This document shows positions 1-64,000 of a stretch of DNA of 64,000 nucleotides, piece after piece. The stretch covers positions 64,001 to 128,000 of IMG/VR virus record IMGVR_UViG_3300045988_167732; one strand, 5' to 3'. Positions within the stretch are counted from its first letter, which is position 1, and the number at the start of each line of letters is the position of its first letter. The translations under genes and the position numbers were made by a program. Source of the stretch: a virus. The notes below the pieces were generated by a model that saw nothing but the letters and a program-made list of their open reading frames with translations, had not been told where the DNA came from and searched no databases.

Positions 1-192
1 TTATATTTTTAATAAATGTTATAGTTTGATTATCGACAATGACAATCACTAACGCAAAAATAAAAGAAAACAAGATAGAATAAAAGTGAAATTTTATCGT
101 ATTAATTTTTATTAAAAAATTAACAATTTTCCTTGTTTTTTACTAAAAAAGTTGCAAAAACAGGGTGAAAAAGCAATTAAGGAGTAATTAAA

Positions 193-399
193 ATGTCTAA
201 TAATAATAGTTGTATGTTTAAGTGTAAGAAGAAGAACTCAATTGATGGAAAGATTTATCGTGTATATCAGATTATGCCTCTTCCTAATCAGTTTGGTGCT
301 CTTGGCCTTGTGGGTATTATGTATTGTGAGCAGGATAAGAAGTTTGACGCTAATGATTTGAGCCAGTTTGAAATTATTGAAGAGATTTCCCTTCAGTAA
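193..399 (+). CDS. hypothetical small protein (68 aa)
   Basis: ORF track; AAGGAG 8 nt upstream of ATG. Confidence 0.6.
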   Translation: MSNNNSCMFKCKKKNSIDGKIYRVYQIMPLPNQFGALGLVGIMYCEQDKKFDANDLSQFEIIEEISLQ

Positions 400-436
400 T
401 TAAATCAAAAAACTAACGAAATAATTTAATAAACAC

Positions 437-465
437 TTGACATTTACCTCTCCTTATGATATTCT
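437..465 (+). promoter_or_regulatory. sigma70-type promoter
   Basis: TTGACA 437-442, 17-nt spacer, TGaTATTCT extended -10 at 457-465; the spacer carries an anti-SD arm. Confidence 0.6.
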
Positions 466-496
466 TTTATTAGAAAAAATAAGGAGAGGTGTTTTT

Positions 497-1291
497 ATGA
501 ACCTTTGCAATCAGTATAATCGTTTCGTTCGTTTTGTTGGTGATATTCTCATTACTGACCCTTGTTATATTATCCGTGAAGACCGTAAGATGAATTACAA
601 TACTTATCCTAAGATGGAAGATTATTATTCCAAATACAAGATTATTGGGAATGGACATAAAGGTTATCCTACTCCTGATATGTACGAAGATGTTATTTAT
701 ATTGAAATGAAGAAACCTCTTCGTATCTACGACCTTCCTGAAAGTCATCGTACTCCTGAGAGAGAAGCGAAGCTTGTTGATGCTTATGAAACGTGGATTA
801 GAGGGACAAGAACAAAAGACCCTAATATTCACGTGATTCCTCTTTCTCCCACTTACGAAACTGAAAATGAAGCTTACAACAAAGCTGTAGCAAAGTGGGA
901 TTCTGAACAGGAAGATGACTGGGGAAAGTGCTGCTGCGGAGAAGCCATGGAAAAGCTTGGCCTTAATACTTTTATCGTCTGCGACACTATTTATGGTGAT
1001 TGGTCTTGCACTACTTATAATAGTTTGACTAAAGAAAAGCTTGGAGAGTTCTGTGCTGATTCTGGTCAGGTTGGTATCTTCCTTATGGATGAAGTACTTA
1101 AGTATAATCCTGACCTTGACCTTCCTAAGCATTGTGCTACTATTATTAAAAACTTTGATGGACATGTTCGTGTCAATAAAAAGAATAATGGCAAGTACAC
1201 TTATGATAGCAAAGAATATGATGATATTGTTGCAGAGGTTGAAGGTGTCAGCAATACCTTGAATTTTAAAAGTGCTCAAACTGGATTTTAA
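497..1291 (+). CDS. hypothetical protein (264 aa)
   Basis: In-frame ATG 497 preceded by AAGGAGAGG; the upstream part of ORF 437-1291 overlaps the promoter; strong CTT/CGT/AAG codon bias. Confidence 0.75.
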   Translation: MNLCNQYNRFVRFVGDILITDPCYIIREDRKMNYNTYPKMEDYYSKYKIIGNGHKGYPTPDMYEDVIYIEMKKPLRIYDLPESHRTPEREAKLVDAYETWIRGTRTKDPNIHVIPLSPTYETENEAYNKAVAKWDSEQEDDWGKCCCGEAMEKLGLNTFIVCDTIYGDWSCTTYNSLTKEKLGEFCADSGQVGIFLMDEVLKYNPDLDLPKHCATIIKNFDGHVRVNKKNNGKYTYDSKEYDDIVAEVEGVSNTLNFKSAQTGF

Positions 1292-1300
1292 GGAGATAAT

Positions 1301-1933
1301 ATGAAACAGATTAGACGAAATGTTTTTGAAACTAATAGTAGTTCAAGTCATTCTCTCGTAATTACGACTGATAATGAACATTATACCAGAGAAGAAATTA
1401 ATAAAAATTTTTATATGACTGATGGTATCGTAAGATTGTGGGAATCTTCTCTGGAATTTTATCGCTCTCCCTTTGACATGCTTGTAACTTTTAAAGATAA
1501 GCTGAGATATGCGATTGCGTCTTCTAATGGCAATCTTGTAGATGACTGTAGAGAAATCTGTAAGAAATATGTTGATGGATTCACAGATTTTGAATTTGAT
1601 ACCAAAGATTATGTTTGGGATTCAGAAGTTAAAGATTATGTAGAGACAGATGAACCCATTCCTAACTATGGTGGTACTGATGACTATCAAATTGAGGGCT
1701 GGCTTAAGTCTTATAACGTATCTCTTGAGGAATTTTTAACTAATAAAAGATATATTGTAGTTGTGGATGGCGATGAGTATAATTGCTGGTTCCATATTAA
1801 AGATTCTGGCTTGGTAGATACTTCTAAAATCATCCATGATAGTTATGCTGAAGAACAAGAAAAATGGCATAAACAATATTTAGCTCAACTGGAAAAGGAG
1901 AAAAAAGATGCAGACTTCAAACATGAAAACTAA
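1301..1933 (+). CDS. NVFETNSSS-motif family protein, paralog 1
   Basis: ORF track; SD AAGGAG; N-terminus MKQIRRNVFETNSSSSHSL shared with the 2340 and 5840 genes. Confidence 0.75.
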   Translation: MKQIRRNVFETNSSSSHSLVITTDNEHYTREEINKNFYMTDGIVRLWESSLEFYRSPFDMLVTFKDKLRYAIASSNGNLVDDCREICKKYVDGFTDFEFDTKDYVWDSEVKDYVETDEPIPNYGGTDDYQIEGWLKSYNVSLEEFLTNKRYIVVVDGDEYNCWFHIKDSGLVDTSKIIHDSYAEEQEKWHKQYLAQLEKEKKDADFKHEN

Positions 1934-2339
1934 ACACAAAATGAAGCGTTATGAATTATCTGATTATTTTCTTTCTCTGACTACAGGGGAACAAATTGAC
2001 CTTCTTACTAATACAGGGTTCAAAAAGGGGTTTTGGAGAGAACCTAAAAAGTTAAGCCATTATTGGATGACTTATCATTTTTGTCTTTTTAACTCTAAAA
2101 AAGAAAGAATTTCGTATGAATTTAGTTTTGATGTAGCGATTGACCTTTATGACCTTAAATCTTGGAATGATTTTGATAATCTTGAAGTCATTGATGATGA
2201 TTTTGGTCAACCGTACACTTCTTTTTTCAGAGCTCAAGATGATGGGCATAGTTTTCCTTTTCTTGATATGATTATTGATAAATATGAAAATCAAATGAGT
2301 AAATTAGTAGAGTCCAAAATTTTAAAAGAGGTAAATTAA
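1908..2339 (+). CDS. hypothetical protein (143 aa)
   Basis: ORF track; AAGGAG 8 nt upstream of ATG 1908; overlaps the previous gene by 26 nt. Confidence 0.65.
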   Translation: MQTSNMKTKHKMKRYELSDYFLSLTTGEQIDLLTNTGFKKGFWREPKKLSHYWMTYHFCLFNSKKERISYEFSFDVAIDLYDLKSWNDFDNLEVIDDDFGQPYTSFFRAQDDGHSFPFLDMIIDKYENQMSKLVESKILKEVN

Positions 2340-2777
2340 ATGAAGCAAATTCGTAAGAATGTATTTGAAACGAATTCTTCTTCTACTCATACACTTGCTA
2401 TTTGCACTGAAGATGAGTACAAAGATTGGCAAGATGGTAAATTGCTTTTTAACAAATGGAATGAAACTTTTGTTAAGAATTCCATTAAAATTACCAAGCA
2501 AGACCGAGAAGAAGCACAGAGACATTATAACCAATGCAAGGGTAAATATTATAAAGATTGGTTTGAACTTACAGATGCAGAAAGAGAAGAATACATTTAT
2601 AATTATATTGCCCAGCAACGCAGACAGGAAAAGAGCTTTTCTTTTGAAGAGGATGGTTTAACCTATCAAGAATTCATGCAAAATTGTAATAATGATGGTC
2701 TTGAAACTGAAACTTCTCATTACACTTCCCCTAGTGGAGACAAGCTTGTTATTACTTGTGCTTATGGATATAATTAA
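2340..2777 (+). CDS. NVFETNSSS-motif family protein, paralog 2
   Basis: N-terminus MKQIRKNVFETNSSSTHTL; SD AGAGGT. Confidence 0.75.
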   Translation: MKQIRKNVFETNSSSTHTLAICTEDEYKDWQDGKLLFNKWNETFVKNSIKITKQDREEAQRHYNQCKGKYYKDWFELTDAEREEYIYNYIAQQRRQEKSFSFEEDGLTYQEFMQNCNNDGLETETSHYTSPSGDKLVITCAYGYN

Positions 2778-2797
2778 ATAACTAGAAATTTTAATAG

Positions 2798-2830
2798 GTC
2801 AAGGAGAATATTTTTTATTAACTCCTTGAC
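2798..2830 (+). terminator. hairpin whose 3' arm overlaps the next -35
   Basis: GTCAAGGAG (2798-2806) pairs with CTCCTTGAC (2822-2830), followed by a T-rich tract. Confidence 0.5.
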
Positions 2831-2854
2831 TTATTTGTTTTTATAGGGTATAAT
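2826..2854 (+). promoter_or_regulatory. sigma70-type promoter
   Basis: TTGACT 2826-2831, 17-nt spacer, TATAAT 2849-2854. Confidence 0.65.
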
Positions 2855-2880
2855 TCAATTACTTGAAAGGAGAGATGATT

Positions 2881-3279
2881 ATGCTCGAAGGAATTAATCT
2901 TATTAGTACAACTACAATCAAAGAAATAGATTTTTGGACATTCTTGATTATAACTGCAATTGCTGGTATCCTAACGTTTTTGGGGCTTTCGCTTTTAAAA
3001 GTAAGTAAAGAAATTGAAGATAATATTGAAAATAAAACAGGAAAGAATCTTTGGAAGATTTTAAATATTGTTCTGTTTTCAGTCGCTTTTATTTTTTGTT
3101 TCATTCTTGAAGCCAAAGCTCTTAATGATTGTTTTTTCAATCCAGTTTATGATACACAATATACTATAACGATTTCTGATGAAGTTAGTTACAATGAGTT
3201 TACTAAGGAATATGAAGTTCTTGAATACAATGAAAAAGATAACACTTATGTAATTAGGGAGAAAGAAAATGTCGATTGA
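2881..3279 (+). CDS. small membrane protein, tandem family member 1
   Basis: ATG 2881 lies 8 nt after AAAGGAGAG; N-terminus MLEGINLISTTTI, hydrophobic core, C-terminus YEVLEY..YVIREKE. Confidence 0.75.
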   Translation: MLEGINLISTTTIKEIDFWTFLIITAIAGILTFLGLSLLKVSKEIEDNIENKTGKNLWKILNIVLFSVAFIFCFILEAKALNDCFFNPVYDTQYTITISDEVSYNEFTKEYEVLEYNEKDNTYVIREKENVD

Positions 3280-3655
3280 AAATAACCCAGCAGTTGAAGT
3301 ACTTAATACAGTTACAACTACAAGTAACGGAAACATGTTTGTTCTTATTGTGTCTGTTGCTATTGTTGTTGTTGGAATTGCTGGTATATGCACATTTATT
3401 GTAGATTGGGTTAAAAGAAGAGGGTCAATGGATGGATTTTGTGCTATTATTATTGCAACAATTGTTTTCTACGGGATTGCAGGATTCAATGTTTATGCAA
3501 TGAAGCATCCAGTTGAAACTATTTCTTATGAAGTTAGATTTACTGACCCTGACCATTTTTCTTTAACTGAATATGAAGAACTTGAAGAAAATTATATTGT
3601 TTCCAGAGAAGGGAAAATTTACACATTAAAAGAAAGGGTTGACAAAGATGATTGA
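3269..3655 (+). CDS. small membrane protein, tandem family member 2
   Basis: ORF track; hydrophobic segments; C-terminus YIVSREGKIYTLKER; overlaps its neighbours. Confidence 0.7.
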   Translation: MSIENNPAVEVLNTVTTTSNGNMFVLIVSVAIVVVGIAGICTFIVDWVKRRGSMDGFCAIIIATIVFYGIAGFNVYAMKHPVETISYEVRFTDPDHFSLTEYEELEENYIVSREGKIYTLKERVDKDD

Positions 3656-4007
3656 TGGTGTTAATCTAATTACTACTGAAACTATTTGTATTTCTGGTGG
3701 TTTTTTAAGTAATTTAATTCCTGCTATTATTGCAGCAATAGGTTGTATTGTTGCAATTATTGTATCAATTTCTTGGGTTAAGACAGAAGAAGCATGGGCC
3801 GCATTTTTCTTTTGTTTATCTATGAGTCTTTGTTTAGGTATTGTTTCTTTTATGTGTTTCACTGATGCCTTTAATCCAAGATATGAAGAGCGATATCTTG
3901 TCCAGTTAGATGATAAAATTTCTTCTGAATTTATTGACAAATATGATATCGTAGAACGAAAAAATGATAATGTCTATATAATTAAAGAGAGGAATACAGA
4001 TGATTGA
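3648..4007 (+). CDS. small membrane protein, tandem family member 3
   Basis: ATG 3648 in an ATGATTGA overlap; N-terminus MIDGVNLITTETI; C-terminus DIVERKNDNVYIIKER. Confidence 0.75.
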   Translation: MIDGVNLITTETICISGGFLSNLIPAIIAAIGCIVAIIVSISWVKTEEAWAAFFFCLSMSLCLGIVSFMCFTDAFNPRYEERYLVQLDDKISSEFIDKYDIVERKNDNVYIIKERNTDD

Positions 4008-4356
4008 TGGTGTTGAAATTTTAACTTCAGAACTGGTTAAAATATCTCCTGAATTTGATGGTTTAATTTTTGTGGGATTCCTTTTTTTAGTTTTTGGTTT
4101 AATATCGCTTTGGGCTTTTGGAGAAAGCTTAAAACAAAAACTAGGTTGGATACTAACTCTTATCTGTGCTTTAGGTTCTATTGGGCTTAGTTTTGTTGCT
4201 GGCAAAATGTTTAAAGATGCTTTCTTTCCAACTTATGAAGAAAGATACATGGTACAATTAAAAAAAGAAGTTCCTTTAGATTTTATAAAGAATTATGAAA
4301 TTCTTGAAGATAAAGGAAATGACATTTATATCGTTAGAGAGAAAGGAAAAGATTAA
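4000..4356 (+). CDS. small membrane protein, tandem family member 4
   Basis: Same ATGATTGA junction; N-terminus MIDGVEILTSELV; C-terminus YEILEDKGNDIYIVREK. Confidence 0.75.
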   Translation: MIDGVEILTSELVKISPEFDGLIFVGFLFLVFGLISLWAFGESLKQKLGWILTLICALGSIGLSFVAGKMFKDAFFPTYEERYMVQLKKEVPLDFIKNYEILEDKGNDIYIVREKGKD

Positions 4357-4357
4357 A

Positions 4358-4477
4358 ATGAAATTTACTGAGGAACAGATTGAGTTCATCGGGCATTGTA
4401 TTGATAATACCAGCATTGAACTTTATCCGAGTGAATGGGAAGAGCTTAAAAAAGAATTGAGAAAGGGAAACGAATAA
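4358..4477 (+). CDS. hypothetical small protein (39 aa)
   Basis: ATG 4358 directly after the TAA of the previous gene; in frame with ORF 4295-4477. Confidence 0.5.
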   Translation: MKFTEEQIEFIGHCIDNTSIELYPSEWEELKKELRKGNE

Positions 4478-4479
4478 AA

Positions 4480-4650
4480 ATGAAGATTTATTGTGCATAT
4501 GACCACCTGAATTGTGAGTCTGCTCCAAAGTCTCAGGAAGAGGTTCATGCTTGTGAATATTATGGTTCTTACCTTTGTAATGCTTGTCCCTCTCGTTATG
4601 ATGGTGATAAGGTAAAGAAGTATATGGAGGACAATCCTCGTGAACACTAA
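4480..4650 (+). CDS. Cys-rich small protein (56 aa)
   Basis: Hand-translated MKIYCAYDHLNCES...CNACPSRYDG; below the ORF-track size cutoff; fills the gap exactly. Confidence 0.5.
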   Translation: MKIYCAYDHLNCESAPKSQEEVHACEYYGSYLCNACPSRYDGDKVKKYMEDNPREH

Positions 4651-4897
4651 TGGAGTTAAACTGTATAATGAACGTGTAACGAAAGAATTCCTTAAGTATC
4701 GTAAGGTTCATCGTATTTATTGCAGTAATTGTGATGTTGAAATGAAGCTGGGAGAAATGGCTTATGCTACTTATCCGCCCCTTTATGAGTATGTATGTCC
4801 TAAGTGTAATCACAAAATGACTTCTTCTGTTTTTTATCCTGCAATTGAAGAAGTTTGGGAAAATGAAGATGATATGAGAAGAGAGGTAATGGACTAA
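4640..4897 (+). CDS. zinc-ribbon protein (85 aa)
   Basis: GTG start 8 nt after GGAGG; CSNC...CPKC pairs. Confidence 0.6.
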   Translation: MNTNGVKLYNERVTKEFLKYRKVHRIYCSNCDVEMKLGEMAYATYPPLYEYVCPKCNHKMTSSVFYPAIEEVWENEDDMRREVMD

Positions 4898-5856
4898 TGA
4901 GCAATATTAAGACTTATCAGAATGGCAACTATGTCGTGACCATCGACTTGGATAGCGGAACCAAGACTCGTGAAAATGATTTGGATTTTTTCAAGGCTGA
5001 TTTTCCAGAGTGTTGTGATTATAAAATTACTAACAATTGCGCACAGGGTTGTAGTTTTTGTCATGAGAACAGCACTCCAAATGGCAAACATGGTGATATT
5101 CTTGGGAAACAGGGTATTAAGGTTCTTGAAAGCTTCCATGAATACACAGAGCTTGCAATCGGAGGTGGAGACCCCCTTTCCCATCCTGATTTAATTCCCT
5201 TCCTTCGCAAGTGTAAGGAATTGAATCTTATTCCTAACATGACTGTTCATCAGTTCGCCTTTATGAAGAATCAGGAGCTTATTGAACAGCTTGTTAATGA
5301 AAAGCTCATCTATGGTATTGGTGTCTCTCTTGTTGACCCTCTTCAGCCGCAGTTTCTTAAGACTATTTCTAAGTATCCTAATCTTGTTCTCCATGTCATT
5401 AATGGTATTGTGACGATGGATACTCTTCGTGCTCTTAAGAATCGTGGTCTTAAAATTCTTATTCTTGGCTACAAGACAGTTCGTCGTGGTGAAGAGTATG
5501 TTAAGGAAGATTGGGCTAAAGAACTTGTAGCAAATAAGCAGAAGGCAATCTATGATAATCTTGGTCGTATGATTGATGAGAAGTGGTTCTCTGTTATTAG
5601 TTTTGACAATCTTGCTATTAAACAGCTTGAACCTAAGCGTCTTATGTCTGAGGAAGATTGGAATACTATGTATATGGGCGAAGATTATGGTAATATGTCC
5701 AGTGCTTCTATGTATATTGATGGAGTTGAAATGCAGTACGCAAGAAATTCTTGTGATGTAATTCATCGTTATGATGTTGGCAATAAGACGGTTACTGAAA
5801 TGTATCAGTTCTTGAGAGATTTGAATGGAGAAAACAATAATGAAACAAATTCGTAA
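4897..5856 (+). CDS. radical SAM enzyme
   Basis: CAQGCSFC (CxxxCxxC) cluster motif followed by a GGGDPL SAM-binding-like motif. Confidence 0.8.
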   Translation: MSNIKTYQNGNYVVTIDLDSGTKTRENDLDFFKADFPECCDYKITNNCAQGCSFCHENSTPNGKHGDILGKQGIKVLESFHEYTELAIGGGDPLSHPDLIPFLRKCKELNLIPNMTVHQFAFMKNQELIEQLVNEKLIYGIGVSLVDPLQPQFLKTISKYPNLVLHVINGIVTMDTLRALKNRGLKILILGYKTVRRGEEYVKEDWAKELVANKQKAIYDNLGRMIDEKWFSVISFDNLAIKQLEPKRLMSEEDWNTMYMGEDYGNMSSASMYIDGVEMQYARNSCDVIHRYDVGNKTVTEMYQFLRDLNGENNNETNS

Positions 5857-6424
5857 AAACGTATTTGAAACAAATTCAAGTTCTTGTCACTCTCTTGTTA
5901 TTTCAAAAGATGATTATGGTCCCAAACATATTCCAGCTTATTTAAATTTTAATGCAGATGAAGATTATGGTTGGGACACACGTTGCTACTCTTCCACAGA
6001 AGATAAGGCTTCTTATCTTTACACTGCCATGCTTAACTGTGATATGTTTGCTCAAGCGAAAGATTTTAAGCGTAAACTTGAAGAAGATTTTAAGATTAAA
6101 ATTTTTGTTCCAGCCTATAAAAGAGAAAAAAGTAAATATGGTGGTTGGGAATTTTGGGATAATGGCGGTTCTGTAGACCATGCAGGAGAACTTGTTCCTT
6201 TCATTAATGAAATTCTTGAAGATGATGACAAGTTAAAGCGTTTTCTTTTTGACCCAAGAAGTTGTATTTATACTGGCAATGATAATGGTTGCGACCCTGA
6301 TGATAATTGTTATGTTGCTGATGTAGATGAAAACGGCGAATATTACGATTGGCGCACTGAAAAAAATGTTAAACATCCTCTTTGGGATGGAGAGCATTAT
6401 GAATATTACTTTAAGGGGAATTAA
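5840..6424 (+). CDS. NVFETNSSS-motif family protein, paralog 3
   Basis: ATG 5840 gives MKQIRKNVFETNSSSCHSL; GGAG 9 nt upstream; overlaps the end of the radical SAM gene. Confidence 0.75.
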   Translation: MKQIRKNVFETNSSSCHSLVISKDDYGPKHIPAYLNFNADEDYGWDTRCYSSTEDKASYLYTAMLNCDMFAQAKDFKRKLEEDFKIKIFVPAYKREKSKYGGWEFWDNGGSVDHAGELVPFINEILEDDDKLKRFLFDPRSCIYTGNDNGCDPDDNCYVADVDENGEYYDWRTEKNVKHPLWDGEHYEYYFKGN

Positions 6425-6426
6425 TA

Positions 6427-6801
6427 ATGAATAACACAGGAGATTATTGTCCAGTTAAAGGATATTGTAATGAAAAAGGCATTTTATGCGAATATGCCAA
6501 TATTAGAGGATATTGTGGCTTAACTGCATGTTTAAAACACAACCTCTATCAGTTGAATAACACATCTGATTTTAGTTTAAATTTTTCTCGTTCTGAAGAA
6601 TCTAAGATGTTTATTAAACTTGAGCCAAAAGAATTTAACATGCAGAAAAATTTTGATGATACAGTTAATTTAAATTTTACTCTGCCTATTGTAAATCAGG
6701 ATTCTAATGAAGAAACTGGTACTTTAAAAGTAAAAATTCCTCGTGCTAAATATGAATTCGAGAAAGGTGGAATTAAAATTTTTCTCTTAAAATCTGAGTA
6801 A
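6427..6801 (+). CDS. hypothetical protein with a Cys-rich N-terminus
   Basis: ORF track; SD AAGGGG; six Cys in the first 40 aa. Confidence 0.65.
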   Translation: MNNTGDYCPVKGYCNEKGILCEYANIRGYCGLTACLKHNLYQLNNTSDFSLNFSRSEESKMFIKLEPKEFNMQKNFDDTVNLNFTLPIVNQDSNEETGTLKVKIPRAKYEFEKGGIKIFLLKSE

Positions 6802-6802
6802 A

Positions 6803-6830
6803 GGGTATAACTGGGTATAAAAGGGTATAA
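6803..6830 (+). repeat. three GGGTATAA boxes at 10-nt phasing
   Basis: GGGTATAA at 6803, 6813 and 6823, ending 2 nt before ATG 6833. Confidence 0.8.
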
Positions 6831-6832
6831 TT

Positions 6833-7303
6833 ATGGTTGATATTAAGTGGCTTTAGACTCAAGAAGGATAGAAAGCTTATTAGACTTGGATAAGAAAATT
6901 AGCAAATCGAGCAGAAGATAGAACAGATATTCCAATTTTAGTAGACACTAACGGAGAAATTTAGGTTTGGGTAACAATAAATAAAAAATACCTATCTAAA
7001 GAACAATTTGAAAAACTCGCTGATAAATCTGATGGTGAAGTTACTACAAAATTAGAATTTAAAACAAAAGATATTATTATAAGAGAGCTTATTTCTATTG
7101 CAAAAAGCAGAGATGCTTTAGCGGATAATGACGATGAAAGAGAACTTTTATGTCCCCTTGTTTCATTGTTTTAGGGAATAGAAGATGCTATTACTAATGA
7201 TATTTGCTATAAAGCTCAAAATGCTAAACAGCTTTTTATAAACAACTTTGAAAAAAATTTAGGAAAAGATGAAAATAATTCTAATAACCTCTTGACAAAT
7301 TAA
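6833..7303 (+). CDS. hypothetical protein (156 aa) with five in-frame TAG codons
   Basis: Hand translation: no TAA/TGA for 157 codons, five TAGs (first at 6854), ends at TAA 7301-7303; absent from the ORF track. Confidence 0.7.
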
Positions 7304-7320
7304 GATACATCTGTTATAGT
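7292..7320 (+). promoter_or_regulatory. sigma70-type promoter
   Basis: TTGACA 7292-7297, 17-nt spacer, TGTTATAGT. Confidence 0.65.
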
Positions 7321-7422
7321 ATCTATTGTCATAAGTAGTTAGACTCTCACAGCAAACTACAAAAAACTTTTATTTTGAAAAAAGGACAAAAAGAGTCTAG
7401 TCCTTTAGAAAAGGAGAAAATT

Positions 7423-9144
7423 ATGTATAACTACAATAATCCCAACAAGAAGAATAACACTAAGGCTTGGGCTCCTAAGTCTGAGAAGCCTGTTACTCAG
7501 ACCAATCGAGTTAGCCGTAAGGCTTCCTTCATGGATAAGGTTGAGAAGACTGCTAAGGGTTACTACACTCAGGTTGCAGTCCCTTCTCTTCCTGCTGATA
7601 AGCAGTACACTTCTAATGGTGCTATTGCATACAAGTCCTCTGGTTCTGCTCTTCTTGATATCAATACTTCCATCTCTGCTCTTCGTAGTCTCCCCGATGG
7701 TACTATTGTGAATAGGTTCCGTGCAGCTTATTCTGAGAATCCTCGTCTCGCTATTCGTTGGCTGTTCTATGCTGGCGATATCCGTGAGGGTCAGGGGGAG
7801 CGCCGTCTCTTCCAGATTTGCCTTAAGGATATGATGAACAATGGTGGTGCTCAGATTGTGGCGAACCTGATTCCTATGATTCCTGAGTATTCTCGTTGGG
7901 ATTATATCTATGTTGTCATGGATAATCCTACTACTAAGCCTGTTGTTCGTGAACTGATTCGTAAGCAGTGGAAGGAAGATATGGCTAATATGAAGAAGGG
8001 CAAGTCCATTAGCCTTATGGCGAAGTGGCTTGATAGTGCTTCTTCTCACAGCCATGATACTCGTAAGCGTGGTCTTAAGACTATGGATATGCTCGGTCTG
8101 ACTGAGCGTGAGTATCGTAAGGGTCTGTCTGCTCTCCGTAAGCACCTTGATGTTGTTGAGCGTAAGATGTCTTCTCAGAACTGGCAGAGCATTGATTATG
8201 AGACTGTTCCCTCTAAGGCAAACCTTAATTACAATAAGGCTTTCCTTCGTAATGATGAGGAGCGCCGTCGTGCCTATCTGAACGCTCTTACTAAGGGCGA
8301 GGCAAAGATTAATTCTTCCGTATCTAATCCTTGTGACATCGTTCATAAGTACTGTGAAAACGAATGGAATACTTATCCTCGTTCTCGTGATGCTGCCCTT
8401 GAAGGTATGTGGAAGTCTCTTCCTAATCTTGTAACCGACGATAGTTCTACTATTGTTGTTGCAGATGGTTCTGGTTCTATGTGTACTACTGTGGGTCGTA
8501 CTCGTATGACTGCTCTTGAGGTTGCTAACTCTCTTGCAATTTACTTTGCAGAGCGTGCTAAGGGTGCATATAAGGGTCGTTACATTACTTTCTCTGCACA
8601 TCCTCAGATGGTTAATGTGAATCACGACTCTTTGTATGAAAATCTTAGGGAAGCTGCTCGTCATAACGAGGTTGCTAATACCAACCTTGAAGCAGTATTT
8701 GACCTGATTCTTGATACTGCAATTAAGAATCATTCTCCTCAGAGCGATTTGCCTAAAAATATTCTGATTATCAGTGATGGTGGTTGGGATTCTATGGTAA
8801 ATATTCGTAATGTTAGCACTGGCAGTAGTGGCTATGGATATTGGGGCTATAACAGCACTCGTGCTACTGCTAAGGAAGCTCCTGCTTTCCTTAAGTCCAT
8901 TGAGCAGAAGTACAAGAACGCTGGGTATGAGATGAGCAAAATTTGCTTTTGGAATGTATGTGGAAATGGCACTACTGGTAACGGTTTCCCTATGACCAAG
9001 AATGACTATGGTATCATGGTTAGCGGGTTCAGTATCCAAACTTTGAAAATGATTCTCAGCGGCAAGACTAATCCTTGGGATGCGCTTATGGATGTTCTTC
9101 TGACTAAGCGTTATGACGCTGTTGAAACTAAGGCTTTTGCCTAA
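7423..9144 (+). CDS. DUF2828-like / vWA-domain protein (573 aa)
   Basis: ATG 7423 after AAGGAGAAAA; motifs YAGDIREGQGERRLF and VVADGSGSM (vWA MIDAS-like); very strong codon bias. Confidence 0.6.
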   Translation: MYNYNNPNKKNNTKAWAPKSEKPVTQTNRVSRKASFMDKVEKTAKGYYTQVAVPSLPADKQYTSNGAIAYKSSGSALLDINTSISALRSLPDGTIVNRFRAAYSENPRLAIRWLFYAGDIREGQGERRLFQICLKDMMNNGGAQIVANLIPMIPEYSRWDYIYVVMDNPTTKPVVRELIRKQWKEDMANMKKGKSISLMAKWLDSASSHSHDTRKRGLKTMDMLGLTEREYRKGLSALRKHLDVVERKMSSQNWQSIDYETVPSKANLNYNKAFLRNDEERRRAYLNALTKGEAKINSSVSNPCDIVHKYCENEWNTYPRSRDAALEGMWKSLPNLVTDDSSTIVVADGSGSMCTTVGRTRMTALEVANSLAIYFAERAKGAYKGRYITFSAHPQMVNVNHDSLYENLREAARHNEVANTNLEAVFDLILDTAIKNHSPQSDLPKNILIISDGGWDSMVNIRNVSTGSSGYGYWGYNSTRATAKEAPAFLKSIEQKYKNAGYEMSKICFWNVCGNGTTGNGFPMTKNDYGIMVSGFSIQTLKMILSGKTNPWDALMDVLLTKRYDAVETKAFA

Positions 9145-9160
9145 GTAAAAAAATAAATTA

Positions 9161-9189
9161 AGAGAGGGGTTAATTCCCTCTCTTTTTTT
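9161..9189 (+). terminator. rho-independent terminator
   Basis: AGAGAGGG/CCCTCTCT stem followed by a T6 run. Confidence 0.8.
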
Positions 9190-9200
9190 ATTGTTTCCTA

Positions 9201-9229
9201 TTGACAAGCAAGGAAAATTGTGTTATTCT
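9201..9229 (+). promoter_or_regulatory. sigma70-type promoter
   Basis: TTGACA, 17-nt spacer, TGTTATTCT. Confidence 0.6.
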
Positions 9230-9271
9230 TTATATACAATCATAAGCATATTAAGTGAAAGGTATATTATT

Positions 9272-9514
9272 ATGGGCTATTTTCGTAATTTAACTAATGC
9301 AGAACTTTGGTCGGCTTGTTCAGAGCTTAAAGAGATTGAAAAAAAGAATCCTCCAAAAAACAAAGAGAATTGGCCTATTAAGTACGGAAGCTATTTTTCT
9401 AAGGCAGTAGATTATTATGACCATTTCGTATCTATGCCAGTTACAGTAGCGGTAAGCGAACTTAAATTTGAGGTAGAAAGACGAGGTATTATTAATGACT
9501 GTAAAAGAGTATAA
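9272..9514 (+). CDS. hypothetical protein (80 aa)
   Basis: ATG 9272 lies downstream of the promoter; in frame with ORF 9191-9514. Confidence 0.6.
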   Translation: MGYFRNLTNAELWSACSELKEIEKKNPPKNKENWPIKYGSYFSKAVDYYDHFVSMPVTVAVSELKFEVERRGIINDCKRV

Positions 9515-9926
9515 TGAATGGCGTAAAGAGTTTGGTCGTGTTCAAGTTTTACTTTATGCTTTTCCTAATGTTTTAAAGAAAATTGGCAATGAAGATTTAA
9601 TCAAAGAGCTTAAGATTTTAGGGTATGATGAGCATACTCTTGACTTTCTTAATTCAGCTATGGATGCTTGGGAGAAAGTTGAAAAAGAAGAGCTTATGAA
9701 AGATATGAATGTTCAACCTGACCCAGATACTATTCCAGTTCCTAAGAAAGCACCTGTTGCACCTGAAGAGCCTAAAAATCCTTCTATTTCTAATTATCAT
9801 TTTCAACCTGCTTGGTGTAGTAATTGTATTCATAGTTGGGGAATAGACTGTTTTAGAGACCCTCTAAATGATATACCTTGCCCTAATTATAGAAGAGACC
9901 CGCCCGACGGAGGTTTTTACGGATAA
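9495..9926 (+). CDS. hypothetical protein (143 aa)
   Basis: ORF track; SD GAGGT. Confidence 0.65.
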   Translation: MTVKEYNEWRKEFGRVQVLLYAFPNVLKKIGNEDLIKELKILGYDEHTLDFLNSAMDAWEKVEKEELMKDMNVQPDPDTIPVPKKAPVAPEEPKNPSISNYHFQPAWCSNCIHSWGIDCFRDPLNDIPCPNYRRDPPDGGFYG

Positions 9927-10867
9927 TGAGAGTTTTATCTTTGTTTGATGGTATTTGTTGCGGTCATCTTGCACTTGAAAGAGCTGGAATTAAGATTGAT
10001 TCTTATGATGCTTATGAAATTGAAAAGAACGCCATTAAAGCTACAGAAACAAATTTCCCTGATGTAGTTCATCATGGAGATGTAACTAAAGAAGATTTTA
10101 CAAAATATAAAGGGAAACTTGATTTAATTATCGGAGGTTCGCCCTGCCAAGGCTTTTCTTCTTCGGGTAAACAACTTAATTTCAATGACCCTCGAAGCAA
10201 ACTCTTCTTTGAATATGTGAGAGCAATTAAGGAATGTCAACCTAAATACTTTCTCCTTGAAAATGTTGTAATGAAAAAGGAATGGCAAGATATTATTTCT
10301 TCTTATCTTGGAGTAGAACCTATTGAGATTAATTCTTCTCTTGTTTCAGCACAAAATAGACGTAGACTTTATTGGACTAATATCCCTAATGTAACACTTC
10401 CCGAAGATAAAAACATTACTCTGGAAGATATTCTTGAAGATATTGAATTTCCTAATCCTGCGGCGATTAGAGGACGTAGATTAAACAAAGCTACTATTGT
10501 TGGTCGCAGATTAGATGAAAATGGCCATAGAAAAGATACTGATAAAACAATTCCTATTACACAATGTCTTGAAGTCCGCGCTACAAATACAGACAAATCA
10601 AATTGTCTCACTACTGTAGACAAGGATAATGTTCTTACACCACTTCCTATTGGTAGACATCCAGATGCTTTTAAAAATAATTTGCCTTTTAGATATTACA
10701 CTACAAAAGAAATGTGTCGTTTACAGACTGTTCCTGATGATTTTCTTAACATGATTCCAGATAGTGCAGCAAGAAAAGCTTTAGGTAACGGATGGACTGT
10801 AGATGTAATTGCTCATATTTTTAGTTTTCTTCCAGATGAATATAAAGAGGACAAAATAAATGATTAA
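9926..10867 (+). CDS. DNA (cytosine-5)-methyltransferase
   Basis: Motifs LSLFDGI (I), GGSPCQGFS (IV), LLENV (VI), QNRRR (VIII), GNGWTV (X). Confidence 0.9.
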   Translation: MRVLSLFDGICCGHLALERAGIKIDSYDAYEIEKNAIKATETNFPDVVHHGDVTKEDFTKYKGKLDLIIGGSPCQGFSSSGKQLNFNDPRSKLFFEYVRAIKECQPKYFLLENVVMKKEWQDIISSYLGVEPIEINSSLVSAQNRRRLYWTNIPNVTLPEDKNITLEDILEDIEFPNPAAIRGRRLNKATIVGRRLDENGHRKDTDKTIPITQCLEVRATNTDKSNCLTTVDKDNVLTPLPIGRHPDAFKNNLPFRYYTTKEMCRLQTVPDDFLNMIPDSAARKALGNGWTVDVIAHIFSFLPDEYKEDKIND

Positions 10868-11045
10868 GATTGGTGAAAAAGAATTTGTTAATGGAGATAT
10901 CTATTACAATCCTTTTTTTGGGGATTTGTGGATAATTCAAAATAACACCGAGATACGCAAAATCAATGACACTTATACTACTGATGTTAACGATGTTGTT
11001 GGTTTTATATATGTCGGACATGTTGATTTGGAGGTAATACAATGA
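10860..11045 (+). CDS. hypothetical small protein (61 aa)
   Basis: ORF track; overlaps its neighbours in operon style. Confidence 0.5.
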   Translation: MIKIGEKEFVNGDIYYNPFFGDLWIIQNNTEIRKINDTYTTDVNDVVGFIYVGHVDLEVIQ

Positions 11046-11407
11046 GTTATGATATTAGTTATAGAGTTCAATGTAAAGATGACCCTAAACTTTGGGCTGA
11101 TGTTGGAAACTGTGAAGCAAATATTACTTACAATTTGCGTGAAATGATTTAGAAATCTACAGGCTTAGAATGGAAAAATGAAGAAGATAATGGTCTTGTA
11201 AAAGATGTTATTCCTTTTATCATTCATGGTTTAGAAGAGCTTGAAAGATTTCCAAATAAATATAAACAATATGAATCTCCTAATGGATGGGGAACAATTA
11301 GTGGATGCAAGAGTTTTTTTACTCGATGTATTTTAGATTGGACTAATTTTACAGAAGATAGTTGGACTTCTCCTTATAAAGACATTGTTCATTTTTGGAT
11401 TGTATGA
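11042..11407 (+). CDS. hypothetical protein (121 aa) with one in-frame TAG
   Basis: ATGA overlap start; TAG at 11150-11152; otherwise open to TGA 11405-11407; absent from the ORF track. Confidence 0.65.
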
Positions 11408-11604
11408 AATCAAATCAACATTTAATAAATCTAAATTTGGCAAATTGTTTGTTTTATTTATATTATTTTATTTTAATTGGAATAGCAGGATTAGATAATT
11501 CAACTGGAGAAATATTAACTCCTTTTTGTTTATTTATAAGTGGTTGTTTATTTATGATTGCTGTTCATTTTTTCAAACTTTATTTAAAGGACAAAGAAAA
11601 ATGA
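11404..11604 (+). CDS. small membrane protein
   Basis: ATG in an ATGA overlap; hydrophobic sequence. Confidence 0.55.
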   Translation: MKSNQHLINLNLANCLFYLYYFILIGIAGLDNSTGEILTPFCLFISGCLFMIAVHFFKLYLKDKEK

Positions 11605-11828
11605 CGATTGAAAGACTAAGAGATATTCTCAATGATGTAGCAAACGGTGCAAATTGGGAACTATACAAAAACTCATTAGTAGTAATTAGCGTAGAAGATT
11701 CTAGAAACACTGTGGGAAGTAGACCTTACACAAAAGTTCGCTCAGTAGGCATGGGCTTTGATTGGGAAGCAGGTCAATTTAGAATTGAACCTGAAAATAA
11801 ATTAATGGAGGTTAGTAAAAGAAAATGA
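11601..11828 (+). CDS. hypothetical protein (75 aa)
   Basis: ATG 11601 in an ATGA overlap; in frame with ORF 11526-11828. Confidence 0.6.
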   Translation: MTIERLRDILNDVANGANWELYKNSLVVISVEDSRNTVGSRPYTKVRSVGMGFDWEAGQFRIEPENKLMEVSKRK

Positions 11829-12097
11829 ACACTACTCAAGTTGCTTTGTGCATCATCCTTGCTATCGGAGTTTTAACAATTTTCTTTTTAGCAGGAACTA
11901 TTATTGGTGGTATCCATGCTTATTCAAAAGCTTTTGCAGAAGCCGAAGAAACCCATAAAAATTTAGATGAGGCTAAAGAAAGTCTTATTAAATCTTTAGA
12001 AGGGAAAGCAGAAGCACAAAAAGAACTTATTGAATCCTATGAAGAGCTGGTAAAAACTCTTCAAGAAAAAAATAATAAACCCTTGACAGAAAATTAA
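11825..12097 (+). CDS. membrane-anchored coiled-coil protein
   Basis: ORF track; N-terminal transmembrane segment, then a charged helical region. Confidence 0.6.
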   Translation: MNTTQVALCIILAIGVLTIFFLAGTIIGGIHAYSKAFAEAEETHKNLDEAKESLIKSLEGKAEAQKELIESYEELVKTLQEKNNKPLTEN

Positions 12098-12111
12098 TCT
12101 TATGGTATATT
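12083..12111 (+). promoter_or_regulatory. sigma70-type promoter of the large ncRNA
   Basis: TTGACA 12083-12088, 17-nt spacer, TGGTATATT. Confidence 0.7.
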
Positions 12112-12117
12112 AAGATT

Positions 12118-12746
12118 GTCCCAAGGGAAAGGGCGAAAAAAGTGCGGAAGAGATTCCCATTGGTTTGCACTACTCGGGCCTGATAGACAAATCACGTTCT
12201 TACCTGTAAGACATACAATTGAATATTCAATAATAGCTGAGATGCAATGACTTCGAAAGAAGCACCCTTCATAGGAATAGGAACTATGAAGATACTAAGA
12301 GCGTCAAGCTCTCCACCTGAAAGTTAATGGTGGAAATTCTTGCAAGAATCACGAAATCCTACCTTCCGAATTCTTGCTCGGTAGTGTAGGTTGATTGCCA
12401 ACTGAAGGATGTTGGACGAAGAGCGTCGCATTTCTTTAAATGCTAGGACCAGTGGCTCATAGTGAGGTGAACGTCGTCTATTCCTCACCTTTAATAAGAA
12501 TCCGATGGGGGTCGGAGCGCTTGTTATCGTATTTGAATAACCTACGGGTAGGTTGTTCGCAGTTTTACAGAAGACTTGTAAGCACTTGTCCGTCAAAATG
12601 GATAGCCGCAAACGGGAAAGTTTCAATGAGTGTAGGAAGTAATGTAACGGGGAATAACTTCTAAGTCTTTACAATTTATTGAATTAGCTAATTTAATAAA
12701 AGGTCTCATAATTAATTTAATATTGATTATGAGACTATTATTTTTA
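12118..12746 (+). ncRNA. large structured ncRNA of about 630 nt, class unknown
   Basis: Consensus promoter upstream; stops in all frames; G+C visibly above its surroundings; many local hairpins including CTTC-GAAA-GAAG; ends in a GTCTCATAAT/ATTATGAGAC stem plus T-run. Confidence 0.7.
12702..12746 (+). terminator. rho-independent terminator
   Basis: 10-bp stem GTCTCATAAT/ATTATGAGAC followed by TATTATTTTT. Confidence 0.7.
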
Positions 12747-12761
12747 TAATAGAGGTGTAAC

Positions 12762-13247
12762 ATGGATAATTTCTGGAAGACATCATTGGAAAACAAGAAG
12801 AAAGAACTTTCTGAAATTAATAAAGATTTAAACAAACTTACAAAAAAATCTTATGATGAATATATTATGAAAGAACTCGCTCCAAAGCTGATTGGAAAAT
12901 GTTACATTCATCGGGGACATTATATTATGATTGTTCAACCTCCCAAATTGTTAGAAGGAAGATGTGAGGTTAACTATTCTTCTTCATGGGGTTGTATTGA
13001 GATTAACAATTTTGAAAATGAAACACCTTATGGTTGCTATACAGATTCAGAAATTGATTTAGCTCCTTATTATAATGAGGACATTGATTTGTTTTTCCTT
13101 TTAAATTATCCGAAAAATTTTACCCGTTTTCAGCCTATTTCTTGTGACGAGTTTTACGCCAAAATGGATGAAGCGATTTGCGAGTCTAAAAAGAGGATTG
13201 AAAATATGCTGAAAAAGGTAAATCCACGCAAATTTTACAGGTTTTAA
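12762..13247 (+). CDS. hypothetical protein (161 aa)
   Basis: ORF track; SD AGAGGTG. Confidence 0.7.
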   Translation: MDNFWKTSLENKKKELSEINKDLNKLTKKSYDEYIMKELAPKLIGKCYIHRGHYIMIVQPPKLLEGRCEVNYSSSWGCIEINNFENETPYGCYTDSEIDLAPYYNEDIDLFFLLNYPKNFTRFQPISCDEFYAKMDEAICESKKRIENMLKKVNPRKFYRF

Positions 13248-13290
13248 TGTCAAAAATAGGTCAAAACGAGTAAAAAGAGGTAAATAAAAT

Positions 13291-14310
13291 ATGTTTTTTA
13301 AGAAGCCCGAAAAAAAGGTTGTTCTCGAATATGAATCTTACCCTGCATCTGGTGTAGATTTTGAAGAATCTTCCAGCGAATCTTACACGAATAATCTTCC
13401 TAATCACACAGTTCTCAGCAGAAATACTTGGGAATATGAAAAAATGGAAGATGTACCTTTTCCTATCGGAGAAGATTGGGAATGGATTGATTGTTACAAA
13501 GCTCTTTATAAGGTCTATTACCTTACTAATAAAGAAGTAAAATATATAGGTCCTAGTCGAAACTTTGCATACGAACTGAACAAAATCTATTCTTTACCAG
13601 AAGGAGAAGAAGAATTTAGCAAAGTGGATTACTGTGGCAATGGTTTTCATGCTTGTTTAACTGTAAAAGATGCTTTAACTTGGTATAATTACATTTCTTA
13701 TGATGCATTCATTGCTGATTATAATTATAGTTATAGTGTTGCTATTAAACTAACTGTTGTTGCTAAAGCAAAACTTTTGGTTAACAAAAAAGATTTGGCA
13801 AATTGCTATGGTAATACTAAACTTGACAACGGTAAAGTTGTAGGGAAAGCTATTATCTTAACTGGTTTTGTTAATCCAAAAGAAGTTTATGATAACCGAA
13901 AAGAAGACGTATATTGGAGAATTGACGTTCTTAATGATTACGGTTGTGATTATTTAAAAGCCATCTGCAAAAAAGAAGGCATTAATCTCAATGTTTTAAA
14001 TAAGTTAATCAAAAAGCTTGAAATTACTTTTCCCTACTATGAGAAAATACTTGACTTTATTGATGATAAAAATATCTCTACAACGGCTTATATCAACGCT
14101 ATGTTAGATGCATACCGTATTAATAGTAAAGAAATTTATCAATGCTTAAACATGAGTTATGGTCAAGTATTGACGGAAGAAATCGTAAACAACCTTGACT
14201 ATCAATTTGCAATGCGTTTAGCTGACAATGATGATGCTTATAACAGAAGCTTATCTGTAGCTGAAAAAATGCAGATTCTTTATTCTCATCAGATGATTTC
14301 TAAAAAGTAA
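13291..14310 (+). CDS. hypothetical protein (339 aa)
   Basis: ORF track; SD AGAGGT. Confidence 0.7.
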   Translation: MFFKKPEKKVVLEYESYPASGVDFEESSSESYTNNLPNHTVLSRNTWEYEKMEDVPFPIGEDWEWIDCYKALYKVYYLTNKEVKYIGPSRNFAYELNKIYSLPEGEEEFSKVDYCGNGFHACLTVKDALTWYNYISYDAFIADYNYSYSVAIKLTVVAKAKLLVNKKDLANCYGNTKLDNGKVVGKAIILTGFVNPKEVYDNRKEDVYWRIDVLNDYGCDYLKAICKKEGINLNVLNKLIKKLEITFPYYEKILDFIDDKNISTTAYINAMLDAYRINSKEIYQCLNMSYGQVLTEEIVNNLDYQFAMRLADNDDAYNRSLSVAEKMQILYSHQMISKK

Positions 14311-14322
14311 ATTAATAAGTGG

Positions 14323-14351
14323 TTGACAAACTCGAAAGAGTATGTTAATAT
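14323..14351 (+). promoter_or_regulatory. sigma70-type promoter
   Basis: TTGACA 14323-14328, 17-nt spacer, TGTTAATAT. Confidence 0.65.
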
Positions 14352-14357
14352 AATAAT

Positions 14358-14482
14358 AAGAACTGTGGTACAATTTACCTCCTTATAATAGACTGGATTT
14401 GCTAATAAGGCCACCTCCTTTTTCGTATTTTGTTCATGTTTGTTTCCTCCAAAAACAAATTTTGTACCACAGTTCTTTTTTA
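14358..14482 (+). ncRNA. panhandle sRNA or attenuating leader with three CCUCC motifs
   Basis: A perfect 16-bp closing stem (14358-14373 with 14462-14477) starts at the predicted transcription start and is followed by a T-run; the interior holds CCTCC three times, one in a hairpin loop. Confidence 0.5.
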
Positions 14483-14505
14483 TTCCTTTGCAAAGGAGTT
14501 TACTA

Positions 14506-14730
14506 ATGAGATTGAATGATGTATCTCTAATAGGTTTTGCTCTTTATCTCTTATGCGGGTTTGCCGTAACATATAATGTTTATAATTGTCCTGCTAATAA
14601 AAATGATAAAGAAGTAACCTTGTTGCATTATTTAACTTTGATTTTTTGCTGGCCTATTGCTCTTGTTATGGCAGCAATTTATTGGTTTAAGATTCAAAGT
14701 GAAATAAGAAAACAAAAGAAAATTAAATAA
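14506..14730 (+). CDS. small membrane protein (74 aa)
   Basis: ATG 14506 after AAAGGAG; hydrophobic. Confidence 0.65.
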   Translation: MRLNDVSLIGFALYLLCGFAVTYNVYNCPANKNDKEVTLLHYLTLIFCWPIALVMAAIYWFKIQSEIRKQKKIK

Positions 14731-14735
14731 AACTC

Positions 14736-14764
14736 TTGACAACAGACTCTTTTTGGTTTATACT
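14736..14764 (+). promoter_or_regulatory. sigma70-type promoter
   Basis: TTGACA, 17-nt spacer, TATACT. Confidence 0.65.
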
Positions 14765-14801
14765 ATTGATAGTAAATTAGACTGAAAGGAGTCTTTTCTA
14801 T

Positions 14802-15623
14802 ATGTGCAAATGGTGTGAGAATTATAGATTCACTATTAACGCTACAAGTAAAAAGAATCTTATTGACCATGGGGATTTTTATGTTCCTGCTAATTATTGT
14901 CCTGTATGTGGTACTTTACTAAATGAAAATCTCAAAAAGGATAATGATTTAAACAAACGCTATATTATTCGTGTTAAGCCTAATGTAACAGGATTGGGGG
15001 TCCCTGTAAATGGACAAAACTATTATTATACTGCGGAAGGTATGACCCGTGAAGAGGTCATTTTTGAAACAAAAAATGAAGCTTGTCCTTTTAAGACTTA
15101 CTTCGAAGCAAAATGCACGGCTGATTGGTTTTTCAATGAAGAAGATTATGAAATTGAAGAAATTGTAAGCCCTAATACGCCAAAAGAATCCTCAACAAAA
15201 AAAAGCAAAGAGCGAGTTTGTTTTGCTAAAATTAAAGTTCCTATTGGAAGCAAAGAAGACCAAGAAAGAAAAGTTTTTTATAAGGGGGCTACTCCTTTTG
15301 GTGATAAACCTATCCTTACAGATGAAGATGGAGCAAAATATTTTAGCTCTACTAAAGCTCTTAAAGAAGAATTGGACTGGTTTTATAAACCAGAAGATTA
15401 TATTGTTATTTTCAAAGATATTGTCAAAATGGCATTGCCTGACCATAAAGATGAAAAGAAAGAAAAACTTCCTCATTTTACGAAGGAAGATTTTTACTAT
15501 AAGTCTGATTCTGGTAGTGTAATTAGTACAATTTATGATAGAAATACGAACAAAAAATACGAATTTTCTTCTAAGACAATTGATAAATTTAATCAAATCA
15601 TAGATAAACTTAACAGTTTATAA
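14802..15623 (+). CDS. hypothetical protein with an N-terminal zinc ribbon
   Basis: ORF track; CKWC...CPVC; SD AAAGGAG. Confidence 0.7.
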   Translation: MCKWCENYRFTINATSKKNLIDHGDFYVPANYCPVCGTLLNENLKKDNDLNKRYIIRVKPNVTGLGVPVNGQNYYYTAEGMTREEVIFETKNEACPFKTYFEAKCTADWFFNEEDYEIEEIVSPNTPKESSTKKSKERVCFAKIKVPIGSKEDQERKVFYKGATPFGDKPILTDEDGAKYFSSTKALKEELDWFYKPEDYIVIFKDIVKMALPDHKDEKKEKLPHFTKEDFYYKSDSGSVISTIYDRNTNKKYEFSSKTIDKFNQIIDKLNSL

Positions 15624-15649
15624 TTAAAACAAAGTAAAGGAATGATAAT

Positions 15650-16144
15650 ATGATTAGTCCGACATATGGACGAGTAAATATGAAACAAATAGCCAAAATT
15701 ATTTTTGACTATATTAGAGAACGTACAGATGTAGCAGAACATAATCATATTGTCATTGGTACTGATAGTCAAAATCACAAAGATGAAACAAAAGCCGTCA
15801 TTGTCATTGCTGTCTATACCGATGGCAAAGGTGGTAAGTTCTTCTATGAGATTCAAAAACTACCCATTATCTTAAATTTGAAAGTTAAAATTCACAAAGA
15901 AACTGAATTAAGCATTGCTTATGCTGACCAGTTAATTGATGAATTAACAACTTTGTCTATTCAAGAAAATTTTGACTATGAAAAGTATACTAGCATTGGG
16001 ATTCATGTAGATGCTGGATATGCTGGACCAAGTGGTCAAGTAATTCCAGAAATTGTTGGATGGTTGAAAGGTGCTGGTTACGAACCAACTGTTAAACCAG
16101 ATAGTTTTGTAGCAAGTACGATTGCAGACAGGATTAGTAAATGA
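15650..16144 (+). CDS. YkuK/DUF458-like RNase H-fold protein (tentative)
   Basis: IVIGTDSQNH motif and size resemble the YkuK family; recalled from memory only. Confidence 0.45.
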   Translation: MISPTYGRVNMKQIAKIIFDYIRERTDVAEHNHIVIGTDSQNHKDETKAVIVIAVYTDGKGGKFFYEIQKLPIILNLKVKIHKETELSIAYADQLIDELTTLSIQENFDYEKYTSIGIHVDAGYAGPSGQVIPEIVGWLKGAGYEPTVKPDSFVASTIADRISK

Positions 16145-16443
16145 AAAGTTCAAAAGATTTTTATTCTAATTGTTTACTTGAAGCTATTAAAGCTAAAATA
16201 AAAAATCCTAAAATTAAAATAATGTATCTTCCTGCTTTCTTGAATGAAGTTCCTTGCCCACATTGGATGTGGCTTGATGAGGAAGGAGAACATGATTTTC
16301 ATTACAAGGGATGCTTACCTTGGTATAAATGGGTTTGGCATAAAGGTCATATAAGAACAGTTCATCGAGGTTGTTATAAAGGCTGTATTGACCAGATGAT
16401 TGAAAAGAAATACTACAAAGGAGAAAAACAAAATGGCAACTAA
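16141..16443 (+). CDS. hypothetical protein (100 aa)
   Basis: ORF track; ATGA overlap. Confidence 0.6.
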   Translation: MKSSKDFYSNCLLEAIKAKIKNPKIKIMYLPAFLNEVPCPHWMWLDEEGEHDFHYKGCLPWYKWVWHKGHIRTVHRGCYKGCIDQMIEKKYYKGEKQNGN

Positions 16444-16663
16444 ATGTTTTTGTGATAGATGCGGAATGCCTATTTCAAATCTTTTCAATATGAAGGTTTT
16501 GAAAATTAAAAGACATTTTGAACGTGGCGGCGAAATTTGGGATGATTATCAATCTTATGATTTATGTAGTAATTGTTTAAAGAATGTGGAAGAATTTCTT
16601 CAAAAAAAACAATTCTTAAAAATACTTTCAAATAATGGGAAAAGAAGCCATGAAAAATTTTAA
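16433..16663 (+). CDS. zinc-ribbon protein (76 aa)
   Basis: ATG 16433 after AAAGGAG; CDRC...CSNC. Confidence 0.6.
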   Translation: MATKCFCDRCGMPISNLFNMKVLKIKRHFERGGEIWDDYQSYDLCSNCLKNVEEFLQKKQFLKILSNNGKRSHEKF

Positions 16664-16952
16664 AAATAAACTTCTTGGTTTTTGGTATTATATTAAATTC
16701 TATTATATTCATCCTAATAAACCTTATATGGATAAATTAAAACGAGCAAGTGAAGTAATGAAAGCAAGTCCTTATTCATATAAGCAGTGGGCTGAAATTT
16801 TAAATAGGTCAGAAAAAGATGTAAGAAAGATTTTTCATAAGAGATTTTTCTTAACATGGAGAGATTACCAAATTATTGCAAATAAAACTAATACTACAGT
16901 AGCATATTTAATGCAAGGGACTACTGATAGTATATATATTAAAAGGAGTTAA
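16635..16952 (+). CDS. hypothetical protein, possibly helix-turn-helix
   Basis: ORF track; start ambiguous (16635 or 16650). Confidence 0.55.
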   Translation: MGKEAMKNFKNKLLGFWYYIKFYYIHPNKPYMDKLKRASEVMKASPYSYKQWAEILNRSEKDVRKIFHKRFFLTWRDYQIIANKTNTTVAYLMQGTTDSIYIKRS

Positions 16953-16958
16953 TTTAAA

Positions 16959-17339
16959 GTGAATTTGAAGAAAAGCTATACTTATTATATTGTATATATG
17001 GGCTTGAAACCTGAAGCAACTATTACAACTTATGGTAATGAAGAACGCACTCTTGATAAAGAGATTGACAGCATGGATGATATTGTTGCAATTCAAACAA
17101 AGCTCAATGAAGAATACGGCTTTGCTGATTGCGTAATTATGTTTTATAAACTCCTTAGAACTTCTTATAATACCGTTCAGAATAATCCTAGTGGTATGGC
17201 TGATATGATGAGCGCTATGGCAGGAATGATGGGTAGTGGACTTCCTCAGACTACTACAGAAGTTTCTGCTGATGAAGTAAAGGATGAAAAAAATGTCGAA
17301 GAAGCAAAGGAAGAAGATACGACAAGCAAAATTCAGTGA
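16959..17339 (+). CDS. hypothetical protein (126 aa)
   Basis: GTG start after AAAGGAG. Confidence 0.6.
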   Translation: MNLKKSYTYYIVYMGLKPEATITTYGNEERTLDKEIDSMDDIVAIQTKLNEEYGFADCVIMFYKLLRTSYNTVQNNPSGMADMMSAMAGMMGSGLPQTTTEVSADEVKDEKNVEEAKEEDTTSKIQ

Positions 17340-17682
17340 TTATCAATATAATGATAATGACCCTCGTTTTAAAGTTCTATTCCGTAATGGAGACTGGCTT
17401 GTAATTAAATTTATCAATGATGGAGCTTTTTATTCTTACTGCTTAAATTGTAGAGAATATCTTCATGCTACCTCCACTTTGTCTAATCCAGAATTTATTA
17501 CAAGATACTCTCTTGAAAGAGAATTTACTTATTGCCCTTATTGCGGAAGTAAAAATCTTAAAGATAAAAAATCAGCAAAAAAGAAAAATTATTCTTATCT
17601 AATTGAAGAAAAAGCTATCCAATACAAAGACTTACCAGAAGAATTAAAATTATATCCTTATAAAATTGGTAAGAAAACTTAA
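17293..17682 (+). CDS. zinc-ribbon protein
   Basis: ORF track; CLNC...CPYC; start ambiguous (17284 or 17293). Confidence 0.6.
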   Translation: MSKKQRKKIRQAKFSDYQYNDNDPRFKVLFRNGDWLVIKFINDGAFYSYCLNCREYLHATSTLSNPEFITRYSLEREFTYCPYCGSKNLKDKKSAKKKNYSYLIEEKAIQYKDLPEELKLYPYKIGKKT

Positions 17683-17689
17683 TAACCAC

Positions 17690-17718
17690 TTGACAACTCT
17701 CTTTGCTTGTAGTATTAT
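17690..17718 (+). promoter_or_regulatory. sigma70-type promoter
   Basis: TTGACA, 17-nt spacer, TATTAT. Confidence 0.65.
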
Positions 17719-17757
17719 ATAAATACAAATCGAAAAAGTAAGGAGAGTTGTTAAATT

Positions 17758-18294
17758 ATGTTTACTAAACAGGAATATCTTGAAGAATATAAGAACTATA
17801 ATAAAAACGCTAACATTACTAAGCTTCTTGGTTATATTGAGGAACGTCTTGACCACAATGCCAATTTAGGATGTAGTGTTGCTCATTTTGAAAATTTTCA
17901 GCTCAGGCCGACTTTGTGGAAAATTTTAACCAATGATAAGCGATTTAAAGAAATTTGTAAATGTAGAGGATACGACATTACTTTTCAGAAGAATGAAGAT
18001 GGTTCTTGGGTTGATATTACCAGCGCCAAAGCAAAAGAAGATGCAGAAGATTGGAATCAGTTTTTTAAAGATAATGATGTAAGTTTTTTCTTTAATATTA
18101 TTATGGGGCGTCTTTTCGCTCTTGGCCTTGAAAAGAATATTAAGCATCCTTATTATACTATTCATAAAGATTGCTGTAGTTCTATTGTTTGGGAATTGGC
18201 AAACAATAAAACTTTTCTTGAAAAGATTGTTGAAAATGGATGGGACTTTGATTGTGGTCCTGACTCTATCCCTTATATTCAAATTAAGGGATAA
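17758..18294 (+). CDS. hypothetical protein (178 aa)
   Basis: ORF track; SD AAGGAGAG. Confidence 0.7.
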   Translation: MFTKQEYLEEYKNYNKNANITKLLGYIEERLDHNANLGCSVAHFENFQLRPTLWKILTNDKRFKEICKCRGYDITFQKNEDGSWVDITSAKAKEDAEDWNQFFKDNDVSFFFNIIMGRLFALGLEKNIKHPYYTIHKDCCSSIVWELANNKTFLEKIVENGWDFDCGPDSIPYIQIKG

Positions 18295-18320
18295 TTAAAT
18301 AATATGTGTAGGAGAGAAAA

Positions 18321-18536
18321 ATGTATATTCCAAAAGATGACAGATAGGTATCTTTACTTTCTTTTACTGGCTGTGATGAAAAGAAATGTCCATGGAAGGA
18401 TTGTGTAAGGCATCCCGAAAGTGGATTTACCTATAATTCTATAGGGCATTTATCTTATCTTTGTAAAAAATTTAAAGAAGTCCCGAAAGAAGTTGAAGAA
18501 ACGAAGGAGAAAGAAACAAAGACAAATGATTCTTAA
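18321..18536 (+). CDS. hypothetical protein (71 aa) with one in-frame TAG
   Basis: ATG after AGGAGAG; TAG at 18345-18347; ends at TAA 18534-18536; absent from the ORF track. Confidence 0.5.
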
Positions 18537-18882
18537 AATTATTATTAACCTTTGGCGATTTGTTTTTATTCTGGATGTTTTAGTTTTCTTTTATCTTGTC
18601 AGAGAAGTTACAAAATATGTAAACGATTTCTTTGACGCGAGAAATGTTAAGATTAAAGTATCCAGTACTGGTTCTGCAATTCCAATCATTCAAATTCTTA
18701 TTCTAAGTGCTCTTCCAATCATTAATATTATTTTAGGTTGGACATGGATATTTAATTACCAAAAATTTATGAAATTAACTTGCATTAAGCTAAATAAATA
18801 TCTTTATAAGATGGGCATCATTTCTGATGAATTAAAAGATGAATTTTATCATAAAGTCATTAAAGATTTTGAAGGGGTTTAA
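18526..18882 (+). CDS. membrane protein
   Basis: In-frame ATG 18526 within ORF 18493-18882; hydrophobic segments. Confidence 0.6.
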   Translation: MILKIIINLWRFVFILDVLVFFYLVREVTKYVNDFFDARNVKIKVSSTGSAIPIIQILILSALPIINIILGWTWIFNYQKFMKLTCIKLNKYLYKMGIISDELKDEFYHKVIKDFEGV

Positions 18883-18887
18883 TTGAT

Positions 18888-19376
18888 ATGAAAATTGAAA
18901 AAGAAGTAATTCCTGCTCAAGAAAAAACATATTGGGTTGCAGATGATGGTCGTAGATTTTCTACCGAAGAAGAATGTTTCGCTTATGAAAAAAGAGCAAG
19001 TATTCGTGATGTGATGAATAAGCGTGCCTTTTGTGTTCCCAATCTTTATGAAGATAAAACAGAGTTTTGGTTCATTTTAGGTGAAGAAGCTACTCCTACT
19101 TATCTTATTAGTTATATTGAATATTTTTTAAGAGTTTATATTAGCTCTTGGCAAAAAAAGACTTTGACTTTAGCTTGTTCAGAACAGAAAAAAGACCAGA
19201 AGTATTATCTTATTGGATTAAGAATTGACAATAGTGGAGATAATGCTACTTTTGAAGTTCTTAATATTGATTCCGCAGAAGAAGAAACAAAAGAAGCTAT
19301 CACTGATTATAAAAAAATCTTGAAAGAATACTCGGCTCTTAGAAAAAGACTGTCTATTTTTCCCGAAACAAATTAA
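18888..19376 (+). CDS. hypothetical protein (162 aa)
   Basis: ORF track; SD AAGGGG. Confidence 0.7.
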   Translation: MKIEKEVIPAQEKTYWVADDGRRFSTEEECFAYEKRASIRDVMNKRAFCVPNLYEDKTEFWFILGEEATPTYLISYIEYFLRVYISSWQKKTLTLACSEQKKDQKYYLIGLRIDNSGDNATFEVLNIDSAEEETKEAITDYKKILKEYSALRKRLSIFPETN

Positions 19377-19383
19377 TAAATAC

Positions 19384-19412
19384 TTGACAACTCTTTTTAG
19401 GTCTGGTATACT
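19384..19412 (+). promoter_or_regulatory. sigma70-type promoter
   Basis: TTGACA, 17-nt spacer, TGGTATACT. Confidence 0.65.
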
Positions 19413-19451
19413 TTGAATATAAAGTAAATCATTCCTGAAAGGGGTTGTTTA

Positions 19452-19790
19452 ATGTATAATCGTAATTTTCATAATAAAATTGGTTCGGACAAAATCAAGC
19501 TCACTTTCCATTCTCGTGACCGTGGTTTGGAAAGATTGGGTATTAAGAATGAAAGAGAGCTTCGTCAATTAGCTTGCAATGCTCGTAACAAAGGTATCAA
19601 TCTTGATGCTGTAACTATTTACAACTACGAAAAGATTGGACTAACCAATGAAGAAATGTACGCTTTTAAGCGTCGTTTCCGTACCAAGTCCAACAGCGAG
19701 CGTATTTATTACCACAAAGGTTTTGTTTTTGTATTTGCTGGTAAAAATGCTTGTACACTTAAAACTGTAATCGAACTAAAAAATATTTGA
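19452..19790 (+). CDS. hypothetical basic protein (112 aa)
   Basis: ORF track; SD AAAGGGG; biased codons. Confidence 0.7.
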   Translation: MYNRNFHNKIGSDKIKLTFHSRDRGLERLGIKNERELRQLACNARNKGINLDAVTIYNYEKIGLTNEEMYAFKRRFRTKSNSERIYYHKGFVFVFAGKNACTLKTVIELKNI

Positions 19791-19799
19791 GGTGAAATT

Positions 19800-20204
19800 A
19801 TGAATTATAAAACTGGAAATAATGTAGTAGAAAATAAAATTGTTACTTATTATCCTGTTCTTGTGGTTAAGTTTAATGAATACAAATGTGCTTATTATAT
19901 TAAACGTGACCTTTTGTATTCTGTTCCTAATTATTTTTTCACTCAAGACATAGAAGAAGATAACATTCTTTGCGCAAATTCTGAGGGAGAGGCTTTAGCA
20001 TTGGTTGGAGAATTTAAATCTGACCCAAACAGCGAAAGTTTAATTAACACTTTCGTTAAAGCAGTTAAATCTTATAATAATCCCATCCATCTCCCAGAGG
20101 CTCCTCAATATATTGAACATTACTTTTCTGTTATTTGCAAAAAGCACGTTTTTACTACTTCTCTAATGGACAATAAATATCACACTTCCCCTGAAAACTT
20201 TTAA
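19800..20204 (+). CDS. hypothetical protein (134 aa)
   Basis: ORF track; SD GAGGTG. Confidence 0.7.
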   Translation: MNYKTGNNVVENKIVTYYPVLVVKFNEYKCAYYIKRDLLYSVPNYFFTQDIEEDNILCANSEGEALALVGEFKSDPNSESLINTFVKAVKSYNNPIHLPEAPQYIEHYFSVICKKHVFTTSLMDNKYHTSPENF

Positions 20205-20215
20205 GGAGGTTTTAT

Positions 20216-20725
20216 ATGGATAACTATGAAGCTATGAAGCCTTGGGAGCACGGAAAGATTGTTGAAATTCATCATGATATTAAGTCTATTTCTGTGTATC
20301 CTGTCGTTTATGAAAACAAAGATTTTTATGTCTGTCGAGTATCAGGTTCTACAGAAATAATTACAATTAGAAAAAATTCTTGTCAAAATTACGTCTTTGA
20401 ATCTTACGAAAAGTATATGAGTTGGAGACGAAACAACCCTCTTGCTAGTCTTAATAGCAGACATTTCTTTGTATATATCCCCAAGGATGGGAAAATTTCT
20501 TTCGCTGACAATTTTCCTGTTAGAGATTCTCTTGATGAAGCATTGGCTAAAGCTGAACACGCTTATGATGAAGAGGAGAAATCTTTTAAGCGTTTGCAAA
20601 CCAGCTTTGAATATTATGCCAATAGAATTGAAGACACAAAAGAAACTTTAAGACAGAAAATGTCACGTATTGAAAATATTAAGGCTCAAATTGCGGAAAG
20701 GGACAAGAATAAAAATGGTATTTAA
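20216..20725 (+). CDS. hypothetical protein (169 aa)
   Basis: ORF track; SD AAGGAGG. Confidence 0.7.
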   Translation: MDNYEAMKPWEHGKIVEIHHDIKSISVYPVVYENKDFYVCRVSGSTEIITIRKNSCQNYVFESYEKYMSWRRNNPLASLNSRHFFVYIPKDGKISFADNFPVRDSLDEALAKAEHAYDEEEKSFKRLQTSFEYYANRIEDTKETLRQKMSRIENIKAQIAERDKNKNGI

Positions 20726-21047
20726 TCTTACAGATAACGGTCTTACTCATTCTAATATGGAGACTTATTATTGTATTGGTATTCCCCGAAAGAAACTTCC
20801 TCTTAACTATGGTGAATCACCTTCTTATGGTTTTGCTAATAGAGGTTGGTCTAATATACCGTATCTCATTGCAGAGAATTTCACTCTTTCCTGTTTTTCT
20901 TTTGACAATGAAAAGTGTGCTAAAGAATGGTGGAGTAAGAATAAGAAGTTTTTCCTTGAAAACAAAACTTATACCAAGGAATATGACTTTAATTATGCAA
21001 AGATTATCAAGGTAGAAATTGGTAGTAAGTATACTATTATGCGTTAA
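20715..21047 (+). CDS. hypothetical protein (110 aa)
   Basis: In-frame ATG 20715 within ORF 20670-21047. Confidence 0.6.
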   Translation: MVFNLTDNGLTHSNMETYYCIGIPRKKLPLNYGESPSYGFANRGWSNIPYLIAENFTLSCFSFDNEKCAKEWWSKNKKFFLENKTYTKEYDFNYAKIIKVEIGSKYTIMR

Positions 21048-21058
21048 AGGAGAATACT

Positions 21059-21451
21059 ATGGTTAACCTTAAAAATCAGCCTGTGTATTATATTACCATT
21101 AAAGCAAACCGAGACTCTGAAATTAAGACTCTTTATGCTGGTGAACACTTTGGTGAAGGTGGTTTTTTCATCAATTTCGATTCAGCAAAGCGTTTTAGTT
21201 GTCCTCTTTCTGCTGAAAAGTGGTTTAAGTTTAATTTCGATGAAACTAATCTTCCTCCTGAATATTATGACTGGACAAGCATTACCATTGAAGAGCTTAA
21301 GCTTGTTCCTGTTATGAATATCTATCTTTCTAAGGAAGAGACGATTTCAAATTCTAAAACTCTTGAAACCACCACAAGGCAAGAAAAGCCTAAGCGTACT
21401 TACAAAAAGAAAAAGGTAGAAGACAAAATCGACACCATTCCAGATACTTAA
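21059..21451 (+). CDS. hypothetical protein (130 aa)
   Basis: ORF track; SD AAAGGAG. Confidence 0.7.
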   Translation: MVNLKNQPVYYITIKANRDSEIKTLYAGEHFGEGGFFINFDSAKRFSCPLSAEKWFKFNFDETNLPPEYYDWTSITIEELKLVPVMNIYLSKEETISNSKTLETTTRQEKPKRTYKKKKVEDKIDTIPDT

Positions 21452-21477
21452 TTCATAAAAATTTAACAGTTTATCTA

Positions 21478-21506
21478 TTGACAGATATTCTTTTTTATGC
21501 TAAACT
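21478..21506 (+). promoter_or_regulatory. sigma70-type promoter
   Basis: TTGACA, 17-nt spacer, TGCTAAACT; embedded in a 15-bp hairpin (21480-21494 with 21515-21529). Confidence 0.6.
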
Positions 21507-21582
21507 AGTTATAGAAAAGGATATCTGTCCTTTATTTTAATTTAAATAAATCTGTTGAAATACACAGAAGAATGGAGATAAT

Positions 21583-22614
21583 ATGGCAACTGTTTAGTAT
21601 CATTATGGTAAAAATAATTCTTTGCTTCGTTGGTATCATCCTATTGTAAGAGGCGTGACTTATAATAATGTGGTGGTAATTGATTGGCCTAAGAGTGAAC
21701 TAAAGAGCGCAAGTATAGATATGTGTACGCAACCAAAGCTTAGTCCTGAAAAAATGTATAACCTTTATGGTTATAAACCTGATGTTGTAACAAACGCTTT
21801 CTTCTTTGATACTGCAAGCGGAACTTCTATCTGGAATTTGAAAAGTAATAATACTGTTTATGCCAAAGATGGTAATTTCTCTAATGGCTGGGGTATTACA
21901 AATTCTGGAAAGATTATGAATGGCGTATTTAACAATGGTGTTGGTTGGAGAGACTTTGGCACAGAATATCCTGCTTTATTTAAAAATAAACAGCCTCAAT
22001 CTGTAAAAAACTATGCTGACATTGATTATGAAGCCAAAAGACAGATGTTCGGTTGGACAAAGACAGATGGTAATCCTAAAAACGAAAAGTATTTTATTGT
22101 TTCTGTTGTATCTGGTGGTATGAAACTTTCCACTGCTCAGAATCTTATTAAATCTCTTTTTCCTGATGTAGATTATTGTTGCAATCAAGATGGCGGAAAT
22201 TCTACTTATACAAACTTTGAAGGAAAGCGTCTTTCTGCGTCTGGTTGGTTAAGACCTGTTGATTCTATTCTTGCTTTCTGGCTTCGTTCTAATGCTGAAA
22301 GAGAAAAAGCAGAAACAGAAGAAAAGAAACAAGACAAGGCTAACAAAAAAGAAGAAAACCGTCCTAAGAAAACTGGCTACCGTTGTCAGTTAGGAGCTTT
22401 TAGCAATTCTACTCGTGCAATTACTTACAGAAATGAAATTAGAACTCTTACTGGTGTAATTGATTATTCAACGGCTTTCTGTGTTCAAGACCCCAAAACA
22501 AAGCTCTATAAGGTCCAAGTAGGTTTTTTTGCTAAAAAGTCTGGTGCTGAAAAGGTTAAGGCAGATTTGGCTGAAAAGGGATATAATTGTTATATTTGCT
22601 ATGTGGAGGAATAA
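21583..22614 (+). CDS. cell-wall hydrolase: phosphodiester-glycosidase-like N-domain plus C-terminal SPOR domain; TAG at codon 5
   Basis: ATG 21583 after GGAG; TAG 21595-21597 in frame with ORF 21622-22614; NAFFFD and NQDGGNST motifs; C-terminus YRCQLGAFSN...YKVQVGFFAKK is SPOR-like. Confidence 0.65.
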
Positions 22615-22979
22615 TGAAAATTTTTGATACTTGTCTTAAAATTGAAGAAATTTTAAAAGGTTATCTTATAGCTTCTAATAAAACAAGCGACAAAAAGAAA
22701 TCTGAATATTATAAGCATGAAGCTTACAGATTAAATTTTGCTACGAGAGAACTTGATTTATTTTATAACTGGGGCTTTTCTAATCTTGTTTATGTACCCA
22801 ATCTAAATCATTGGGCTTGTGTAATGCCTAAAGACTATGAATATCTTAATTCTACTTCTTATCCCTATTCCAAAGAAGACCCTCCTATTATCTTTGTAAG
22901 TGGTAATGTTGATAGTGTATTAGATGAATATTTAAGCGAATTAGATGAATATTTAAATGAGGAAAAAGGTAATGAATGA
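22614..22979 (+). CDS. hypothetical protein (121 aa)
   Basis: ATG 22614 in a TAATG overlap; in frame with ORF 22587-22979. Confidence 0.6.
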   Translation: MKIFDTCLKIEEILKGYLIASNKTSDKKKSEYYKHEAYRLNFATRELDLFYNWGFSNLVYVPNLNHWACVMPKDYEYLNSTSYPYSKEDPPIIFVSGNVDSVLDEYLSELDEYLNEEKGNE

Positions 22980-23277
22980 GAAGAAGTATGAAGTGATTTC
23001 TGATATTACCTCTCCTATTGATTAGGAAATTGCAGATTTTGTTCAGCGTATTATTGACCAAGACGAAACTCTGGCTTCTTTGACTGATACTTTTTTTATC
23101 AGTTATGATTATGAGTATGAAAATGTTTATATTTGCACTACCTATCCACAGTATTTAATTGTAATTAATCACCAACTTTTTAAAGATTTGTGTGATATAA
23201 TTAATGAGTATTATGGATTTTCTGTCTTTGTTAGAAAAGTTGATTCAATTATTAGCATTAAATCCAAGGAAAGCTAA
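22972..23277 (+). CDS. hypothetical protein (101 aa) with one in-frame TAG
   Basis: ATG 22972 overlaps the previous stop; TAG 23023-23025; in frame with ORF 23080-23277. Confidence 0.55.
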
Positions 23278-23297
23278 CAATTTAATTTAATAAATAG

Positions 23298-23326
23298 TTG
23301 ACAACACCTCTCCTTTATGGTATATT
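23298..23326 (+). promoter_or_regulatory. sigma70-type promoter
   Basis: TTGACA, 17-nt spacer, TGGTATATT. Confidence 0.7.
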
Positions 23327-23353
23327 AAATGTACTAAAAAGAGAGGTGTTTTT

Positions 23354-23914
23354 ATGCTTGGAATTTTATGTGCTATTGGTGGATTTTTCGTTGTTGTATT
23401 TATTATATTTGTTTGTTGTTTTGCGTATATCATTTATAAAGATGGAGATGATGGATATAAAAACACAATAATTGATTGGATTAAAGAATATCGCAAAGAT
23501 TGGCGTAATTGGGCGCGTTTAAAGTTTAACGAATGGAAAAAATATTATATTTTAGCTCCTGATGAATGGAGACTGGCATGGTTTGCTCCTATGCGATTTA
23601 TTACAGATAAACACGGAACTAGGGATACAGTTCATATTAATTTTGGCTTTATTGGAAATATTAGATATATCCTTTTTAAGCATAACATGGATAACAAGTA
23701 TGAAAAGAATAAATCTGCTCAACGCTCTCAAGATAATTTAAGATATGTTCTCGAAGCTGTTCAAGGAGATATTGATAAAATCCAAAAGAAAACCGAAGAG
23801 GAAATCAATAAAGCCAAAGAAGAGACAGATAAGATTCGAAAGTCTTATTTAAACGAAGAATCTTATTTAAATAAAGAAATTGAATTAAAATCTACTGATA
23901 AATGGGAGAATTGA
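23354..23914 (+). CDS. membrane-anchored protein, tandem paralog A
   Basis: ORF track; INFGFIGNIRY and LEAVQGDIDKIQKK motifs shared with the 23916 gene. Confidence 0.7.
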   Translation: MLGILCAIGGFFVVVFIIFVCCFAYIIYKDGDDGYKNTIIDWIKEYRKDWRNWARLKFNEWKKYYILAPDEWRLAWFAPMRFITDKHGTRDTVHINFGFIGNIRYILFKHNMDNKYEKNKSAQRSQDNLRYVLEAVQGDIDKIQKKTEEEINKAKEETDKIRKSYLNEESYLNKEIELKSTDKWEN

Positions 23915-23915
23915 T

Positions 23916-24545
23916 ATGCTGACATTAAAAATTTTTATGATTTTTCTTCTTGTTGCTTTGGCAGGATTTTGTTTTTGGCTTTCTTGGTCTCTTTTTCTTG
24001 GTCCACTTATTTTAAAAGGAATCTTTGATGCTGATTTAGATAATATCAATGAAAAGCGCAAAGGCGAAGAATGTACCAAGATGGATTTTGATAAGTGGTA
24101 CGACATTTTTTGTTTAAACAATGAGAAATGGAATTTGGGTTGTCTTCCGTATTGTCGTGTTGATACAACAAGACAAAGATTTGGAGAAATTATTCTTACT
24201 TCAAATTATTGGAATTATAATTATGGTGTTAAAAATATTTATGTGGATTTTGGTTTTATTGGCAATCTAAAATATTCTCGTTGGCGTCATAAATATCTTA
24301 AAAATAAAAAGACCAAAGAAATTCAAGAAAGAGAAGTAAAAAATCTTAAATTTATTCTTGAAAGCGCTCAGGAAGATATTGAAATTCTCAAAAAGCAATC
24401 CAAAGAAGAAATTAACAAAGCAGCAGAAACCACTAAAAAAGTCAAAGAGAATCTTGACAAACAAAAGTTACGAAAGATGAAAACAGGGTATGATAATGAC
24501 CCTCCAATGTACTCCATCTTTAGATATGATGACGTAGAGTTTTAA
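23916..24545 (+). CDS. membrane-anchored protein, tandem paralog B
   Basis: VDFGFIGNLKY and LESAQEDIEILKK motifs. Confidence 0.7.
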   Translation: MLTLKIFMIFLLVALAGFCFWLSWSLFLGPLILKGIFDADLDNINEKRKGEECTKMDFDKWYDIFCLNNEKWNLGCLPYCRVDTTRQRFGEIILTSNYWNYNYGVKNIYVDFGFIGNLKYSRWRHKYLKNKKTKEIQEREVKNLKFILESAQEDIEILKKQSKEEINKAAETTKKVKENLDKQKLRKMKTGYDNDPPMYSIFRYDDVEF

Positions 24546-24591
24546 ATAAAAGATTTCTTTTATTTGATTAAAATGCTAAGGAGAATATTTA

Positions 24592-24813
24592 ATGTTTATT
24601 TGTTATGATAATTGTTTATTTAATTCCGATAATATTAATTTTATGAGAGTTAATGAAAGAGATGTCATAATTGGCTTGATGGGTGAAAATCATATTTTGA
24701 AGTATGAAAATAAAGACCTTGTAAAAAAGGCTTACTCTAAAATTCGTGTTGCTATTACAAAGAATTCTTCTATTGTAGATATCTCTGAAAGCAAACTTAA
24801 GGAGACAACTTAA
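24592..24813 (+). CDS. hypothetical small protein (MFICYDN family)
   Basis: ORF track; SD AAGGAG. Confidence 0.6.
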   Translation: MFICYDNCLFNSDNINFMRVNERDVIIGLMGENHILKYENKDLVKKAYSKIRVAITKNSSIVDISESKLKETT

Positions 24814-25119
24814 ATGATTATTTGTTATGATAATCAAATTATTAATTTAGATATGGGATGGAGAGCTATTCACATTACTGCCTGTAGAGATTTTGGCTGG
24901 GAAATTTCTCCCCCTGTTTATTCTCTTACTATTGAGCTTAATGATAAATCTTCTTGTAGTTTAGGAGTTTTTAGCGAAGATGAGTATTGTTTGGCAAAAA
25001 TAATGATGGACAAAATTAAAGAAGGGTTAGCGAACAATATTTCTTTCCTTGACCTTGATGATTACTTGAAAATGTGGAAGAAGAAATTAGAAAAAGAAAA
25101 GGAAACTAAGAATGGATAA
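24814..25119 (+). CDS. hypothetical small protein (MIICYDN family)
   Basis: ORF track; the N-terminus is paralogous to the previous gene. Confidence 0.6.
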   Translation: MIICYDNQIINLDMGWRAIHITACRDFGWEISPPVYSLTIELNDKSSCSLGVFSEDEYCLAKIMMDKIKEGLANNISFLDLDDYLKMWKKKLEKEKETKNG

Positions 25120-33497: not shown

Positions 33498-34318
33498 TTT
33501 ATTTAGATATGTATGGCATAGATGAATATCAAGACGAAAAAGCTAAAATCCTTTCTAAAGGTGAAAAGCCTAACAGACATAATATTGTTCAATTTATTGC
33601 GGCTATGACTTGCTTGACGAAAGATTTAGGTGATATGGATTTTGGGGAATTTGTTTATAAAAAGCCTGAGAACAAAAATGATTGGATGATTCTTTATAGC
33701 ATTTCTAAAAAATTCGATGCTATTCTTGAATATTTCTATGAATTGATTGTATGGCAACCAAGTTGGTTTGTGTCTTTAGTAAGTAATGCTTCATTATGGA
33801 GTGGAAAAACAAGTCGAAAGCTGCCACAACCTTTTACTTATCTTAATGATGGTACATCTTATAACAACCTATTAAATAGTAAACATTTCCATATTACTTG
33901 GTTTGATATTGCCGAAAGAAGAGTAGTTTTTGAAGAAAATGAGGTTATTATTAATAAAGCATTTGAACGTGCATTAAACGGCAACAACAAAATTTGTAAT
34001 AAGTATTTTGGAAGTTTGGGATTTTATATTACTCGTCATTGGCATGATTTACAATTTGCATTTGCTCTTTTAAATTATTTAACAATTCGTATTACTCTTG
34101 ATAAATATGAAAAGGAATCTTGTATTTGGCGCACTTTAGAACAACATAATATTATAAATAATCCAAAAAATTGTAATGAAATAAGACAAACAATGGTTAC
34201 AATTCACAAGCTTCATTTGTCTATTAATGCAGTTAATTCAATATTAAATTTTAATTCTGATTCTATTGCTACTGAAAAAGAAAGAGCGCGTAATAATTAT
34301 TACAATTACTGGATTTAA
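33494..34318 (+). CDS. hypothetical protein (274 aa)
   Basis: ORF track; ATGA overlap. Confidence 0.7.
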   Translation: MIYLDMYGIDEYQDEKAKILSKGEKPNRHNIVQFIAAMTCLTKDLGDMDFGEFVYKKPENKNDWMILYSISKKFDAILEYFYELIVWQPSWFVSLVSNASLWSGKTSRKLPQPFTYLNDGTSYNNLLNSKHFHITWFDIAERRVVFEENEVIINKAFERALNGNNKICNKYFGSLGFYITRHWHDLQFAFALLNYLTIRITLDKYEKESCIWRTLEQHNIINNPKNCNEIRQTMVTIHKLHLSINAVNSILNFNSDSIATEKERARNNYYNYWI

Positions 34319-34349
34319 AATAAATTAATTTAAAAAGGAGATAACTATA

Positions 34350-34790
34350 ATGCCTAAATCTCGTATGGCACGCAATTTTAAAGCTCGCAAAAATAGTTCT
34401 ATTAATTACACACTTCTTGCTCGTCAAAAGGAATTTCCTAAGTTGATTTGCAAGAAGAACCTTCCCACTCCTGATACCAAAGATAGTGACAATCCTAATA
34501 ATGTCAAGTACATTCTTAAGGAAAATGATACTCAGTGTACTATCTTCTCTACAGAGCTTAAATCTCAGGATAATCACAAAGACCCTCTTTATTTAATTGT
34601 GGGTGCTCTTACTGGTGCTCTTCTTCTTACTGATAAGGAAATTGAAGAGTATTTTGATTTGACTCCTATGATTGATAAGAAGCTCACCCTTAAGGACGCT
34701 CCTTATAAGAATACTGGCGTTAAGATTGAGTATGACACAAATGATATTCCTACAGATATTGTCGATTTTAAGGGTGCCCCCATTAAGTAA
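34350..34790 (+). CDS. hypothetical protein (146 aa)
   Basis: ORF track; SD AAGGAG; biased codons. Confidence 0.7.
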   Translation: MPKSRMARNFKARKNSSINYTLLARQKEFPKLICKKNLPTPDTKDSDNPNNVKYILKENDTQCTIFSTELKSQDNHKDPLYLIVGALTGALLLTDKEIEEYFDLTPMIDKKLTLKDAPYKNTGVKIEYDTNDIPTDIVDFKGAPIK

Positions 34791-34801
34791 AGGAGAATAA
34801 T

Positions 34802-36940
34802 ATGAAAAAGAATGATTTCCCCACTAACCCCGTAGCTTTTGCTCAATATGTTTGGGAAAATATTGAAGTTGGAGACACATTGGTTGATAGACTTCGCAAT
34901 GTTTGGCAAGTAACTTCCTTTGTAAGTGACGGCAATCGTAAAGTAAGAATTAACATTAGTTGTACTGACAACGAAGATTTTACGGGTTGTTATAACGGGG
35001 ATAAAAAGAAATTAACTCGTTTTGACCTTGCTTCCAAGCAATATATTTATATTGACAACACAGTTGTTCCTATTCCTGCTGTTGAAGATTGGAATATTAA
35101 AACCTTTGTTCAGAACTATAATACTCTTTGGAGTATCCTTGATGTATTAAAGATTCCAACAAAAGAAGAATGCGCAGATATTTTTTCTATTTTTTATTTA
35201 ACTCAAGAAACTGAAAGAGATTTAGAGGAAAAGAATAAGAAGCTATCTACTTGCAGAACACTTAAAGATTTAAAATCCAAATTCTCAGAATACGATTTAG
35301 ATGGAGACAAGCTTCGAGAAAAATGTGTTAATTGTCTCCCAAAAGAGGACACAAAAATGACAGAAAACGAAAAAAATTACTTCCTTAAAAATAAGGGAAA
35401 AACGGGTGTCGATACCCAATTAAAATCCGCATTTTATTCGCAGGAAGATTTGGATGCCGCTATTGAAAAAATTGGTGACTTCCTTGAAACCCATACAAAT
35501 ACTGCTAAAAACAAATGTAAAGAATCCGTTAAGAAATTTACAGGCTTTTCTGATGAGGATTTGGATGAAATTTGTACACGAGTGGTGGACACTTTTTATT
35601 CGGCTTCCGATTTTTCTAAGAAAACTTTCGACGAATTTAAGAGCTGGATGAAAGAAAAGTATAATAACTGTACAAAAGAGGTTAAAGAAGAATCTAAAGA
35701 GGAACCTAAAACTAAGACTGAAACTGTTAAAGTAAACAATAATCAGTCTGTTATTACCGTTGATAATAATGATACGGATACTGGAACGCATAAGGTTGGT
35801 AGTACTGATACAGAACAGCCAAAGCCTGTCTTTAAGCTCGGTGATGTTGTCTATACTAAGGGAGAATCTGTTGGCTATATTTCTCGTATTGGGTATACTG
35901 ATAGATATTGTTATTATTATTGGACACCAATTATCGTTTCTTCTAATGATAAGACACTTAAACATTTTATGGTGGATGAAGAAAGGGGCTTAACTTATCC
36001 CTATGAAACCCATTATAAGCGTATTGGCAATTACCTTATGTCTGACCTTAATTGCGTTAAGGAAATGGCTCGTATTGATTCTGTTTATAAGTTAAGTGAA
36101 GATAATCTTAAGCAGTTTCCTTATCTTGATAAGTATATAAATAACTTTAAAGATAATGAAGACGAAGAAAACGAAGGAGATACAGAAGATACAACCGACT
36201 TTATTAACAGACCTTTCCATATCGGAGATATTGTAATTGATAAAAATGGAAACGTAGGTTATATTTCTGAAATTTGTTCCAGAGATAATACTTGGTTTTA
36301 TTATTATGTTCCTGTTGTTATTGAACCTAACCATATTGCTTTTAAGATTCAAAAACCTCTCGATGTTACCCTTGAAAATTATATTCAAATTGGAGCATGG
36401 GATTTAACTTATAGTGGAGCAAGAAAAAATCTTTCTCGTTTTAAAGAATTTAAGAATTTATCTTTAACTTATAACAAGGAACTCCCCGAAGAACTTCTTA
36501 AAGAATTTCTTGATAGAAACAAAGAATCCCTTAGTAAAAAGAAGACCGATGAAAAAGATAATAATACATCTACAACAGATAATGCAACACCTCCATCCAG
36601 CAGAAAAGTTGTTAGTGCTGATTCACTTCCTAATTATCTTAGTAAGCTTCATCTTACTGATTCTGCTTATAGCTATGAAGTAAATACTAAACTTACTACT
36701 GACATTGTTCGTAAGCTGAATGAAGTTATCGAAACTCTTGATGATATTATTTGGTATCACCTTCAAGAAAAAGAAAGATAGAACGAATTGAAAGGCACAC
36801 TACCATCATCTGAAAAGGTTAGTAATTATTCCTCTGTTTATAATACAGTTCGAAAAAATGCCGATATTTCATGGCCATCATGGAAAAAGGAAGTTTTTAA
36901 TAATAGTTGCGCTATTTCAACACACGCAAAAAAATTGTAA
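34802..36940 (+). CDS. large hypothetical protein (712 aa) with an internal domain duplication and one in-frame TAG
   Basis: ORF 34802-36781 ends at TAG; the frame stays open 53 more codons to TAA 36938-36940, which is immediately followed by a strong terminator. Confidence 0.7.
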
Positions 36941-36967
36941 TGAAGTAATTGAATCATAATTTATTTT

Positions 36968-37010
36968 AAACTTGTTTATCTCATATCGGATAAACAAGTT
37001 TATTTTTTAT
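36968..37010 (+). terminator. rho-independent terminator
   Basis: 13-bp stem AAACTTGTTTATC/GATAAACAAGTTT followed by a T-run. Confidence 0.8.
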
Positions 37011-37119
37011 TTTAAATTGTACTTGGCACCTTGACTTTTATGTGTTATACTATATATGGGTTAATAGAATTTGCCGTATTGTGCAATTATTAATACTACT
37101 TATGTAAAGGAGATAATTT

Positions 37120-38547
37120 ATGGCTGAATAGAAATAGAGCCTTTATCTTAGAGTTTAGGAAAAATTATCTAATGTTTCTACTGTTAATAGTTATAAAGAA
37201 CTTTGTAAATTACTGGACGAACCTGATTATTCTCGTCCTTCAAAAGCTGCTCAACTTAAAAGACAAGAAAAAGAATGGAAGAAATGTTTTACATGGAGAA
37301 GAAAAAAAGAAAAATATACTTCAATAAAAATAGTTTCTCCTGATGAATATTATTTGGCTATTTTAAAACAGCTTTATCAAAATAGCTCTATTTGGGCTTT
37401 CTTTTCTTTTTTGAATGTTTATAGTCAATATACTAATAACGCAAGACTTTGTGTTTCTAAAGGAGATATTGCTTTAGCCGTTGGTTTACAAAATGAAAAC
37501 TATAAAGATTTTCATGTTTCTTCTTATAGTTACGGTAGAAGATTAGAAGAATATACTTTAGGTTTAAAAGATTCTAAATATCCTTTTGTTACTACTCCTA
37601 AAAAAGAAATTAGAGAACAAAGAAAAAAAGATGATGAATCTGCTTATGGTTTAACTAAACGTACACAAAATTTACTCGATGATTATGATTCTCATACTTC
37701 TAAGCAAAATTATTATCAAGTTGAATCTATGTTAAACAAACTTGAAGAAGAAGGCGCTATTCTCCTTCATAAAACCTTTGTGGGAGGATTTATTGATAAA
37801 AAAGCACTTCCTTTTGATGCTGATTATTCAACTATATATGAAGAAAATGGTAATTTTTATTTGCCTGTTAAAAATGGAGAACCTTTATTAGTTACTTATT
37901 ATGAAAGAGCTTTAACAGATGAAGAATTGGCTAACTTCCTTAACTTACGTGGCTCTATAATGGTTGATTTAAAATGTCATGGATTATCAGAAGTTTTCAT
38001 TTCTGGTCAACAAGATGATTTTAATAAGAAACTTTCTAAATCTTAGTTAATAGAATTTGGTGCTTTATTTATTTACCCTTCTTATTTAATAAATTATTCT
38101 TCCGACCTTGTAGCATTAAATCAATCTTATTATAAAACTCTTATGGCTAATTTTTATAATGAACAGCTACTTAAGAAAAATTTAACAGCTAATAATAAAG
38201 AAACACAACAAAAAATACTTAAACTAAAAACTGAAAGATAGTCTAAAGAAAAAGGCAAGTGCCGAAATACTTTTACTAAGCATGATGGAACTGTTGTGTT
38301 TTCTGATAAAAAAGAAGAAGAAGCAGTACAGCTTTCGCAATATTATGAAGCTTTCTTATACGAAAAGCTAAATAAAGACCTTATTCAACTTAATTTAGAT
38401 AAACTTATACCTCAAAATCTTGAATCTCTTTCTTCTAATTCTACAGAAAAAAGCTCTACTTGGGAAAGCTTGTTTAATAAATCTTGGACTAAAATTAAAA
38501 ATACCGAAAATTATTAGAAAAATTAGATTGTGGTTCCAGATACATAA
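37120..38547 (+). CDS. hypothetical protein (475 aa) with seven in-frame TAG codons
   Basis: ATG after AAAGGAG; ORFs 37354-38046 and 38296-38517 share this frame; no TAA/TGA for 476 codons; TAG at 37129, 37135, 37156, 38044, 38239, 38515 and 38524. Confidence 0.75.
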
Positions 38548-38603
38548 TTTGTGAGCCTCTTTAATTGTCATTTTCCCCTTATTTTTTCTATATTTAATTT
38601 TTT

Positions 38604-38690
38604 AAAAGTGTCCTGACTTTCGTAAGTATAATAATTATTTATAATAATAGAGAAAGTCAAGACACTTTTAAAAATTTTTTCGTAGATAAA
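38604..38690. terminator. long hairpin, probably a bidirectional terminator
   Basis: AAAAGTGTCCTGACTTTC pairs with GAAAGTCAAGACACTTTT (one mismatch), flanked by A- and T-runs. Confidence 0.55.
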
Positions 38691-38718
38691 ATAAGGCTTT
38701 AATGAACTTTTTAGAGGC

Positions 38719-38950
38719 TCAAGAGTTTGTACTTCAGCACCGTTATTTTAAAAACCACACGACAGAAAATGAAAGAAAGGTTAGAGTTTGTTGAAGTGAG
38801 CCTTGCGAACGATTACAAACTCTTACTCCTTTCTTCATTTGGCAGTCGTAACCGCGAGAGGATGTTTGCATTATGAAAGAGAGAGCATTAGCGACGGATG
38901 GAGCGTAATGCGACCATCTTTCATAATGATACAAACACCGCATCACGGTG
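38719..38950 (+). other. G+C-enriched structured intergenic element (candidate ncRNA)
   Basis: Two imperfect helices of about 20-25 bp (38767-38840 and 38861-38930); AAGAGTTTGT (38721) and TAGAGTTTGT (38782) compete for ACAAACTCTT (38815). Confidence 0.4.
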
Positions 38951-38951
38951 G

Positions 38952-39013
38952 ATTATCGGCGAAGCACCTTCGTAATAATAAATTATCGTAATGAAGCACT
39001 TTCGTAATAATAA
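38952..39013 (+). repeat. tandem direct repeat (30 + 32 nt)
   Basis: ATTATCG-N-GAAGCAC(C/T)TTCGTAATAATAA twice, directly upstream of the promoter at 39035. Confidence 0.8.
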
Positions 39014-39034
39014 CAAAAAATCTTTATTAAACTA

Positions 39035-39063
39035 TTGACTTTTTACTCTATATCTGTTATTAT
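39035..39063 (+). promoter_or_regulatory. sigma70-type promoter
   Basis: TTGACT, 17-nt spacer, TGTTATTAT. Confidence 0.6.
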
Positions 39064-39200
39064 ATCTATGCTGAGAAAGATAATTGATAAAATATAAGTA
39101 CCTTTCTTTCGTAACACCAAAATTCTGGAAGTTCTTAGTGAAGTGGAGTGCTTGCACGAACACTAAACTTAGAACTTCCCCTGTGAATGGAGTTTGTATT

Positions 39201-39518
39201 ATGAAATCTATGAAACTTAATACCTCTGCTAAGTATAAAAACAATAAGTTCCAGATTAAGTATCTTAAATATAAGAGATATAATATGGTCTTATTTGCTA
39301 CTTACTCTACAGGATATAATAACGATAATGTCTTTTTACATAGATACGAACCTTTTATCTATTTTGATAGAACTTCAAGAACTCTTCATTATGTAAGTGA
39401 TATTGACTATATTACTTACTATGGAGCTGATATTAACATTAAACCTCTTATGATTCGTTTTGGTATTAATGCTTGGAGATATCTTACTCAGGAATATAAT
39501 GAGAATAATCGTGAGTAA
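39201..39518 (+). CDS. hypothetical protein (105 aa)
   Basis: ATG 39201 after TGGAG; a leader of about 130 nt contains the GGAAGTTCT..AGAACTTCC hairpin. Confidence 0.65.
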   Translation: MKSMKLNTSAKYKNNKFQIKYLKYKRYNMVLFATYSTGYNNDNVFLHRYEPFIYFDRTSRTLHYVSDIDYITYYGADINIKPLMIRFGINAWRYLTQEYNENNRE

Positions 39519-39568
39519 TGCTCACGCAATAATAACGTGCTTGATTAAAAAATAAAGGAAGTGTAATT

Positions 39569-40063
39569 ATGGGTTCTATTCTTACTCATACGTTTGGTAC
39601 TTATACTGTATTTCGTACTATTCATTCTATCTATGAGAATACTAATGAGGTCGCTCCTTGTATCGTAGCTTTTACTCCTTGTGATGATATGATGTTAAGT
39701 ACTAGTACTATGGAGTATGAACTTCAAGATATATTCGATACTTTTGATTATCTTTTGAAAAATCAGTTTGACCTTTTTGCTAAGTCTGCTATCTATGAAG
39801 GTAATTCTTCTCCTTTGAATATCTCTGGACTTGTTGATGAAGTTGTTGAAATTATGGAAAAGAATTATAATTTTTATAGATGTAGTATTGAAATTGTTAA
39901 GCCTATTGAAGATGTTTACCTTGAAGAACTAACCGGTATTCGTGATATGAATAAGAAGAAAGAAATTAAGAAAGTTAATATTCAGTTTGCTGACGGTATG
40001 GTTACAGATAAAGATAAAGCTAAGGCTAAGAAGTTGGAAGAAGAATATAACTCTAAAAAATAA
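39569..40063 (+). CDS. hypothetical protein (164 aa)
   Basis: ORF track; SD AAAGGAAG. Confidence 0.7.
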   Translation: MGSILTHTFGTYTVFRTIHSIYENTNEVAPCIVAFTPCDDMMLSTSTMEYELQDIFDTFDYLLKNQFDLFAKSAIYEGNSSPLNISGLVDEVVEIMEKNYNFYRCSIEIVKPIEDVYLEELTGIRDMNKKKEIKKVNIQFADGMVTDKDKAKAKKLEEEYNSKK

Positions 40064-40078
40064 GGAGCAAATTAAATT

Positions 40079-40564
40079 ATGATTACTTATTTTAAATTTA
40101 AAGATATGATTGATATTGCTTATCATAGTAATAATGATTGTTTATATTTGTCTTTTTCTGATGATTATCTTCAAAATAACTCTCCTTTTAAGAATTCTAA
40201 TGACTATCCTATTTATTATACAAAGCGTACCACTGATAATAAAGAAGACCTTGAAAATAATATTGTCAGTATTATTCTTAAGTTACATCCTAATGATATT
40301 TTTGGTTATAACTCTGGTTGCTATATTGAGCATTTCATTAATAAATTCAATAAGAAAATCGGTGTTTATGACTATGACTGGGACAGCTTTTTGAGAGTGT
40401 TCAAAAAACAGCCTTTGCTTAAGTTTACTAAACTTATCATTGGTAACAGTGATGATATTAATGATGAGTACGCTGTTATTTCAGCTTTGTATCTTATGTG
40501 TAAGAATCCTAACTTTGCTACATTGGCAGATGCAGGGTTTAAGTTTATTAATATGGAGGGTTAA
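40079..40564 (+). CDS. hypothetical protein, tandem paralog A
   Basis: C-terminus LLKFTKLI..YAVISALYLMC..AGFKF shared with the next gene. Confidence 0.7.
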   Translation: MITYFKFKDMIDIAYHSNNDCLYLSFSDDYLQNNSPFKNSNDYPIYYTKRTTDNKEDLENNIVSIILKLHPNDIFGYNSGCYIEHFINKFNKKIGVYDYDWDSFLRVFKKQPLLKFTKLIIGNSDDINDEYAVISALYLMCKNPNFATLADAGFKFINMEG

Positions 40565-40567
40565 AAA

Positions 40568-41074
40568 ATGTCTGAACGTATTTATAATTTTCAGGATATC
40601 CTTTATCTTAATTATTATACCGAAGAAGATAGCGAACATCACTTGATTGTTGATAATTTGGCTATTGATATGACTTGGGAGTATTCTCGTGAAAATGCTC
40701 CTTTTGGCAAGAATGGCGATTTGAGTAAGGCTATTGAATTTTGTAATCGTGTAGACAATGTTGTTTATAGAGGTTATAAGTATAGTAAAGATAGCAGTGT
40801 TATTTTTACTACTGGTGTTACTTTTTTGAATTTTACACAGACTGTTCAAGATGCCATTGATAATAAGAATGGTTGGACTATGAAGGGTTTAGCTGAGCTG
40901 TTTGAATCTTTGCCCTTGTCTAAATTTACTTCTCTTATTCAGGTTTGTAGTGATGGCGTTTATATTGATAGTACTTATGCTGTTATTTCTTGTCTGTATA
41001 CTTTGTGTAATGGCTTGAATGTTCCTTTGGTTACTGAGAGCGGGTTTAAGTTGGAAAAGTTTACTATTTCCTAA
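40568..41074 (+). CDS. hypothetical protein, tandem paralog B
   Basis: C-terminus LSKFTSLI..YAVISCLYTLC..SGFKL. Confidence 0.7.
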   Translation: MSERIYNFQDILYLNYYTEEDSEHHLIVDNLAIDMTWEYSRENAPFGKNGDLSKAIEFCNRVDNVVYRGYKYSKDSSVIFTTGVTFLNFTQTVQDAIDNKNGWTMKGLAELFESLPLSKFTSLIQVCSDGVYIDSTYAVISCLYTLCNGLNVPLVTESGFKLEKFTIS

Positions 41075-41117
41075 TTGGTATTAAAAATTTTTTAGAATTA
41101 TTTAAGGGGATACTTTT

Positions 41118-41804
41118 ATGAAGTGGTTTGTTGATGGATATATTCTCAATGTTCATTTTGTCTATGATGCATTATCTGATACTCTTACATTTGATGGACA
41201 GAGTAATAGTATTGGTTTAACTGGTGATAAAAGCCATGCGTGTGATGTTGTAAAAGAAAAAATTTATTGTGGTACTGAATATGTGCGTGATGTTAAAATT
41301 AGTAATGCTGAAATTGTAAAGGATAATTGTGAGCATTACCCACGCAATGATTATTTTACTTTTAACTTTTCTAAAACTGTCACGATTATTAAGGCTATAC
41401 AGATTAAGAACTTTACAAGTACTTTATATAATAGATGGCAGAAATTTGAGAAAATTAAGCCCAATGAAAATCCTATCAATGAATCTTGGACTGATTATTA
41501 TGATTATTATACTTGGTACATTTCTTTAGTAGCTACCTTTAGTAATTTCCTTATGCAGAATTATATTAAGGTTCAAGGTAAAAAGCCTTATAAAGAACTT
41601 GAATCTGATATTAATGCTTGGTTTGATTATATTAAGCGAAAGTATAAAGGTGAGACTAAAGTTAAAACTTTTGATAATATTATGAATATTGAAGATTTCT
41701 TTAGAGCTTTGATGTTCTTCTGCTCTGATTTTAAAATTTTTGGCTACATTGATGGCGGTTGGAATGAAGAGTTAAAGTTCGTTGACAGAGGTTTAATGTT
41801 GTGA
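41118..41804 (+). CDS. hypothetical protein (228 aa)
   Basis: ORF track; SD AAGGGG. Confidence 0.7.
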   Translation: MKWFVDGYILNVHFVYDALSDTLTFDGQSNSIGLTGDKSHACDVVKEKIYCGTEYVRDVKISNAEIVKDNCEHYPRNDYFTFNFSKTVTIIKAIQIKNFTSTLYNRWQKFEKIKPNENPINESWTDYYDYYTWYISLVATFSNFLMQNYIKVQGKKPYKELESDINAWFDYIKRKYKGETKVKTFDNIMNIEDFFRALMFFCSDFKIFGYIDGGWNEELKFVDRGLML

Positions 41805-41877
41805 AAGTTGTGAAAGAAGATATTTTATTTAAAATTGTTTGTTTAATAACAAATCTTTTCTTTTGAGGTAAGGTAAG

Positions 41878-41958
41878 ATGAATTATGATATTGCGCTTGC
41901 TATGGCACTTGGACTTGCATTATTTGCTTTGGCTGTTTTGATGCCTTTGATTTTATAA
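41878..41958 (+). CDS. hydrophobic mini-protein (26 aa)
   Basis: Hand-translated MNYDIALAMALGLALFALAVLMPLIL; GAGGTAAGG upstream. Confidence 0.35.
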   Translation: MNYDIALAMALGLALFALAVLMPLIL

Positions 41959-41994
41959 TAATTGCAAGTATAATATTTTTTATATGAGGATATT

Positions 41995-42126
41995 ATGGAT
42001 TTTAATACTTTTTTAGATTTATGCTTAGCTGTTATGGTCGGAGCTTTAGTAACTGTTTTTGTTGTTCTTCTTTTTTGTGGTCTTGCGTTCATTCTTTATA
42101 ATTTCAAGAAAGTTTTGAAAAAGTAG
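41995..42126 (+). CDS. hydrophobic mini-protein (43 aa; plus 6 aa if the TAG is read through)
   Basis: Hand-translated MDFNTFLDLCLAVMVGALVTVFVVLLFCGLAFILYNFKKVLKK; SD GAGGA. Confidence 0.4.
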   Translation: MDFNTFLDLCLAVMVGALVTVFVVLLFCGLAFILYNFKKVLKK

Positions 42127-42160
42127 ATGTTTTTTATTCTGAGATGAGGTGTAATTGTAA

Positions 42161-42655
42161 ATGAATAAGGAAGAGTTTATTAAATTGCAAAAAGAAAAGT
42201 TTGATAAACAAATTAAATCTGCTTTTGATAAAGAACCATTTGTAACTATCTTTACTGATGCTATTCAGTCTTCTTGCCATGGTCATTTTTCGTATTGTGA
42301 TATGTATAGTGGTTATAACAGTACATGGGTGGAAAATTTTAAAAGATTGTTTAATGGTACTTTAAGATATCATGTCTATACTATTGATAAATGGGTTAGC
42401 TTTAGATGTAAATGTGGATGTAATTCATTTTATATTTGGGATAGTGGATATGTATGTTCTGAGTGTTTTAAGACCTATTGTTTAAGTATTGAAGGTATTA
42501 TAAAGACATTTGTAAATAAAGAAGATAGTATTGCGCTAAATAGAGTTGAGAATGTTCCTACTATTAGATGGCATAAATTTGGTATGATTGATAAGAATGA
42601 ATTTAATGAGTTTATGAAAAATTGTACTAACCCTGAACAGGTTGTGTACTGGTAA
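42161..42655 (+). CDS. Cys-rich zinc-ribbon protein, paralog A
   Basis: ORF track; CKCGC..CSEC. Confidence 0.7.
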   Translation: MNKEEFIKLQKEKFDKQIKSAFDKEPFVTIFTDAIQSSCHGHFSYCDMYSGYNSTWVENFKRLFNGTLRYHVYTIDKWVSFRCKCGCNSFYIWDSGYVCSECFKTYCLSIEGIIKTFVNKEDSIALNRVENVPTIRWHKFGMIDKNEFNEFMKNCTNPEQVVYW

Positions 42656-42687
42656 ATAAATTTACCAAAACAGGAGGTTTATTGATA

Positions 42688-43315
42688 ATGGATAAGATTA
42701 CTTATTTAAGAAAGACTAAAGAGAAAATTAACAAAGAGTATTTAAAAAAATTGCATGGAATAGATGAAATTTTTAAGAGCGATAATGTTCAGATTGCAAT
42801 TTGCGAGCAACGCTCGCGCGTTGATTTATGTCGGGAAGAATATTATTTGTAATAATTTTTATCATGCTATTAAAAATGACGGGACTGTTTCTTTTAAAAT
42901 TAATGAATTGAAGAGTTTATTGAGAGGTAAACTTATTCATCCTTCTGATTGGTTTATTAGTAGATGTCCTAAGTGTGGTTGCTATTTATATTATCCTTGC
43001 GTAAGTACAAGTAAAGGTTATCCTGAATTTGGTAAAAAGGGTTTTGTGGGTATATGTGCTAACTGCTTTGAAGAAAGATTGATTGAGAATACTAAGGCTA
43101 TTAATTTTCCTATCGAACGTGAACATCGCTTACGCGATGAACATGGATATCAACTTGTGAATTATAAATATTATATTAAAGCTGGGACTATGAATAGAAA
43201 TGAACTTGAACAGTTTGTGAAAGAACTTGGGAATAGAAAGTATTGCAATGGCACTTTAATGAGTATTGATAAAGATTTGAATATGTTAGAATTGGGAGCA
43301 ATGCTCCCGCATTGA
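42688..43315 (+). CDS. Cys-rich zinc-ribbon protein, paralog B, apparently split by a +1 frame change near 42847
   Basis: Strong SD AGGAGG serves ATG 42688 (a 54-aa frame ending at TAA 42850); ORF 42764-43315 in the +1 frame has no SD; similarity to paralog A spans both frames. Confidence 0.5.
42803..42824 (+). repeat. G+C-rich hairpin element, copy a
   Basis: GCGAGC-AAC-GCTCGC-GCGTTGA. Confidence 0.6.
43294..43315 (+). repeat. G+C-rich hairpin element, copy b
   Basis: GGGAGC-AAT-GCTCCC-GCATTGA; a compensatory C/G to G/C change relative to copy a. Confidence 0.6.
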
Positions 43316-43494
43316 AATTAGGTGATATTATTGATAGTGGCAACGCTATCGGTTCGTGTAACATTGATAGTGACACTTCTGAAAAGAACACTTCTGAAAA
43401 AGATATTTCTGCTCGTGATGATATTGAAAAAACCATGAAGAGTTTCTTTGGTAATATTTGGGATAATCTTTATCAAGATGAACAATCTTCTTAA
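43312..43494 (+). CDS. hypothetical acidic small protein
   Basis: ORF track; TTG start with a weak SD. Confidence 0.35.
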   Translation: MKLGDIIDSGNAIGSCNIDSDTSEKNTSEKDISARDDIEKTMKSFFGNIWDNLYQDEQSS

Positions 43495-43586
43495 AGGGTA
43501 ATAAGAAAAAATAGAATGAAATATAGATAACAAGATTCTTGTGAAAGTTTGAATAAGTTACAAGAAAGTTGTAAAGTTTGAGAGTG

Positions 43587-43615
43587 AATTATCGTTAAAC
43601 GATAATTTTGTTTGA
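43587..43615 (+). terminator. palindromic hairpin terminator
   Basis: AATTATCGTT/AACGATAATT followed by TTGTTTG. Confidence 0.5.
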
Positions 43616-43630
43616 AGAAAAACGTAGTAT

Positions 43631-43698
43631 GGAATGTTATGGTACATTTAGTACATTTAATGGAATGTTTGGAACATTCTTGGAATATTTGGTACATT
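43631..43698 (+). repeat. seven helically phased GG(A/T)A(C/T)(A/G)TT boxes (iteron- or operator-like)
   Basis: Boxes start at 43631, 43641, 43651, 43662, 43671, 43682 and 43691. Confidence 0.75.
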
Positions 43699-43919
43699 AG
43701 CCCTGACGTACCGAAGGCCAATTTTGCCCATTTTCCTATTCTGGTGCTCTTTTAGGTAAGGAGAGGTAGCCATAAGCACAATCTTTTTTTCAAAAAAATT
43801 TACAAAAAATTCATAATCTGTTCACAATTTAAACAAACCACCTCTAAATGCTCAAAAATTAACATTTTCCATCTCATACCCAAAAAGTAACAATCTGTAA
43901 CCAAAATCTCATTAACTTC

Positions 43920-43948
43920 TTGACAACACCTCCTTCTTATGTTATAAT
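43920..43948 (+). promoter_or_regulatory. sigma70-type promoter
   Basis: TTGACA, 17-nt spacer, TGTTATAAT. Confidence 0.7.
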
Positions 43949-44081
43949 ACTCTCATGGTTGTATAAAGTAGGTAATAAACATTATTGCCAACGACCTAAG
44001 CGTTAAGGGTGAGTAATCTATTAAGAATCCGTATCTTAATATAAGTTATTCATCATATAGACTTAAGGAAGGAAACGATAA

Positions 44082-45083
44082 ATGAAAAACAAGAAATATA
44101 CAATTAAATATAGCAAGCCTAACCATAGCAACACAAACACAAACACAAACACAAACACCCCAACACATGAAGCACAACTCACAAACACACATCCTCTAAT
44201 TAAGACAAGTATTCGTAAAGCGATTGCAACTTGTCTCACATTCAGTTTAGTGGTAAGTGTAGTAGGGTATGCTCAAGCCTTAAATAAAACAGGCGAAGAT
44301 AATGCTTCCAAAGATAATGCTTCAACTTTGAGTGAAACTGAAATCTCCTCTCCTCATTATATTGCCATTAAAAACTTCCAAACACAAAAAGAAAATTATT
44401 GGGACATAAGCAATATCGAAAACATTGGTCCTGATAGAATTTTTTATGTGGACATGAGTAAAATGGTTGAGAACAATGCTGAAAATAATGATGAACCTGT
44501 TTATATTTTTTCAGACATGAGCGTACAGTATTCTAAAGGTCAAACTTCTGGAAGCAAAACTTCTGAACCTGAACATACAGAACCTAAGACCTCAACTTAT
44601 CGCTACGCATATTTAATTCATCTGACTGATTCTGAACGTCATGTAGCAGAAAGCATTGTAGCTGGTGAGAGTGGAAATCAACCCTTTGTAGGAAAGAAAC
44701 TCGTAGCACAGGCTATTTATAATGGTATGCTGAGAGACAATATGTCCCCCTCACAAGTAAGAAAACAATACTCCTATGATGGATATAAGGACATTGATGA
44801 ATTTGAAAAAGAATGTCTTAAAGCCTATGGCAACACAAATGCTGCTGATGAATGTAGACAAGCAGTAAAAGAGATATTCGATAATTATAGTATGCCTACA
44901 GATGATTTTGTATTATTCTTCTATGCTCCTGCGCATAGTAAAGGCACATGGCATGAGAATGCTAAGACTTTAAAGCCTATTACTTATGTAAAAGAAGATG
45001 GAAGCACTACTAATTATATTGGCGGTCATAAATTCTTTGCTTTGAAGAATGAACCTGTAATCAATTATACCAGAGAAGGTTAA
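44082..45083 (+). CDS. membrane-anchored SleB/Hydrolase_2-like cell-wall hydrolase (tentative)
   Basis: N-terminal transmembrane segment; C-terminal AESIVAGESGNQPFVGKKLVAQAIYNGM resembles the SleB-family core; (NT)5 repeat near the N-terminus. Confidence 0.5.
   Translation: MKNKKYTIKYSKPNHSNTNTNTNTNTPTHEAQLTNTHPLIKTSIRKAIATCLTFSLVVSVVGYAQALNKTGEDNASKDNASTLSETEISSPHYIAIKNFQTQKENYWDISNIENIGPDRIFYVDMSKMVENNAENNDEPVYIFSDMSVQYSKGQTSGSKTSEPEHTEPKTSTYRYAYLIHLTDSERHVAESIVAGESGNQPFVGKKLVAQAIYNGMLRDNMSPSQVRKQYSYDGYKDIDEFEKECLKAYGNTNAADECRQAVKEIFDNYSMPTDDFVLFFYAPAHSKGTWHENAKTLKPITYVKEDGSTTNYIGGHKFFALKNEPVINYTREG
44131..44154 (+). repeat. hexanucleotide microsatellite (ACACAA)x4
   Basis: Read directly; encodes the NTNTNTNT run. 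Confidence 0.9.
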
Positions 45084-45492
45084 GGATTTATAATAATCTA
45101 ATTTATTTGTAAGCAAGCTTAGGACTTGAGTACGGTTTGAATATAATTTGGATATATTTTAATTCTAAAATATGGCGAATTTAATTTAGACTGAAAAGTA
45201 ATAATAATTATAATTAAATTAAAAGAAAAAGCAAAAGAAATAGAAAAAAAATAAAAACAAAAAGAAAATAAATAATTTAATTATAATACATTACAAATAC
45301 AAAAGTACAAAGCTACTAAAAATTAGTAGTATACTTTTACCCAAATGATGATGCAACAAAAAACAGAACGAAATTTATAAGTAATTAATATATAATTAAT
45401 CCATAATTTTGTTTAGTTGTATATCTATTGCTCAAGTATGCTTTATACAACCTAATGATGTCTGTAGTAAGTCAAGAAAAATTATTAAACTC

Positions 45493-45521
45493 TTGACAAG
45501 CTACAGACATTTTGCTATAAT
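45493..45521 (+). promoter_or_regulatory. sigma70-type promoter
   Basis: TTGACA, 17-nt spacer, TGCTATAAT; the spacer arm CTACAGACAT pairs with ATGTCTGTAG upstream. Confidence 0.7.
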
Positions 45522-45563
45522 AATTAATGTAAAGAATGTGAAATGTAAAGAGAGGTGTATGTG

Positions 45564-46010
45564 ATGCCGAGAGGTAGACCGAGAAAAAATCCTTTGCCTA
45601 TTATTGATACTGTCACGACAAACTCTAGTGAGAATGTTGTAAAGGAAGTTTCTAGTGAGACTACCAAGACAGAAGATGTTAATAAAATGGGAGTAGAAGT
45701 AGAGACTGTAAATAAAGGTAGACCCAAAAAGGATGACACACCTCGATGTGTATGTTGCAAAGAACCTATTTATTCAGGGCGTAGATTAAATCTATCTTTG
45801 CTTACAACACTTGCATCTTATCATTTTGCTGTAGAAGAAATGCAGCCTTATATTTGTAGTAGGTGTGCTTCTGATTTAGGGGAGGTTATTAATAAATGGC
45901 TCATCAAACATGGAGCAGAAGTTAAGCCATACTATAAGCCAGAATATATGGCTAAGAACTATGATGCTGGACTATCTAAAAATTTAAAGGAGGATAATTC
46001 AAATGGCTGA
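45564..46010 (+). CDS. DNA-binding protein with two AT-hooks and a zinc ribbon
   Basis: MPRGRPRKNP and NKGRPKKD AT-hook cores; CVCC...CSRC. Confidence 0.6.
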   Translation: MPRGRPRKNPLPIIDTVTTNSSENVVKEVSSETTKTEDVNKMGVEVETVNKGRPKKDDTPRCVCCKEPIYSGRRLNLSLLTTLASYHFAVEEMQPYICSRCASDLGEVINKWLIKHGAEVKPYYKPEYMAKNYDAGLSKNLKEDNSNG

Positions 46011-46302
46011 GACCAGTATTGATTTCATTCATGGAGAAGATGTTGCTGTATGGAGTTCTGATTATTTCACTGTAATTAGGACTATGGAGGAATATCTCAA
46101 GAATTATCCTGACGAAATAAGTGTTGTATCTGATTATAGTGACAGTGATGGGCAGAACAGATGTTTGACTATTAAGATTCCTGCTAAGTGGATGAGAAAC
46201 CCCAAGCCTCCCAAGAGTCGCAATTTAACTGAGGAACAGAGAGAAGCCATGGTAGAACGTGGCAAGAGAATTGCTGCTTCAAGATGGGGGAATAAAGAAT
46301 AA
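46003..46302 (+). CDS. hypothetical protein (99 aa)
   Basis: ORF track; overlapping start. Confidence 0.65.
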   Translation: MAETSIDFIHGEDVAVWSSDYFTVIRTMEEYLKNYPDEISVVSDYSDSDGQNRCLTIKIPAKWMRNPKPPKSRNLTEEQREAMVERGKRIAASRWGNKE

Positions 46303-46326
46303 TAAGAAAGAATATGTAGATATAAG

Positions 46327-46362
46327 AAGACCTGACTTTTATAAGTTGGGTCTTTTTTGTTT
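46327..46362 (+). terminator. rho-independent terminator ending the + strand block
   Basis: AAGACCTGAC/GTTGGGTCTT stem (with wobbles) followed by TTTTTGTTTTG. Confidence 0.7.
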
Positions 46363-46671
46363 TGCAATTTTGCTTTGTGGGTGTGAGATGGATGAAAGAT
46401 GGGAGACTTATAAATAAATTATTTATATTTGAGCTTCAATTTTGAAAGATGGGGATTGGGTGGTGTAATTTGATGGGTGGAAAAAGAAATTGATTTTAAG
46501 ATGAAATTTATAAAGAATTGTTTACAAATGAAATGTTGCGTAAATATGAAGTGATGAATATGGAGAGATGAAATTGCTGAATATTTGCTGAGAAGAAGTG
46601 AAAGTAGCGAAGCGGGAAAAAGATTCTCCCTTGTGGTGATTAAAAAGACCCCCCCCGTTGCATCTTAAAAA

Positions 46672-46687
46672 GGGTGGGTGGGTTGGG
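46672..46687 (+). other. canonical G-quadruplex motif
   Basis: GGGTGGGTGGGTTGGG; a second G-run GGGGTGGTGGTGGGG lies at 46815-46829. Confidence 0.6.
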
Positions 46688-46835
46688 AGATTAAAGTGAG
46701 AGAGAAACATAGTGGGACCTTCGCATCCGACGAACCTGAAAAAGTTTTGCCCTTTGATGAGGGTTTATTGAAAGGAAGGCGTTTCTCCTTTCAATTACCA
46801 ATTTTTAATTTTTTGGGGTGGTGGTGGGGAAAACT

Positions 46836-46875
46836 AAAAAATCTCCCCCTTGGAAATTAGAAAAATCTCCCCCTT
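46836..46875 (+). repeat. direct repeat AAAAATCTCCCCCTT x2
   Basis: Copies at 46837-46851 and 46861-46875. Confidence 0.8.
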
Positions 46876-47000
46876 AAATAAGGAAAAAGTTCCCCATCAA
46901 AAGGAAAATAGATTCTCACTGAGTAAGAATCTTAACTTATAGCCACTGAATAACTATAAGTGCTAAGAAGTCTAACCCACCCTCCCTACCAAGACTTCAC

Positions 47001-47450
47001 TTAACGGACACAAATTGAACCAATGTCTTCATAACGAACGACTTTGTATTCTTCTCGATTATTGTCACGAAGATGAATTTCCTGAAGTCGTTCATTCCAT
47101 GTTACATAATCGCACCACATATCAGTGCCATCTTTAAGATAAACCTGAGTCACTGGATGCTCCCTCCTTATTTTCTTCCAAAAATATTTTTGTTGTTCAC
47201 AGAAATGCTCATATTCATATTTTTCATCCCTTCGATGGTATTCCTCGTAATACTTTTTAGCCATAGCTAAAGAATCAATAGACTTACCATCTTTGAATTT
47301 TCTTGCTGCTAAGATTGAAGTTTCATCCATTTTAGCAATTCCAATGAATGTGAGAATTGTAATAGGAATTACAATAAACCAAAACAAAGGAACTCCTGCA
47401 AACAGACGAATTAGAATTGCAATGGGAAGACCAATTGCGAAGTAAGCCAA
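47001..47450 (-). CDS. membrane-anchored hypothetical protein (149 aa)
   Basis: ORF track; two N-terminal hydrophobic segments. Confidence 0.7.
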   Translation of the reverse strand: MAYFAIGLPIAILIRLFAGVPLFWFIVIPITILTFIGIAKMDETSILAARKFKDGKSIDSLAMAKKYYEEYHRRDEKYEYEHFCEQQKYFWKKIRREHPVTQVYLKDGTDMWCDYVTWNERLQEIHLRDNNREEYKVVRYEDIGSICVR

Positions 47451-47483
47451 AGTATCACAACCTTTCTTTAATTTTGATTATAC

Positions 47484-47807
47484 TTAGGTTTCATCAGTAA
47501 TTTTCCCTCCTCTCTTTTCTTTAACTACCTGAGCATAATCCATTTCATAACACCAAATAGAGCCATTGTCATACAAAGGCTTGACAACAACACTATCAGG
47601 ATTCTGCAAATTATCTCTGACATAATTTACTTCCTTCATAGAGAAGAAGTAACGACTGGTTTCATCTTTACGCTTACGCATACAAATTTTATTGAAATGA
47701 CAGATGCACTCTGTAAAGTAAGAGTCAAGCATTTCAGACATAACTTCAGCAAAAATAGCAGCAGTAGAGATAGGAGTATTGTTATTAAGATTCTTTTCCA
47801 TGACCAT
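47484..47807 (-). CDS. hypothetical protein (107 aa)
   Basis: ORF track. Confidence 0.65.
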   Translation of the reverse strand: MVMEKNLNNNTPISTAAIFAEVMSEMLDSYFTECICHFNKICMRKRKDETSRYFFSMKEVNYVRDNLQNPDSVVVKPLYDNGSIWCYEMDYAQVVKEKRGGKITDET

Positions 47808-47880
47808 AAATCCTTTCTAAAATAAATAGTTTAATTGTTGAGGTTAATTTGTAAGAAAGGGGAGATTTCTCTCCCCAATC

Positions 47881-47964
47881 TTATTTTGCTCTACCAATGA
47901 GCCACAGGATTGCGATTGCAATCTCAAAACAAAGTAACACACCTTCGATGGTTATACACTTCAC
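47881..47964 (-). CDS. hydrophobic mini-protein (27 aa)
   Basis: GTG start 4 nt after AGGAGG; MKCITIEGVLLCFEIAIAILWLIGRAK; followed by the GGGGAGA/TCTCCCC hairpin. Confidence 0.35.
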   Translation of the reverse strand: MKCITIEGVLLCFEIAIAILWLIGRAK

Positions 47965-48023
47965 CTCCTTTCATTAAATTTTAAAGAATCTACATATACA
48001 TCACCTCCTTTCTTATTATAAAT

Positions 48024-48689
48024 TTATTCTTTTTCTTGATAAGCATACTCTCCAAAATATTTTTTTTCTCCTTTCTTTCGAGCCTCGATTGCCTCTTCTT
48101 TTGTATCATAAGTACCAAGCCAGTGATATTTTTTGTAAGCTGTGATTTCAGCGAACCATCGTCCACTTTTAGCTTGACGCACTCCGACTGTTGGAAGCTG
48201 TTTTTTGTTAATAACATTATCATTTTGAGCACAAATTCTTAAATTGTTTTTTCTGTTATCTCTAACTTTATGATTAATATGGTCAACAACTTCCCCTTCT
48301 TTTGCATTCATTACATAACGATGGAAAGAAATATCCTTACCATCTAAAACACCATAGATATATCCTGCACTTTGAATATGCCAACAAATATCTTTTATTT
48401 TATCATAGTCTTCTTTATCAAACAAAAAAGTGATGTCGGAATTGTCAATTTTGCCAACGCCATACTCTCCCGACAAATCGTACTCATTATATTTTCTTAA
48501 ATTTTCTTTCCTCCTTTTATCTCCATAACAACCGCAAGAAACAGTTGCTCCCGAACGTAAATGTCTTCCAGCTATCGACTTACGATTACCGCATATGCAT
48601 TGACAAATCCAGTATCCTTTTCTATCAGGGTCTTTTTCTTCAACTTGAAGAAAGCCATAAGTTTGTCCAGTTAAATCTATTTTTCTCAT
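48024..48689 (-). CDS. HNH homing endonuclease with an AP2 DNA-binding domain
   Basis: VDHINHKVRDNRKNNLR HNH motif; GVRQAKSGRWFAEI...WLGTYDTKEEA AP2-like domain. Confidence 0.85.
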   Translation of the reverse strand: MRKIDLTGQTYGFLQVEEKDPDRKGYWICQCICGNRKSIAGRHLRSGATVSCGCYGDKRRKENLRKYNEYDLSGEYGVGKIDNSDITFLFDKEDYDKIKDICWHIQSAGYIYGVLDGKDISFHRYVMNAKEGEVVDHINHKVRDNRKNNLRICAQNDNVINKKQLPTVGVRQAKSGRWFAEITAYKKYHWLGTYDTKEEAIEARKKGEKKYFGEYAYQEKE

Positions 48690-48707
48690 TTAATATATTC
48701 TCCTTCT

Positions 48708-49358
48708 TTAATGTTGGTTGAAAACAACAGATTCTCCTTTCTTAAGATTCCAGCATTTACCACAAGTGGCACAATTTCCTAAACATTCAAAAGAATCTTC
48801 AGGAATCTTTTGATTCTGTCCCTCCATTGCCTTTACTTTAAAACGAACAAAAGTCATAGGTAAATGAAATGGATTTTCTGGAATCCAATTTCCCCAAGTG
48901 CTGAAAACAATTTTAAGATTATCAGGAATTGTTTCGTCTGTTGCTAAATAGTTGTTCACAATTTGAAACTGTTTTGTAAACGCTAAATATTTTACATCAG
49001 GATTGTCTCTTGCGACTTTACACATTCCTTCTAAATAAGCTCTATCTACAATGTCTCCAGAATCATGCCATCTTACCATCTTAAAAAAAGATGTATTACA
49101 AGAAAGCTGATTAAAGAAAGACTTAGGATTAGTTTTATAAATATTCAGGTTGCGTTCTCTTACACTCTTTGCTGAAGCAAACATATAATGCCCCTTTAAA
49201 GCATAGCAATATTTACGACAAGGCGCATCAGGATTGCAGGTTTTACCAGCAGGAAGGTTGATAGCTCCGATAAATTTGCCAAGTTTGGAGTTACCAGTAG
49301 AGATAAAGACAACAGGAGAAGAGACAGATTCCAGATATTTAGCATCATTCAATTTCAT
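48708..49358 (-). CDS. Cys-rich GP88-like protein (tentative)
   Basis: LPAGKTCNPDAPCRKYCYALKG and C-terminal CATCGKC motifs; start at ATG 49358 after GGAAG. Confidence 0.4.
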   Translation of the reverse strand: MKLNDAKYLESVSSPVVFISTGNSKLGKFIGAINLPAGKTCNPDAPCRKYCYALKGHYMFASAKSVRERNLNIYKTNPKSFFNQLSCNTSFFKMVRWHDSGDIVDRAYLEGMCKVARDNPDVKYLAFTKQFQIVNNYLATDETIPDNLKIVFSTWGNWIPENPFHLPMTFVRFKVKAMEGQNQKIPEDSFECLGNCATCGKCWNLKKGESVVFNQH

Positions 49359-49410
49359 AATAACATACTTCCTTTCAAATGTCAATATTTATTGATGTTT
49401 TTTGTATATA

Positions 49411-49941
49411 TTAGCAGTACTCATGGGTAGTTTTACTTTCATCCATAGCACTGATTGCCTTAGTAGAAAGGCATAAAAGGTCTTCGTTTGTAAAAGTATG
49501 AAGCTGATTTTGTGCTTTGTGCTTGGCATCATCAAAGCTTTTTGCTTCAACGAAAACTTCGAGAGTACCTTTAACCTCAAGAAGAACGTCATACTTTTGA
49601 AACTTGGAAGACTGTTTGAGTTCTGTTGCGTAATACTCTTTAAGAGTACTTATAGCCAGAATGAAACTAGACCTAAAAGCAAGACCAGTCCAAAGAGTAA
49701 TGTTTCTCTTAAGGTCAACAATCCAATAAACAGAAGGATGTTCAAGCTCCTCCTTCATTTCAGACTGCTCCTTGAGATATTTCATAAAATCTCGAAGATA
49801 TTCATACATATAGGCTTCTTTGATATGTTTGCCATCATAATGAGAAGTAGGCAAAGAAATGTTGTCATAATACTCAGGGTCTCCAAAAGCAATCATAACA
49901 ACAGGCTTATTGATATGGTCTCCACAGAAATAAGTTAACAT
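49411..49941 (-). CDS. hypothetical protein (176 aa)
   Basis: ORF track. Confidence 0.7.
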   Translation of the reverse strand: MLTYFCGDHINKPVVMIAFGDPEYYDNISLPTSHYDGKHIKEAYMYEYLRDFMKYLKEQSEMKEELEHPSVYWIVDLKRNITLWTGLAFRSSFILAISTLKEYYATELKQSSKFQKYDVLLEVKGTLEVFVEAKSFDDAKHKAQNQLHTFTNEDLLCLSTKAISAMDESKTTHEYC

Positions 49942-50268
49942 TTAAGCACACTCCTTTTCAATTTCTTTAATGTGAGACAGCATGGAATTTGTGGCAGGAA
50001 CAAAGTTGTGGATATAAGAAAACGCATAATGATTTTTCCAATCACGACTATCCCAAATCCACTTGATAGAAAGCTTTTCAGTTTTGGGATTATAGATAGT
50101 CATGATTCCCAAACATCTTTCAGGATTTTCATCAAGAATATCCACTTTAGGAGGATAGAACTCGATGTAATATCTATGTTCTACGTTTGCCCAAGGGGTA
50201 AAGATTTTAAACTTGCCATACTCGTTTTCGAGGTTGGTGCGAACAGAACGAAGATTTAAAGTTGCCAT
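49942..50268 (-). CDS. hypothetical protein (108 aa)
   Basis: ORF track; SD AAAGGAG. Confidence 0.7.
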   Translation of the reverse strand: MATLNLRSVRTNLENEYGKFKIFTPWANVEHRYYIEFYPPKVDILDENPERCLGIMTIYNPKTEKLSIKWIWDSRDWKNHYAFSYIHNFVPATNSMLSHIKEIEKECA

Positions 50269-50301
50269 AATTATACTCCTTTCAATTTTAAACGGCTTAA
50301 C

Positions 50302-50862
50302 TTAAATGATGTAGGACTTATATCTTTCGGTTGTAAGAACTTTCTTTTTAATCACATCCTTATAATTCATGATATAGGATTCGATAGGCTTATTCCACTG
50401 CCAACAATCCTTGCGAGTTTCCTGACCAATGCAAGATTTTGTTCCCTCGTAAACAGTGATAAAGAAAGGTCTATACTGATTACGAAGCATTTGAGAAATA
50501 CGTTTCACCTCCGTCCAATCACAGATTACATTAAGAACGTTGGAACAGATAAAGACATCTGCACTAGGAAAGCCATAACCCTCATCAGGATAGTTTCTAT
50601 ACCCATTAGGATGCCAATATGGGTCGTAACCAATATATTTGATATTCTTACACTTAAGGAAATCTCCGATAACTTCAGGATAGCGACCACATCCCCAATC
50701 ATAAACAATTAAAGGAGTTCCGAAAGTTTGGTAATGGCTAAAGGCGTTTTTACACCAAACCTTGTCGTATTTCAACTGACTCCAATCAATGTGGTTGTAA
50801 ACACGAGGAAGTTTGGAGCTGTTGACAGATGTAAACTTAGAAGTGATGGGCTGGTCTTTCAT
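50302..50862 (-). CDS. SAM-dependent methyltransferase (class I-like)
   Basis: VYDWGCGRYP (motif I-like), IGYDP, DVFICSNVLNVI. Confidence 0.55.
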   Translation of the reverse strand: MKDQPITSKFTSVNSSKLPRVYNHIDWSQLKYDKVWCKNAFSHYQTFGTPLIVYDWGCGRYPEVIGDFLKCKNIKYIGYDPYWHPNGYRNYPDEGYGFPSADVFICSNVLNVICDWTEVKRISQMLRNQYRPFFITVYEGTKSCIGQETRKDCWQWNKPIESYIMNYKDVIKKKVLTTERYKSYII

Positions 50863-50896
50863 AATTTATACTCCTTTCAACTGTGTGTTGATTTAA

Positions 50897-51172
50897 TTAA
50901 CAATCAACAGTTATAGTTTCTTCAACGACAAGAAAATCACCCATGAGTTTACAATCATAGGAGGTAAACTCACTACCAGCGACACATTCAATAGGAATTT
51001 TATCGCTGTAGTAATTAAGACGCTCAAGGATTTCGTCACCTTTCCCCTCATCAAGCATAGCGCTGAGTTCGAGATATTCTTCTTCACTTTCAACTGCATA
51101 GATATGAAGCTGAGTTTTGGAGCAGGAATCGTCACTGAGCCAATTGTAGAGAGTAGAAGAATTGTATTTCAT
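50897..51172 (-). CDS. hypothetical acidic protein (91 aa)
   Basis: ORF track; SD AAAGGAG. Confidence 0.65.
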   Translation of the reverse strand: MKYNSSTLYNWLSDDSCSKTQLHIYAVESEEEYLELSAMLDEGKGDEILERLNYYSDKIPIECVAGSEFTSYDCKLMGDFLVVEETITVDC

Positions 51173-51208
51173 AGTTAAACTCCTTTCAAATTAGAACAAA
51201 TTGTTTTA

Positions 51209-51472
51209 TTACCAGTTGTAGTTATCGGACTGAAGGGTGTTAGTTACATAATTCTTTGCGGCCTTGAGTGAAGAGAATGCTTTGATAAAGGTATAAACAA
51301 CTACACCATCAATAACACTTTTTTTACTTAATTCCCAGCCCTTACGGGAGAAAACAGGACGAGAAATATAATATTTCTCATCCTTAGACATATAGAAGTT
51401 TTCTCCCTTTGTGCCAGTTACAGGCTTCCAATGAACGATGTTGTGAGAATCAGTAAGAATAATATTAGACAT
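51209..51472 (-). CDS. hypothetical protein (87 aa)
   Basis: ORF track. Confidence 0.65.
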   Translation of the reverse strand: MSNIILTDSHNIVHWKPVTGTKGENFYMSKDEKYYISRPVFSRKGWELSKKSVIDGVVVYTFIKAFSSLKAAKNYVTNTLQSDNYNW

Positions 51473-51504
51473 ACAAGCACTTCCTTTCTTTTTGTTAGAT
51501 TAAT

Positions 51505-52065
51505 TTAACTCAAAAGCTTAAGAGTTCCTGTTTTGCCACAGCCACCGCATCTCCAAGCAGAAGGATTAGACCTAATACCTTGAACAGTGCTACAATTACG
51601 CTGATAAGTTTTCACTACCTTTTTACAGCAATCACAATAGATTTTGTAATTACCACTTAATTTAGCTTGCTGATTAAGATATTTGTGATAATTGGGGTCA
51701 TAACTGCATCTTTTGATATGTGTGCCATAAACAGCATTATATTTTGTAATAGCTCTATACCAACCGCTCGAATGTTCATGACTCAACCCATTGGTAACAC
51801 AATGAGCTACTTCGTGGATAATTGTACCCTGTACATTGATATCATCTCCAACCTCAAAATATTTCTTGTTGAAATTGAGGAGAAAATAGCGCTTACCATC
51901 AAGTGACCGTTTAGGACAGCACTGACCTAACCGATTCTTAGCTCTTGTATTCCATTCTACGACGATTTTTGTTTCAGACAATTCTGTGAATCCAAGATGA
52001 ATCAGATTCATTCTTGCCAGTTCGATGTAGTTTTTGACAGCTTCAATGTTGGTATACTTAGACAT
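51505..52065 (-). CDS. SprT-like zinc metalloprotease
   Basis: TIIHEVAHCV (HExxH) plus a C-terminal Cys4 ribbon. Confidence 0.7.
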   Translation of the reverse strand: MSKYTNIEAVKNYIELARMNLIHLGFTELSETKIVVEWNTRAKNRLGQCCPKRSLDGKRYFLLNFNKKYFEVGDDINVQGTIIHEVAHCVTNGLSHEHSSGWYRAITKYNAVYGTHIKRCSYDPNYHKYLNQQAKLSGNYKIYCDCCKKVVKTYQRNCSTVQGIRSNPSAWRCGGCGKTGTLKLLS

Positions 52066-52100
52066 AATTCTTAAATCCTTCCTTTTTATAAATGTTGTTA

Positions 52101-52298
52101 TTAGTGCTCCAAAGCTTCTTGGTTTTTAATGTCCTGCATAGTAGTTTCGACTGTGTTGCCACATTCCCAAGAATAAAGAAGTTGACCACATTCAGGACAA
52201 ATGTAGTCAAAATCTTCATCGAAGGTAATATTTACTTCAACTCCACAATCAGGACAACACTTACCAGTGCCATTAATAATTCGCAACATATTATTCAT
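52101..52298 (-). CDS. zinc-ribbon protein (65 aa)
   Basis: CPDCG...CPECG. Confidence 0.65.
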   Translation of the reverse strand: MNNMLRIINGTGKCCPDCGVEVNITFDEDFDYICPECGQLLYSWECGNTVETTMQDIKNQEALEH

Positions 52299-52308
52299 CT
52301 CCTTTTAA

Positions 52309-53025
52309 TTAATCCATGCGACCACAGTGCCATTCAATGTCAGTACAGCCAACAATGGACAAATAATTCTTGATTTTATCAACCCACTGTTCCCAACTCC
52401 ATTCGCCCAGTTTATTAGAGCGAGGAATCATTTTGTATTTCTGGCCCTCGTATTTAAAAATCATACCATATCCAATTGCACAACATCCCTTGTCCTCAGA
52501 CATTTTGCAAAGGTCTTCCCAAATTTGAGCAATTGCTTTAATAGCAGGGATTTTATTGTCATCATAATCTTCAGGACAGAAAAGGATAATAGGATAATTC
52601 TTATGCTCTTCGGTATCGTCAGTTTCATAATCACTCCAATTATTGCACGGAGCGAAATAGAAGAACCAAGATGTAGCACACTCAATGTACATACCATACT
52701 TAAGAGCAAATTTCTCAAGCCATTCAGGAGCACCTGAATACATATAACCACACAAAGTTCCCTCAGAAGAGAAACTGATAATATTGGTAGAAGGAGCATA
52801 CTCACAATACTTGGTGGGATGGAAGCCCTCACCCTCATCGACCCAAGTATTCAGAGGGACAAATTTCTTTTCTTTCTTATCCCACAGATTTTGGATATAA
52901 CGAGTACGTCTGTTGTTGTAATAGATACAAACATCATCAACGCATTCATGCTCGGCAAGTAATGCCTTAAATTCCTCAACGATATTGGCGATATCGGACT
53001 TGTTGTAATCATACTTCTTAGACAT
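52309..53025 (-). CDS. hypothetical protein (238 aa)
   Basis: ORF track; the second ATG has better SD spacing. Confidence 0.7.
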   Translation of the reverse strand: MSKKYDYNKSDIANIVEEFKALLAEHECVDDVCIYYNNRRTRYIQNLWDKKEKKFVPLNTWVDEGEGFHPTKYCEYAPSTNIISFSSEGTLCGYMYSGAPEWLEKFALKYGMYIECATSWFFYFAPCNNWSDYETDDTEEHKNYPIILFCPEDYDDNKIPAIKAIAQIWEDLCKMSEDKGCCAIGYGMIFKYEGQKYKMIPRSNKLGEWSWEQWVDKIKNYLSIVGCTDIEWHCGRMD

Positions 53026-53065
53026 AATCATAATTCCTTTCTAAATAAAAAAGTTTTAAAAGTTA

Positions 53066-53094
53066 TTGACAAGAATGAATTTGTGTGTTACAAT
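53066..53094 (+). promoter_or_regulatory. consensus promoter antisense to the - strand operon (module B)
   Basis: TTGACA, 17-nt spacer, TGTGTGTTACAAT; homologous to the promoter at 61295. Confidence 0.6.
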
Positions 53095-53152
53095 ACACAT
53101 AGAGTTAAGAGACCCGTAACCTCTCAACTCTGTGTGTTATGTTTTAGTCTCC

Positions 53153-53233
53153 TTATAGCTCAAGGAAACCAGTTAACACTATTACATAGTAATAGATATT
53201 AAAGCGGTAGTTTATCTATTTGATTTTCTGCAT
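53153..53233 (-). CDS. leader mini-ORF (26 aa) with TAG at codon 6
   Basis: AAAGGAG SD; MQKIK-TAG-INYRFNIYYYVIVLTGFLEL; lies in a conserved leader shared with module A. Confidence 0.3.
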
Positions 53234-53318
53234 GGTCTTTCATCTCCTTTCTTCCTTAAGACAAGGGTTTCATTTATATGAACAGCTTACGGGGCTAGAG
53301 TTTTAGATAGGAACAGGG

Positions 53319-53795
53319 TCACTCCTGTTCCTTTTCTTTTTCTTCGTAAGGCTTAAGGGGAATACGATTACGAGTGGAATATTCGCCAGTATCGTTGTCC
53401 ATAAGGAACTCGTTTTCACACTCATCGCAGAAGAATTTAGTTTCAGTTCCAAAATCATCAACTCCTGCTACTCCCCAATTTCCACAATAAGGACAACGAG
53501 GCTCACGATACTGACCAAAGTGAATATCTTCCTGATACTCTTCAGACCGAGGTTCACTCCAAACCTTGACAGAAAAAGTATTACCAGACTTATCATCAGG
53601 GTCAATCTCTGCCATACAGATATCCTGCTCAACATCCTGTCCATCACGAACAAAGACGATGTTTACCCCATGATATCCATCTTCCTGTTCGCAATAGATT
53701 CTGAACTGACCATTAGGAGTATCAACAGAGACGTAAGGGTAGGAATTATTCTTTGCAGAGTGGATAATCATTTCGTTAAGATTCTTGTTAGACAT
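53319..53795 (-). CDS. zinc-ribbon protein (158 aa)
   Basis: CPYCGN...CDECEN; the stop lies inside the GGAACAGG/CCTGTTCC hairpin. Confidence 0.7.
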   Translation of the reverse strand: MSNKNLNEMIIHSAKNNSYPYVSVDTPNGQFRIYCEQEDGYHGVNIVFVRDGQDVEQDICMAEIDPDDKSGNTFSVKVWSEPRSEEYQEDIHFGQYREPRCPYCGNWGVAGVDDFGTETKFFCDECENEFLMDNDTGEYSTRNRIPLKPYEEKEKEQE

Positions 53796-53832
53796 AGTTT
53801 TCTTTCCTTTCTTAAATCAAAGATGTTTGTAG

Positions 53833-54378
53833 TTACCAGCCATAAACGTTGCGAACTTGTTTACCAATAGCTCGGGTATACTTGGTAATATCCTTGGAAG
53901 TTGCTTTACCACGATACAGTTTCCAACAGAAATTATCAAGCTGGTCAGAAGTGATTTTAGGCTTCACCTCCCTATACAAAATATAGTGAGTTCCATCATG
54001 GTGAGTTTGACGAGAGCGTAAATTATTGTGAGAATCAACCCACCATTCAGCATATTCACAGTCTTGCTTGAAATTAAGACAAGCTTTGATATTATACTCG
54101 TTAAGGAGGTTGTAACCTGTTCTACGTCCATCCCAAAGACCGACATCAGCAATCTCAATGATACGTCCAGTTGGAATATTAAGGTTGCACTTTTCATCTT
54201 CAAAGTACAAATTATTTACCTCGACCATTTCCTCATAGAACTTGTGTTCGTCCCACTCAGAGTAATCAACGCCACATTCATTGAGTCTTTCCTTGATGTC
54301 ATCAATCCAGTCTTCAAGATTGAGGTTATAGTTGCTCCAAATGATGTGAGGATTGCTTTTCTTGTTCTTGGTAGTCAT
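53833..54378 (-). CDS. hypothetical protein (181 aa)
   Basis: ORF track. Confidence 0.7.
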   Translation of the reverse strand: MTTKNKKSNPHIIWSNYNLNLEDWIDDIKERLNECGVDYSEWDEHKFYEEMVEVNNLYFEDEKCNLNIPTGRIIEIADVGLWDGRRTGYNLLNEYNIKACLNFKQDCEYAEWWVDSHNNLRSRQTHHDGTHYILYREVKPKITSDQLDNFCWKLYRGKATSKDITKYTRAIGKQVRNVYGW

Positions 54379-54441
54379 AATCATAATTCCTTTCTCGTAA
54401 TATGTATTTAGGGAACATTTGTGTATGAAAAAGCTGGGGGA

Positions 54442-54996
54442 TTATACCCCAGCAAATCCTTTGTAAGTTTCAACAATCTTGTTCTTTTCTTCAATGACCC
54501 TCTTAGTTGTACTTTTGATGCTGTAAATAAGATTATCCCTCAATGTAGAATAGATTCCATATTCATCCCATTTAGCAAGCCAACCATCTTTGTCTTTAAG
54601 CAGAGAATCAGGACAACACTCAGGAGAAGCATCAAGCACAACAGAATCGCAAACATAATTACCATTTCTCCAAGTAATATGATAACGACCACCCTGTTTG
54701 CTAACTGTGATACTTTCATCCATACCATAATCTCTGTAATAATGAGCATAAAGATTTACTCTTGGAAAGAGATTAACTTCTTCAGCGATTTTCACCAAAG
54801 AAAAAATCTGGTTAACAATCATAGTCCACTTAGCTCTACCAATTGCTTCTGTACGAGGGATATAATATTCCTTTGTAGCTTCATGAAGAGTCTTAGCATC
54901 CTGATAACGCTGAAGAAGTTCCAGCATTTCGGTGTCTTCGTTTTCCTTGCAAGTAATGGTAACGGTCATGTTTTCATAAGTCTTAGTGTTAGTCAT
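54442..54996 (-). CDS. hypothetical protein (184 aa)
   Basis: ORF track. Confidence 0.7.
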   Translation of the reverse strand: MTNTKTYENMTVTITCKENEDTEMLELLQRYQDAKTLHEATKEYYIPRTEAIGRAKWTMIVNQIFSLVKIAEEVNLFPRVNLYAHYYRDYGMDESITVSKQGGRYHITWRNGNYVCDSVVLDASPECCPDSLLKDKDGWLAKWDEYGIYSTLRDNLIYSIKSTTKRVIEEKNKIVETYKGFAGV

Positions 54997-55064
54997 AATA
55001 TAAACCTTTCTCCCCGTATAGCCGTTGGGACAGCTTAATTTTATTATTTTCCTTAAAATAAAGA

Positions 55065-55266
55065 TTAGCCGATGATAGAAAGAATTGTGTTATAGACATT
55101 TTCTGTGTCTAAATCAGAGTCGTTTGATGGATAAGCATTACAAATAGCATCTTTTTCTGTAATAGTTAGCTCATCCCACTTTTTGTTGAAAGGATAGTTC
55201 AAAGAAGTTTCTTCTTCAAAAATCATATAATCTTTTTACAGCTTTTAAAATTTCTTTCTTGTTCAT
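55065..55266 (-). CDS. small acidic protein needing a +1 shift at UUU-UGA, or carrying a T-run indel
   Basis: Strong SD GAAGGAG serves ATG 55266; 16 codons then TGA (55216-55218); the 53-codon body is in the +1 frame and has no SD of its own. Confidence 0.4.
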
Positions 55267-55332
55267 TTTTATATCTCCTTCAATTTATTTGGTAAAGGGG
55301 GAAGATTTACTTCCACCCATATACCTTAGATA

Positions 55333-56925
55333 TTAGTCACTAAGAGTAACACGAACTTTGAGCTTGTTCTCCTTGGCGTATTCACAGATTGCCTTGAATT
55401 CGTCCTCGGTGATACTGCGGTTAGACGCGCCTCTTGCTTGAACAATTGCTTTATCTTCGAGTTCAAGAGTAACAAGAGACTTGTCAATCTTATTAGTCTT
55501 ACGAAGAAAAATAATTAAGCAATTCCTCTTCAAGATTTTAGAAATGTAGCTAGCGACACAATGATTCAACTCAGAACCTTCATGCTTAACATCATCGGCA
55601 TTTTTAGGTCTAATTACAGAATACTCCTTATCATTGGTTGTAAACGGCTTGAAGTTCTTGTAAGCGTTTTCGAACAGTTCTTCCTGCTCTTCGGTAAGTT
55701 TGATTTCATAATTGCGAGCTGCAATATCATGAGTCTGTTTAAGATATGAACTGTAAAGAGTTGGTTTCAAATCCGTGGTGATACACATATTAATGTAGTC
55801 ATTAAGTTCCTGAATAAAAGCGTGCAAACTTTTAAATCCTTGATTGATTGCCTCCTCACAAACATAATCCATGAATTTACCAAATGTGTAATACTCATAA
55901 ATGTGGCTGCCTCTACGTCCGTAACCAACTCCCAAGTACCATCTAAGACACTTTCCAAAACTACCTTCGTTGTCATTTTGGACATGATTGAACAGGAGTT
56001 CTTCATCCCAATATTTACTTTTCTGAATGATTCCAATCCACTCATCCACCGTGTAATGGAAGTAGCTTTCGGCAGTGCATCCCGAATCAGGATTTCCATA
56101 ACCATATTCATTAGTTGCGGTTTTAATAAAATCCTGTAAATCAAGCCATTGGGTTGCCACACCAAAATCAGTTACCTTTTTATATTCAGCCTTGGTCAAA
56201 TTGAGAATCTTGTATACAGGAATGGCTTCGGTGATTTTACGGTTGAGTAAGCTTCTTTGGATTTCCTTGGGCGCGGTTCGAAGAATAATCTCCGTAGATG
56301 CATTTCTTTCTAAAGTAAATTTGAATTCAGTAAAATTATAATGAACTCCGATTTGTTCTTGAGGAATGTCATAAAGTTGAGCAATAAAACTTGTGGCACT
56401 ATCTCTCCAAGAGAACTGACAAGGTTCTCCAGATTTGCTGACAGGGGAAGCGTTTTTATCAAGGACTGGAAATAAACCTTCATCGACAAGAATGAAGGAA
56501 CAAGAGAGATTATTTGAAGCGATTCTGTATTTGTAGTTACGAGAAATAGCAGCTCCAAGCGGGAAACAATAACCCACATTAACCCAAAATTCACCTCCTT
56601 TAACATTAACTTCTTTCAACAAGACTTCTTTCATGTTATAGTCATTGATATCAACTGCATTACCAGAAAGAAGGTCAAAATACAGACTTAAATCACTACG
56701 ATTGGAAGCGTAATGGACAATGATAGTTTTCCCATTAGGGGTGAAATCTTTGTTATAACATTCGCTCTGCACACGAGACAGCTCAACCTTTGCGTTTTCA
56801 AGCTGTTCATTGAGCCCCTTAATCAGAGAGTTAAGTTCCTTTTCTTTGGAAGAAGATTCGTAATTCTTGAAGAAGCTCTCATAGTCATGAGTTTTGGTCT
56901 GATAGAACTTAGCAATGTTAGACAT
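55333..56925 (-). CDS. PcfJ-like protein
   Basis: C-terminus SELNHCVASYISKILKRNCLIIFLRK...TLELE matches the PcfJ-like domain pattern; paralog of the 61729 gene. Confidence 0.65.
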   Translation of the reverse strand: MSNIAKFYQTKTHDYESFFKNYESSSKEKELNSLIKGLNEQLENAKVELSRVQSECYNKDFTPNGKTIIVHYASNRSDLSLYFDLLSGNAVDINDYNMKEVLLKEVNVKGGEFWVNVGYCFPLGAAISRNYKYRIASNNLSCSFILVDEGLFPVLDKNASPVSKSGEPCQFSWRDSATSFIAQLYDIPQEQIGVHYNFTEFKFTLERNASTEIILRTAPKEIQRSLLNRKITEAIPVYKILNLTKAEYKKVTDFGVATQWLDLQDFIKTATNEYGYGNPDSGCTAESYFHYTVDEWIGIIQKSKYWDEELLFNHVQNDNEGSFGKCLRWYLGVGYGRRGSHIYEYYTFGKFMDYVCEEAINQGFKSLHAFIQELNDYINMCITTDLKPTLYSSYLKQTHDIAARNYEIKLTEEQEELFENAYKNFKPFTTNDKEYSVIRPKNADDVKHEGSELNHCVASYISKILKRNCLIIFLRKTNKIDKSLVTLELEDKAIVQARGASNRSITEDEFKAICEYAKENKLKVRVTLSD

Positions 56926-56990
56926 AATCAATTTTCCTTTCTTAATTAGACAAAATGTTTGTAGTGACTATATATTAAAGGTAGGAGGGA

Positions 56991-57659
56991 TTAACCCTCC
57001 ATCACCTTTTTACAAAAAGCTTTGTACTTCTGGCTGTTAAGGATACCAAGAATCTTATCTTTAGCTTCGGGCTGACTCTTATAGTAGTCAGAGTTGTAGC
57101 CAAAATGTCTCTGATAAATCATATCAGGATTTTTCTCCCGTAATGCTTTAAGAGGACAGTAAAGGCTTTCAGTAAACTCTTTACCATTGTGTTTATAAGG
57201 CATCTTGATATAGATATCACATGAGCCAGAGCCATACGTAGGAACATAAGCATTGAATTTGTATTTCTTCAGATAAGGATAAGCCATGAGAATTGCTTCA
57301 TTGAAAGCTTTTCGAAGATAGACACTCTGATAATCAAGAGGGACAACATACTGGTAAGCATCTTCGTAATGGTCTCTTTTCCAACCATTACGTTCTTCAG
57401 TGAACTTAAAGTTTCGTTTGATTTCAGGGAGACGTGTGTAATGGGCTTCATAGTAGCTAACACTATTTGTAGACACAGGAATATACTTGATACCACAGAT
57501 ATCTTTCATCTTGATTTTCTCATTTACAAGCCAAAGAAGGACATGAGTTGGGAAACACTTTTCCCATACATCCCATTCTTTGATGAACTTTTTAGCTCTT
57601 TCGTAGCCAACAAATTCTTCGTTGAGATAAGTACCCTGATACGGAGCATAGATAGACAT
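56991..57659 (-). CDS. hypothetical protein (222 aa)
   Basis: ORF track. Confidence 0.7.
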   Translation of the reverse strand: MSIYAPYQGTYLNEEFVGYERAKKFIKEWDVWEKCFPTHVLLWLVNEKIKMKDICGIKYIPVSTNSVSYYEAHYTRLPEIKRNFKFTEERNGWKRDHYEDAYQYVVPLDYQSVYLRKAFNEAILMAYPYLKKYKFNAYVPTYGSGSCDIYIKMPYKHNGKEFTESLYCPLKALREKNPDMIYQRHFGYNSDYYKSQPEAKDKILGILNSQKYKAFCKKVMEG

Positions 57660-57726
57660 AATCTTTTTTCCTTTCTTTTCAATAGATGTGTTGTTGTTTA
57701 TGTTTGAGGTTTATGTTTGAGTAGAG

Positions 57727-57975
57727 TTATTTCTCTACATCAAAAGTAACATGAGCGCCAGCGATTCTTGAGTGACTTGGAAGCTTATAAAGCTCTGCAA
57801 TCAAATCTGTATCTCTTGGCTTAAAATGAGGCATAAACGCAAAGTAAAACACTTTGCTATCAAGAACTTTGTTGTTATCGTCAAAACGAGTAACAATAAA
57901 TATATAATATTCTTTGTTACTTTCCAAGTCTGTAGAAGTTCCTTCAAAGGTGATGGTAAAATTACCTATGTTCAT
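57727..57975 (-). CDS. hypothetical protein (82 aa)
   Basis: ORF track; SD AAAGGAAG. Confidence 0.65.
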   Translation of the reverse strand: MNIGNFTITFEGTSTDLESNKEYYIFIVTRFDDNNKVLDSKVFYFAFMPHFKPRDTDLIAELYKLPSHSRIAGAHVTFDVEK

Positions 57976-58057
57976 AATTTATACTTCCTTTCAAATTTTA
58001 ATTTGAGGGAGAGAGATATTTCACTCTCTCCCAAATTGATGTGTTGAACAGTTGAAA

Positions 58058-58549
58058 TTAGACAGAGGGTCTACCAAGCCATTCAATGTTGTCTGCCTTG
58101 ATAGTCATACAACCAGTCTCATTGGAAGACGTGAAATAACTATCAGGAACGAAGCCAGTCTTACGAAGGTCTTCCTTAGAAATAGGCTTACCATTGAGAT
58201 AGTGCTGAACCTTGGGCTTATTGGGAGTATCATACACACGGAGGTACTCGTTGTATTCGCCCTTCTTATTAGTGTGGCAGATTATGCGATTGCTGTTATC
58301 CTTCCACTGACCCCAAGGAAGCTTAGAAGCAGTATCAATAGGGATATTCTTCTCAGCAGCCTTTGCGATTGCCTTCTTGGTATGCTTGTAGTTGACACCA
58401 ATACGGTAAGTACCGATAACACGCTTAAGGACAGAGACACCAGCTTTACGACCGAGAGCAGAGAGAGTCACATCGGAAACGTAAGCCATCTTGAAGAACT
58501 GACCAGCGGGGATGGAGTTGACCTTGAGGTTGAAATAAGTGTTATTCAT
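58058..58549 (-). CDS. hypothetical protein (163 aa)
   Basis: ORF track; strongly biased codons. Confidence 0.7.
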   Translation of the reverse strand: MNNTYFNLKVNSIPAGQFFKMAYVSDVTLSALGRKAGVSVLKRVIGTYRIGVNYKHTKKAIAKAAEKNIPIDTASKLPWGQWKDNSNRIICHTNKKGEYNEYLRVYDTPNKPKVQHYLNGKPISKEDLRKTGFVPDSYFTSSNETGCMTIKADNIEWLGRPSV

Positions 58550-58628
58550 GATATTTCCTTTCTGCCCGTAAACCCGATAGCACAGGATAATAAATTAGTT
58601 TGTTGTGAATTGTTATATGAAGAAACGA

Positions 58629-58931
58629 TTAGATGTCAATTTCGATGATTTTACCATCCCAATTATCGTGATTGTAAGTCTCAGCCCACGCAGATGTATC
58701 ATCGAAGTTGTTTTCATCATCAAGAATATCATCATCTACAAGAGACTCAATAGCTTCTTCCAGCTCGTCCATCGTAGAGATATTACAAAAGTTATAATTA
58801 TCTACATCAATATACCGACAAGCTTCGATAAACAGCTCAAATAAATGAATCTGAGCTTTCTCCATAGTGTCGAAGAACTCAGGTTCACCAATTTCACGCT
58901 CACAGCAATCAATAACCATAAACTTCTTCAT
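58629..58931 (-). CDS. highly acidic small protein (100 aa)
   Basis: ORF track; dense D/E runs (DDDILDDENNFDD). Confidence 0.65.
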   Translation of the reverse strand: MKKFMVIDCCEREIGEPEFFDTMEKAQIHLFELFIEACRYIDVDNYNFCNISTMDELEEAIESLVDDDILDDENNFDDTSAWAETYNHDNWDGKIIEIDI

Positions 58932-58970
58932 AATTTTTATTTCCTTTCTTCAATCAAATGTTGTTTGTTG

Positions 58971-59120
58971 TTACTCGCCTTTAATCACATTTACGAGCAG
59001 ATGATAAATCATTTCATCCGCAGCTTCGGCATCCTGCATCATAACGGTTACTTCATCGAAAGCAACATCGTTAATCACTCTGAATGTGGCTCTATCCTTA
59101 TTCTGGATAATTGTAATCAT
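58971..59120 (-). CDS. hypothetical small protein (49 aa)
   Basis: Hand-translated MITIIQNKDRATFRVINDVAFDE...; ATGA overlap with the upstream gene. Confidence 0.45.
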   Translation of the reverse strand: MITIIQNKDRATFRVINDVAFDEVTVMMQDAEAADEMIYHLLVNVIKGE

Positions 59121-59458
59121 TTATTTGCACCTCCTTCAAAGTAATATTCAGAACAATGAAAAGCTTTTTCAAGCGCGTTCTTGATACTCATGAGCTTGTA
59201 ACCGCATTTTCTTTGCTGTTCTGCCAGTCCTTCATAATACATAGATTCTGCCTGTGTGTTAGAACCTAATGCCCAGATATGTTTATTACGAGCATCAGCA
59301 AAGTGCTCGTCAATTGCACCACCAAGCGCATGATAGAGAGCTAGAACTTCATCAAGAGAATCAAACTCGATAATAGCTTTCCAACTGTCGGGATTGACTT
59401 TCTTAATCATGTTTTCGTCAATGATATTGGTAGTGGGCTTGTAAGCGATAGTGTCCAT
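59117..59458 (-). CDS. hypothetical protein (113 aa)
   Basis: ORF track. Confidence 0.7.
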   Translation of the reverse strand: MDTIAYKPTTNIIDENMIKKVNPDSWKAIIEFDSLDEVLALYHALGGAIDEHFADARNKHIWALGSNTQAESMYYEGLAEQQRKCGYKLMSIKNALEKAFHCSEYYFEGGANK

Positions 59459-59514
59459 AGTTAAATTCCTTTCTTAATTAGACATGTTGTTTGTAGGTAT
59501 TATGTGAGTGTGGA

Positions 59515-59940
59515 TTACGGAGTCGCAATCCACACAACAGCAATGTAGTCATCAGATGTTTCCTTAGTCCCATTATTATCCATAGTGAGAATGTAAGGAG
59601 CATCTTCATATACAGCCATATTAGTTTCAAGAGTATAAATACCATCGAAACCAGCGTCCTGAGTTACATTGAGAACTCTGAAACGATATTCTCCATGTTC
59701 CACATCAGAATCTACAAGTTCTGCGTAAACAGGATAAGTGTTTTCTTCGAACTTTGCTTCAGGAAGATTGCTTGTAGGAATAGTAGCATTAGCTTTAGCT
59801 AACTGTTCCTGTAATTCCTCTACTTGAGTGAGGTAATCCTTTACAGAATCACCCAAAGCTGCAACTCTTTCTCTGCTATTGAGATACATAAAGGTCATGA
59901 GGATTGCAACGATAAGGACAAACAGATTAATCTTTTTCAT
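59515..59940 (-). CDS. secreted or membrane-anchored protein (141 aa)
   Basis: ATG 59940 after AAAGGAG; N-terminus MKKINLFVLIVAILMTFMYL is signal-like. Confidence 0.65.
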   Translation of the reverse strand: MKKINLFVLIVAILMTFMYLNSRERVAALGDSVKDYLTQVEELQEQLAKANATIPTSNLPEAKFEENTYPVYAELVDSDVEHGEYRFRVLNVTQDAGFDGIYTLETNMAVYEDAPYILTMDNNGTKETSDDYIAVVWIATP

Positions 59941-59957
59941 TTTTATTCTCCTTTCAT

Positions 59958-60968
59958 TTAAGCTGCGATACGATTCCAAACAGAGTTCAGAATAGGCATA
60001 GTATTAACTGCGACAGCCGTGAACGCTCCTGTGGTAGTAGACTTAGAAGACTTGCGCATCTGAGTGGGATGACTCTCAAAGTCAGAGATAGCGTTCAAAG
60101 CCTTCCAAGCCGTGTTATTAAAGTTCTGGAGGTCATCCTGATTGTAAGCCGTCATAAGCTTTTCAATCATAGCCAGATTACGAATCTGAAGAATCTCAGA
60201 ATCCTCAGTTTTGACAGGAAAGAGTTCACGAGCAAGAGCTTCGAATGCTTCCTTGGAGTAAGGAGTAACTGCAAGCTTTTCAGCTTCAACCTTAAGACGC
60301 TCAAGATAATTGGTATTCTGAAGCAGAATAGTCTTAGCCTGTTCCAGCTTGGCCTGCATAGAATTGCTGTGACGAATACTTACACGATTTTCAGCCCCTC
60401 TGGTTGCACGAGCGATGCAATTAGAACAGAAGATACGGATACTGATGAACATTGCCTGAATTGCCTTAGAGCCATCATGACTATTAAGGAACATCATGGT
60501 GGGTAAGAATTCATCATCCAGAATCTTCATGGGTTCGGTGGACATGGTGATGAAGCTCTTAGCTCCATTAAGTCCATAACTACCAGCAGTTTCAAACTTA
60601 GCACCTCCCAAAGCAAGAGAGTCAAGGAAGTCAAAAGCCTCACGATTCTGAAGGATGTTGTAATTCTTACCAACAATGCCCAACGGAGCATTAGTGTCAG
60701 TACGAATGGTTGCGAACTGGTCAGGGATGATAAAAGGAGTATCAACCAAAATCTTCTGACCATTCCATTCCTGCTCAACCTTGTTTACGAACTGGACAGG
60801 ACGCTTTTCAACGGAGTAATCCAGACCACTGAGCTTGAGAGCGGATTCAAGAGAGTGGACATTCTCAAGAGTGATACCCATATCTTCGTAGTACTTCTTA
60901 CGAGGAGTATTTTCAACAGCTTCCATAACAGCGTTGACTTTCTTAGTATCATAAGCAGCGATTCCCAT
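59958..60968 (-). CDS. DUF932 (phage/plasmid-like) family protein
   Basis: NSHDGSKAIQAMFISIRIFCSNC core and overall layout typical of DUF932/TIGR03299. Confidence 0.75.
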   Translation of the reverse strand: MGIAAYDTKKVNAVMEAVENTPRKKYYEDMGITLENVHSLESALKLSGLDYSVEKRPVQFVNKVEQEWNGQKILVDTPFIIPDQFATIRTDTNAPLGIVGKNYNILQNREAFDFLDSLALGGAKFETAGSYGLNGAKSFITMSTEPMKILDDEFLPTMMFLNSHDGSKAIQAMFISIRIFCSNCIARATRGAENRVSIRHSNSMQAKLEQAKTILLQNTNYLERLKVEAEKLAVTPYSKEAFEALARELFPVKTEDSEILQIRNLAMIEKLMTAYNQDDLQNFNNTAWKALNAISDFESHPTQMRKSSKSTTTGAFTAVAVNTMPILNSVWNRIAA

Positions 60969-61101
60969 AAGATTTCCTTTCCGAGCTTTAAGCTCTAAAC
61001 AAAAAAGTTTTTAATATAATGTGTTGTTTGATTTAAGTTGAGATTATTATAAATCCCAAATCCGCAAATGTCAAGTATTTAAACCAAATAAAGTAAATTA
61101 T

Positions 61102-61266
61102 TTAGTAAGAATACTTCCAAAGTAAGGCAAAGAGTTCTTGCATAAGTTTTTTAGCCTTATCACGGTCTGTTTTAAGCATACAGGTATCTGAACCAATATC
61201 CTCTTTTAACTTAGTGAGGATGTCGAGATAGCTAAGGTCAGTTTCGACGGTGGTTTTAATTTTCAT
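61102..61266 (-). CDS. hypothetical small protein (54 aa)
   Basis: Hand-translated MKIKTTVETDLSYLDILTKLKED...; SD AAAGGAAA. Confidence 0.45.
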   Translation of the reverse strand: MKIKTTVETDLSYLDILTKLKEDIGSDTCMLKTDRDKAKKLMQELFALLWKYSY

Positions 61267-61294
61267 TTTGTTTCCTTTCTGTACTAAAAAGTAC

Positions 61295-61323
61295 TTGACA
61301 AGATTGATGTTGTGTGTTAATAT
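61295..61323 (+). promoter_or_regulatory. consensus promoter antisense to the - strand operon (module A)
   Basis: TTGACA, 17-nt spacer, TGTGTGTTAATAT. Confidence 0.6.
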
Positions 61324-61400
61324 ATGTATAGATGATAAGAAGAATCCTATACTTCTTACTTACCATCTATACATCTTCGTAAAATAATCAGTGGGTGTGA

Positions 61401-61472
61401 TTAATTACGGTTATAGATAATCATTATCTACATAAGATTGTAGAAATAATTAACGTAGAAGATTCTCTACAT
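61401..61472 (-). CDS. leader mini-ORF (23 aa) with TAG at codons 2 and 15
   Basis: AAGGAGG SD; ATG-TAG-AGA...; an in-frame TTG lies 3 codons upstream. Confidence 0.3.
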
Positions 61473-61556
61473 GGCTTTCAACTCCTTTCCTCCTTAGACA
61501 AGGGACAATTATATAACAGTTTATAGGAACTGGTTATATCAAGAAAGAGCAGGATT

Positions 61557-61736
61557 TTATTCCTGCTCTTTTTCTATTGTGTACAAATACTGCTTTCGCT
61601 TTTCTTTGTACTGTTTGTTAATTTTGTACCGATAACTGCCATGAGTCTTACGCTGAATTCCTTCACAGCGGTCATAGTACATACCATCGTACTGGGGATA
61701 CTCTGTGATAGCATTGTTAGGTGTACGTTTAGACAT
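61557..61736 (-). CDS. hypothetical basic small protein (59 aa)
   Basis: ATG 61736 after GGAGGG; the stop lies inside the GAGCAGGA/TCCTGCTC terminator hairpin. Confidence 0.6.
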   Translation of the reverse strand: MSKRTPNNAITEYPQYDGMYYDRCEGIQRKTHGSYRYKINKQYKEKRKQYLYTIEKEQE

Positions 61737-63996
61737 AACTTTTACCCTCCAAACCATATTCTTTAGTATCAAGTTTACTGCTACTTGCGCTATAACCTTG
61801 ACCTTTGTTGAGCACAATGTTTACAGGACATTTAATTCCCTTTTCATGAATCCAGTTAATTACGAACTTGACTGCATCAGGTTCATTTCCAAGCCAACGA
61901 TTGTAAAGCCCATGAATTTGAATGATTTCGTTGTGGTTGTTAACCTCAATCGTGAAGAAAGGAATATCAATTTCTTCATTCTTTCTTAAGAACAGAATGT
62001 TTGTTCTACCTTCTGCAACACGACTGATATAACCTCCAGCACAATGATGAAGATATACACCTTCCTTCGTAATTTTGTTCATCTCTTCAGGAACAACGAT
62101 GGAGAAATTATCATTAGCATACTCAAACTTTTCTTTGCGTTGGTCATAAAGTTTAGCTGCTAACTTATTTAATCTCTCCTGTTCTTCTTTGTTTCTTGCT
62201 TCTTTATCCGTAATATTGATTTCAATCAACATATTATGATAACGATGAAGTTCATTCACATCTTTACATGCGTACAAATCAATATCAGGACGGTTGGCGT
62301 TTGAGATTTGTTTGAACAAATTTAAGGTGTCAGAAAAAATTCTAAATACATCCTCGTTAAGACCTTTCTTATCAGTCTTTTCCTGAAGACGCATAAGTTT
62401 GAGAAGATTTTTTCTATCCTTTTCGTTTTGTTCGGGAGTTAACAGCTTAATGTTTTTGTCTTTGCTCATGTACTCCCAACTTTTTCCACTATGATAATAA
62501 GTATATACTTTGTTATCTATTCCAACAAAATGCAAAAACTCATGATAATCAGAATGAATATTGCACATTCTTTTTGCCATGTTAAAGTAAAAGTCAGAAT
62601 CTTTGTCAGTAATAGAAGAAAGATTTTTAACGCCAGCAACAAATTGAACGGTTTCAATTACTCGTCGAGGAGTATATATCAGACCGCTGTAAATATAAGT
62701 TGGACCATTAGGATTCTTTTTCTTCTCCTTAAACATCTTATCTACCAATTCAAGCTGATGTTTGTTCATGCCACTAAGCTCATAAATGTTTGCAGATTTA
62801 GAATATTTTCTAAATCCAAAAAGATGCTCAATGTCAGATTTTGCAGATGCACTCATGAGATAATTGGCAATGTATTTATATCCAGCTTTATAAAATTGTT
62901 CGATAGCAGGACATCTAAGAGTGTAAATAATTCTAAGAATTAAGGAATTTGTTTTAGTCATAATGTCACTATCATTGATGATAGAAGAGATATAAAACAA
63001 TCTCTTAAACTTAAACATATCCTCAAAACCTTTGAAGAAACAGACATTATCAGCAGGAACTCCAACATCGGAAGAGCTAGACACTCTAAATACAACAACT
63101 CCATCAATAATTGAAATGGGTTTAAAGATTGTTACTTTCCCTTTGTTGTCAATAAGAATGCGTGTTTGTTCTTCGAAACCGAAATAGCCACCAAACTGAC
63201 GAATGACACAATAATTATCATCTAAGATATTAAATGTCCAAATTGTATCTTTGTATTCAGTGTGATACTCATTATTCCAAGAGTTTTTAACATCAACGGC
63301 TTTCTTAGGATATAACTGACGAAGCTCGTTTAAATTAACAGTTGGTAAGCTATTAACAATTTCAGAAATATCTGCTGATGATTTAGAGATGATACGGGGA
63401 TACATTGCTTTATAGTAATCAGCAAATGTATATGGAGTCCATTGCGTCCACTTGATTCTTGGATTGCATCCCTTCCTAGTAAATTCTTCAATTGCTTGAG
63501 AAAAGTAGAAATGGAAAACAGCCTTGTACAAATCATGCTGGAGAAAATTAACAAATCCTAAACTATAGAACTTGCCTCCTTTAGATTCAAATGCAATGTC
63601 TCCATTGACATTAAATGGAGCAGGGCAATTCTTGAAAAGAAGATAACGCTCTACAAAGTGGTAGTTTCTTCTCTCTTCAGGAATCTTTTTTGTACTAATT
63701 TCCATGATACCAAGCACAAGCATTTCAAATTCAGAGTAATATTTGGCATAAGCAACTTTTGCATCTTTGCCAGAACCAACAACAATTGTGTGGGACTGAA
63801 TATTACTCACATTGTAATGACCAGTTACTCCTTTACGATACTGTCCAATAGTATCGTTATGCTGAATAATTTCATATTCCCCTCTCAACAAATGAAAAGC
63901 TTTACCATTTGCTTTCTGCTGCCAATATACAGTGATATCAGGGCAATTGTTAAGATTGGGATGAGCACCCTCTTTAGTTGAAAGGAACTTTTTCAC
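61729..63996 (-). CDS. large PcfJ-like protein (at least 755 aa, possibly 5'-truncated by the window edge)
   Basis: C-terminus GVYLHHCAGGYISRVAEGRTNILFLRK...FFTIEV is PcfJ-like; the GTG at 63996 is only 4 nt from the window end. Confidence 0.7.
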   Translation of the reverse strand: MKKFLSTKEGAHPNLNNCPDITVYWQQKANGKAFHLLRGEYEIIQHNDTIGQYRKGVTGHYNVSNIQSHTIVVGSGKDAKVAYAKYYSEFEMLVLGIMEISTKKIPEERRNYHFVERYLLFKNCPAPFNVNGDIAFESKGGKFYSLGFVNFLQHDLYKAVFHFYFSQAIEEFTRKGCNPRIKWTQWTPYTFADYYKAMYPRIISKSSADISEIVNSLPTVNLNELRQLYPKKAVDVKNSWNNEYHTEYKDTIWTFNILDDNYCVIRQFGGYFGFEEQTRILIDNKGKVTIFKPISIIDGVVVFRVSSSSDVGVPADNVCFFKGFEDMFKFKRLFYISSIINDSDIMTKTNSLILRIIYTLRCPAIEQFYKAGYKYIANYLMSASAKSDIEHLFGFRKYSKSANIYELSGMNKHQLELVDKMFKEKKKNPNGPTYIYSGLIYTPRRVIETVQFVAGVKNLSSITDKDSDFYFNMAKRMCNIHSDYHEFLHFVGIDNKVYTYYHSGKSWEYMSKDKNIKLLTPEQNEKDRKNLLKLMRLQEKTDKKGLNEDVFRIFSDTLNLFKQISNANRPDIDLYACKDVNELHRYHNMLIEINITDKEARNKEEQERLNKLAAKLYDQRKEKFEYANDNFSIVVPEEMNKITKEGVYLHHCAGGYISRVAEGRTNILFLRKNEEIDIPFFTIEVNNHNEIIQIHGLYNRWLGNEPDAVKFVINWIHEKGIKCPVNIVLNKGQGYSASSSKLDTKEYGLEGKSYV

Positions 63997-64000
63997 AGTA

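Follow-up and report, generated by a model that had tools for sequence, protein, structure and literature searches.

The stretch of DNA under study, referred to here as the window, covers 64,000 nt of the IMG/VR virus record IMGVR_UViG_3300045988_167732 (record positions 64,001-128,000), and all coordinates are those of the window. A promoter at the end of one ORF and an intrinsic terminator just in front of the next gene enclose a region of about 630 nt, which a first-pass annotation had described as a densely structured phage RNA running from promoter to terminator and belonging to no recognizable class. Comparison with related phages upholds that description, through compensatory base changes, helix-preserving insertions and deletions, and non-coding character. 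The locus comprises:

12083-12111, plus strand: sigma-70-type promoter, TTGACA (12083-12088), 17 nt, extended -10 TGgTATATT (12103-12111)
12118-12746, plus strand: whole predicted non-coding RNA (window copy, about 627 nt; relatives, 590-810 nt)
12118-12386, plus strand: 5' domain with multiple hairpins and two sites of whole-helix gain or loss
12387-12489, plus strand: repeatable module of about 100 nt, one copy in the window and up to three in relatives
12490-12670, plus strand: 3' domain, with the strongest conservation in the RNA
12673-12700, plus strand: AT-rich hairpin P directly 5' of the terminator, 3' arm UAAUUUAAUA
12702-12746, plus strand: intrinsic terminator, a hairpin (12702-12736) with a 15-bp stem and 5-nt loop, then an interrupted U-tract to 12746
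12751-13247, plus strand: Shine-Dalgarno AGAGGUG (12751-12757) and downstream 161-aa gene, from the ORF list

The promoter was the top-scoring site within 10-15 kb in a promoter scan (11/12 plus the extended -10 TG), and its -35 element falls within the final codons of the ORF at 11825-12097, which agrees with the near-perfect promoter annotated inside the end of the preceding gene. Since promoter-like matches are common in such AT-rich DNA (28 here vs 21.8 ± 5.1 in shuffles), the scan by itself proves little, and the sequence at 12083-12111 is unchanged across all homologous loci. Judging from promoter spacing, transcription would start near 12118. The terminator had also been recognized at its present position, with a stem given as 10 bp; the terminator stands, but its stem has 15 pairs. 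It is kept in 34 of 34 variants, with changes that are compatible with G-U pairing.

The terminator ends 5 nt before the Shine-Dalgarno sequence of the first of two downstream genes, which code for proteins of 161 and 339 aa. Between terminator and gene there is only one promoter-like site (12723-12750), from which transcripts would begin past the Shine-Dalgarno, and the promoter at 12083 appears to be the sole plausible promoter of the 161-aa gene. In one relative, L047, the RNA is absent and the same promoter is kept 78 nt before the orthologous gene; because the promoter there lies directly before the downstream gene, the RNA and its terminator can be described as a cassette inserted in a 5' leader. 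The 161-aa protein belongs to no Pfam, PHROG or PADLOC family, has 10 representatives at an E-value ≤ 0.001 among 1.84 billion, and has no sequence relative in the PDB with E < 0.006. Its AlphaFold model is unusable (pLDDT 56), which makes a fold search meaningless. The surrounding genes are small, of early type and without assigned function in the Pfam and PHROGs scan. A link to the DUF2828/VWA "RNA-binding protein" encoded 3 kb upstream was considered and dropped, as there is no evidence for it and the protein is widespread in large phages that do not carry the RNA.

The G+C content of the RNA region is 0.39-0.445 vs about 0.30 in the flanks, in line with the elevation first annotated. Predicted folding energy was -181 kcal/mol for the plus strand (z = -4.1) and -150 kcal/mol for the minus strand (z = -2.25), both z-scores resting on 20 shuffles only. 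TAA, TAG and TGA each occur in all three plus frames and therefore no frame is opened by recoding of a single stop. Among 34 variants no open frame is conserved, and the variable sites are not enriched at third codon positions (20/22/20, 35/42/40 and 17/12/15 by codon position), so that the earlier description of some 630 non-coding nucleotides with stops in all frames holds. Spurious ORFs of 74 aa (plus strand) and 100 aa (minus strand) are present in the window copy and broken in most variants. Indels among the variants measure 1, 8, 27 and 52 nt. A protein-coding reading was rejected, since the tests for single-stop recoding, conserved ORFs and codon-position bias were all negative.

The same locus was found in 34 distinct variants of 640-858 nt, all from one clade of human-gut phage contigs of 108-216 kb, with phage-type proteins encoded by the neighbouring genes. 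No DNA match to the RNA or to the surrounding 20 kb was found among 50,697 GenBank phage records. In IMG/VR, searches with a module pattern, a 5'-domain pattern and a relaxed module pattern checked with a covariance model returned the known clade only, and a 3'-domain pattern found 24 more contigs of this clade in the metagenome collection; six further matches to that pattern proved to be unrelated high-GC soil repeats. A covariance model of the module gave a single match in 64 kb (108.5 bits, with the runner-up at 16.4 bits), and within the window no part of the RNA recurs. A dispersed cis element was therefore rejected, the module being single per genome window and absent from other IMG/VR contigs. 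The RNA has a nucleotide diversity of 0.03-0.13 (3' domain, 0.026-0.078) vs values of up to 0.33 in neighbouring genes, and this low diversity suggests that the RNA is likely under purifying selection.

RNAalifold on 14 full-length sequences identified 15 pairs with compensatory changes; because the family is a narrow one of close relatives, these changes represent few independent events, and the 3' domain contributes only two covarying pairs. Many pairs alternate between A-U or G-C and G-U, an exchange that would give A-C mismatches on the opposite strand. Since the substitutions tolerate G-U on the plus strand only, this is the functional strand. Among otherwise near-identical phages whole hairpins are gained or lost, sub-modules are doubled and modules number from one to three. 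The covariation expected of a real structure is thus present among phage homologs, within the limits set by their close relationship, together with indels that preserve helices. A de novo search for long-range pairs by column-pair compatibility was too noisy with sequences this similar. To judge from the compensatory changes, the G-U-tolerant substitutions and the helix-preserving insertions, the region is a structured, non-coding, plus-strand RNA. Its architecture is in three parts, a conserved 5' domain, an array of one to three pseudoknotted modules of about 100 nt, and a near-invariant 3' domain, followed by the AT-rich hairpin and the terminator.

In the 5' domain, 99.4% of cells were paired vs 36-47% with slid partners (RNAalifold, 33 distinct sequences), and both sides change in nine pairs. 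The elements of this domain are:

12142-12160, plus strand: hairpin GUGCGGA-AGAG-AUUCCCAU, whose pairing survives double changes
12251-12262, plus strand: tetraloop hairpin CUUC-GAAA-GAAG, from alignments and listed pairs
12267-12291, plus strand: 8-bp hairpin CUUCAUAG/CUAUGAAG with conserved loop GAAUAGGAA, by covariation
12313-12333, plus strand: optional hairpin CCACC-...-GGUGG, from comparative alignments
12342-12390, plus strand: duplicable sub-module, GCAAGAAU (12342-12349) and a long hairpin (12358-12390)

Pairing is retained through double changes at 12142/12160, 12143/12159 and 12144/12158, and four variants (L014, L015, L061 and L085) carry within this hairpin an insertion of about 52 nt that is itself a hairpin. 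Most variants replace the tetraloop hairpin with one about 27 nt longer that has the same CUUC/GAAG closing pairs. In the 8-bp hairpin, 12270/12288 (CG 19, UA 9) and 12271/12287 (AU 13, GU 10, GC 10) covary. In relatives the optional hairpin reads CCUCU/AGAGG or CCCUC/GAGGG, and several variants lack it through a clean deletion. The comparative data thus bear out two of the helices first proposed by eye, the tetraloop hairpin at 12251-12262 and CCACC/GGUGG at 12313-12333.

The last element of the 5' domain is doubled in L011, L013, L061, L065 and L071. The inner stem CCGA/UCGG of its hairpin covaries (12366/12381, CG 24, UA 3, UG 6; 12369/12378, AU 31, GC 2), and the 8-nt loop AUUCUUGC (12370-12377) is complementary to GCAAGAAU at 12342-12349, which suggests a pseudoknot between the two segments. 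This loop pairing is compatible in 99.6% of cases, but a local palindrome fits equally well, so that the two alternatives are indistinguishable. A candidate long-range helix of 12162-12173 with 12381-12392 clashes with the outer part of the hairpin at 12358-12390. A candidate kissing pair between the GAAUAG loop (12275-12280) and CUAUUC (12478-12483) was discarded, as it shows no covariation and a G-to-A change in four variants is left uncompensated.

The repeatable module consists of:

12395-12417, plus strand: hairpin A, followed by the linker AAGAGCG
12421-12424 with 12455-12458, plus strand: helix GAGC/GCUC, enclosing variable hairpin B (12428-12443)
12446-12449 with 12476-12479, plus strand: pseudoknot between GGAC of strand J and GUCU in the loop of hairpin C, with double changes
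12462-12488, plus strand: hairpin C with loop UGAACGUCGUCUAUU, preceded by strand J (GGACCAG)

Covariation was scored on the module's 24 distinct copies, with 97.0% of cells paired vs 35-48% with slid partners, changes on both sides in eleven pairs, the pseudoknot included, and a covariation score that was reached by 0 of 500 shuffles. The pseudoknot is kept across three module types as GGAC/GUCU, GGGU/ACCU and GGGUC/GACCU (per-pair counts AU 14 with GC 9 and CG 15 with UA 9, reflecting few independent events). These data also revise three helices proposed earlier: CCAAC pairs with a downstream GUUGG rather than forming GTTG-attgc-CAAC; the helix read as GACG-aagag-CGTC gives way to GAGC/GCUC (12421-12424 with 12455-12458); and GGTGA..TCACC was in the wrong register, the covarying helix being GUGAGG/CCUCAC (12462-12467 with 12483-12488).

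The 3' domain is composed of five hairpins:

12492-12526, plus strand: nested hairpin
12535-12558, plus strand: 11-bp hairpin
12583-12605, plus strand: hairpin
12610-12623, plus strand: hairpin AAAC-GGGAAA-GUUU
12635-12662, plus strand: hairpin with loop AAUGUAACGGGGAAUA

Here 99.3% of cells were paired vs 37-47% with slid partners, and double changes occur in two pairs only, because so little of the domain varies; it contains indels of 1 and 8 nt. The helix CCTA-CGGG-TAGG pointed out in the first-pass annotation is supported by the comparative data and forms part of the 11-bp hairpin at 12535-12558. Hairpin P shows G-U-compatible changes and, in L053, L054, L055 and L064, a matched deletion of one base per arm. 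Its 3' arm UAAUUUAAUA occurs a second time in the terminator, in the 5' arm and loop, which gives the 5' arm of P two possible partners. In a candidate alternative pairing, 11 bp would form between 12677-12687, in the 5' arm of P, and 12712-12722, near the apex of the terminator. As this sequence is AT-rich and nearly invariant, the alternative pairing offers no test by covariation.

The size, phage context and ornate structure of the region had led to the suggestion that it might be related to the ROOL and GOLLD RNAs. We searched the 4227 families of Rfam 15 covariance models, which include ROOL, GOLLD, OLE, HEARO and raiA, and no match was obtained at gathering thresholds over the whole 64-kb window. 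With permissive filters, nothing rose above chance at E ≤ 10 in the window copy (11900-12900) or at E ≤ 5 in the divergent variants L022 and L053. ARAGORN found no tRNA or tmRNA gene in the 64-kb window, which together with the Rfam result agrees with the absence of known RNA signatures noted at first. Membership in ROOL or GOLLD is left unsupported, because even at E cut-offs of 5-10 three divergent variants find no match in Rfam 15, and the resemblance to these RNAs is one of lifestyle and size only.

ROOL is an RNA-only homo-octameric nanocage, and tRNA proximity in its family is frequent without being obligatory. The RNA described here is, like ROOL, large and phage-encoded, with many helices and pseudoknots and a variable interior; unlike ROOL, it has no match to RF03087 and no tRNAs nearby in the 64-kb window, possesses a copy-variable module and forms part of the 5' leader of protein genes. 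With GOLLD (RF01998) it shares large size, ornate structure, association with phages and a strongly conserved domain beside variable parts. It does not match RF01998, however, and has none of the tRNAs that GOLLD often lies beside or contains, and its conservation is at both ends, the 3' domain most, with a variable middle. ROOL (RF03087) has been described as a phage- or prophage-encoded RNA of about 580-660 nt, rich in helices and pseudoknots and little conserved in its interior, to which neither a function nor a protein partner has been assigned (PMC12286853). ROOL and GOLLD both form RNA-only nanocages and are often found near tRNA islands, and GOLLD expression reportedly rises during phage lysis (PMC12286853). 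OLE (RF01071), also ornate and about 600 nt long, is found in Bacillota and functions together with dedicated partners (PMC12286853). Our RNA is similarly ornate and close to 600 nt, but OLE is chromosomal, occurs in extremophiles and anaerobes and is Oap-associated, whereas here no model matched and no OLE-type partner gene was found among the neighbouring ORFs scanned with Pfam and PHROGs.

Comparison was also made with better understood phage and leader RNAs. The pRNA of the phi29 family is a phage structural RNA with its own promoter that multimerises by loop-loop pairing; it is about 120-174 nt long, lies beside packaging genes and has its own Rfam family. The new RNA is likewise phage-encoded and structured, with its own promoter, but it is far from 120-174 nt, lies among small early-type genes and, provided that pRNA is among the 4227 families, has no Rfam match. 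Known riboswitch and T-box leaders are 100-350 nt in length, precede many genes of related function and have an aptamer number that is constant among orthologs. As in tandem-aptamer riboswitches and T-box leaders, a structured 5' leader with repeated units ends here in an intrinsic terminator just before a gene; in contrast to them, no family matches and the module occurs at one locus only, in the window and among IMG/VR pattern matches. Mimicry of 23S rRNA was considered as well, the strings AUGUAACGGGG and GGAUGUUGG being presumably shared with the GTPase-associated centre, and was rejected because BLAST matches to E. coli rrlH were short, non-collinear and at chance level (E 0.09-30).

The locus is best explained as a stand-alone structured RNA gene specific to one clade of large human-gut phages, and we consider it very probable that its product is a functional structured non-coding RNA. 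A host-type RNA polymerase would start at the near-consensus extended -10 promoter, which is expected to give strong early expression and, being near-consensus, an abundant RNA, and would halt at the intrinsic terminator to yield a transcript of about 630 nt (590-810 nt in relatives). This transcript would fold into the conserved 5' domain, one to three pseudoknotted modules and the near-invariant 3' domain. The RNA itself would be the product, and the reading that we tentatively prefer is that it may act in trans as a multivalent scaffold or decoy, for which its predicted early abundance, size, complexity and variable valency could be suited. The invariant single-stranded motifs of the repeat modules (AAAGAGCG, AGAG, UGAAC and CUAUUCC) are candidate binding sites, and module number would set the valency. 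Located in the 5' leader of the genes that follow, the cassette would also, through its terminator, restrict how much polymerase reaches them.

It is highly improbable that the region is no RNA element at all. Under that reading it would be a protein gene that has decayed or been recoded, or else would act at the DNA level, for instance as an origin, a site of packaging or a hotspot of recombination. The region is a hotspot for indels and its window copy holds ORFs of 74 aa (plus) and 100 aa (minus), but these ORFs are broken in most variants, variable sites lack codon periodicity, each plus frame holds three types of stop, the indels are whole helices, pairing mediated by G-U is preserved on the plus strand only, and the region is as conserved as the neighbouring genes or more. 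Barely credible, too, is a very divergent member of ROOL or GOLLD, since the similar size, residence in phages, multiple pseudoknots and variable interior between conserved parts are set against the failure of their covariance models under permissive filters (E ≤ 10 in the window, ≤ 5 in two variants) and the lack of tRNA genes in 64 kb, near islands of which both classes are often found. We also regard as very unlikely a precursor cut into smaller RNAs, either an array of self-cleaving units or a locus like type III toxin-antitoxin systems, in which a toxin of about 160 aa processes a repeated pseudoknotted antitoxin RNA. ToxIN-type loci (with ToxI, CptI and TenpI antitoxins) consist of a promoter, repeated pseudoknot-forming RNA units, an intrinsic terminator and an ORF of about 160 aa, and the promoter, variable-copy pseudoknotted units, terminator and 161-aa ORF described here match that layout, including the position of the terminator between RNA and ORF. 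Antitoxins of type III, however, are near-identical short tandem direct repeats of 34-45 nt, and their toxin gene is not known to occur without them. The units here are about 100 nt long, often single-copy and diverged below detection by Tandem Repeats Finder, which found no array in the window copy and only a 12-nt A-rich repeat in a three-module variant, and they are flanked by large unique 5' and 3' domains. Type III toxins belong to the ToxN, AbiQ, CptN or TenpN endoribonuclease families; the 161-aa protein was assigned to none of these, nor to any other family, in Pfam, PHROGs or PADLOC and has no counterpart by sequence in the PDB, L047 carries its gene without the RNA, which a toxin should not tolerate, and no self-cleaving ribozyme family in Rfam 15 matches.

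The most substantial rival is a cis-acting attenuator, a riboswitch-like leader forming the 5' UTR of the 161-aa and 339-aa genes, in which binding of a ligand, a protein or a tRNA to the modules or to the 3' domain would control formation of the terminator at 12702-12746 and, with it, expression of the two genes. The layout is indeed that of a cis-attenuator and counts against the trans reading: with the downstream genes lacking a promoter of their own and the same promoter driving them in L047, the RNA is formally a 5' leader that ends in a terminator. It lies on the same strand directly upstream, with its terminator 5 nt before the Shine-Dalgarno and no usable promoter in between, and the promoter in L047 serves the orthologous gene directly, without the RNA. 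The 3' domain, its most conserved part, adjoins the terminator, and the 5' arm of P can pair either with its own 3' arm or with the terminator (the 11-bp alternative), as in mutually exclusive expression platforms, although the sequence involved in this alternative is AT-rich and of low complexity, and covariation lends it no support. At 600-850 nt, and with two large conserved domains, such a leader would be far longer than any known riboswitch or T-box. Variation of module number from one to three between near-identical phages would be unusual for a sensor, no known aptamer or leader family in Rfam 15 matches, and neither the window nor other IMG/VR contigs have the module in front of another gene. 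We therefore hold an attenuator to be rather unlikely, and the size, complexity and variable valency of the RNA would fit a scaffold or decoy better than a sensor.

The boldest reading, which we hold to be somewhat less likely than not, is that the RNA forms a new class among the large ornate phage RNAs, with no relationship to ROOL, GOLLD or OLE and with a fixed core and a copy-variable pseudoknotted module. It would work as RNA, by self-assembly or by multivalent capture of some factor of host or phage during early infection of gut Firmicutes, and the phages would tune its valency by duplicating or deleting modules. To our knowledge, few bacterial or phage RNA classes of more than 500 nt have elaborate conserved structure, among them OLE, GOLLD, ROOL, HEARO and some others. 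The RNA is directly testable, because it is compact, its promoter and terminator are located, its flanking genes are conserved and a natural relative lacks it; and since module copy number varies from one to three, the natural variants already constitute a valency series for experiments. The discovery of the ROOL and GOLLD nanocages raises the value of each new large RNA (PMC12286853). Should the RNA instead be a cis-regulatory leader, it would be the largest and most modular known in any phage. If the interpretation favoured here is true, large human-gut phages would have an independent RNA class of their own, with a feature unreported for other large RNAs, a defined pseudoknotted module whose copy number is one, two or three among genomes that otherwise hardly differ.

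A 664-nt interval separates the ORF at 11825-12097 (90 aa) from that at 12762-13247 (161 aa), and our results show that a conserved promoter-to-terminator unit lies at 12083-12746. Its parts are as follows.

12083-12111 (+): promoter-like site, TTGACA (12083-12088), 17 nt, TGgTATATT (12103-12111); 11/12 with extended -10 TG, the best score of the region
12118-12386 (+): 5' domain
12387-12489 (+): repeatable module of about 100 nt
12490-12670 (+): 3' domain
12673-12700 (+): hairpin P
12702-12746 (+): terminator-like hairpin (12702-12736; 15-bp stem, 5-nt loop) and T-rich run to 12746

The first-pass annotation had placed a near-perfect promoter at the end of the preceding gene and had noted a G+C content above that of the flanks, and both points hold (G+C 0.39-0.445 versus ~0.30 on both sides and 0.33 in the window). 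The terminator was also where it had been placed, with the hairpin and T-rich run present, but its stem is 15 bp and not 10. Since matches of this sort are common here (28 promoter-like observed versus 21.8 expected, 3 terminator-like versus 2.1), the scans alone prove little and the weight comes from conservation. The + strand folds at -181 kcal/mol (z = -4.1) and the - strand at -150 kcal/mol (z = -2.25), both z-scores from 20 shuffles only. The RNA is probably transcribed strongly and early.

The window is part of a 220,795-bp scaffold in the metagenome assembly ENA ERZ28659889. Using the two flanking proteins and DNA patterns as queries, we recovered this locus from IMG/VR (15 viral contigs, 108-216 kb), from metagenomes (24 contigs, several of which carry the label human gut metagenome) and from several ENA and Logan contigs. 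Together they contain 34 different versions of the element, which span 640-858 nt when counted from a point slightly 5' of the start site to one slightly 5' of the SD. No DNA similarity to the element was found among 50,697 GenBank phage records, and the pattern scans were exact, so that distant homologs are invisible to them; within the collections searched, a single clade of large gut phages carries every copy of the RNA. Its neighbours are phage-like (a DNA methylase, an RNase H-like protein, a DUF2828/VWA protein and many uncharacterised small ORFs), and the consensus sigma-70 promoter, the strong SD and the Bacillus-phage matches of the DUF2828/VWA protein suggest a Firmicute host. That protein (7375-9144, +, 589 aa; DUF2828, DUF7788, weak VWA; PHROGs phrog_850 'RNA-binding protein') has its own TTGACA promoter at ~7293, and its gene precedes the RNA by 3 kb. 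It has homologs in 695 GenBank phage records from many hosts, the best being Bacillus phages at ~37% identity; no solved structure related by sequence and no link to the RNA were found.

The element is non-coding. Stop codons had been reported in all frames from the single sequence; TAA, TAG and TGA are all present in each + frame, so that reassigning one stop (code 4 or 15) opens no frame. ORFs arise by chance in the window copy, at 74 aa on + and 100 aa on -, and across the 34 variants, which share no conserved coding frame, the longest open stretches agree neither in frame and strand nor in length. No codon position is favoured among the variable sites (20/22/20, 35/42/40, 17/12/15), and indels of 1, 8, ~27 and ~52 nt fall inside the chance ORFs.

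What is conserved is strand-specific secondary structure, one pseudoknot included. The dense local folding noted earlier is borne out by covariation among homologs: RNAalifold predicted 175 pairs from 14 full-length sequences, 15 of which stay paired through two-sided changes. In the 5' domain (12118-12392, 33 sequences) 99.4% of cells are paired, versus 36-47% with partners slid by 1-3 columns, with 9 double-change pairs; in the 3' domain with terminator (12486-12750, 29 sequences) the values are 99.3% and 37-47%, with 2 double-change pairs because this domain hardly varies, all among close relatives. Pairs alternating between A-U or G-C and G-U are numerous, such as 12163/12192 (GU 19, AU 14), 12364/12383 (UA 15, UG 16) and 12589/12602 (UA 13, UG 16), and mark + as the functional strand, since on the opposite strand they would be A-C mismatches. 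Length also changes helix by helix. Most variants have, in place of the annotated GAAA-tetraloop hairpin (12251-12262), one that is ~27 nt longer and keeps its closing pairs; the annotated CCACC/GGUGG helix (12313-12333) covaries to CCUCU/AGAGG and CCCUC/GAGGG and elsewhere is cleanly deleted; four variants carry a ~52-nt hairpin within that at 12142-12160, and hairpin P shows a matched one-base loss on both arms. Nucleotide diversity is 0.03-0.13 along the RNA, with a single 0.25 peak at a variable hairpin, and 0.026-0.078 in the 3' domain versus up to 0.33 in the flanking protein genes; that an untranslated region should vary no more than the coding sequence beside it points to selection acting on the RNA.

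The RNA evolves in a modular way. Most of its size range comes from the ~100-nt unit, present in 1-3 copies of three types.

Parts of the repeatable module, in order
1. Hairpin A: type 1 CCAAC/GUUGG; type 2 GCUGAU/AUCAGC; type 3 GAUAAUGU/ACAUUAUC
2. Linker AAAGAGCG
3. 4-bp helix GAGC/GCUC (type 1; type 2 GAGU/ACUU; type 3, no entry), enclosing hypervariable hairpin B and strand GGRYYAGAG
4. Bases AUA
5. Hairpin C, 14- or 15-nt loop UGAAYR...CUAUU: type 1 GUGAGG/CCUCAC; type 2 GUAGGG/CCCUAC; type 3 GUGUGG/CCACGC

All helices are kept across the three types despite their differing sequences. Over 24 distinct copies, orthologous and paralogous, 97.0% of cells are paired versus 35-48% when slid, 11 of 24 pairs show two-sided changes, and none of 500 shuffles reached the observed covariation score, although the changes of type are few ancient events inherited by descent and not dozens of independent ones. 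In the pseudoknot the internal strand pairs with loop bases of hairpin C, as GGAC/GUCU, GGGU/ACCU or GGGUC/GACCU. A covariance model of the module has a single match in the 64 kb (108.5 bits; next best 16.4) and none in the nine further IMG/VR contigs picked out by a relaxed sequence pattern. A second, smaller unit (12342-12390), duplicated in some variants, is a long hairpin with a covarying inner stem and an 8-nt loop complementary to an upstream octamer, a pairing indistinguishable from a local palindrome. The loop GAAUAG (12275-12280) of the 5'-domain hairpin is complementary to CUAUUC (12478-12483), which belongs to the 3' part of the hairpin C loop and is invariant across all module types; a kissing contact, within one molecule or between molecules, could join the two. 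Hardly any variation is seen on either side, with an uncompensated G-to-A change in four variants. In a 1031-bp Logan contig (SRR31228232; L052, 1-240) the internal strand (GGGTCA) joins directly to the terminator 3' arm (TATGAGACT), with ~330 nt missing, the entire 3' domain included; coverage of this contig is low, and the gap reflects a deletion in nature or else faulty assembly.

The RNA matched no curated family. Rfam 15 (4227 models, including ROOL, GOLLD, OLE, HEARO, raiA, T-box, riboswitches and self-cleaving ribozymes) gave no match at gathering scores over the whole 64 kb, and the matches from permissive searches with the window copy and two divergent variants were all at chance level and to unrelated models, CRISPR or eukaryotic. 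The window has no tRNA genes, whereas tRNA islands are described as frequent neighbours of ROOL and GOLLD (PMC12286853). Therefore, the kinship with them that had been raised is not supported, although the likeness in kind stands: all are large RNAs borne by phages, with multiple pseudoknots, conserved domains and an internal part that varies. Similarity to the 23S rRNA GTPase-associated centre was also considered and turned out to be chance. Literature searches brought up no RNA of this description, and motifs in an IMG/VR candidate structured-RNA survey average 67 nt (PMC10690425). A ~70-nt motif, GATGAATGAGTGTCTGAAGTTGAGAAGCGGGGAAGGGCG..GAATGGCC..TATGGGTC, conserved among five metagenome contigs of high GC (0.60-0.64) whose upstream flanks differ (L060 250-340; L069; L070 2960-3060; L080; L086 4750-4850), matched no Rfam family at gathering scores and was rejected as a relative, being an unrelated chance pattern match.

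Several other features of the window were observed. Behind the gene for a TnpB-like IS605 OrfB/Cas12f-like protein (30183-31502, +, 439 aa) comes a 343-nt gap of raised G+C (31503-31845; 0.38), where a guide (omega) RNA would be expected and Rfam gave no match. A radical SAM protein (4897-5856, +, 319 aa) weakly matches PADLOC models of prokaryotic viperins (E = 5e-5). The opposite strand (55333-56931, 59958-60968, 61729-63996, -) encodes two PcfJ-like proteins and one with DUF932; these families are found more typically in conjugative plasmids and integrative elements than in phages. Six stretches of 470-760 nt lack an ORF of at least 70 aa (6802-7404, 36782-37353, 38518-39083, 45084-45554, 46303-47000, 60969-61728); their G+C (0.21-0.36) is below that of the RNA, and Rfam found nothing in them at gathering scores.

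The layout resembles a type III toxin-antitoxin locus, but near-identical short tandem repeats are absent and no relation between the downstream 161-aa protein and known toxins is detectable, so this candidate was rejected. That protein has only 10 representatives at E-values up to 0.001 among 1.84 billion, its weaker matches include some large repeat-containing proteins, and its AlphaFold model is too poor for use. The most distant relative found (L047, ENA ERZ27253193 k141_699174, 1480-1600; downstream protein 71% identical) also speaks against it, having the gene without the RNA: there 78 nt separate the same promoter (TTGACA, 17 nt, TGTTACATT) from the orthologous 160-aa gene behind it, which makes this locus a natural minus control for the element.

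The same arrangement places the element, as a cassette, within a 5' leader. In RNA-bearing phages the sole promoter-like site between terminator and gene (12723-12750) would start transcription past the SD, so the 161-aa and 339-aa genes probably rely on terminator read-through. This layout fits both a stand-alone RNA gene behind a strong promoter and a very large cis-acting attenuator controlling the downstream genes. The repeat of UAAUUUAAUA in hairpin P and the terminator permits an alternative 11-bp pairing that would suit a switch; however, it sits in invariant AT-rich sequence beyond the reach of covariation. The size of the RNA, its two large conserved domains, a module number that differs even between near-identical phages and a module absent elsewhere make an attenuator the less likely reading. 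Covariation does not discriminate between the two readings and our choice is a guess, but these same properties lead us to favour, tentatively, an RNA that would act in trans as a multivalent scaffold or decoy, its gene having been inserted behind a strong promoter and its terminator also throttling the phage genes downstream.

What the first reader, a model, noticed from the sequence alone, without database searches (positions are those of the whole stretch)
21583..22614. Putative lysin is gated by a TAG at codon 5
The only SD-linked start (GGAG, ATG 21583) is followed by ATG GCA ACT GTT TAG. This reading is in frame with the 330-aa ORF, which encodes a phosphodiester-glycosidase-like domain (NAFFFD, NQDGGNST) fused to a SPOR peptidoglycan-binding domain. 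Under the standard code, translation would abort after 4 codons. A lysis enzyme made only when TAG is suppressed fits the published idea that recoding times lytic gene expression.
Basis: partly seen in the sequence, partly recalled or inferred. Interest (0 to 1): 0.65.

Follow-up and report, generated by a model that had tools for sequence, protein, structure and literature searches.

The report
Amber-gated cell-wall enzyme, recoded jumbo phage
The stop codon at position 5 of this phage cell-wall enzyme gene is real and conserved, because the phage reads TAG as an amino acid through its own suppressor tRNA, so the enzyme can be made only once that tRNA is present; this is a clean new example of a published idea, not a new kind of system.

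Summary
GGAG (21574-77), ATG 21583, then GCA ACT GTT TAG (21595-97) lie in frame with a 338-codon open frame ending at TAA 22612-14.

- **Conservation.** The TAG is in 16 independent related assemblies. One relative has CAG (Gln) there. Another lineage has a TAG at codon 14 instead.
- **Translation.** Codons just after the TAG are under strong purifying selection. The proposed internal start, TTG 21622, is CTA/TTA/CTT/CTG in relatives, so it is not a conserved start.
- **Recoding.** Five other window genes carry in-frame TAGs behind good starts. Among close relatives these TAGs swap mainly with CAA/CAG. Relatives are 108-216 kb phage contigs with a tRNA(CUA) about 6 kb upstream of where the window begins. 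This is a TAG-to-Gln (code 15) jumbo phage.
- **Domains.** Lytic function and timing remain inferred.
- **Extra finding.** TAGs cluster in the first 20 codons: 9 of 16. The first-20 versus rest comparison against CAA/CAG gives Fisher P=6e-5. In two gene families they sit at different early codons in different lineages, which hints at selected N-terminal "gates".

Verdict: new member of a known kind.

The parts
21478..21506 (+). Sigma-70-type promoter-like site TTGACA-17 nt-TAAACT with TG before the -10, upstream of the gene
   Evidence: TTGACA and the -10 region are conserved in relatives (alignment). Consensus match only; function is not shown.
21481..21530 (+). Long inverted repeat (GACAGATAT...ATATCTGTC) that encloses the promoter and is followed by a T-rich tract. 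It is either a terminator-like hairpin of the upstream unit or a DNA palindrome.
   Evidence: RNAalifold on 9 relatives gives 18 pairs, three of which keep pairing through changes on both sides in at least one relative. Its role is unknown.
21551..21568 (+). Small hairpin TCTGT-N8-ACAGA just 5' of the Shine-Dalgarno sequence
   Evidence: One pair changes G-C to A-U (TCTAT...ATAGA) in L008 and L017. Its role is unknown.
21574..21577 (+). Shine-Dalgarno GGAG, 5 nt before the start codon
   Evidence: GGAG is invariant in all relatives.
21583..21585 (+). True start codon ATG
   Evidence: Homologues start here and conserve MA..YHYGKNNSLLRW.
21595..21597 (+). In-frame TAG, codon 5, read as a sense codon (most likely Gln)
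   Evidence: Conserved in L001, L007 and L008-L021. It is CAG in L006, AAT in L002, and K or V in more distant homologues.
21583..22614 (+). Full coding sequence: 343 codons including the TAG, stop TAA
   Evidence: The gene caller used code 15 for the 99%-identical P0001 ('translates_to_query: no'). pN/pS over codons 6-46 is 0.02-0.39.
21598..22290 (+). NAGPA / DUF2233-like (phosphodiester glycosidase fold) catalytic domain, including the N-terminal strands right after the TAG
   Evidence: Residues 1-40 of the model have pLDDT 94-96. The end coordinate is approximate.
22369..22596 (+). SPOR peptidoglycan-binding domain
   Evidence: Pfam PF05036, E=5e-13, residues 258-333 of the 338-aa frame. 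Also CwlC 1x60 and FtsN 1uta by profile and the CwlC and RlpA SPOR domains by fold.
6833..7303 (+). Second TAG-bearing gene (156 codons; TAG at codons 8, 13, 17, 44, 114)
   Evidence: Codon 114 is TAG in the window and L045 but Gln in the other relatives. No clear SD.
11042..11407 (+). Third TAG-bearing gene (121 codons; TAG at codon 37), phrog_4019
   Evidence: The TAG alternates with Gln in L045 and L018.
18321..18536 (+). Fourth TAG-bearing gene (71 codons; TAG at codon 9)
   Evidence: Codon 9 is GAA in L018 and a Pro codon in L007. L002-L005 carry a TAG at codon 13 instead.
22972..23277 (+). Fifth TAG-bearing gene (101 codons; TAG at codon 18), two genes downstream of the NAGPA-SPOR gene
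   Evidence: A second TAG in L018 and L007 aligns with Gln.
37120..38547 (+). Sixth TAG-bearing gene (475 codons; TAG at codons 4, 6, 13, 309, 374, 466, 469), with its own promoter-like site and an upstream terminator
   Evidence: Homologues carry 4-9 TAGs at partly different positions, mostly alternating with Gln.

Best explanation
The gene 21583-22614 is an intact gene of an uncultured jumbo phage (relatives are 108-216 kb contigs) that decodes TAG as an amino acid, almost certainly glutamine (genetic code 15).

Translation starts at the SD-linked ATG 21583. Codon 5 (TAG) is read by a phage-encoded tRNA with anticodon CUA. In relatives this tRNA sits in a tRNA array about 6 kb upstream of where the window begins. 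Where that tRNA is absent or scarce, ribosomes are released after Met-Ala-Thr-Val and no enzyme is made. Once the tRNA accumulates, the full 343-residue protein is produced.

The protein has an N-terminal NAGPA/DUF2233-type phosphodiester-glycosidase fold and a C-terminal SPOR domain, which binds peptidoglycan. It has no signal peptide. It therefore most likely acts on the host wall at or after membrane permeabilisation, that is, in lysis.

Shown:
- the start, the frame and the conservation of the TAG;
- translation of the codons flanking it;
- TAG used as a sense codon in six window genes;
- tRNA(CUA) in relatives;
- the two domain folds.

Inferred:
- that the window's own genome carries the tRNA;
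- that the amino acid is Gln;
- that the enzyme is lytic;
- that the early TAG has been selected as a translational gate that delays or limits expression from a host-type promoter.
For: 1. Anatomy. GGAG-5nt-ATG GCA ACT GTT TAG is followed by a 338-codon open frame.

2. Conservation. TAG at codon 5 occurs in L001, L007 and L008-L021. L006 has CAG and no TAG. L002-L005 have AAT at codon 5 but TAG at codon 14.

3. The region right after the TAG is translated.
- Codons 6-13 show 1-6 synonymous and 0-1 non-synonymous differences in pairs not involving L002.
- Pairs involving L002 show 2-3.5 non-synonymous differences.
- pN/pS over codons 6-46 is 0.02-0.39.
- Homologues without a TAG conserve this N-terminus.
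- The AlphaFold model places it in well-ordered strands, pLDDT 94-96.

4. No conserved internal start. TTG 21622 is CTA, TTA, CTT or CTG in relatives, and ATG 21721 is GTA in L007.

5. Genome-wide recoding.
- Six window genes with good starts hold 16 in-frame TAGs.
- Their orthologues carry TAGs at partly different positions that alternate mainly with CAA/CAG.
- Only 2 of the 64 plus-strand genes tallied end in TAG.
- Independent gene callers chose code 15 for L001, L022, L023-L028 and L029.

6. Suppressor. A tRNA(CUA) sits next to tRNA-Arg(TCT) in 10 of 13 related contigs. An intron-containing version occurs in L042 and L047, and probably in L053, where ARAGORN labelled the spliced product tRNA-His(atg) and the CUA reading comes from comparing exons with L052. 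Window position 1 maps to L042 9505, about 5.8 kb downstream of that tRNA.

7. Domains.

8. Gate-like placement.
- In the six TAG genes the first 20 codons hold 9 TAG against 2 CAA/CAG. The rest hold 7 against 38 (Fisher P=6e-5; binomial P=4e-6).
- In the 37120 gene, TAGs 4, 6 and 13 are shared with the 66%-identical L029 homologue. None of the other TAGs is shared.
- Two gene families have TAG at different early codons in different lineages: 5 versus 14, and 9 versus 13.
Against: - No tRNA gene lies in the window itself, so the suppressor is inferred from relatives.
- The amino acid inserted is not proven. TAG also aligns with K, E, L and W in more distant comparisons. TAG14 in L002 replaces a conserved Leu.
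- L006 and the distant homologues P0005, P0008, P0017 and P0019 have no TAG in this gene. A gate is therefore not essential to the gene family.
- A single TAG among 11 Gln-type codons could be drift in a code-15 genome.
- No holin was identified, and a second candidate wall hydrolase without a TAG lies at 44082-45083. Which enzyme lyses the cell is open.
- The N-terminal bias rests on six genes and on my own start assignments.
- The suppressor's expression timing is unknown.
Confidence: 0.8

Rival explanations
1. TAG here is an ordinary, selectively neutral synonym of CAA/CAG in a code-15 phage. The gene does depend on the suppressor, as every TAG-containing gene does, but the position at codon 5 has no regulatory meaning.
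For: CAG replaces the TAG in L006. Distant homologues have no TAG. Interior TAGs in other genes flip freely with CAA/CAG among close relatives.
Against: TAGs are strongly concentrated in the first 20 codons relative to CAA/CAG. N-terminal TAGs of the 37120 gene are retained at 66% identity while interior ones are not. TAG5 is kept between lineages whose synonymous divergence in the same stretch is 0.6-0.76. TAGs reappear at other early codons in the L002 lineage in two different genes.
Confidence: 0.35
2. Standard code applies. ATG 21583 encodes a 4-residue leader peptide (MATV), and the enzyme is made by re-initiation or independent initiation at TTG 21622 or another downstream start.
For: TTG 21622 is the first start-type codon after the TAG, 8 codons downstream.
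Against: The codon is CTA, TTA, CTT or CTG in relatives and has no SD. Codons between the TAG and TTG are conserved at the protein level with synonymous changes. Homologues read straight through with Q, K, V or N at that position. In L002 the TAG sits at the TTG position itself. ATG 21721 is not conserved, and a start there would delete three predicted strands of the fold.
Confidence: 0.03
3. The gene is a pseudogene with a nonsense mutation, or the TAG is an assembly error.
For: Under code 11 the gene is formally interrupted.
Against: The same TAG occurs in 16 independent assemblies from different projects. The downstream frame is intact and under purifying selection. The P0001 cluster has 756 member sequences.
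Confidence: 0.01
4. The protein is suppressor-dependent but is not the lysis enzyme. It is a wall-remodelling enzyme. Examples would be an enzyme that cleaves GlcNAc-1-phosphate linkages of wall polymers to strip receptors, or an accessory to another endolysin.
For: The NAGPA fold is a phosphodiester glycosidase, not a classical muramidase, amidase or peptidase. PHROGs has no family for the catalytic part; only the SPOR part of P0008 hits an endolysin family. A SleB-type hydrolase candidate lies at 44082-45083. The gene sits among small genes with host-type promoters, not in an obvious late module.
Against: A SPOR domain with no signal peptide fits a cytoplasmic enzyme released to the wall at lysis. 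Membrane proteins lie 0.7-3 kb downstream: 23354-24545 and the Bax1-I protein at 25112-25801. A late-only requirement fits a TAG gate.
Confidence: 0.3

Closest known systems
Stop-codon-recoded (code 15, TAG to Gln) phages with recoded lysis genes (Borges et al., bioRxiv 10.1101/2021.08.26.457843; proteomic validation in PMC9523058; jumbo phages in PMC13037316)
   Same: In-frame TAG sits in conserved genes and alternates with Gln codons. A phage tRNA(CUA) is present. TAG is almost unused as a terminator, and the genome has low GC. A wall-acting enzyme is among the recoded genes. Most neighbouring genes stay in standard code.
   Different: Recoding in this 64-kb stretch is very sparse: 16 TAGs in 6 of about 100 genes. 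A coding-density screen would not flag it. The enzyme carries a single TAG at codon 5 instead of many. TAGs cluster at the N-termini, a feature not mentioned in the preprint. The enzyme is a NAGPA-SPOR protein, not a lysozyme or amidase.
Laboratory amber mutants of phage lysis genes, such as lambda Sam7 (own knowledge)
   Same: One amber codon in a lysis gene makes lysis conditional on an amber-suppressor tRNA.
   Different: Here the arrangement is natural and conserved, and the suppressor is supplied by the phage itself.
NAGPA 'uncovering enzyme' / DUF2233 (PF09992; PDB 6pku, 6pki, 3ohg)
   Same: Same fold (Foldseek E about 1e-10, TM about 0.6 on the target). The family shares an invariant D-G-G-x-S signature (window NQDGGNST), though I did not check whether it matches NAGPA's catalytic site.
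   Different: About 15% identity. It is phage-encoded, fused to SPOR, and its substrate is unknown.
SPOR-domain wall enzymes such as B. subtilis CwlC (PDB 1x60)
   Same: A C-terminal SPOR domain follows a catalytic domain.
   Different: The catalytic domain is not an amidase.

Membership tests
Code-15 (TAG to Gln) recoded phage | In-frame TAG inside conserved protein-coding genes | tested here: met
   Six window genes hold 16 TAGs. Their orthologues are conserved across the TAGs.
Code-15 (TAG to Gln) recoded phage | TAG positions align with Gln in homologues | tested here: met
   Among relatives at least 93% identical, TAG alternates mainly with CAA/CAG, once also with an Arg codon. L006 has CAG at lysin codon 5. 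At greater distances K, E, L and W also appear.
Code-15 (TAG to Gln) recoded phage | Suppressor tRNA with anticodon CUA in the phage genome | tested here: inconclusive
   Present in the related contigs. Ten of 13 have an uninterrupted gene. L042 and L047 have an intron-containing one, and L053 probably does. The corresponding region lies about 6 kb outside the window.
Code-15 (TAG to Gln) recoded phage | TAG avoided as a terminator | tested here: met
   Stop codons of the 64 plus-strand genes tallied are TAA 46, TGA 16 and TAG 2. One of the two TAG-ending genes is a transposase.
Code-15 (TAG to Gln) recoded phage | Gln actually inserted at TAG (proteomics) | not testable with these tools
   Needs peptide evidence such as MATVQYHYGK.
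NAGPA / DUF2233 (PF09992) | Sequence match to the family profile | tested here: inconclusive
   The window protein alone is below threshold. Twenty-two of 24 family members match, best E=9e-17. The family profile hits PDB NAGPA at E=6e-8.
NAGPA / DUF2233 (PF09992) | Fold of the catalytic domain | tested here: met
   The model has pLDDT 88.7. Foldseek gives 6pku E=9e-11 and 3ohg E=1e-7.
NAGPA / DUF2233 (PF09992) | Phosphodiester glycosidase activity | not testable with these tools
   Requires an enzyme assay.
SPOR domain (PF05036) | Sequence and fold match | tested here: met
   Pfam E=5e-13. CwlC and FtsN by profile. CwlC and RlpA by fold.
Phage endolysin | Degrades host peptidoglycan and is needed for lysis | not testable with these tools
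   Only indirect evidence: a wall-binding domain, no signal peptide, and membrane proteins nearby.
Phage endolysin | Sits in a lysis cassette next to a holin | tested here: inconclusive
   Two paralogous N-terminal-TM proteins (23354-24545) and a Bax1-I membrane protein (25112-25801) lie downstream. None matches a holin family.

The most novel reading that the evidence does not exclude
In this phage clade the recoded stop is used as a positional device. Amber codons are placed, kept and re-evolved within the first ~20 codons of selected genes, including a wall-acting enzyme and a 475-aa protein with a probable DNA-binding N-terminus. Some of these genes are transcribed from host-type promoters. 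Without the phage tRNA(CUA), ribosomes abort after a few residues and no truncated product is made. With it, the gene switches on. This would be an N-terminal 'amber gate' layer of gene regulation, distinct from the diffuse recoding of late modules described so far.
Probability: 0.4. Interest if true: 0.65.

Novelty: new member of a known kind. Interest (0 to 1): 0.5.

Why it matters
This locus gives the 'recoding times lysis' hypothesis an unusually clean test object. It has one promoter-like site, one SD, one amber codon at position 5 and one wall-acting enzyme. A natural CAG variant (L006) and a natural codon-14 variant (L002) serve as controls.

It also shows that a phage can be code-15 while using TAG so sparsely that density-based screens and standard gene callers miss it. 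Those callers then truncate or lose genes; P0003 and P0004 are N-terminally truncated calls.

If the N-terminal clustering of TAGs generalises, recoded stops are deliberately positioned translational switches, not merely an alternative codon.

Tried and rejected
- **GenBank phages.** blastn of 20000-24000 and tblastn of the enzyme against GenBank phages found no match, so no cultured relative or host could be named. The DUF2828/TROVE-like protein at 7423-9141 hits large Bacillus phages at only 37% identity.
- **PHROGs.** Nothing was found for the window enzyme or for four of the five other TAG genes; 11042-11407 matched phrog_4019, of unknown function.
- **The 475-aa TAG-rich protein.** The structure from a 4-sequence alignment had pLDDT 63.9. 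Only the N-terminal roughly 120 residues were confident and looked like a winged helix. Foldseek gave nothing below E=0.1, so its function stays unknown.
- **Rfam on the L042 tRNA intron.** No hit. The L053 intron hit Intron_gpI only below the gathering score.
- **TGA or TAA recoding.** Considered and dropped. Reading through them joins only out-of-frame or opposite-strand fragments.
- **Crude code-15 gene finder.** It also produced false or doubtful calls, which I did not count. Examples are 42755-43315, where the real ATG follows the TAG, and low-scoring ORFs inside the tRNA array of L042.
- **The +4 base after TAG.** Twelve of 15 are purines, but that is close to normal first-codon-position composition. 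No claim is made.
- **Literature.** A search for NAGPA/DUF2233 endolysins found nothing relevant.

Full report
**1. The observation**

The window reads aatGGAGataatATG GCA ACT GTT TAG TAT CAT TAT GGT AAA AAT AAT TCT TTG....
- GGAG lies at 21574-77, ATG at 21583 and TAG at 21595-97.
- The frame then stays open for 338 codons to TAA 22612-14.
- The mechanical ORF list gives 330 aa from TTG 21622.
- No start-type codon lies between the TAG and TTG 21622, and that TTG has no SD.
- A promoter-like TTGACA-17-TAAACT site with an extended -10 sits at 21478-21506.

The description is accurate.

**2. The TAG is inside a translated, conserved gene**

A protein search returned 23 homologues.
- The closest is P0001: 99% identical, 343 aa, 756 member sequences. 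It begins MATVQYHYGKNNS.
- Its DNA (L001) has TAG at codon 5, and the gene caller had used code 15.
- P0002 (85% identical) has a genuine CAG there.
- L007 (85%) has TAG at codon 5.
- L002-L005 (83%) have AAT at codon 5 and TAG at codon 14. Under code 11 this produced the truncated call P0003.
- Fourteen IMG/VR phage contigs of 108-216 kb (93-99% identical) all have TAG at codon 5.
- More distant homologues (P0005-P0017) start at the equivalent Met and conserve Y-N/H-x-x-K-H/N-N-S-L-L-K/R-W-Y, with K or V at the TAG position.

Several results show that the codons after the TAG are translated.
- Between lineages, codons 6-13 show 1-6 synonymous and 0-1 non-synonymous differences in pairs not involving L002.
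- Pairs involving L002 show 2-3.5 non-synonymous differences.
- Codons 6-46 give pN/pS of 0.02-0.39.
- The window's TTG 21622 is CTA, TTA, CTT or CTG elsewhere.
- The first in-frame ATG (21721) is GTA in L007.

Internal initiation, a pseudogene and an assembly error are therefore excluded for practical purposes.

**3. The phage reads TAG as sense**

I scanned for SD-linked starts followed by an in-frame TAG and ran a crude code-15 gene finder. Together they revealed five more TAG-bearing genes in the window:

| Gene | TAG at codons |
|---|---|
| 6833-7303 | 8, 13, 17, 44, 114 |
| 11042-11407 | 37 |
| 18321-18536 | 9 |
| 22972-23277 | 18 |
| 37120-38547 | 4, 6, 13, 309, 374, 466, 469 |

These genes fill what are otherwise gaps or 'no-ATG' ORFs under code 11.

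Homologues of the 475-aa protein (P0024-P0027, 40-99% identical) carry 4-9 TAGs at partly different positions. Eight of the 16 TAG columns have Gln in other sequences.

Among near-identical relatives, TAG flips mainly with CAA/CAG (in one case also with an Arg codon):
- codon 114 of the 6833 gene, plus an extra TAG in L046;
- codon 37 of the 11042 gene, where L021 and L053 have Arg;
- two positions between the window and L022.

The second TAG of the 22972 gene in L018 and L007 also aligns with Gln.

Of the 64 plus-strand genes tallied, 46 end in TAA, 16 in TGA and 2 in TAG. One of those two is a transposase.

TGA or TAA read-through gives nothing coherent.

**4. The suppressor**

The window has no tRNA. 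I walked upstream in 13 related IMG/VR contigs and found a tRNA array.
- Ten contigs hold an uninterrupted tRNA(CUA) directly after tRNA-Arg(TCT).
- The other three hold an interrupted tRNA at the same spot.
- ARAGORN with introns allowed finds a tRNA(CUA) with a 219-nt intron in the anticodon loop in L042 and L047.
- In L053 it labels the spliced product tRNA-His(atg).
- The exon sequences of L053 match the uninterrupted tRNA(CUA) of L052, so I read it as the same suppressor with an intron of about 200 nt.
- That L053 insert matches Rfam group I intron over the full model, at 34.9 bits, below the gathering score.
- Two unrelated tRNA(CUA) sequence types occupy the site.
- Window position 1 aligns to L042 9505, so the suppressor would lie about 5.8 kb before the window.

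Introns in the tRNAs of alternatively coded jumbo phages are already described (PMC13037316).

**5. The protein**

- SPOR is clear, E=5e-13.
- The catalytic part is NAGPA/DUF2233-like.
  - The family profile against the PDB gives E=6e-8 to the uncovering enzyme.
  - Pfam NAGPA is found in 22 of 24 members.
  - The AlphaFold model has pLDDT 88.7 and includes confident N-terminal strands.
  - Foldseek gives E=9e-11 to 6pku and also matches 3ohg.
- There is no signal peptide or TM segment (read directly from the sequence).
- Downstream lie two paralogous proteins with N-terminal TM segments and a Bax1-I family membrane protein.
- A second candidate wall hydrolase, with weak SleB-like and PHROG endolysin matches, is at 44082-45083 and has no TAG.

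A role in lysis is therefore plausible but not shown. A phosphodiester glycosidase could equally act on GlcNAc-1-phosphate-linked wall polymers. That last point is inference from the family's chemistry.

**6. Mechanism**

The gene has a near-consensus host-type promoter-like site, as do many units in this block. Yet it cannot be translated past codon 4 under the host code. With the phage tRNA(CUA) present, the full enzyme is made. That dependency follows directly from the sequence. Whether it is used as a timer is inference, and it matches the published proposal for recoded lysis genes.

**7. An additional pattern**

- In the six TAG genes, 9 of 16 TAGs fall in the first 20 codons, against 2 of 40 CAA/CAG codons (Fisher P=6e-5; binomial P=4e-6).
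- Before the sixth gene was added, the 65-gene set gave P=1.4e-4.
- In the 37120 gene, TAGs 4, 6 and 13 are shared with the 66%-identical L029 homologue. None of the nine other TAG positions in the two sequences is shared.
- In two gene families the L002 lineage has its TAG at a different early codon than the window lineage: enzyme 14 versus 5, and the 18321 gene 13 versus 9. Other relatives have sense codons at those positions.
- Several further single early TAGs appear in relatives, at codons 10, 11 and 25.

This suggests selection for an early TAG as such. The Borges preprint does not mention any positional bias.

Caveats: the sample is small, it depends on my start assignments, and a general preference for rare codons at 5' ends could contribute.

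**8. Comparison and novelty**

Code-15 phages, their tRNA(CUA), intron-bearing tRNAs and the preferential recoding of lysis genes are all published. This locus is a new, very clean member of that kind, in an uncultured jumbo-phage clade with no GenBank relative.

The features that differ are:
- very sparse recoding;
- a single-codon N-terminal gate;
- its re-evolution at other early codons;
- an enzyme type unusual for a phage lysin.

**9. Verdict**

- Confidence is about 0.8 that the gene is translated from ATG 21583 through a suppressed TAG.
- It is about 0.4-0.5 that the early TAG is a selected gate.
- It is about 0.55 that the enzyme functions in lysis.

Noticed in passing
L042 3367-3671; L047 3342-3646; L053 about 4313-4606: In three relatives the amber-suppressor tRNA at this locus is interrupted in the anticodon loop by a ~200-220 nt insert. 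ARAGORN calls tRNA(CUA) in L042 and L047. In L053 it calls tRNA-His(atg), but the exons match the L052 tRNA(CUA). The L053 insert matches Rfam group I intron over the full model, but below the gathering score.
   Followed up: partly
L043-L054, about 4560-4730 in each locus: Two unrelated tRNA(CUA) sequence types (TGAGGAAT...CCA and GCGGCGTAG...) occupy the same position after tRNA-Arg(TCT) in different relatives. This suggests the suppressor gene has been replaced. Which amino acid each one carries is unknown.
   Followed up: no
L002 9902-9904 (equivalent to window 21622-24): In the L002-L005 lineage the enzyme's TAG replaces a nearly invariant Leu (NSLLRW), not a Gln or a variable residue. 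This could be a tolerated L-to-Q change or a suppressor with a different identity. It is unexplained.
   Followed up: no
window 21481-21530 and 21551-21568: An 18-pair inverted repeat encloses the enzyme's promoter-like site and is followed by a T-rich tract. A 5-bp hairpin abuts the SD. Both show compensatory changes among relatives.
   Followed up: partly
window 37120-38547: This 475-aa protein of unknown function is the most TAG-rich gene in the window, with three TAGs in the first 13 codons. It has its own promoter-like site (37023-37051) and follows a strong terminator (36967-37002). The N-terminal roughly 120 residues model as a winged-helix-like domain, so it may be a suppressor-dependent regulator.
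   Followed up: partly
window 34802-36940: This 659-aa gene ends at TAG 36779-81. Under code 15 it would gain a 52-residue extension to TAA 36940. In L029 the homologue's TAG is only 3 codons before the stop. TAG may still act as a (leaky) terminator in some genes.
   Followed up: no
window 30183-31502: This transposase gene (phrog_506, E=5e-71) is one of only two genes ending in TAG, with TAA four codons later. It looks like a standard-code mobile element inserted in a code-15 phage.
   Followed up: no
window 44082-45083: A second candidate cell-wall hydrolase (weak Hydrolase_2/SleB match; PHROG endolysin E=1.5e-5). It is preceded by a perfect TTGACA-17-TATAAT site at 43920-43948 and has no TAG.
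   Followed up: partly
window 23354-24545 and 25112-25801: Two adjacent paralogous proteins with N-terminal transmembrane segments, and a Bax inhibitor-1 family membrane protein (E=2e-18), lie just downstream of the enzyme. They are possible holin-like or lysis-control partners.
   Followed up: partly
window 55333-56931, 59958-60968, 61729-63996 (minus strand): Two PcfJ-like proteins and a DUF932 protein, domains typical of conjugative elements, sit in the minus-strand block of this phage. A radical SAM protein (4897-5856) and a C5 DNA methylase (9926-10867) are on the plus strand.
   Followed up: no
L035 15870-16205 versus window 59458-59126 (minus strand): A TAG in the L035 orthologue aligns with TGG (Trp) in the window gene. 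This is one of the non-Gln correspondences.
   Followed up: no
window plus strand, e.g. 12083, 14736, 17690, 19384, 23298, 25806, 28927, 43920, 45493: Many intergenic sites match TTGACA-17-TATAAT at 11-12 of 12 positions, often with TG. The plus-strand block looks like many short units read by host RNA polymerase.
   Followed up: no
L044 3591-3747 and 4250-4382; L042 3023-3155; L053 4003-4135: Rfam tRNA matches span 133-157 nt, which suggests further intron-containing tRNAs in the array.
   Followed up: no
L055 (128-kb contig holding P0008): This more distant relative has the enzyme without a TAG. It shows large gaps between code-11 gene calls (coding fraction about 0.5) and a YonV_C domain protein. 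It may be recoded elsewhere in its genome.
   Followed up: no

Follow-up and report, generated by a model that had tools for sequence, protein, structure and literature searches.

A conserved phage gene with seven in-frame TAG codons points to TAG-to-glutamine recoding in a family of ~220-kb gut phages

The 64-kb stretch of DNA analysed here (the window) belongs with high probability (about 0.92) to a gut phage genome of ~220 kb in which TAG encodes glutamine (genetic code 15). The recoding was examined in a 475-codon gene on the + strand (37120-38547; referred to as the target gene), which contains seven in-frame TAGs. Its open reading frame is conserved among homologs, its TAGs are equivalent to Gln codons in the alignment, a tRNA gene with a CUA anticodon is encoded outside the window on the same genome, and TAG is unevenly distributed among the genes.

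Structure of the target gene

The frame from 37120 to 38547 comprises 476 codons including the stop and is free of TAA and TGA up to the terminal TAA at 38545-38547. When the sequence was re-read, the coordinates given in a preliminary description of the window for the gene, its Shine-Dalgarno motif, the TAGs and the TAA were all correct, and the two fragments called under table 11 (37354-38046 and 38296-38517) lay in the same frame, as it had claimed. Because no ATG, GTG or TTG occurs in frame from the third TAG to 37354, there is no TAG-free route to most of the protein. The features of the locus are listed below; L104 is a related locus.

36967..37002, + strand: terminator-like hairpin with T-run, closing the preceding transcription unit
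37023..37051, + strand: promoter-like site TTGGCA-17-TATACT with an upstream TG, a sequence match from a consensus scan; region kept in L104
37106..37112, + strand: Shine-Dalgarno motif AAAGGAG, 7 nt ahead of the ATG at 37120; leader also kept in L104
37120..38547, + strand: target gene, seven TAGs (37129, 37135, 37156, 38044, 38239, 38515 and 38524), ending in TAA; conserved phage protein with a winged-helix-like N-terminal module
37129..37158, + strand: cluster of three TAGs at codons 4, 6 and 13 (37129, 37135 and 37156), from the sequence and the homolog alignment
38044..38046, + strand: TAG at codon 309, Leu in the alignment of more distant homologs
38239..38241, + strand: TAG at codon 374, invariant Gln (CAA/CAG) wherever homologs use a sense codon
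38515..38526, + strand: TAGs at codons 466 and 469 (38515 and 38524), within the variable C-terminal tail

The earlier judgement that so long an open stretch is unlikely to arise by chance was upheld by composition statistics and shuffling. The probability of 476 codons without TAA or TGA, calculated from the base composition, was 6e-13, or ~8e-8 once all frame positions were allowed for. Shuffling the window 100 times produced TAA/TGA-free runs of at most 216 codons, and over the interval of the gene the two remaining frames contain 16 and 66 TAA/TGA codons. With stop types drawn at random, seven of seven stops would be TAG with a probability of 8e-5. Comparison with close relatives gave a dN/dS of 0.05-0.08 for the whole gene, with too few substitutions past the fourth TAG to judge that part separately. 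The open reading frame is real and under purifying selection.

Homologs and the residue at TAG positions

The same frame, 460-490 codons long, free of TAA and TGA and carrying 3-9 in-frame TAGs, was present in all 13 distinct homologs (P0001-P0004 and the IMG/VR loci L009-L018, obtained from ENA, NCBI, Logan and IMG/VR), whose identity to the target went down to 40%. All 13 stay open across the TAG positions, which partly differ between them. Codons 4 and 6 are TAG in 11/13 homologs and codon 13 in 12/13, with Val in the remaining one. The Q shown in the database proteins P0001-P0006 is an assumption of the gene caller and not data.

The preliminary description had proposed aligning homologs to identify the residue that corresponds to TAG. 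This residue was most often Gln (81/201 cells, against a Gln background of 4.1%), and TAG was found to swap with CAA/CAG, one of which occurred in another homolog at 17 of the 23 TAG-bearing alignment columns. Codon 374 is TAG in the group to which the window belongs, in a column that is otherwise invariant Gln. Tyr was the main partner in one TAG column, and Lys paired with TAG in few. The share of CAG was 6/21 at TAG columns compared with 9% of all Gln codons, an over-representation expected from single C/T steps.

Phage family

The whole window is phage DNA and belongs to a family of ~215-220-kb contigs (206-221 kb among the kindred contigs). The window matches the contigs L019 to L022 at 99.96-100% identity and L023 at 100%. 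The - strand block at 47-64 kb was considered as host DNA flanking a prophage; this idea was rejected on the basis of PHROG matches and synteny in 215-kb viral contigs. Searches of the GenBank phage collection by megablast (window 30000-46500) and tblastn (target protein) returned nothing, and a conserved DUF2828 protein had only relatives of ≤37% identity in that collection.

Suppressor tRNA

No tRNA was detected by ARAGORN in the 64-kb window, in agreement with the initial inspection, which had seen no suppressor tRNA there and had suggested that the full genome be scanned for one with a CUA anticodon. Such a gene was found on L019 (ENA ERZ28659889 scaffold_22, 220,795 bp), which is 100% identical to window positions 1-11933. 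It is located at L019 3779-3853 (anticodon CTA, i.e. CUA; ARAGORN; Rfam tRNA 45.5 bits), ~4.85 kb upstream of window base 1, where it closes a large tRNA array. The tRNA-CUA gene occupies the same spot in 15/15 close relatives; in 11 of these it follows tRNA-Arg(UCU), and in the remaining four it is interrupted by a 219-nt intron. The intron of L038 matched the Rfam group I intron model with E = 1.4e-7. Four dissimilar tRNA-CUA alleles occur among the close relatives, all at one fixed site, and two of them carry 219-nt introns at differing positions of the anticodon loop; GIY-YIG-like genes lie behind three of the four intron-bearing loci. The anticodons TTA/TTG and CTG, obtained from unspliced intron-bearing tRNAs, were rejected, since group I splice rules and aragorn -i give CUA throughout.

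In all four alleles, position 1:72 is unpaired and residue 73 is G, both of them features used by GlnRS. The tRNA-CUA of the window genome shows an identity of 0.64 to the phage tRNA-Tyr compared with 0.59 to tRNA-Gln; its T-arm and anticodon arm are like those of the phage tRNA-Tyr, and its T-loop is non-canonical. A derivation of the alleles from the phage tRNA-Gln(UUG), to which their identities are only 0.58-0.65, is not obvious. If the host lacks GlnRS, charging of the CUA tRNA with Gln would need another route. Release-factor and aminoacyl-tRNA-synthetase genes, which had been named as further objects of a genome scan, did not turn up: the ~110-120 kb of genome-family DNA that was fetched, covering about half of the genome, contained no GGQ release-factor-like motif, and no aminoacyl-tRNA synthetase was seen in it.

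Other TAG-bearing genes and TAG as a terminator

The preliminary description had missed at least four further genes of the window that carry TAG (6833-7303, 11042-11407, 21583-22614 and 22972-23277). They are listed here together with a possible fifth and with two genes in which TAG is the first stop.

6833..7303, + strand: 156-codon gene with TAGs at 6854, 6869, 6881, 6962 and 7172, which homologs keep
11042..11407, + strand: 121-codon gene with a single TAG (11150) inside a conserved domain; phrog_4019 matches residues 1-93, spanning the TAG
18321..18536, + strand: possible 71-codon small gene with TAG at 18345, weakly suggested by its codon-usage score
21583..22614, + strand: SPOR-domain protein gene with ATG at 21583 (probable start), a GGAG ribosome-binding site and TAG at codon 5 (21595)
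22972..23277, + strand: 101-codon small gene with TAG at 23023 (codon 18), kept in L016, the single relative compared
30183..31502, + strand: TnpB (IS605 OrfB-type) gene with Pfam and PHROG matches; table-11 stop TAG at 31500
34802..36940, + strand: gene of 659 codons to TAG 36779, or of 712 codons if read to the TAA at 36938-36940

In gene 6833-7303, TAG 7172 corresponds to CAA/CAG in most relatives, and a distant TAG-free group aligns Q at TAG 6869. Where the window has TAG 11150, Gln stands in L027 and L037 and either R or I in the others.

When TAG was read through, 116 of 141 predicted genes ended in TAA and 25 in TGA. TAG was the first stop in at most 4-5 of the 141, each with a TAA or TGA 4-53 codons further on. 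The claim that no gene needs TAG as its terminator holds, with back-up stops that follow after 4 codons (31500), 53 codons (36779) and 7 codons (42124), and requires a nuance for TnpB: relatives have TAA or TGA at the codon identical to TAG 31500, which marks it as a true stop position, and read-through would add four codons before the TAA at 31512-31514. TAG 36779 and the open 52-codon extension behind it are kept in 6/7 relatives, and L011 has a true stop there. No excess of third-position substitutions was seen in the extension, nor in the upstream C-terminal part of the same gene. The long - strand genes had been described as free of TAG, and none of the 44 predicted - strand genes of the window and its flanks (79.7-kb extended contig) contained one.

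Distribution of recoding and coding density

Most of the window is TAG-free. TAGs are clustered in a few genes (permutation P < 0.0005) and enriched within the first 20 codons of genes (Fisher p = 0.0016). A densely recoded block, with TAG in 12/18 genes, was seen in a ~92%-identical relative and not in the window's own genome; it holds an endolysin gene (CHAP + PG_binding_1, 4 TAGs) and a terminase-like gene, along with two large structural-looking genes without TAG. Early-looking blocks of the same relative are nearly TAG-free. Of 123 genes sampled in one relative, 20 were recoded. Homing-endonuclease genes likewise carry TAG, as do a few isolated genes within the TAG-free block, and no TAG occurs in a weak candidate for a cell-wall hydrolase at window positions 44082-45083. 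The preliminary description had expected recoding to be concentrated in late genes. The recoded endolysin and terminase-like genes of the relative agree with this, but the TAG-free structural-looking genes and the TAG-rich genes in an early-looking block do not; given the former and the hydrolase candidate, 'late genes are recoded' is not a clean rule.

Re-calling of genes under tables 11 and 15, as had been proposed, raised the coding density from 0.848 to 0.880 in the window and from 0.669 to 0.885 in the recoded block of the relative, where the number of genes fell from 24 to 18. With a gain of only ~3 density points in the window, the recoding would escape detectors that rely on coding density if they were given this region alone. 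Totals of ORF length were dropped as a test of the code, because any stop made sense lengthens ORFs, TAA most.

Function of the target protein

The AF2 model of the target protein had a pLDDT of 88.9. No significant match was obtained in Pfam, PHROGs, PDB sequence profiles or with Foldseek against PDB; matches in BFVD were to uncharacterized phage proteins only, and no source names any member of the family. The first ~60 residues recur fused to a GIY-YIG domain in P0005, which raised the idea that the target gene is itself a homing endonuclease. This was rejected because of the arrangement in L104, where a GIY-YIG gene has captured the 5' end of the target gene and sits before a divergent full-length allele; the target gene accordingly looks like a homing target and not an endonuclease.

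Proposed mechanism and alternative explanations

The TAG-to-Gln (code 15) recoding of a gut phage proposed in the preliminary description is supported by ORF conservation, Gln equivalence and the tRNA-CUA gene. The seven TAGs of the target gene would be decoded as Gln by the phage-encoded amber-suppressor tRNA-CUA. On infection, host release factor 1 (RF1) would stop translation at TAG; with TAGs at codons 4, 6 and 13, the target gene should then yield only a 3-residue peptide. As Gln-charged tRNA-CUA accumulates, TAG-bearing genes would become translatable, and TAG may thus not only encode an amino acid but also gate translation. Its users would comprise the dense block (endolysin, terminase-like gene and neighbours), homing-endonuclease genes and isolated genes including the target. 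We infer the charging with Gln, the competition with RF1 and the timing of these steps.

A more far-reaching and rather doubtful reading is that ambers within the first 5-20 codons act as a translational lock in a standard-code block, with tRNA-CUA as a rapidly exchanged cassette. The locked set may then be a small one, made up of the target (475 residues, winged-helix-like), gene 6833-7303, the gene of the SPOR-domain protein and those of homing endonucleases, and the supply of suppressor would be contested among co-infecting phages and selfish elements instead of being simply a late-gene timer.

Table 11 breaks the target frame seven times and public records hold fragments of it, including two BFVD entries for Siphoviridae sp. 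ctLqe90 (170 and 102 aa, 94-98% identical) and many short fragments besides, as would be seen if the gene were a decaying pseudogene and its TAGs ordinary nonsense mutations. Such decay is extremely improbable, given that all seven stops are TAG (8e-5), that no TAA or TGA occurs over 476 AT-rich codons (6e-13), that thirteen homologs keep the full frame with no frameshifts or mixed stop types at a dN/dS of 0.05-0.08, and that TAG alternates with CAA/CAG. Sequencing or assembly errors have a negligible probability, since independently assembled sequences of ENA, NCBI (GCA_900525855.1), Logan and IMG/VR have TAG at identical positions, and agreement among four independent data sources makes artefacts unlikely.

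It is very unlikely that TAG is a sense codon for another amino acid. Tyr could be argued from the T-arm (GGGTCGGCACC) and anticodon arm that tRNA-CUA shares with the phage tRNA-Tyr(GUA) and from the TAG column aligned mainly with Tyr; however, the long variable arm and the A73 found in bacterial tRNA-Tyr are missing from tRNA-CUA, whose residue 73 is G and whose 1:72 position is unpaired. Pyrrolysine is suggested by the ARAGORN label 'Pyl', the default name for any CTA anticodon, and no Pyl-related match turned up when proteins of the window and of its relatives were scanned. Gln, moreover, is by far the commonest partner of TAG (81/201 cells; 17/23 columns), with invariant-Gln columns included. 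Also very unlikely is the view that TAG is mainly a stop, read through at low efficiency or in suppressor hosts only, with truncated proteins as the main output. It would agree with the true stop position at TAG 31500, with the real stop of L011 where the window has TAG 36779, and with the lack of RF2 or any other RF-modifying gene in the genome-family DNA reached. With seven TAGs to pass, three of which fall within codons 1-13, inefficient read-through would nonetheless give essentially no protein, whereas purifying selection acts strongly on the entire 475-codon frame; the family conserves a dedicated tRNA-CUA, and table 11 leaves one third of the DNA in the recoded block non-coding. Decoding of TAG as Gln by the phage-encoded tRNA-CUA is preferred.

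Comparison with known recoded phages

Phages recoded from TAG to Gln (genetic code 15) were reportedly described by Ivanova and co-workers in 2014. Precedents for TAG-recoded gut phages are given by Borges et al. (bioRxiv 10.1101/2021.08.26.457843) and, for TAG-to-Gln recoding, by Peters et al. (PMC9523058), who applied metaproteomics to crAss-like phages. A density-based detection of recoding with a 10% rule is described in PMC13037316.

The recoding described here is of this already well-described kind, and the window adds one more case. As in code-15 gut phages, conserved genes have in-frame TAGs aligning to Gln, and a CUA tRNA is phage-encoded. A fraction of the genes is recoded, with lysis and packaging genes among them and many early-looking genes in the standard code, and closely related lineages lack recoding. 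Homing-endonuclease genes are preferentially recoded, which may be compared with the intron endonuclease of the Agate clade (bioRxiv 10.1101/2021.08.26.457843), and introns occur in phage tRNAs, as in PMC13037316. The Sapphire clade is characterized by genomes of 201 +/- 22 kb, a TAG-recoded representative and ~26% of genes recoded (bioRxiv 10.1101/2021.08.26.457843); going by the text of that paper only, the present family is similar in genome size, TAG recoding, a low recoded fraction and the spread of recoded modules over the genome. Nothing differs in principle from code-15 gut phages. The particulars of the present case are that a TAG-free block surrounds the TAG-rich target gene, that TAGs are packed into the first 20 codons, and that the genome, as far as it was reached, showed neither RF2 nor an aminoacyl-tRNA synthetase.

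UniProt entries from Siphoviridae sp. ctLqe90 and 'Bacteriophage sp.' (A0A8S5Q2N7, A0A8S5Q3H4 and A0A8D9PEP9) are 65-98% identical to parts of the target and evidently stem from the same phage family. They are separate uncharacterized fragments of 102-352 aa, as table-11 calling would give; such calling breaks the target and other genes, and public entries hold the target protein only as these pieces. The family represents one more well-supported case for stop-codon reassignment gating the translation of particular phage genes. It leaves the principle unchanged; both its clearly delimited set of gated genes and its polymorphic suppressor-tRNA locus lend themselves to experiments.

In E. coli supE (glnV) strains, amber codons are suppressed by a UAG-reading tRNA that inserts Gln. 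The tRNA-CUA described here would likewise be a Gln-type UAG tRNA, as its G73 and weak or unpaired 1:72 fit recognition by GlnRS; unlike supE, it is encoded by a phage whose genome employs TAG as a regular codon.

Reading frame and product of the target gene

The gene under study lies on the + strand and comprises the following elements:
37120-38547 (+): target gene, ATG 37120 to TAA 38545-38547, 476 codons without internal TAA or TGA, seven in-frame TAGs
37106-37112 (+): AAAGGAG, ahead of the ATG
37129, 37135, 37156, 38044, 38239, 38515 and 38524 (+): in-frame TAGs

Frame, AAAGGAG and TAG positions all agreed exactly with the preliminary description when the sequence was re-read. Its view that so long an open frame is very unlikely by chance was likewise confirmed: a run of 476 codons without TAA or TGA has P = 6e-13 under the base composition, 100 shuffles of the window produced runs of at most 216 codons, and the remaining two frames over this stretch contain 16 and 66 TAA/TGA codons. 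The open TAG-containing frame is thus far beyond chance. All seven stop-type codons in the target frame are TAG (P = 8e-5). Because no in-frame ATG, GTG or TTG occurs between the third TAG (37156) and 37354, translation table 11 (the standard bacterial code) yields only fragments of the target.

The product had no match in Pfam, PHROG or PDB sequences. An exhaustive profile search returned 138 cluster representatives, all unnamed and many of them short fragments of the kind produced by table-11 calling. The AlphaFold2 model (36 sequences) had a pLDDT of 88.9 and a pTM of 0.85; the N-terminal ~60 residues of the product form a helix-helix-helix-hairpin module. Foldseek comparison of the model with the PDB gave nothing below E = 0.47, with only faint winged-helix resemblances, and comparison with BFVD only uncharacterized phage proteins, including fragments from 'Siphoviridae sp. 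ctLqe90' (94-98% identical) and the entries A0A8S5Q2N7, A0A8S5Q3H4 and A0A8D9PEP9 (uncharacterized fragments, 102-352 aa, 65-98% identical). The public UniProt entries of the protein are fragments only, which fits a recoded phage having been annotated with table 11.

Ahead of the gene lie a promoter-like site of its own and a terminator-like hairpin (consensus matches only). The 540-650-nt non-coding gap 3' of it contains an 18-nt inverted repeat (38604-38669; 17/18 complementary, 30-nt AT-rich loop), which overlaps promoter-like hexamers on both strands. At a related locus (L104, 142-2443), a GIY-YIG gene has the promoter, leader and first ~60 codons of the target, and this fusion gene is followed by a full-length divergent target allele (453 aa), an arrangement that resembles a free-standing homing endonuclease paired with a resistant allele of its target.

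Glutamine opposite TAG in homologs

Full-length relatives of the target (99, 66, 67 and 40% identity) were identified in a large protein collection. Since Q in these entries reflects the gene caller's choice of code, the comparison was made on DNA; none of the contigs encoding them translates under table 11. Together with ten IMG/VR loci, they brought the set to 13 distinct genes, drawn from four independent sources of data. These genes span 460-490 codons, lack in-frame TAA and TGA and carry 3-9 TAGs apiece in frame. Some TAG positions are common and others differ: TAG stands at codons 4 and 6 in 11 of the 13 genes and at codon 13 in 12.

The residue opposite TAG proved to be in keeping with the glutamine proposed in the preliminary description. 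Gln occupied 81 of 201 cells aligned with TAG, as compared to a background of 4.1%, and CAA or CAG was present in another homolog at 17 of 23 TAG-bearing columns. CAG, which is one transition away from TAG, was enriched among the Gln partners (6/21 versus 9% of all Gln codons). At codon 374, part of an invariant R-Q pair, the window group has TAG and all other homologs have CAA/CAG. The dN/dS ratio against the four closest relatives was 0.05-0.08 for the whole gene, with TAG counted as Gln, the substitutions 3' of the fourth TAG being too few for a separate estimate.

Homolog conservation, the alternation of TAG with Gln codons and the dN/dS values exclude, for practical purposes, both that the target is a pseudogene and that its TAGs are assembly errors: all 13 homologs keep the long frame free of TAA and TGA, the ratios to the four closest relatives lie in the purifying range, and the in-frame TAGs recur across all four data sources.

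Recoding in the extended contig

Exact look-up of the window proteins led to ENA ERZ28659889 scaffold_22 (220,795 bp), a piece of which, L019, is 100% identical to window positions 1-11933; a further locus, L023, is 100% identical to 49958-64000. Joining the flanks of L019 and L023 to the window gave an extended contig of 79.7 kb. The relatives of the window are viral contigs of 148-217 kb, the PHROG and Pfam matches in either strand block are of phage or mobile-element type, and the whole window is phage DNA.

Genes were called on the extended contig with code 15 (TAG read as Gln), using codon-usage log-odds and a ribosome-binding-site score. This gave 141 genes with 516 CAA/CAG codons and 26 in-frame TAGs, and raised the coding density of the window from 0.848 (table 11) to 0.880. 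With TAG read through, TAA terminates 116 genes and TGA the other 25, in keeping with the earlier statement that no gene needs TAG as its terminator. Genes referred to below are:
6833-7303: gene with five TAGs, kept in relatives; that at 7172 is CAA/CAG in most
7423-9144: DUF2828/DUF7788 gene (TROVE/Ro-like; phrog_850 'RNA-binding protein'), within a few kb of the tRNA array
11042-11407: gene with one TAG, within a phrog_4019 match; Gln in two relatives
18321-18536: weak TAG-bearing candidate
21583-22614: SPOR-domain protein gene, GGAG ribosome-binding site, TAG at codon 5
22972-23277: gene with TAG at codon 18
30183-31502: TnpB gene (IS605 OrfB / Cas12f-like TNB domain), in only some relatives
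44082-45083: weak cell-wall-hydrolase/endolysin-like candidate (Pfam Hydrolase_2, E = 0.007; PHROG endolysin, E = 1.5e-5)
47000-64000 plus L023 1-6968 (-): TAG-free block with genes typical of conjugative elements

In the first of these genes, Q stands opposite TAG 6869 in a distant TAG-free group, and the upstream flank adds two HNH-type genes with 2 and 4 TAGs. TAG is clustered in few genes (observed per-gene maximum reached in 0/2000 permutations) and, in the extended contig with some starts self-called, over-represented in the first 20 codons (9/26 versus 55/516 CAA/CAG; Fisher p = 0.0016). As described before, the - strand genes are free of TAG (44/44 predicted genes of the extended contig). 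Their block includes two PcfJ-like genes, DUF932, a SprT-like gene, DUF6551 and an HNH endonuclease, the last without TAG, in contrast to the endonucleases of the tRNA array. The candidate hydrolase has 11 CAA/CAG and no TAG, unlike the TAG-bearing CHAP endolysin of a relative.

In TnpB, TAG is found at the codon where relatives have TAA or TGA and thus stands at a real stop, backed up by TAA four codons later. The gene at 34802-36781 may end at its TAG or be read through: the TAG and an open 52-codon extension are kept in 6/7 relatives, the related locus L011 having a real stop there; a codon-position signal was absent among substitutions in this region.

A suppressor tRNA locus upstream of the window

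ARAGORN detected no tRNA within the 64-kb window, in line with the earlier remark that it has no suppressor tRNA. Upstream of window base 1, a stretch of 8.7 kb contains tRNAs for Ser-UGA, Arg-CCG, Gln-UUG and Arg-UCU, the last directly followed by one with anticodon CTA (ARAGORN's name 'Pyl' refers solely to this anticodon), so that the tRNA with a CUA anticodon sought elsewhere in the genome is present. Neither a release factor nor a synthetase gene was found in the approximately half of the genome examined. The relevant sites are:
L019 3779-3853: tRNA-CUA, 4,847-4,921 nt ahead of the window (Rfam tRNA, 45.5 bits)
L019 1-3853 (window -8700 to -4847) and L055, L044, L048, L050 1-13500: large tRNA array
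L027 3781-3851, L033 ~3509-3801, L038 ~2552-2844, and L029 and L036 after tRNA-Arg(UCU): tRNA-CUA alleles in relatives

In relatives, the array comprises at least 17 tRNAs in ~13 kb, interspersed with small and homing-endonuclease genes; several tRNA-like stretches are interrupted (Rfam tRNA matches of 133-157 nt). tRNA-CUA lies immediately 3' of tRNA-Arg(UCU) in 11 of 15 close relatives, and the other four have a tRNA gene at the same spot, split by 219 nt. Three of these were recognized by aragorn -i as tRNA(cta) with a 219-nt intron, and the fourth also folds as tRNA-CUA after manual splicing (5' exon ending in U, intron ending in G). There are two intron-bearing types, with insertion after U35 or U33; unspliced, these genes resemble CTG, TTG or TTA anticodons. 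The L038 intron matched Rfam Intron_gpI over its full length (35.6 bits, E = 1.4e-7; below the gathering threshold of 50), whereas the other type had no Rfam match. Four dissimilar alleles occupy one site in close relatives, the suppressor tRNA being conserved but in different forms. GIY-YIG-like genes with many in-frame TAGs lie directly 3' of the intron-bearing tRNA-CUA (L029 ~2952-3900, L036, L038 ~2959-3900), which suggests endonuclease-driven turnover of the suppressor locus.

In all four alleles the first pair is unpaired (U·U or U·C), position 73 is G and the loop reads CU-CUA-AA, features that by the identity rules of GlnRS would favour charging with Gln. Decoding of TAG as another amino acid is a minor rival: the tRNA-CUA of the window genome shares an odd T-arm and its anticodon arm with phage tRNA-Tyr, but has neither the long variable arm nor the A73 of the latter.

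A densely recoded block in a relative

The IMG/VR contig 3300045988_164340 (216 kb), a ~92% identical relative and not the window genome itself, was followed along its length. Only 8/105 genes of its early-looking blocks contain TAG. From ~166.95 kb, TAG is found in 12/18 genes (36 TAG versus 161 CAA/CAG), and the 24 genes called with table 11 (density 0.67) become 18 with code 15 (0.89), a gain that supports recoding and far exceeds the small one in the window. Its TAG-bearing genes include:
L078 10632-13547: YonO-like single-subunit RNA polymerase, 971 residues (Pfam RdRP PF05183, phrog_8308), one TAG, at the start of the block
within the block: CHAP + PG_binding_1 endolysin, four TAGs
L099 11644-15864: terminase-like gene interrupted by an intein-like or LAGLIDADG-like insertion (both assigned by sequence motifs only), 7 + 1 TAGs

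In L099, a GIY-YIG gene (5 TAGs) separates the terminase-like gene from its C-terminal part, all of them carrying TAG. The proposed concentration of recoding in late genes describes the pattern only in part: the endolysin and terminase-like genes carry TAG, two large structural-looking genes of the block have none, and isolated TAG genes lie elsewhere. The TAG-bearing genes of the tRNA array are homing endonucleases (HNH, HNH_3 + NUMOD1, PDDEXK_5 + NUMOD1, GIY-YIG), the GIY-YIG gene with 10 TAG versus 2 CAA/CAG.

More distant similar phages (L039-L043; ~150-220 kb) lack tRNAs at the array site, and their orthologs of 6833-7303 and 11042-11407 are TAG-free; a distant target homolog (P0033, locus L067) is likewise without TAG. 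These are apparently standard-code relatives.

Comparison with known recoded phages

The recoding of the target is real and belongs to a well-described phenomenon, the TAG-to-Gln reading of the preliminary description being right. TAG-free genes would be translated by the host machinery, the phage would supply a tRNA-CUA inserting Gln, and TAG-bearing genes would become translatable only once it is supplied. Three features are less ordinary and are to be taken as leads: TAGs crowded toward the 5' end in isolated genes, homing endonucleases rich in TAG, and a suppressor locus that is polymorphic and contains introns. The best-supported fit is the published account of code-15 phages (bioRxiv 10.1101/2021.08.26.457843; PMC9523058; PMC13037316). 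The Sapphire clade (~200 kb) has only ~26% of its genes recoded, and an intron homing endonuclease that the same work (bioRxiv 10.1101/2021.08.26.457843) reports to be preferentially recoded resembles the TAG-rich homing endonucleases of the tRNA array in this respect.
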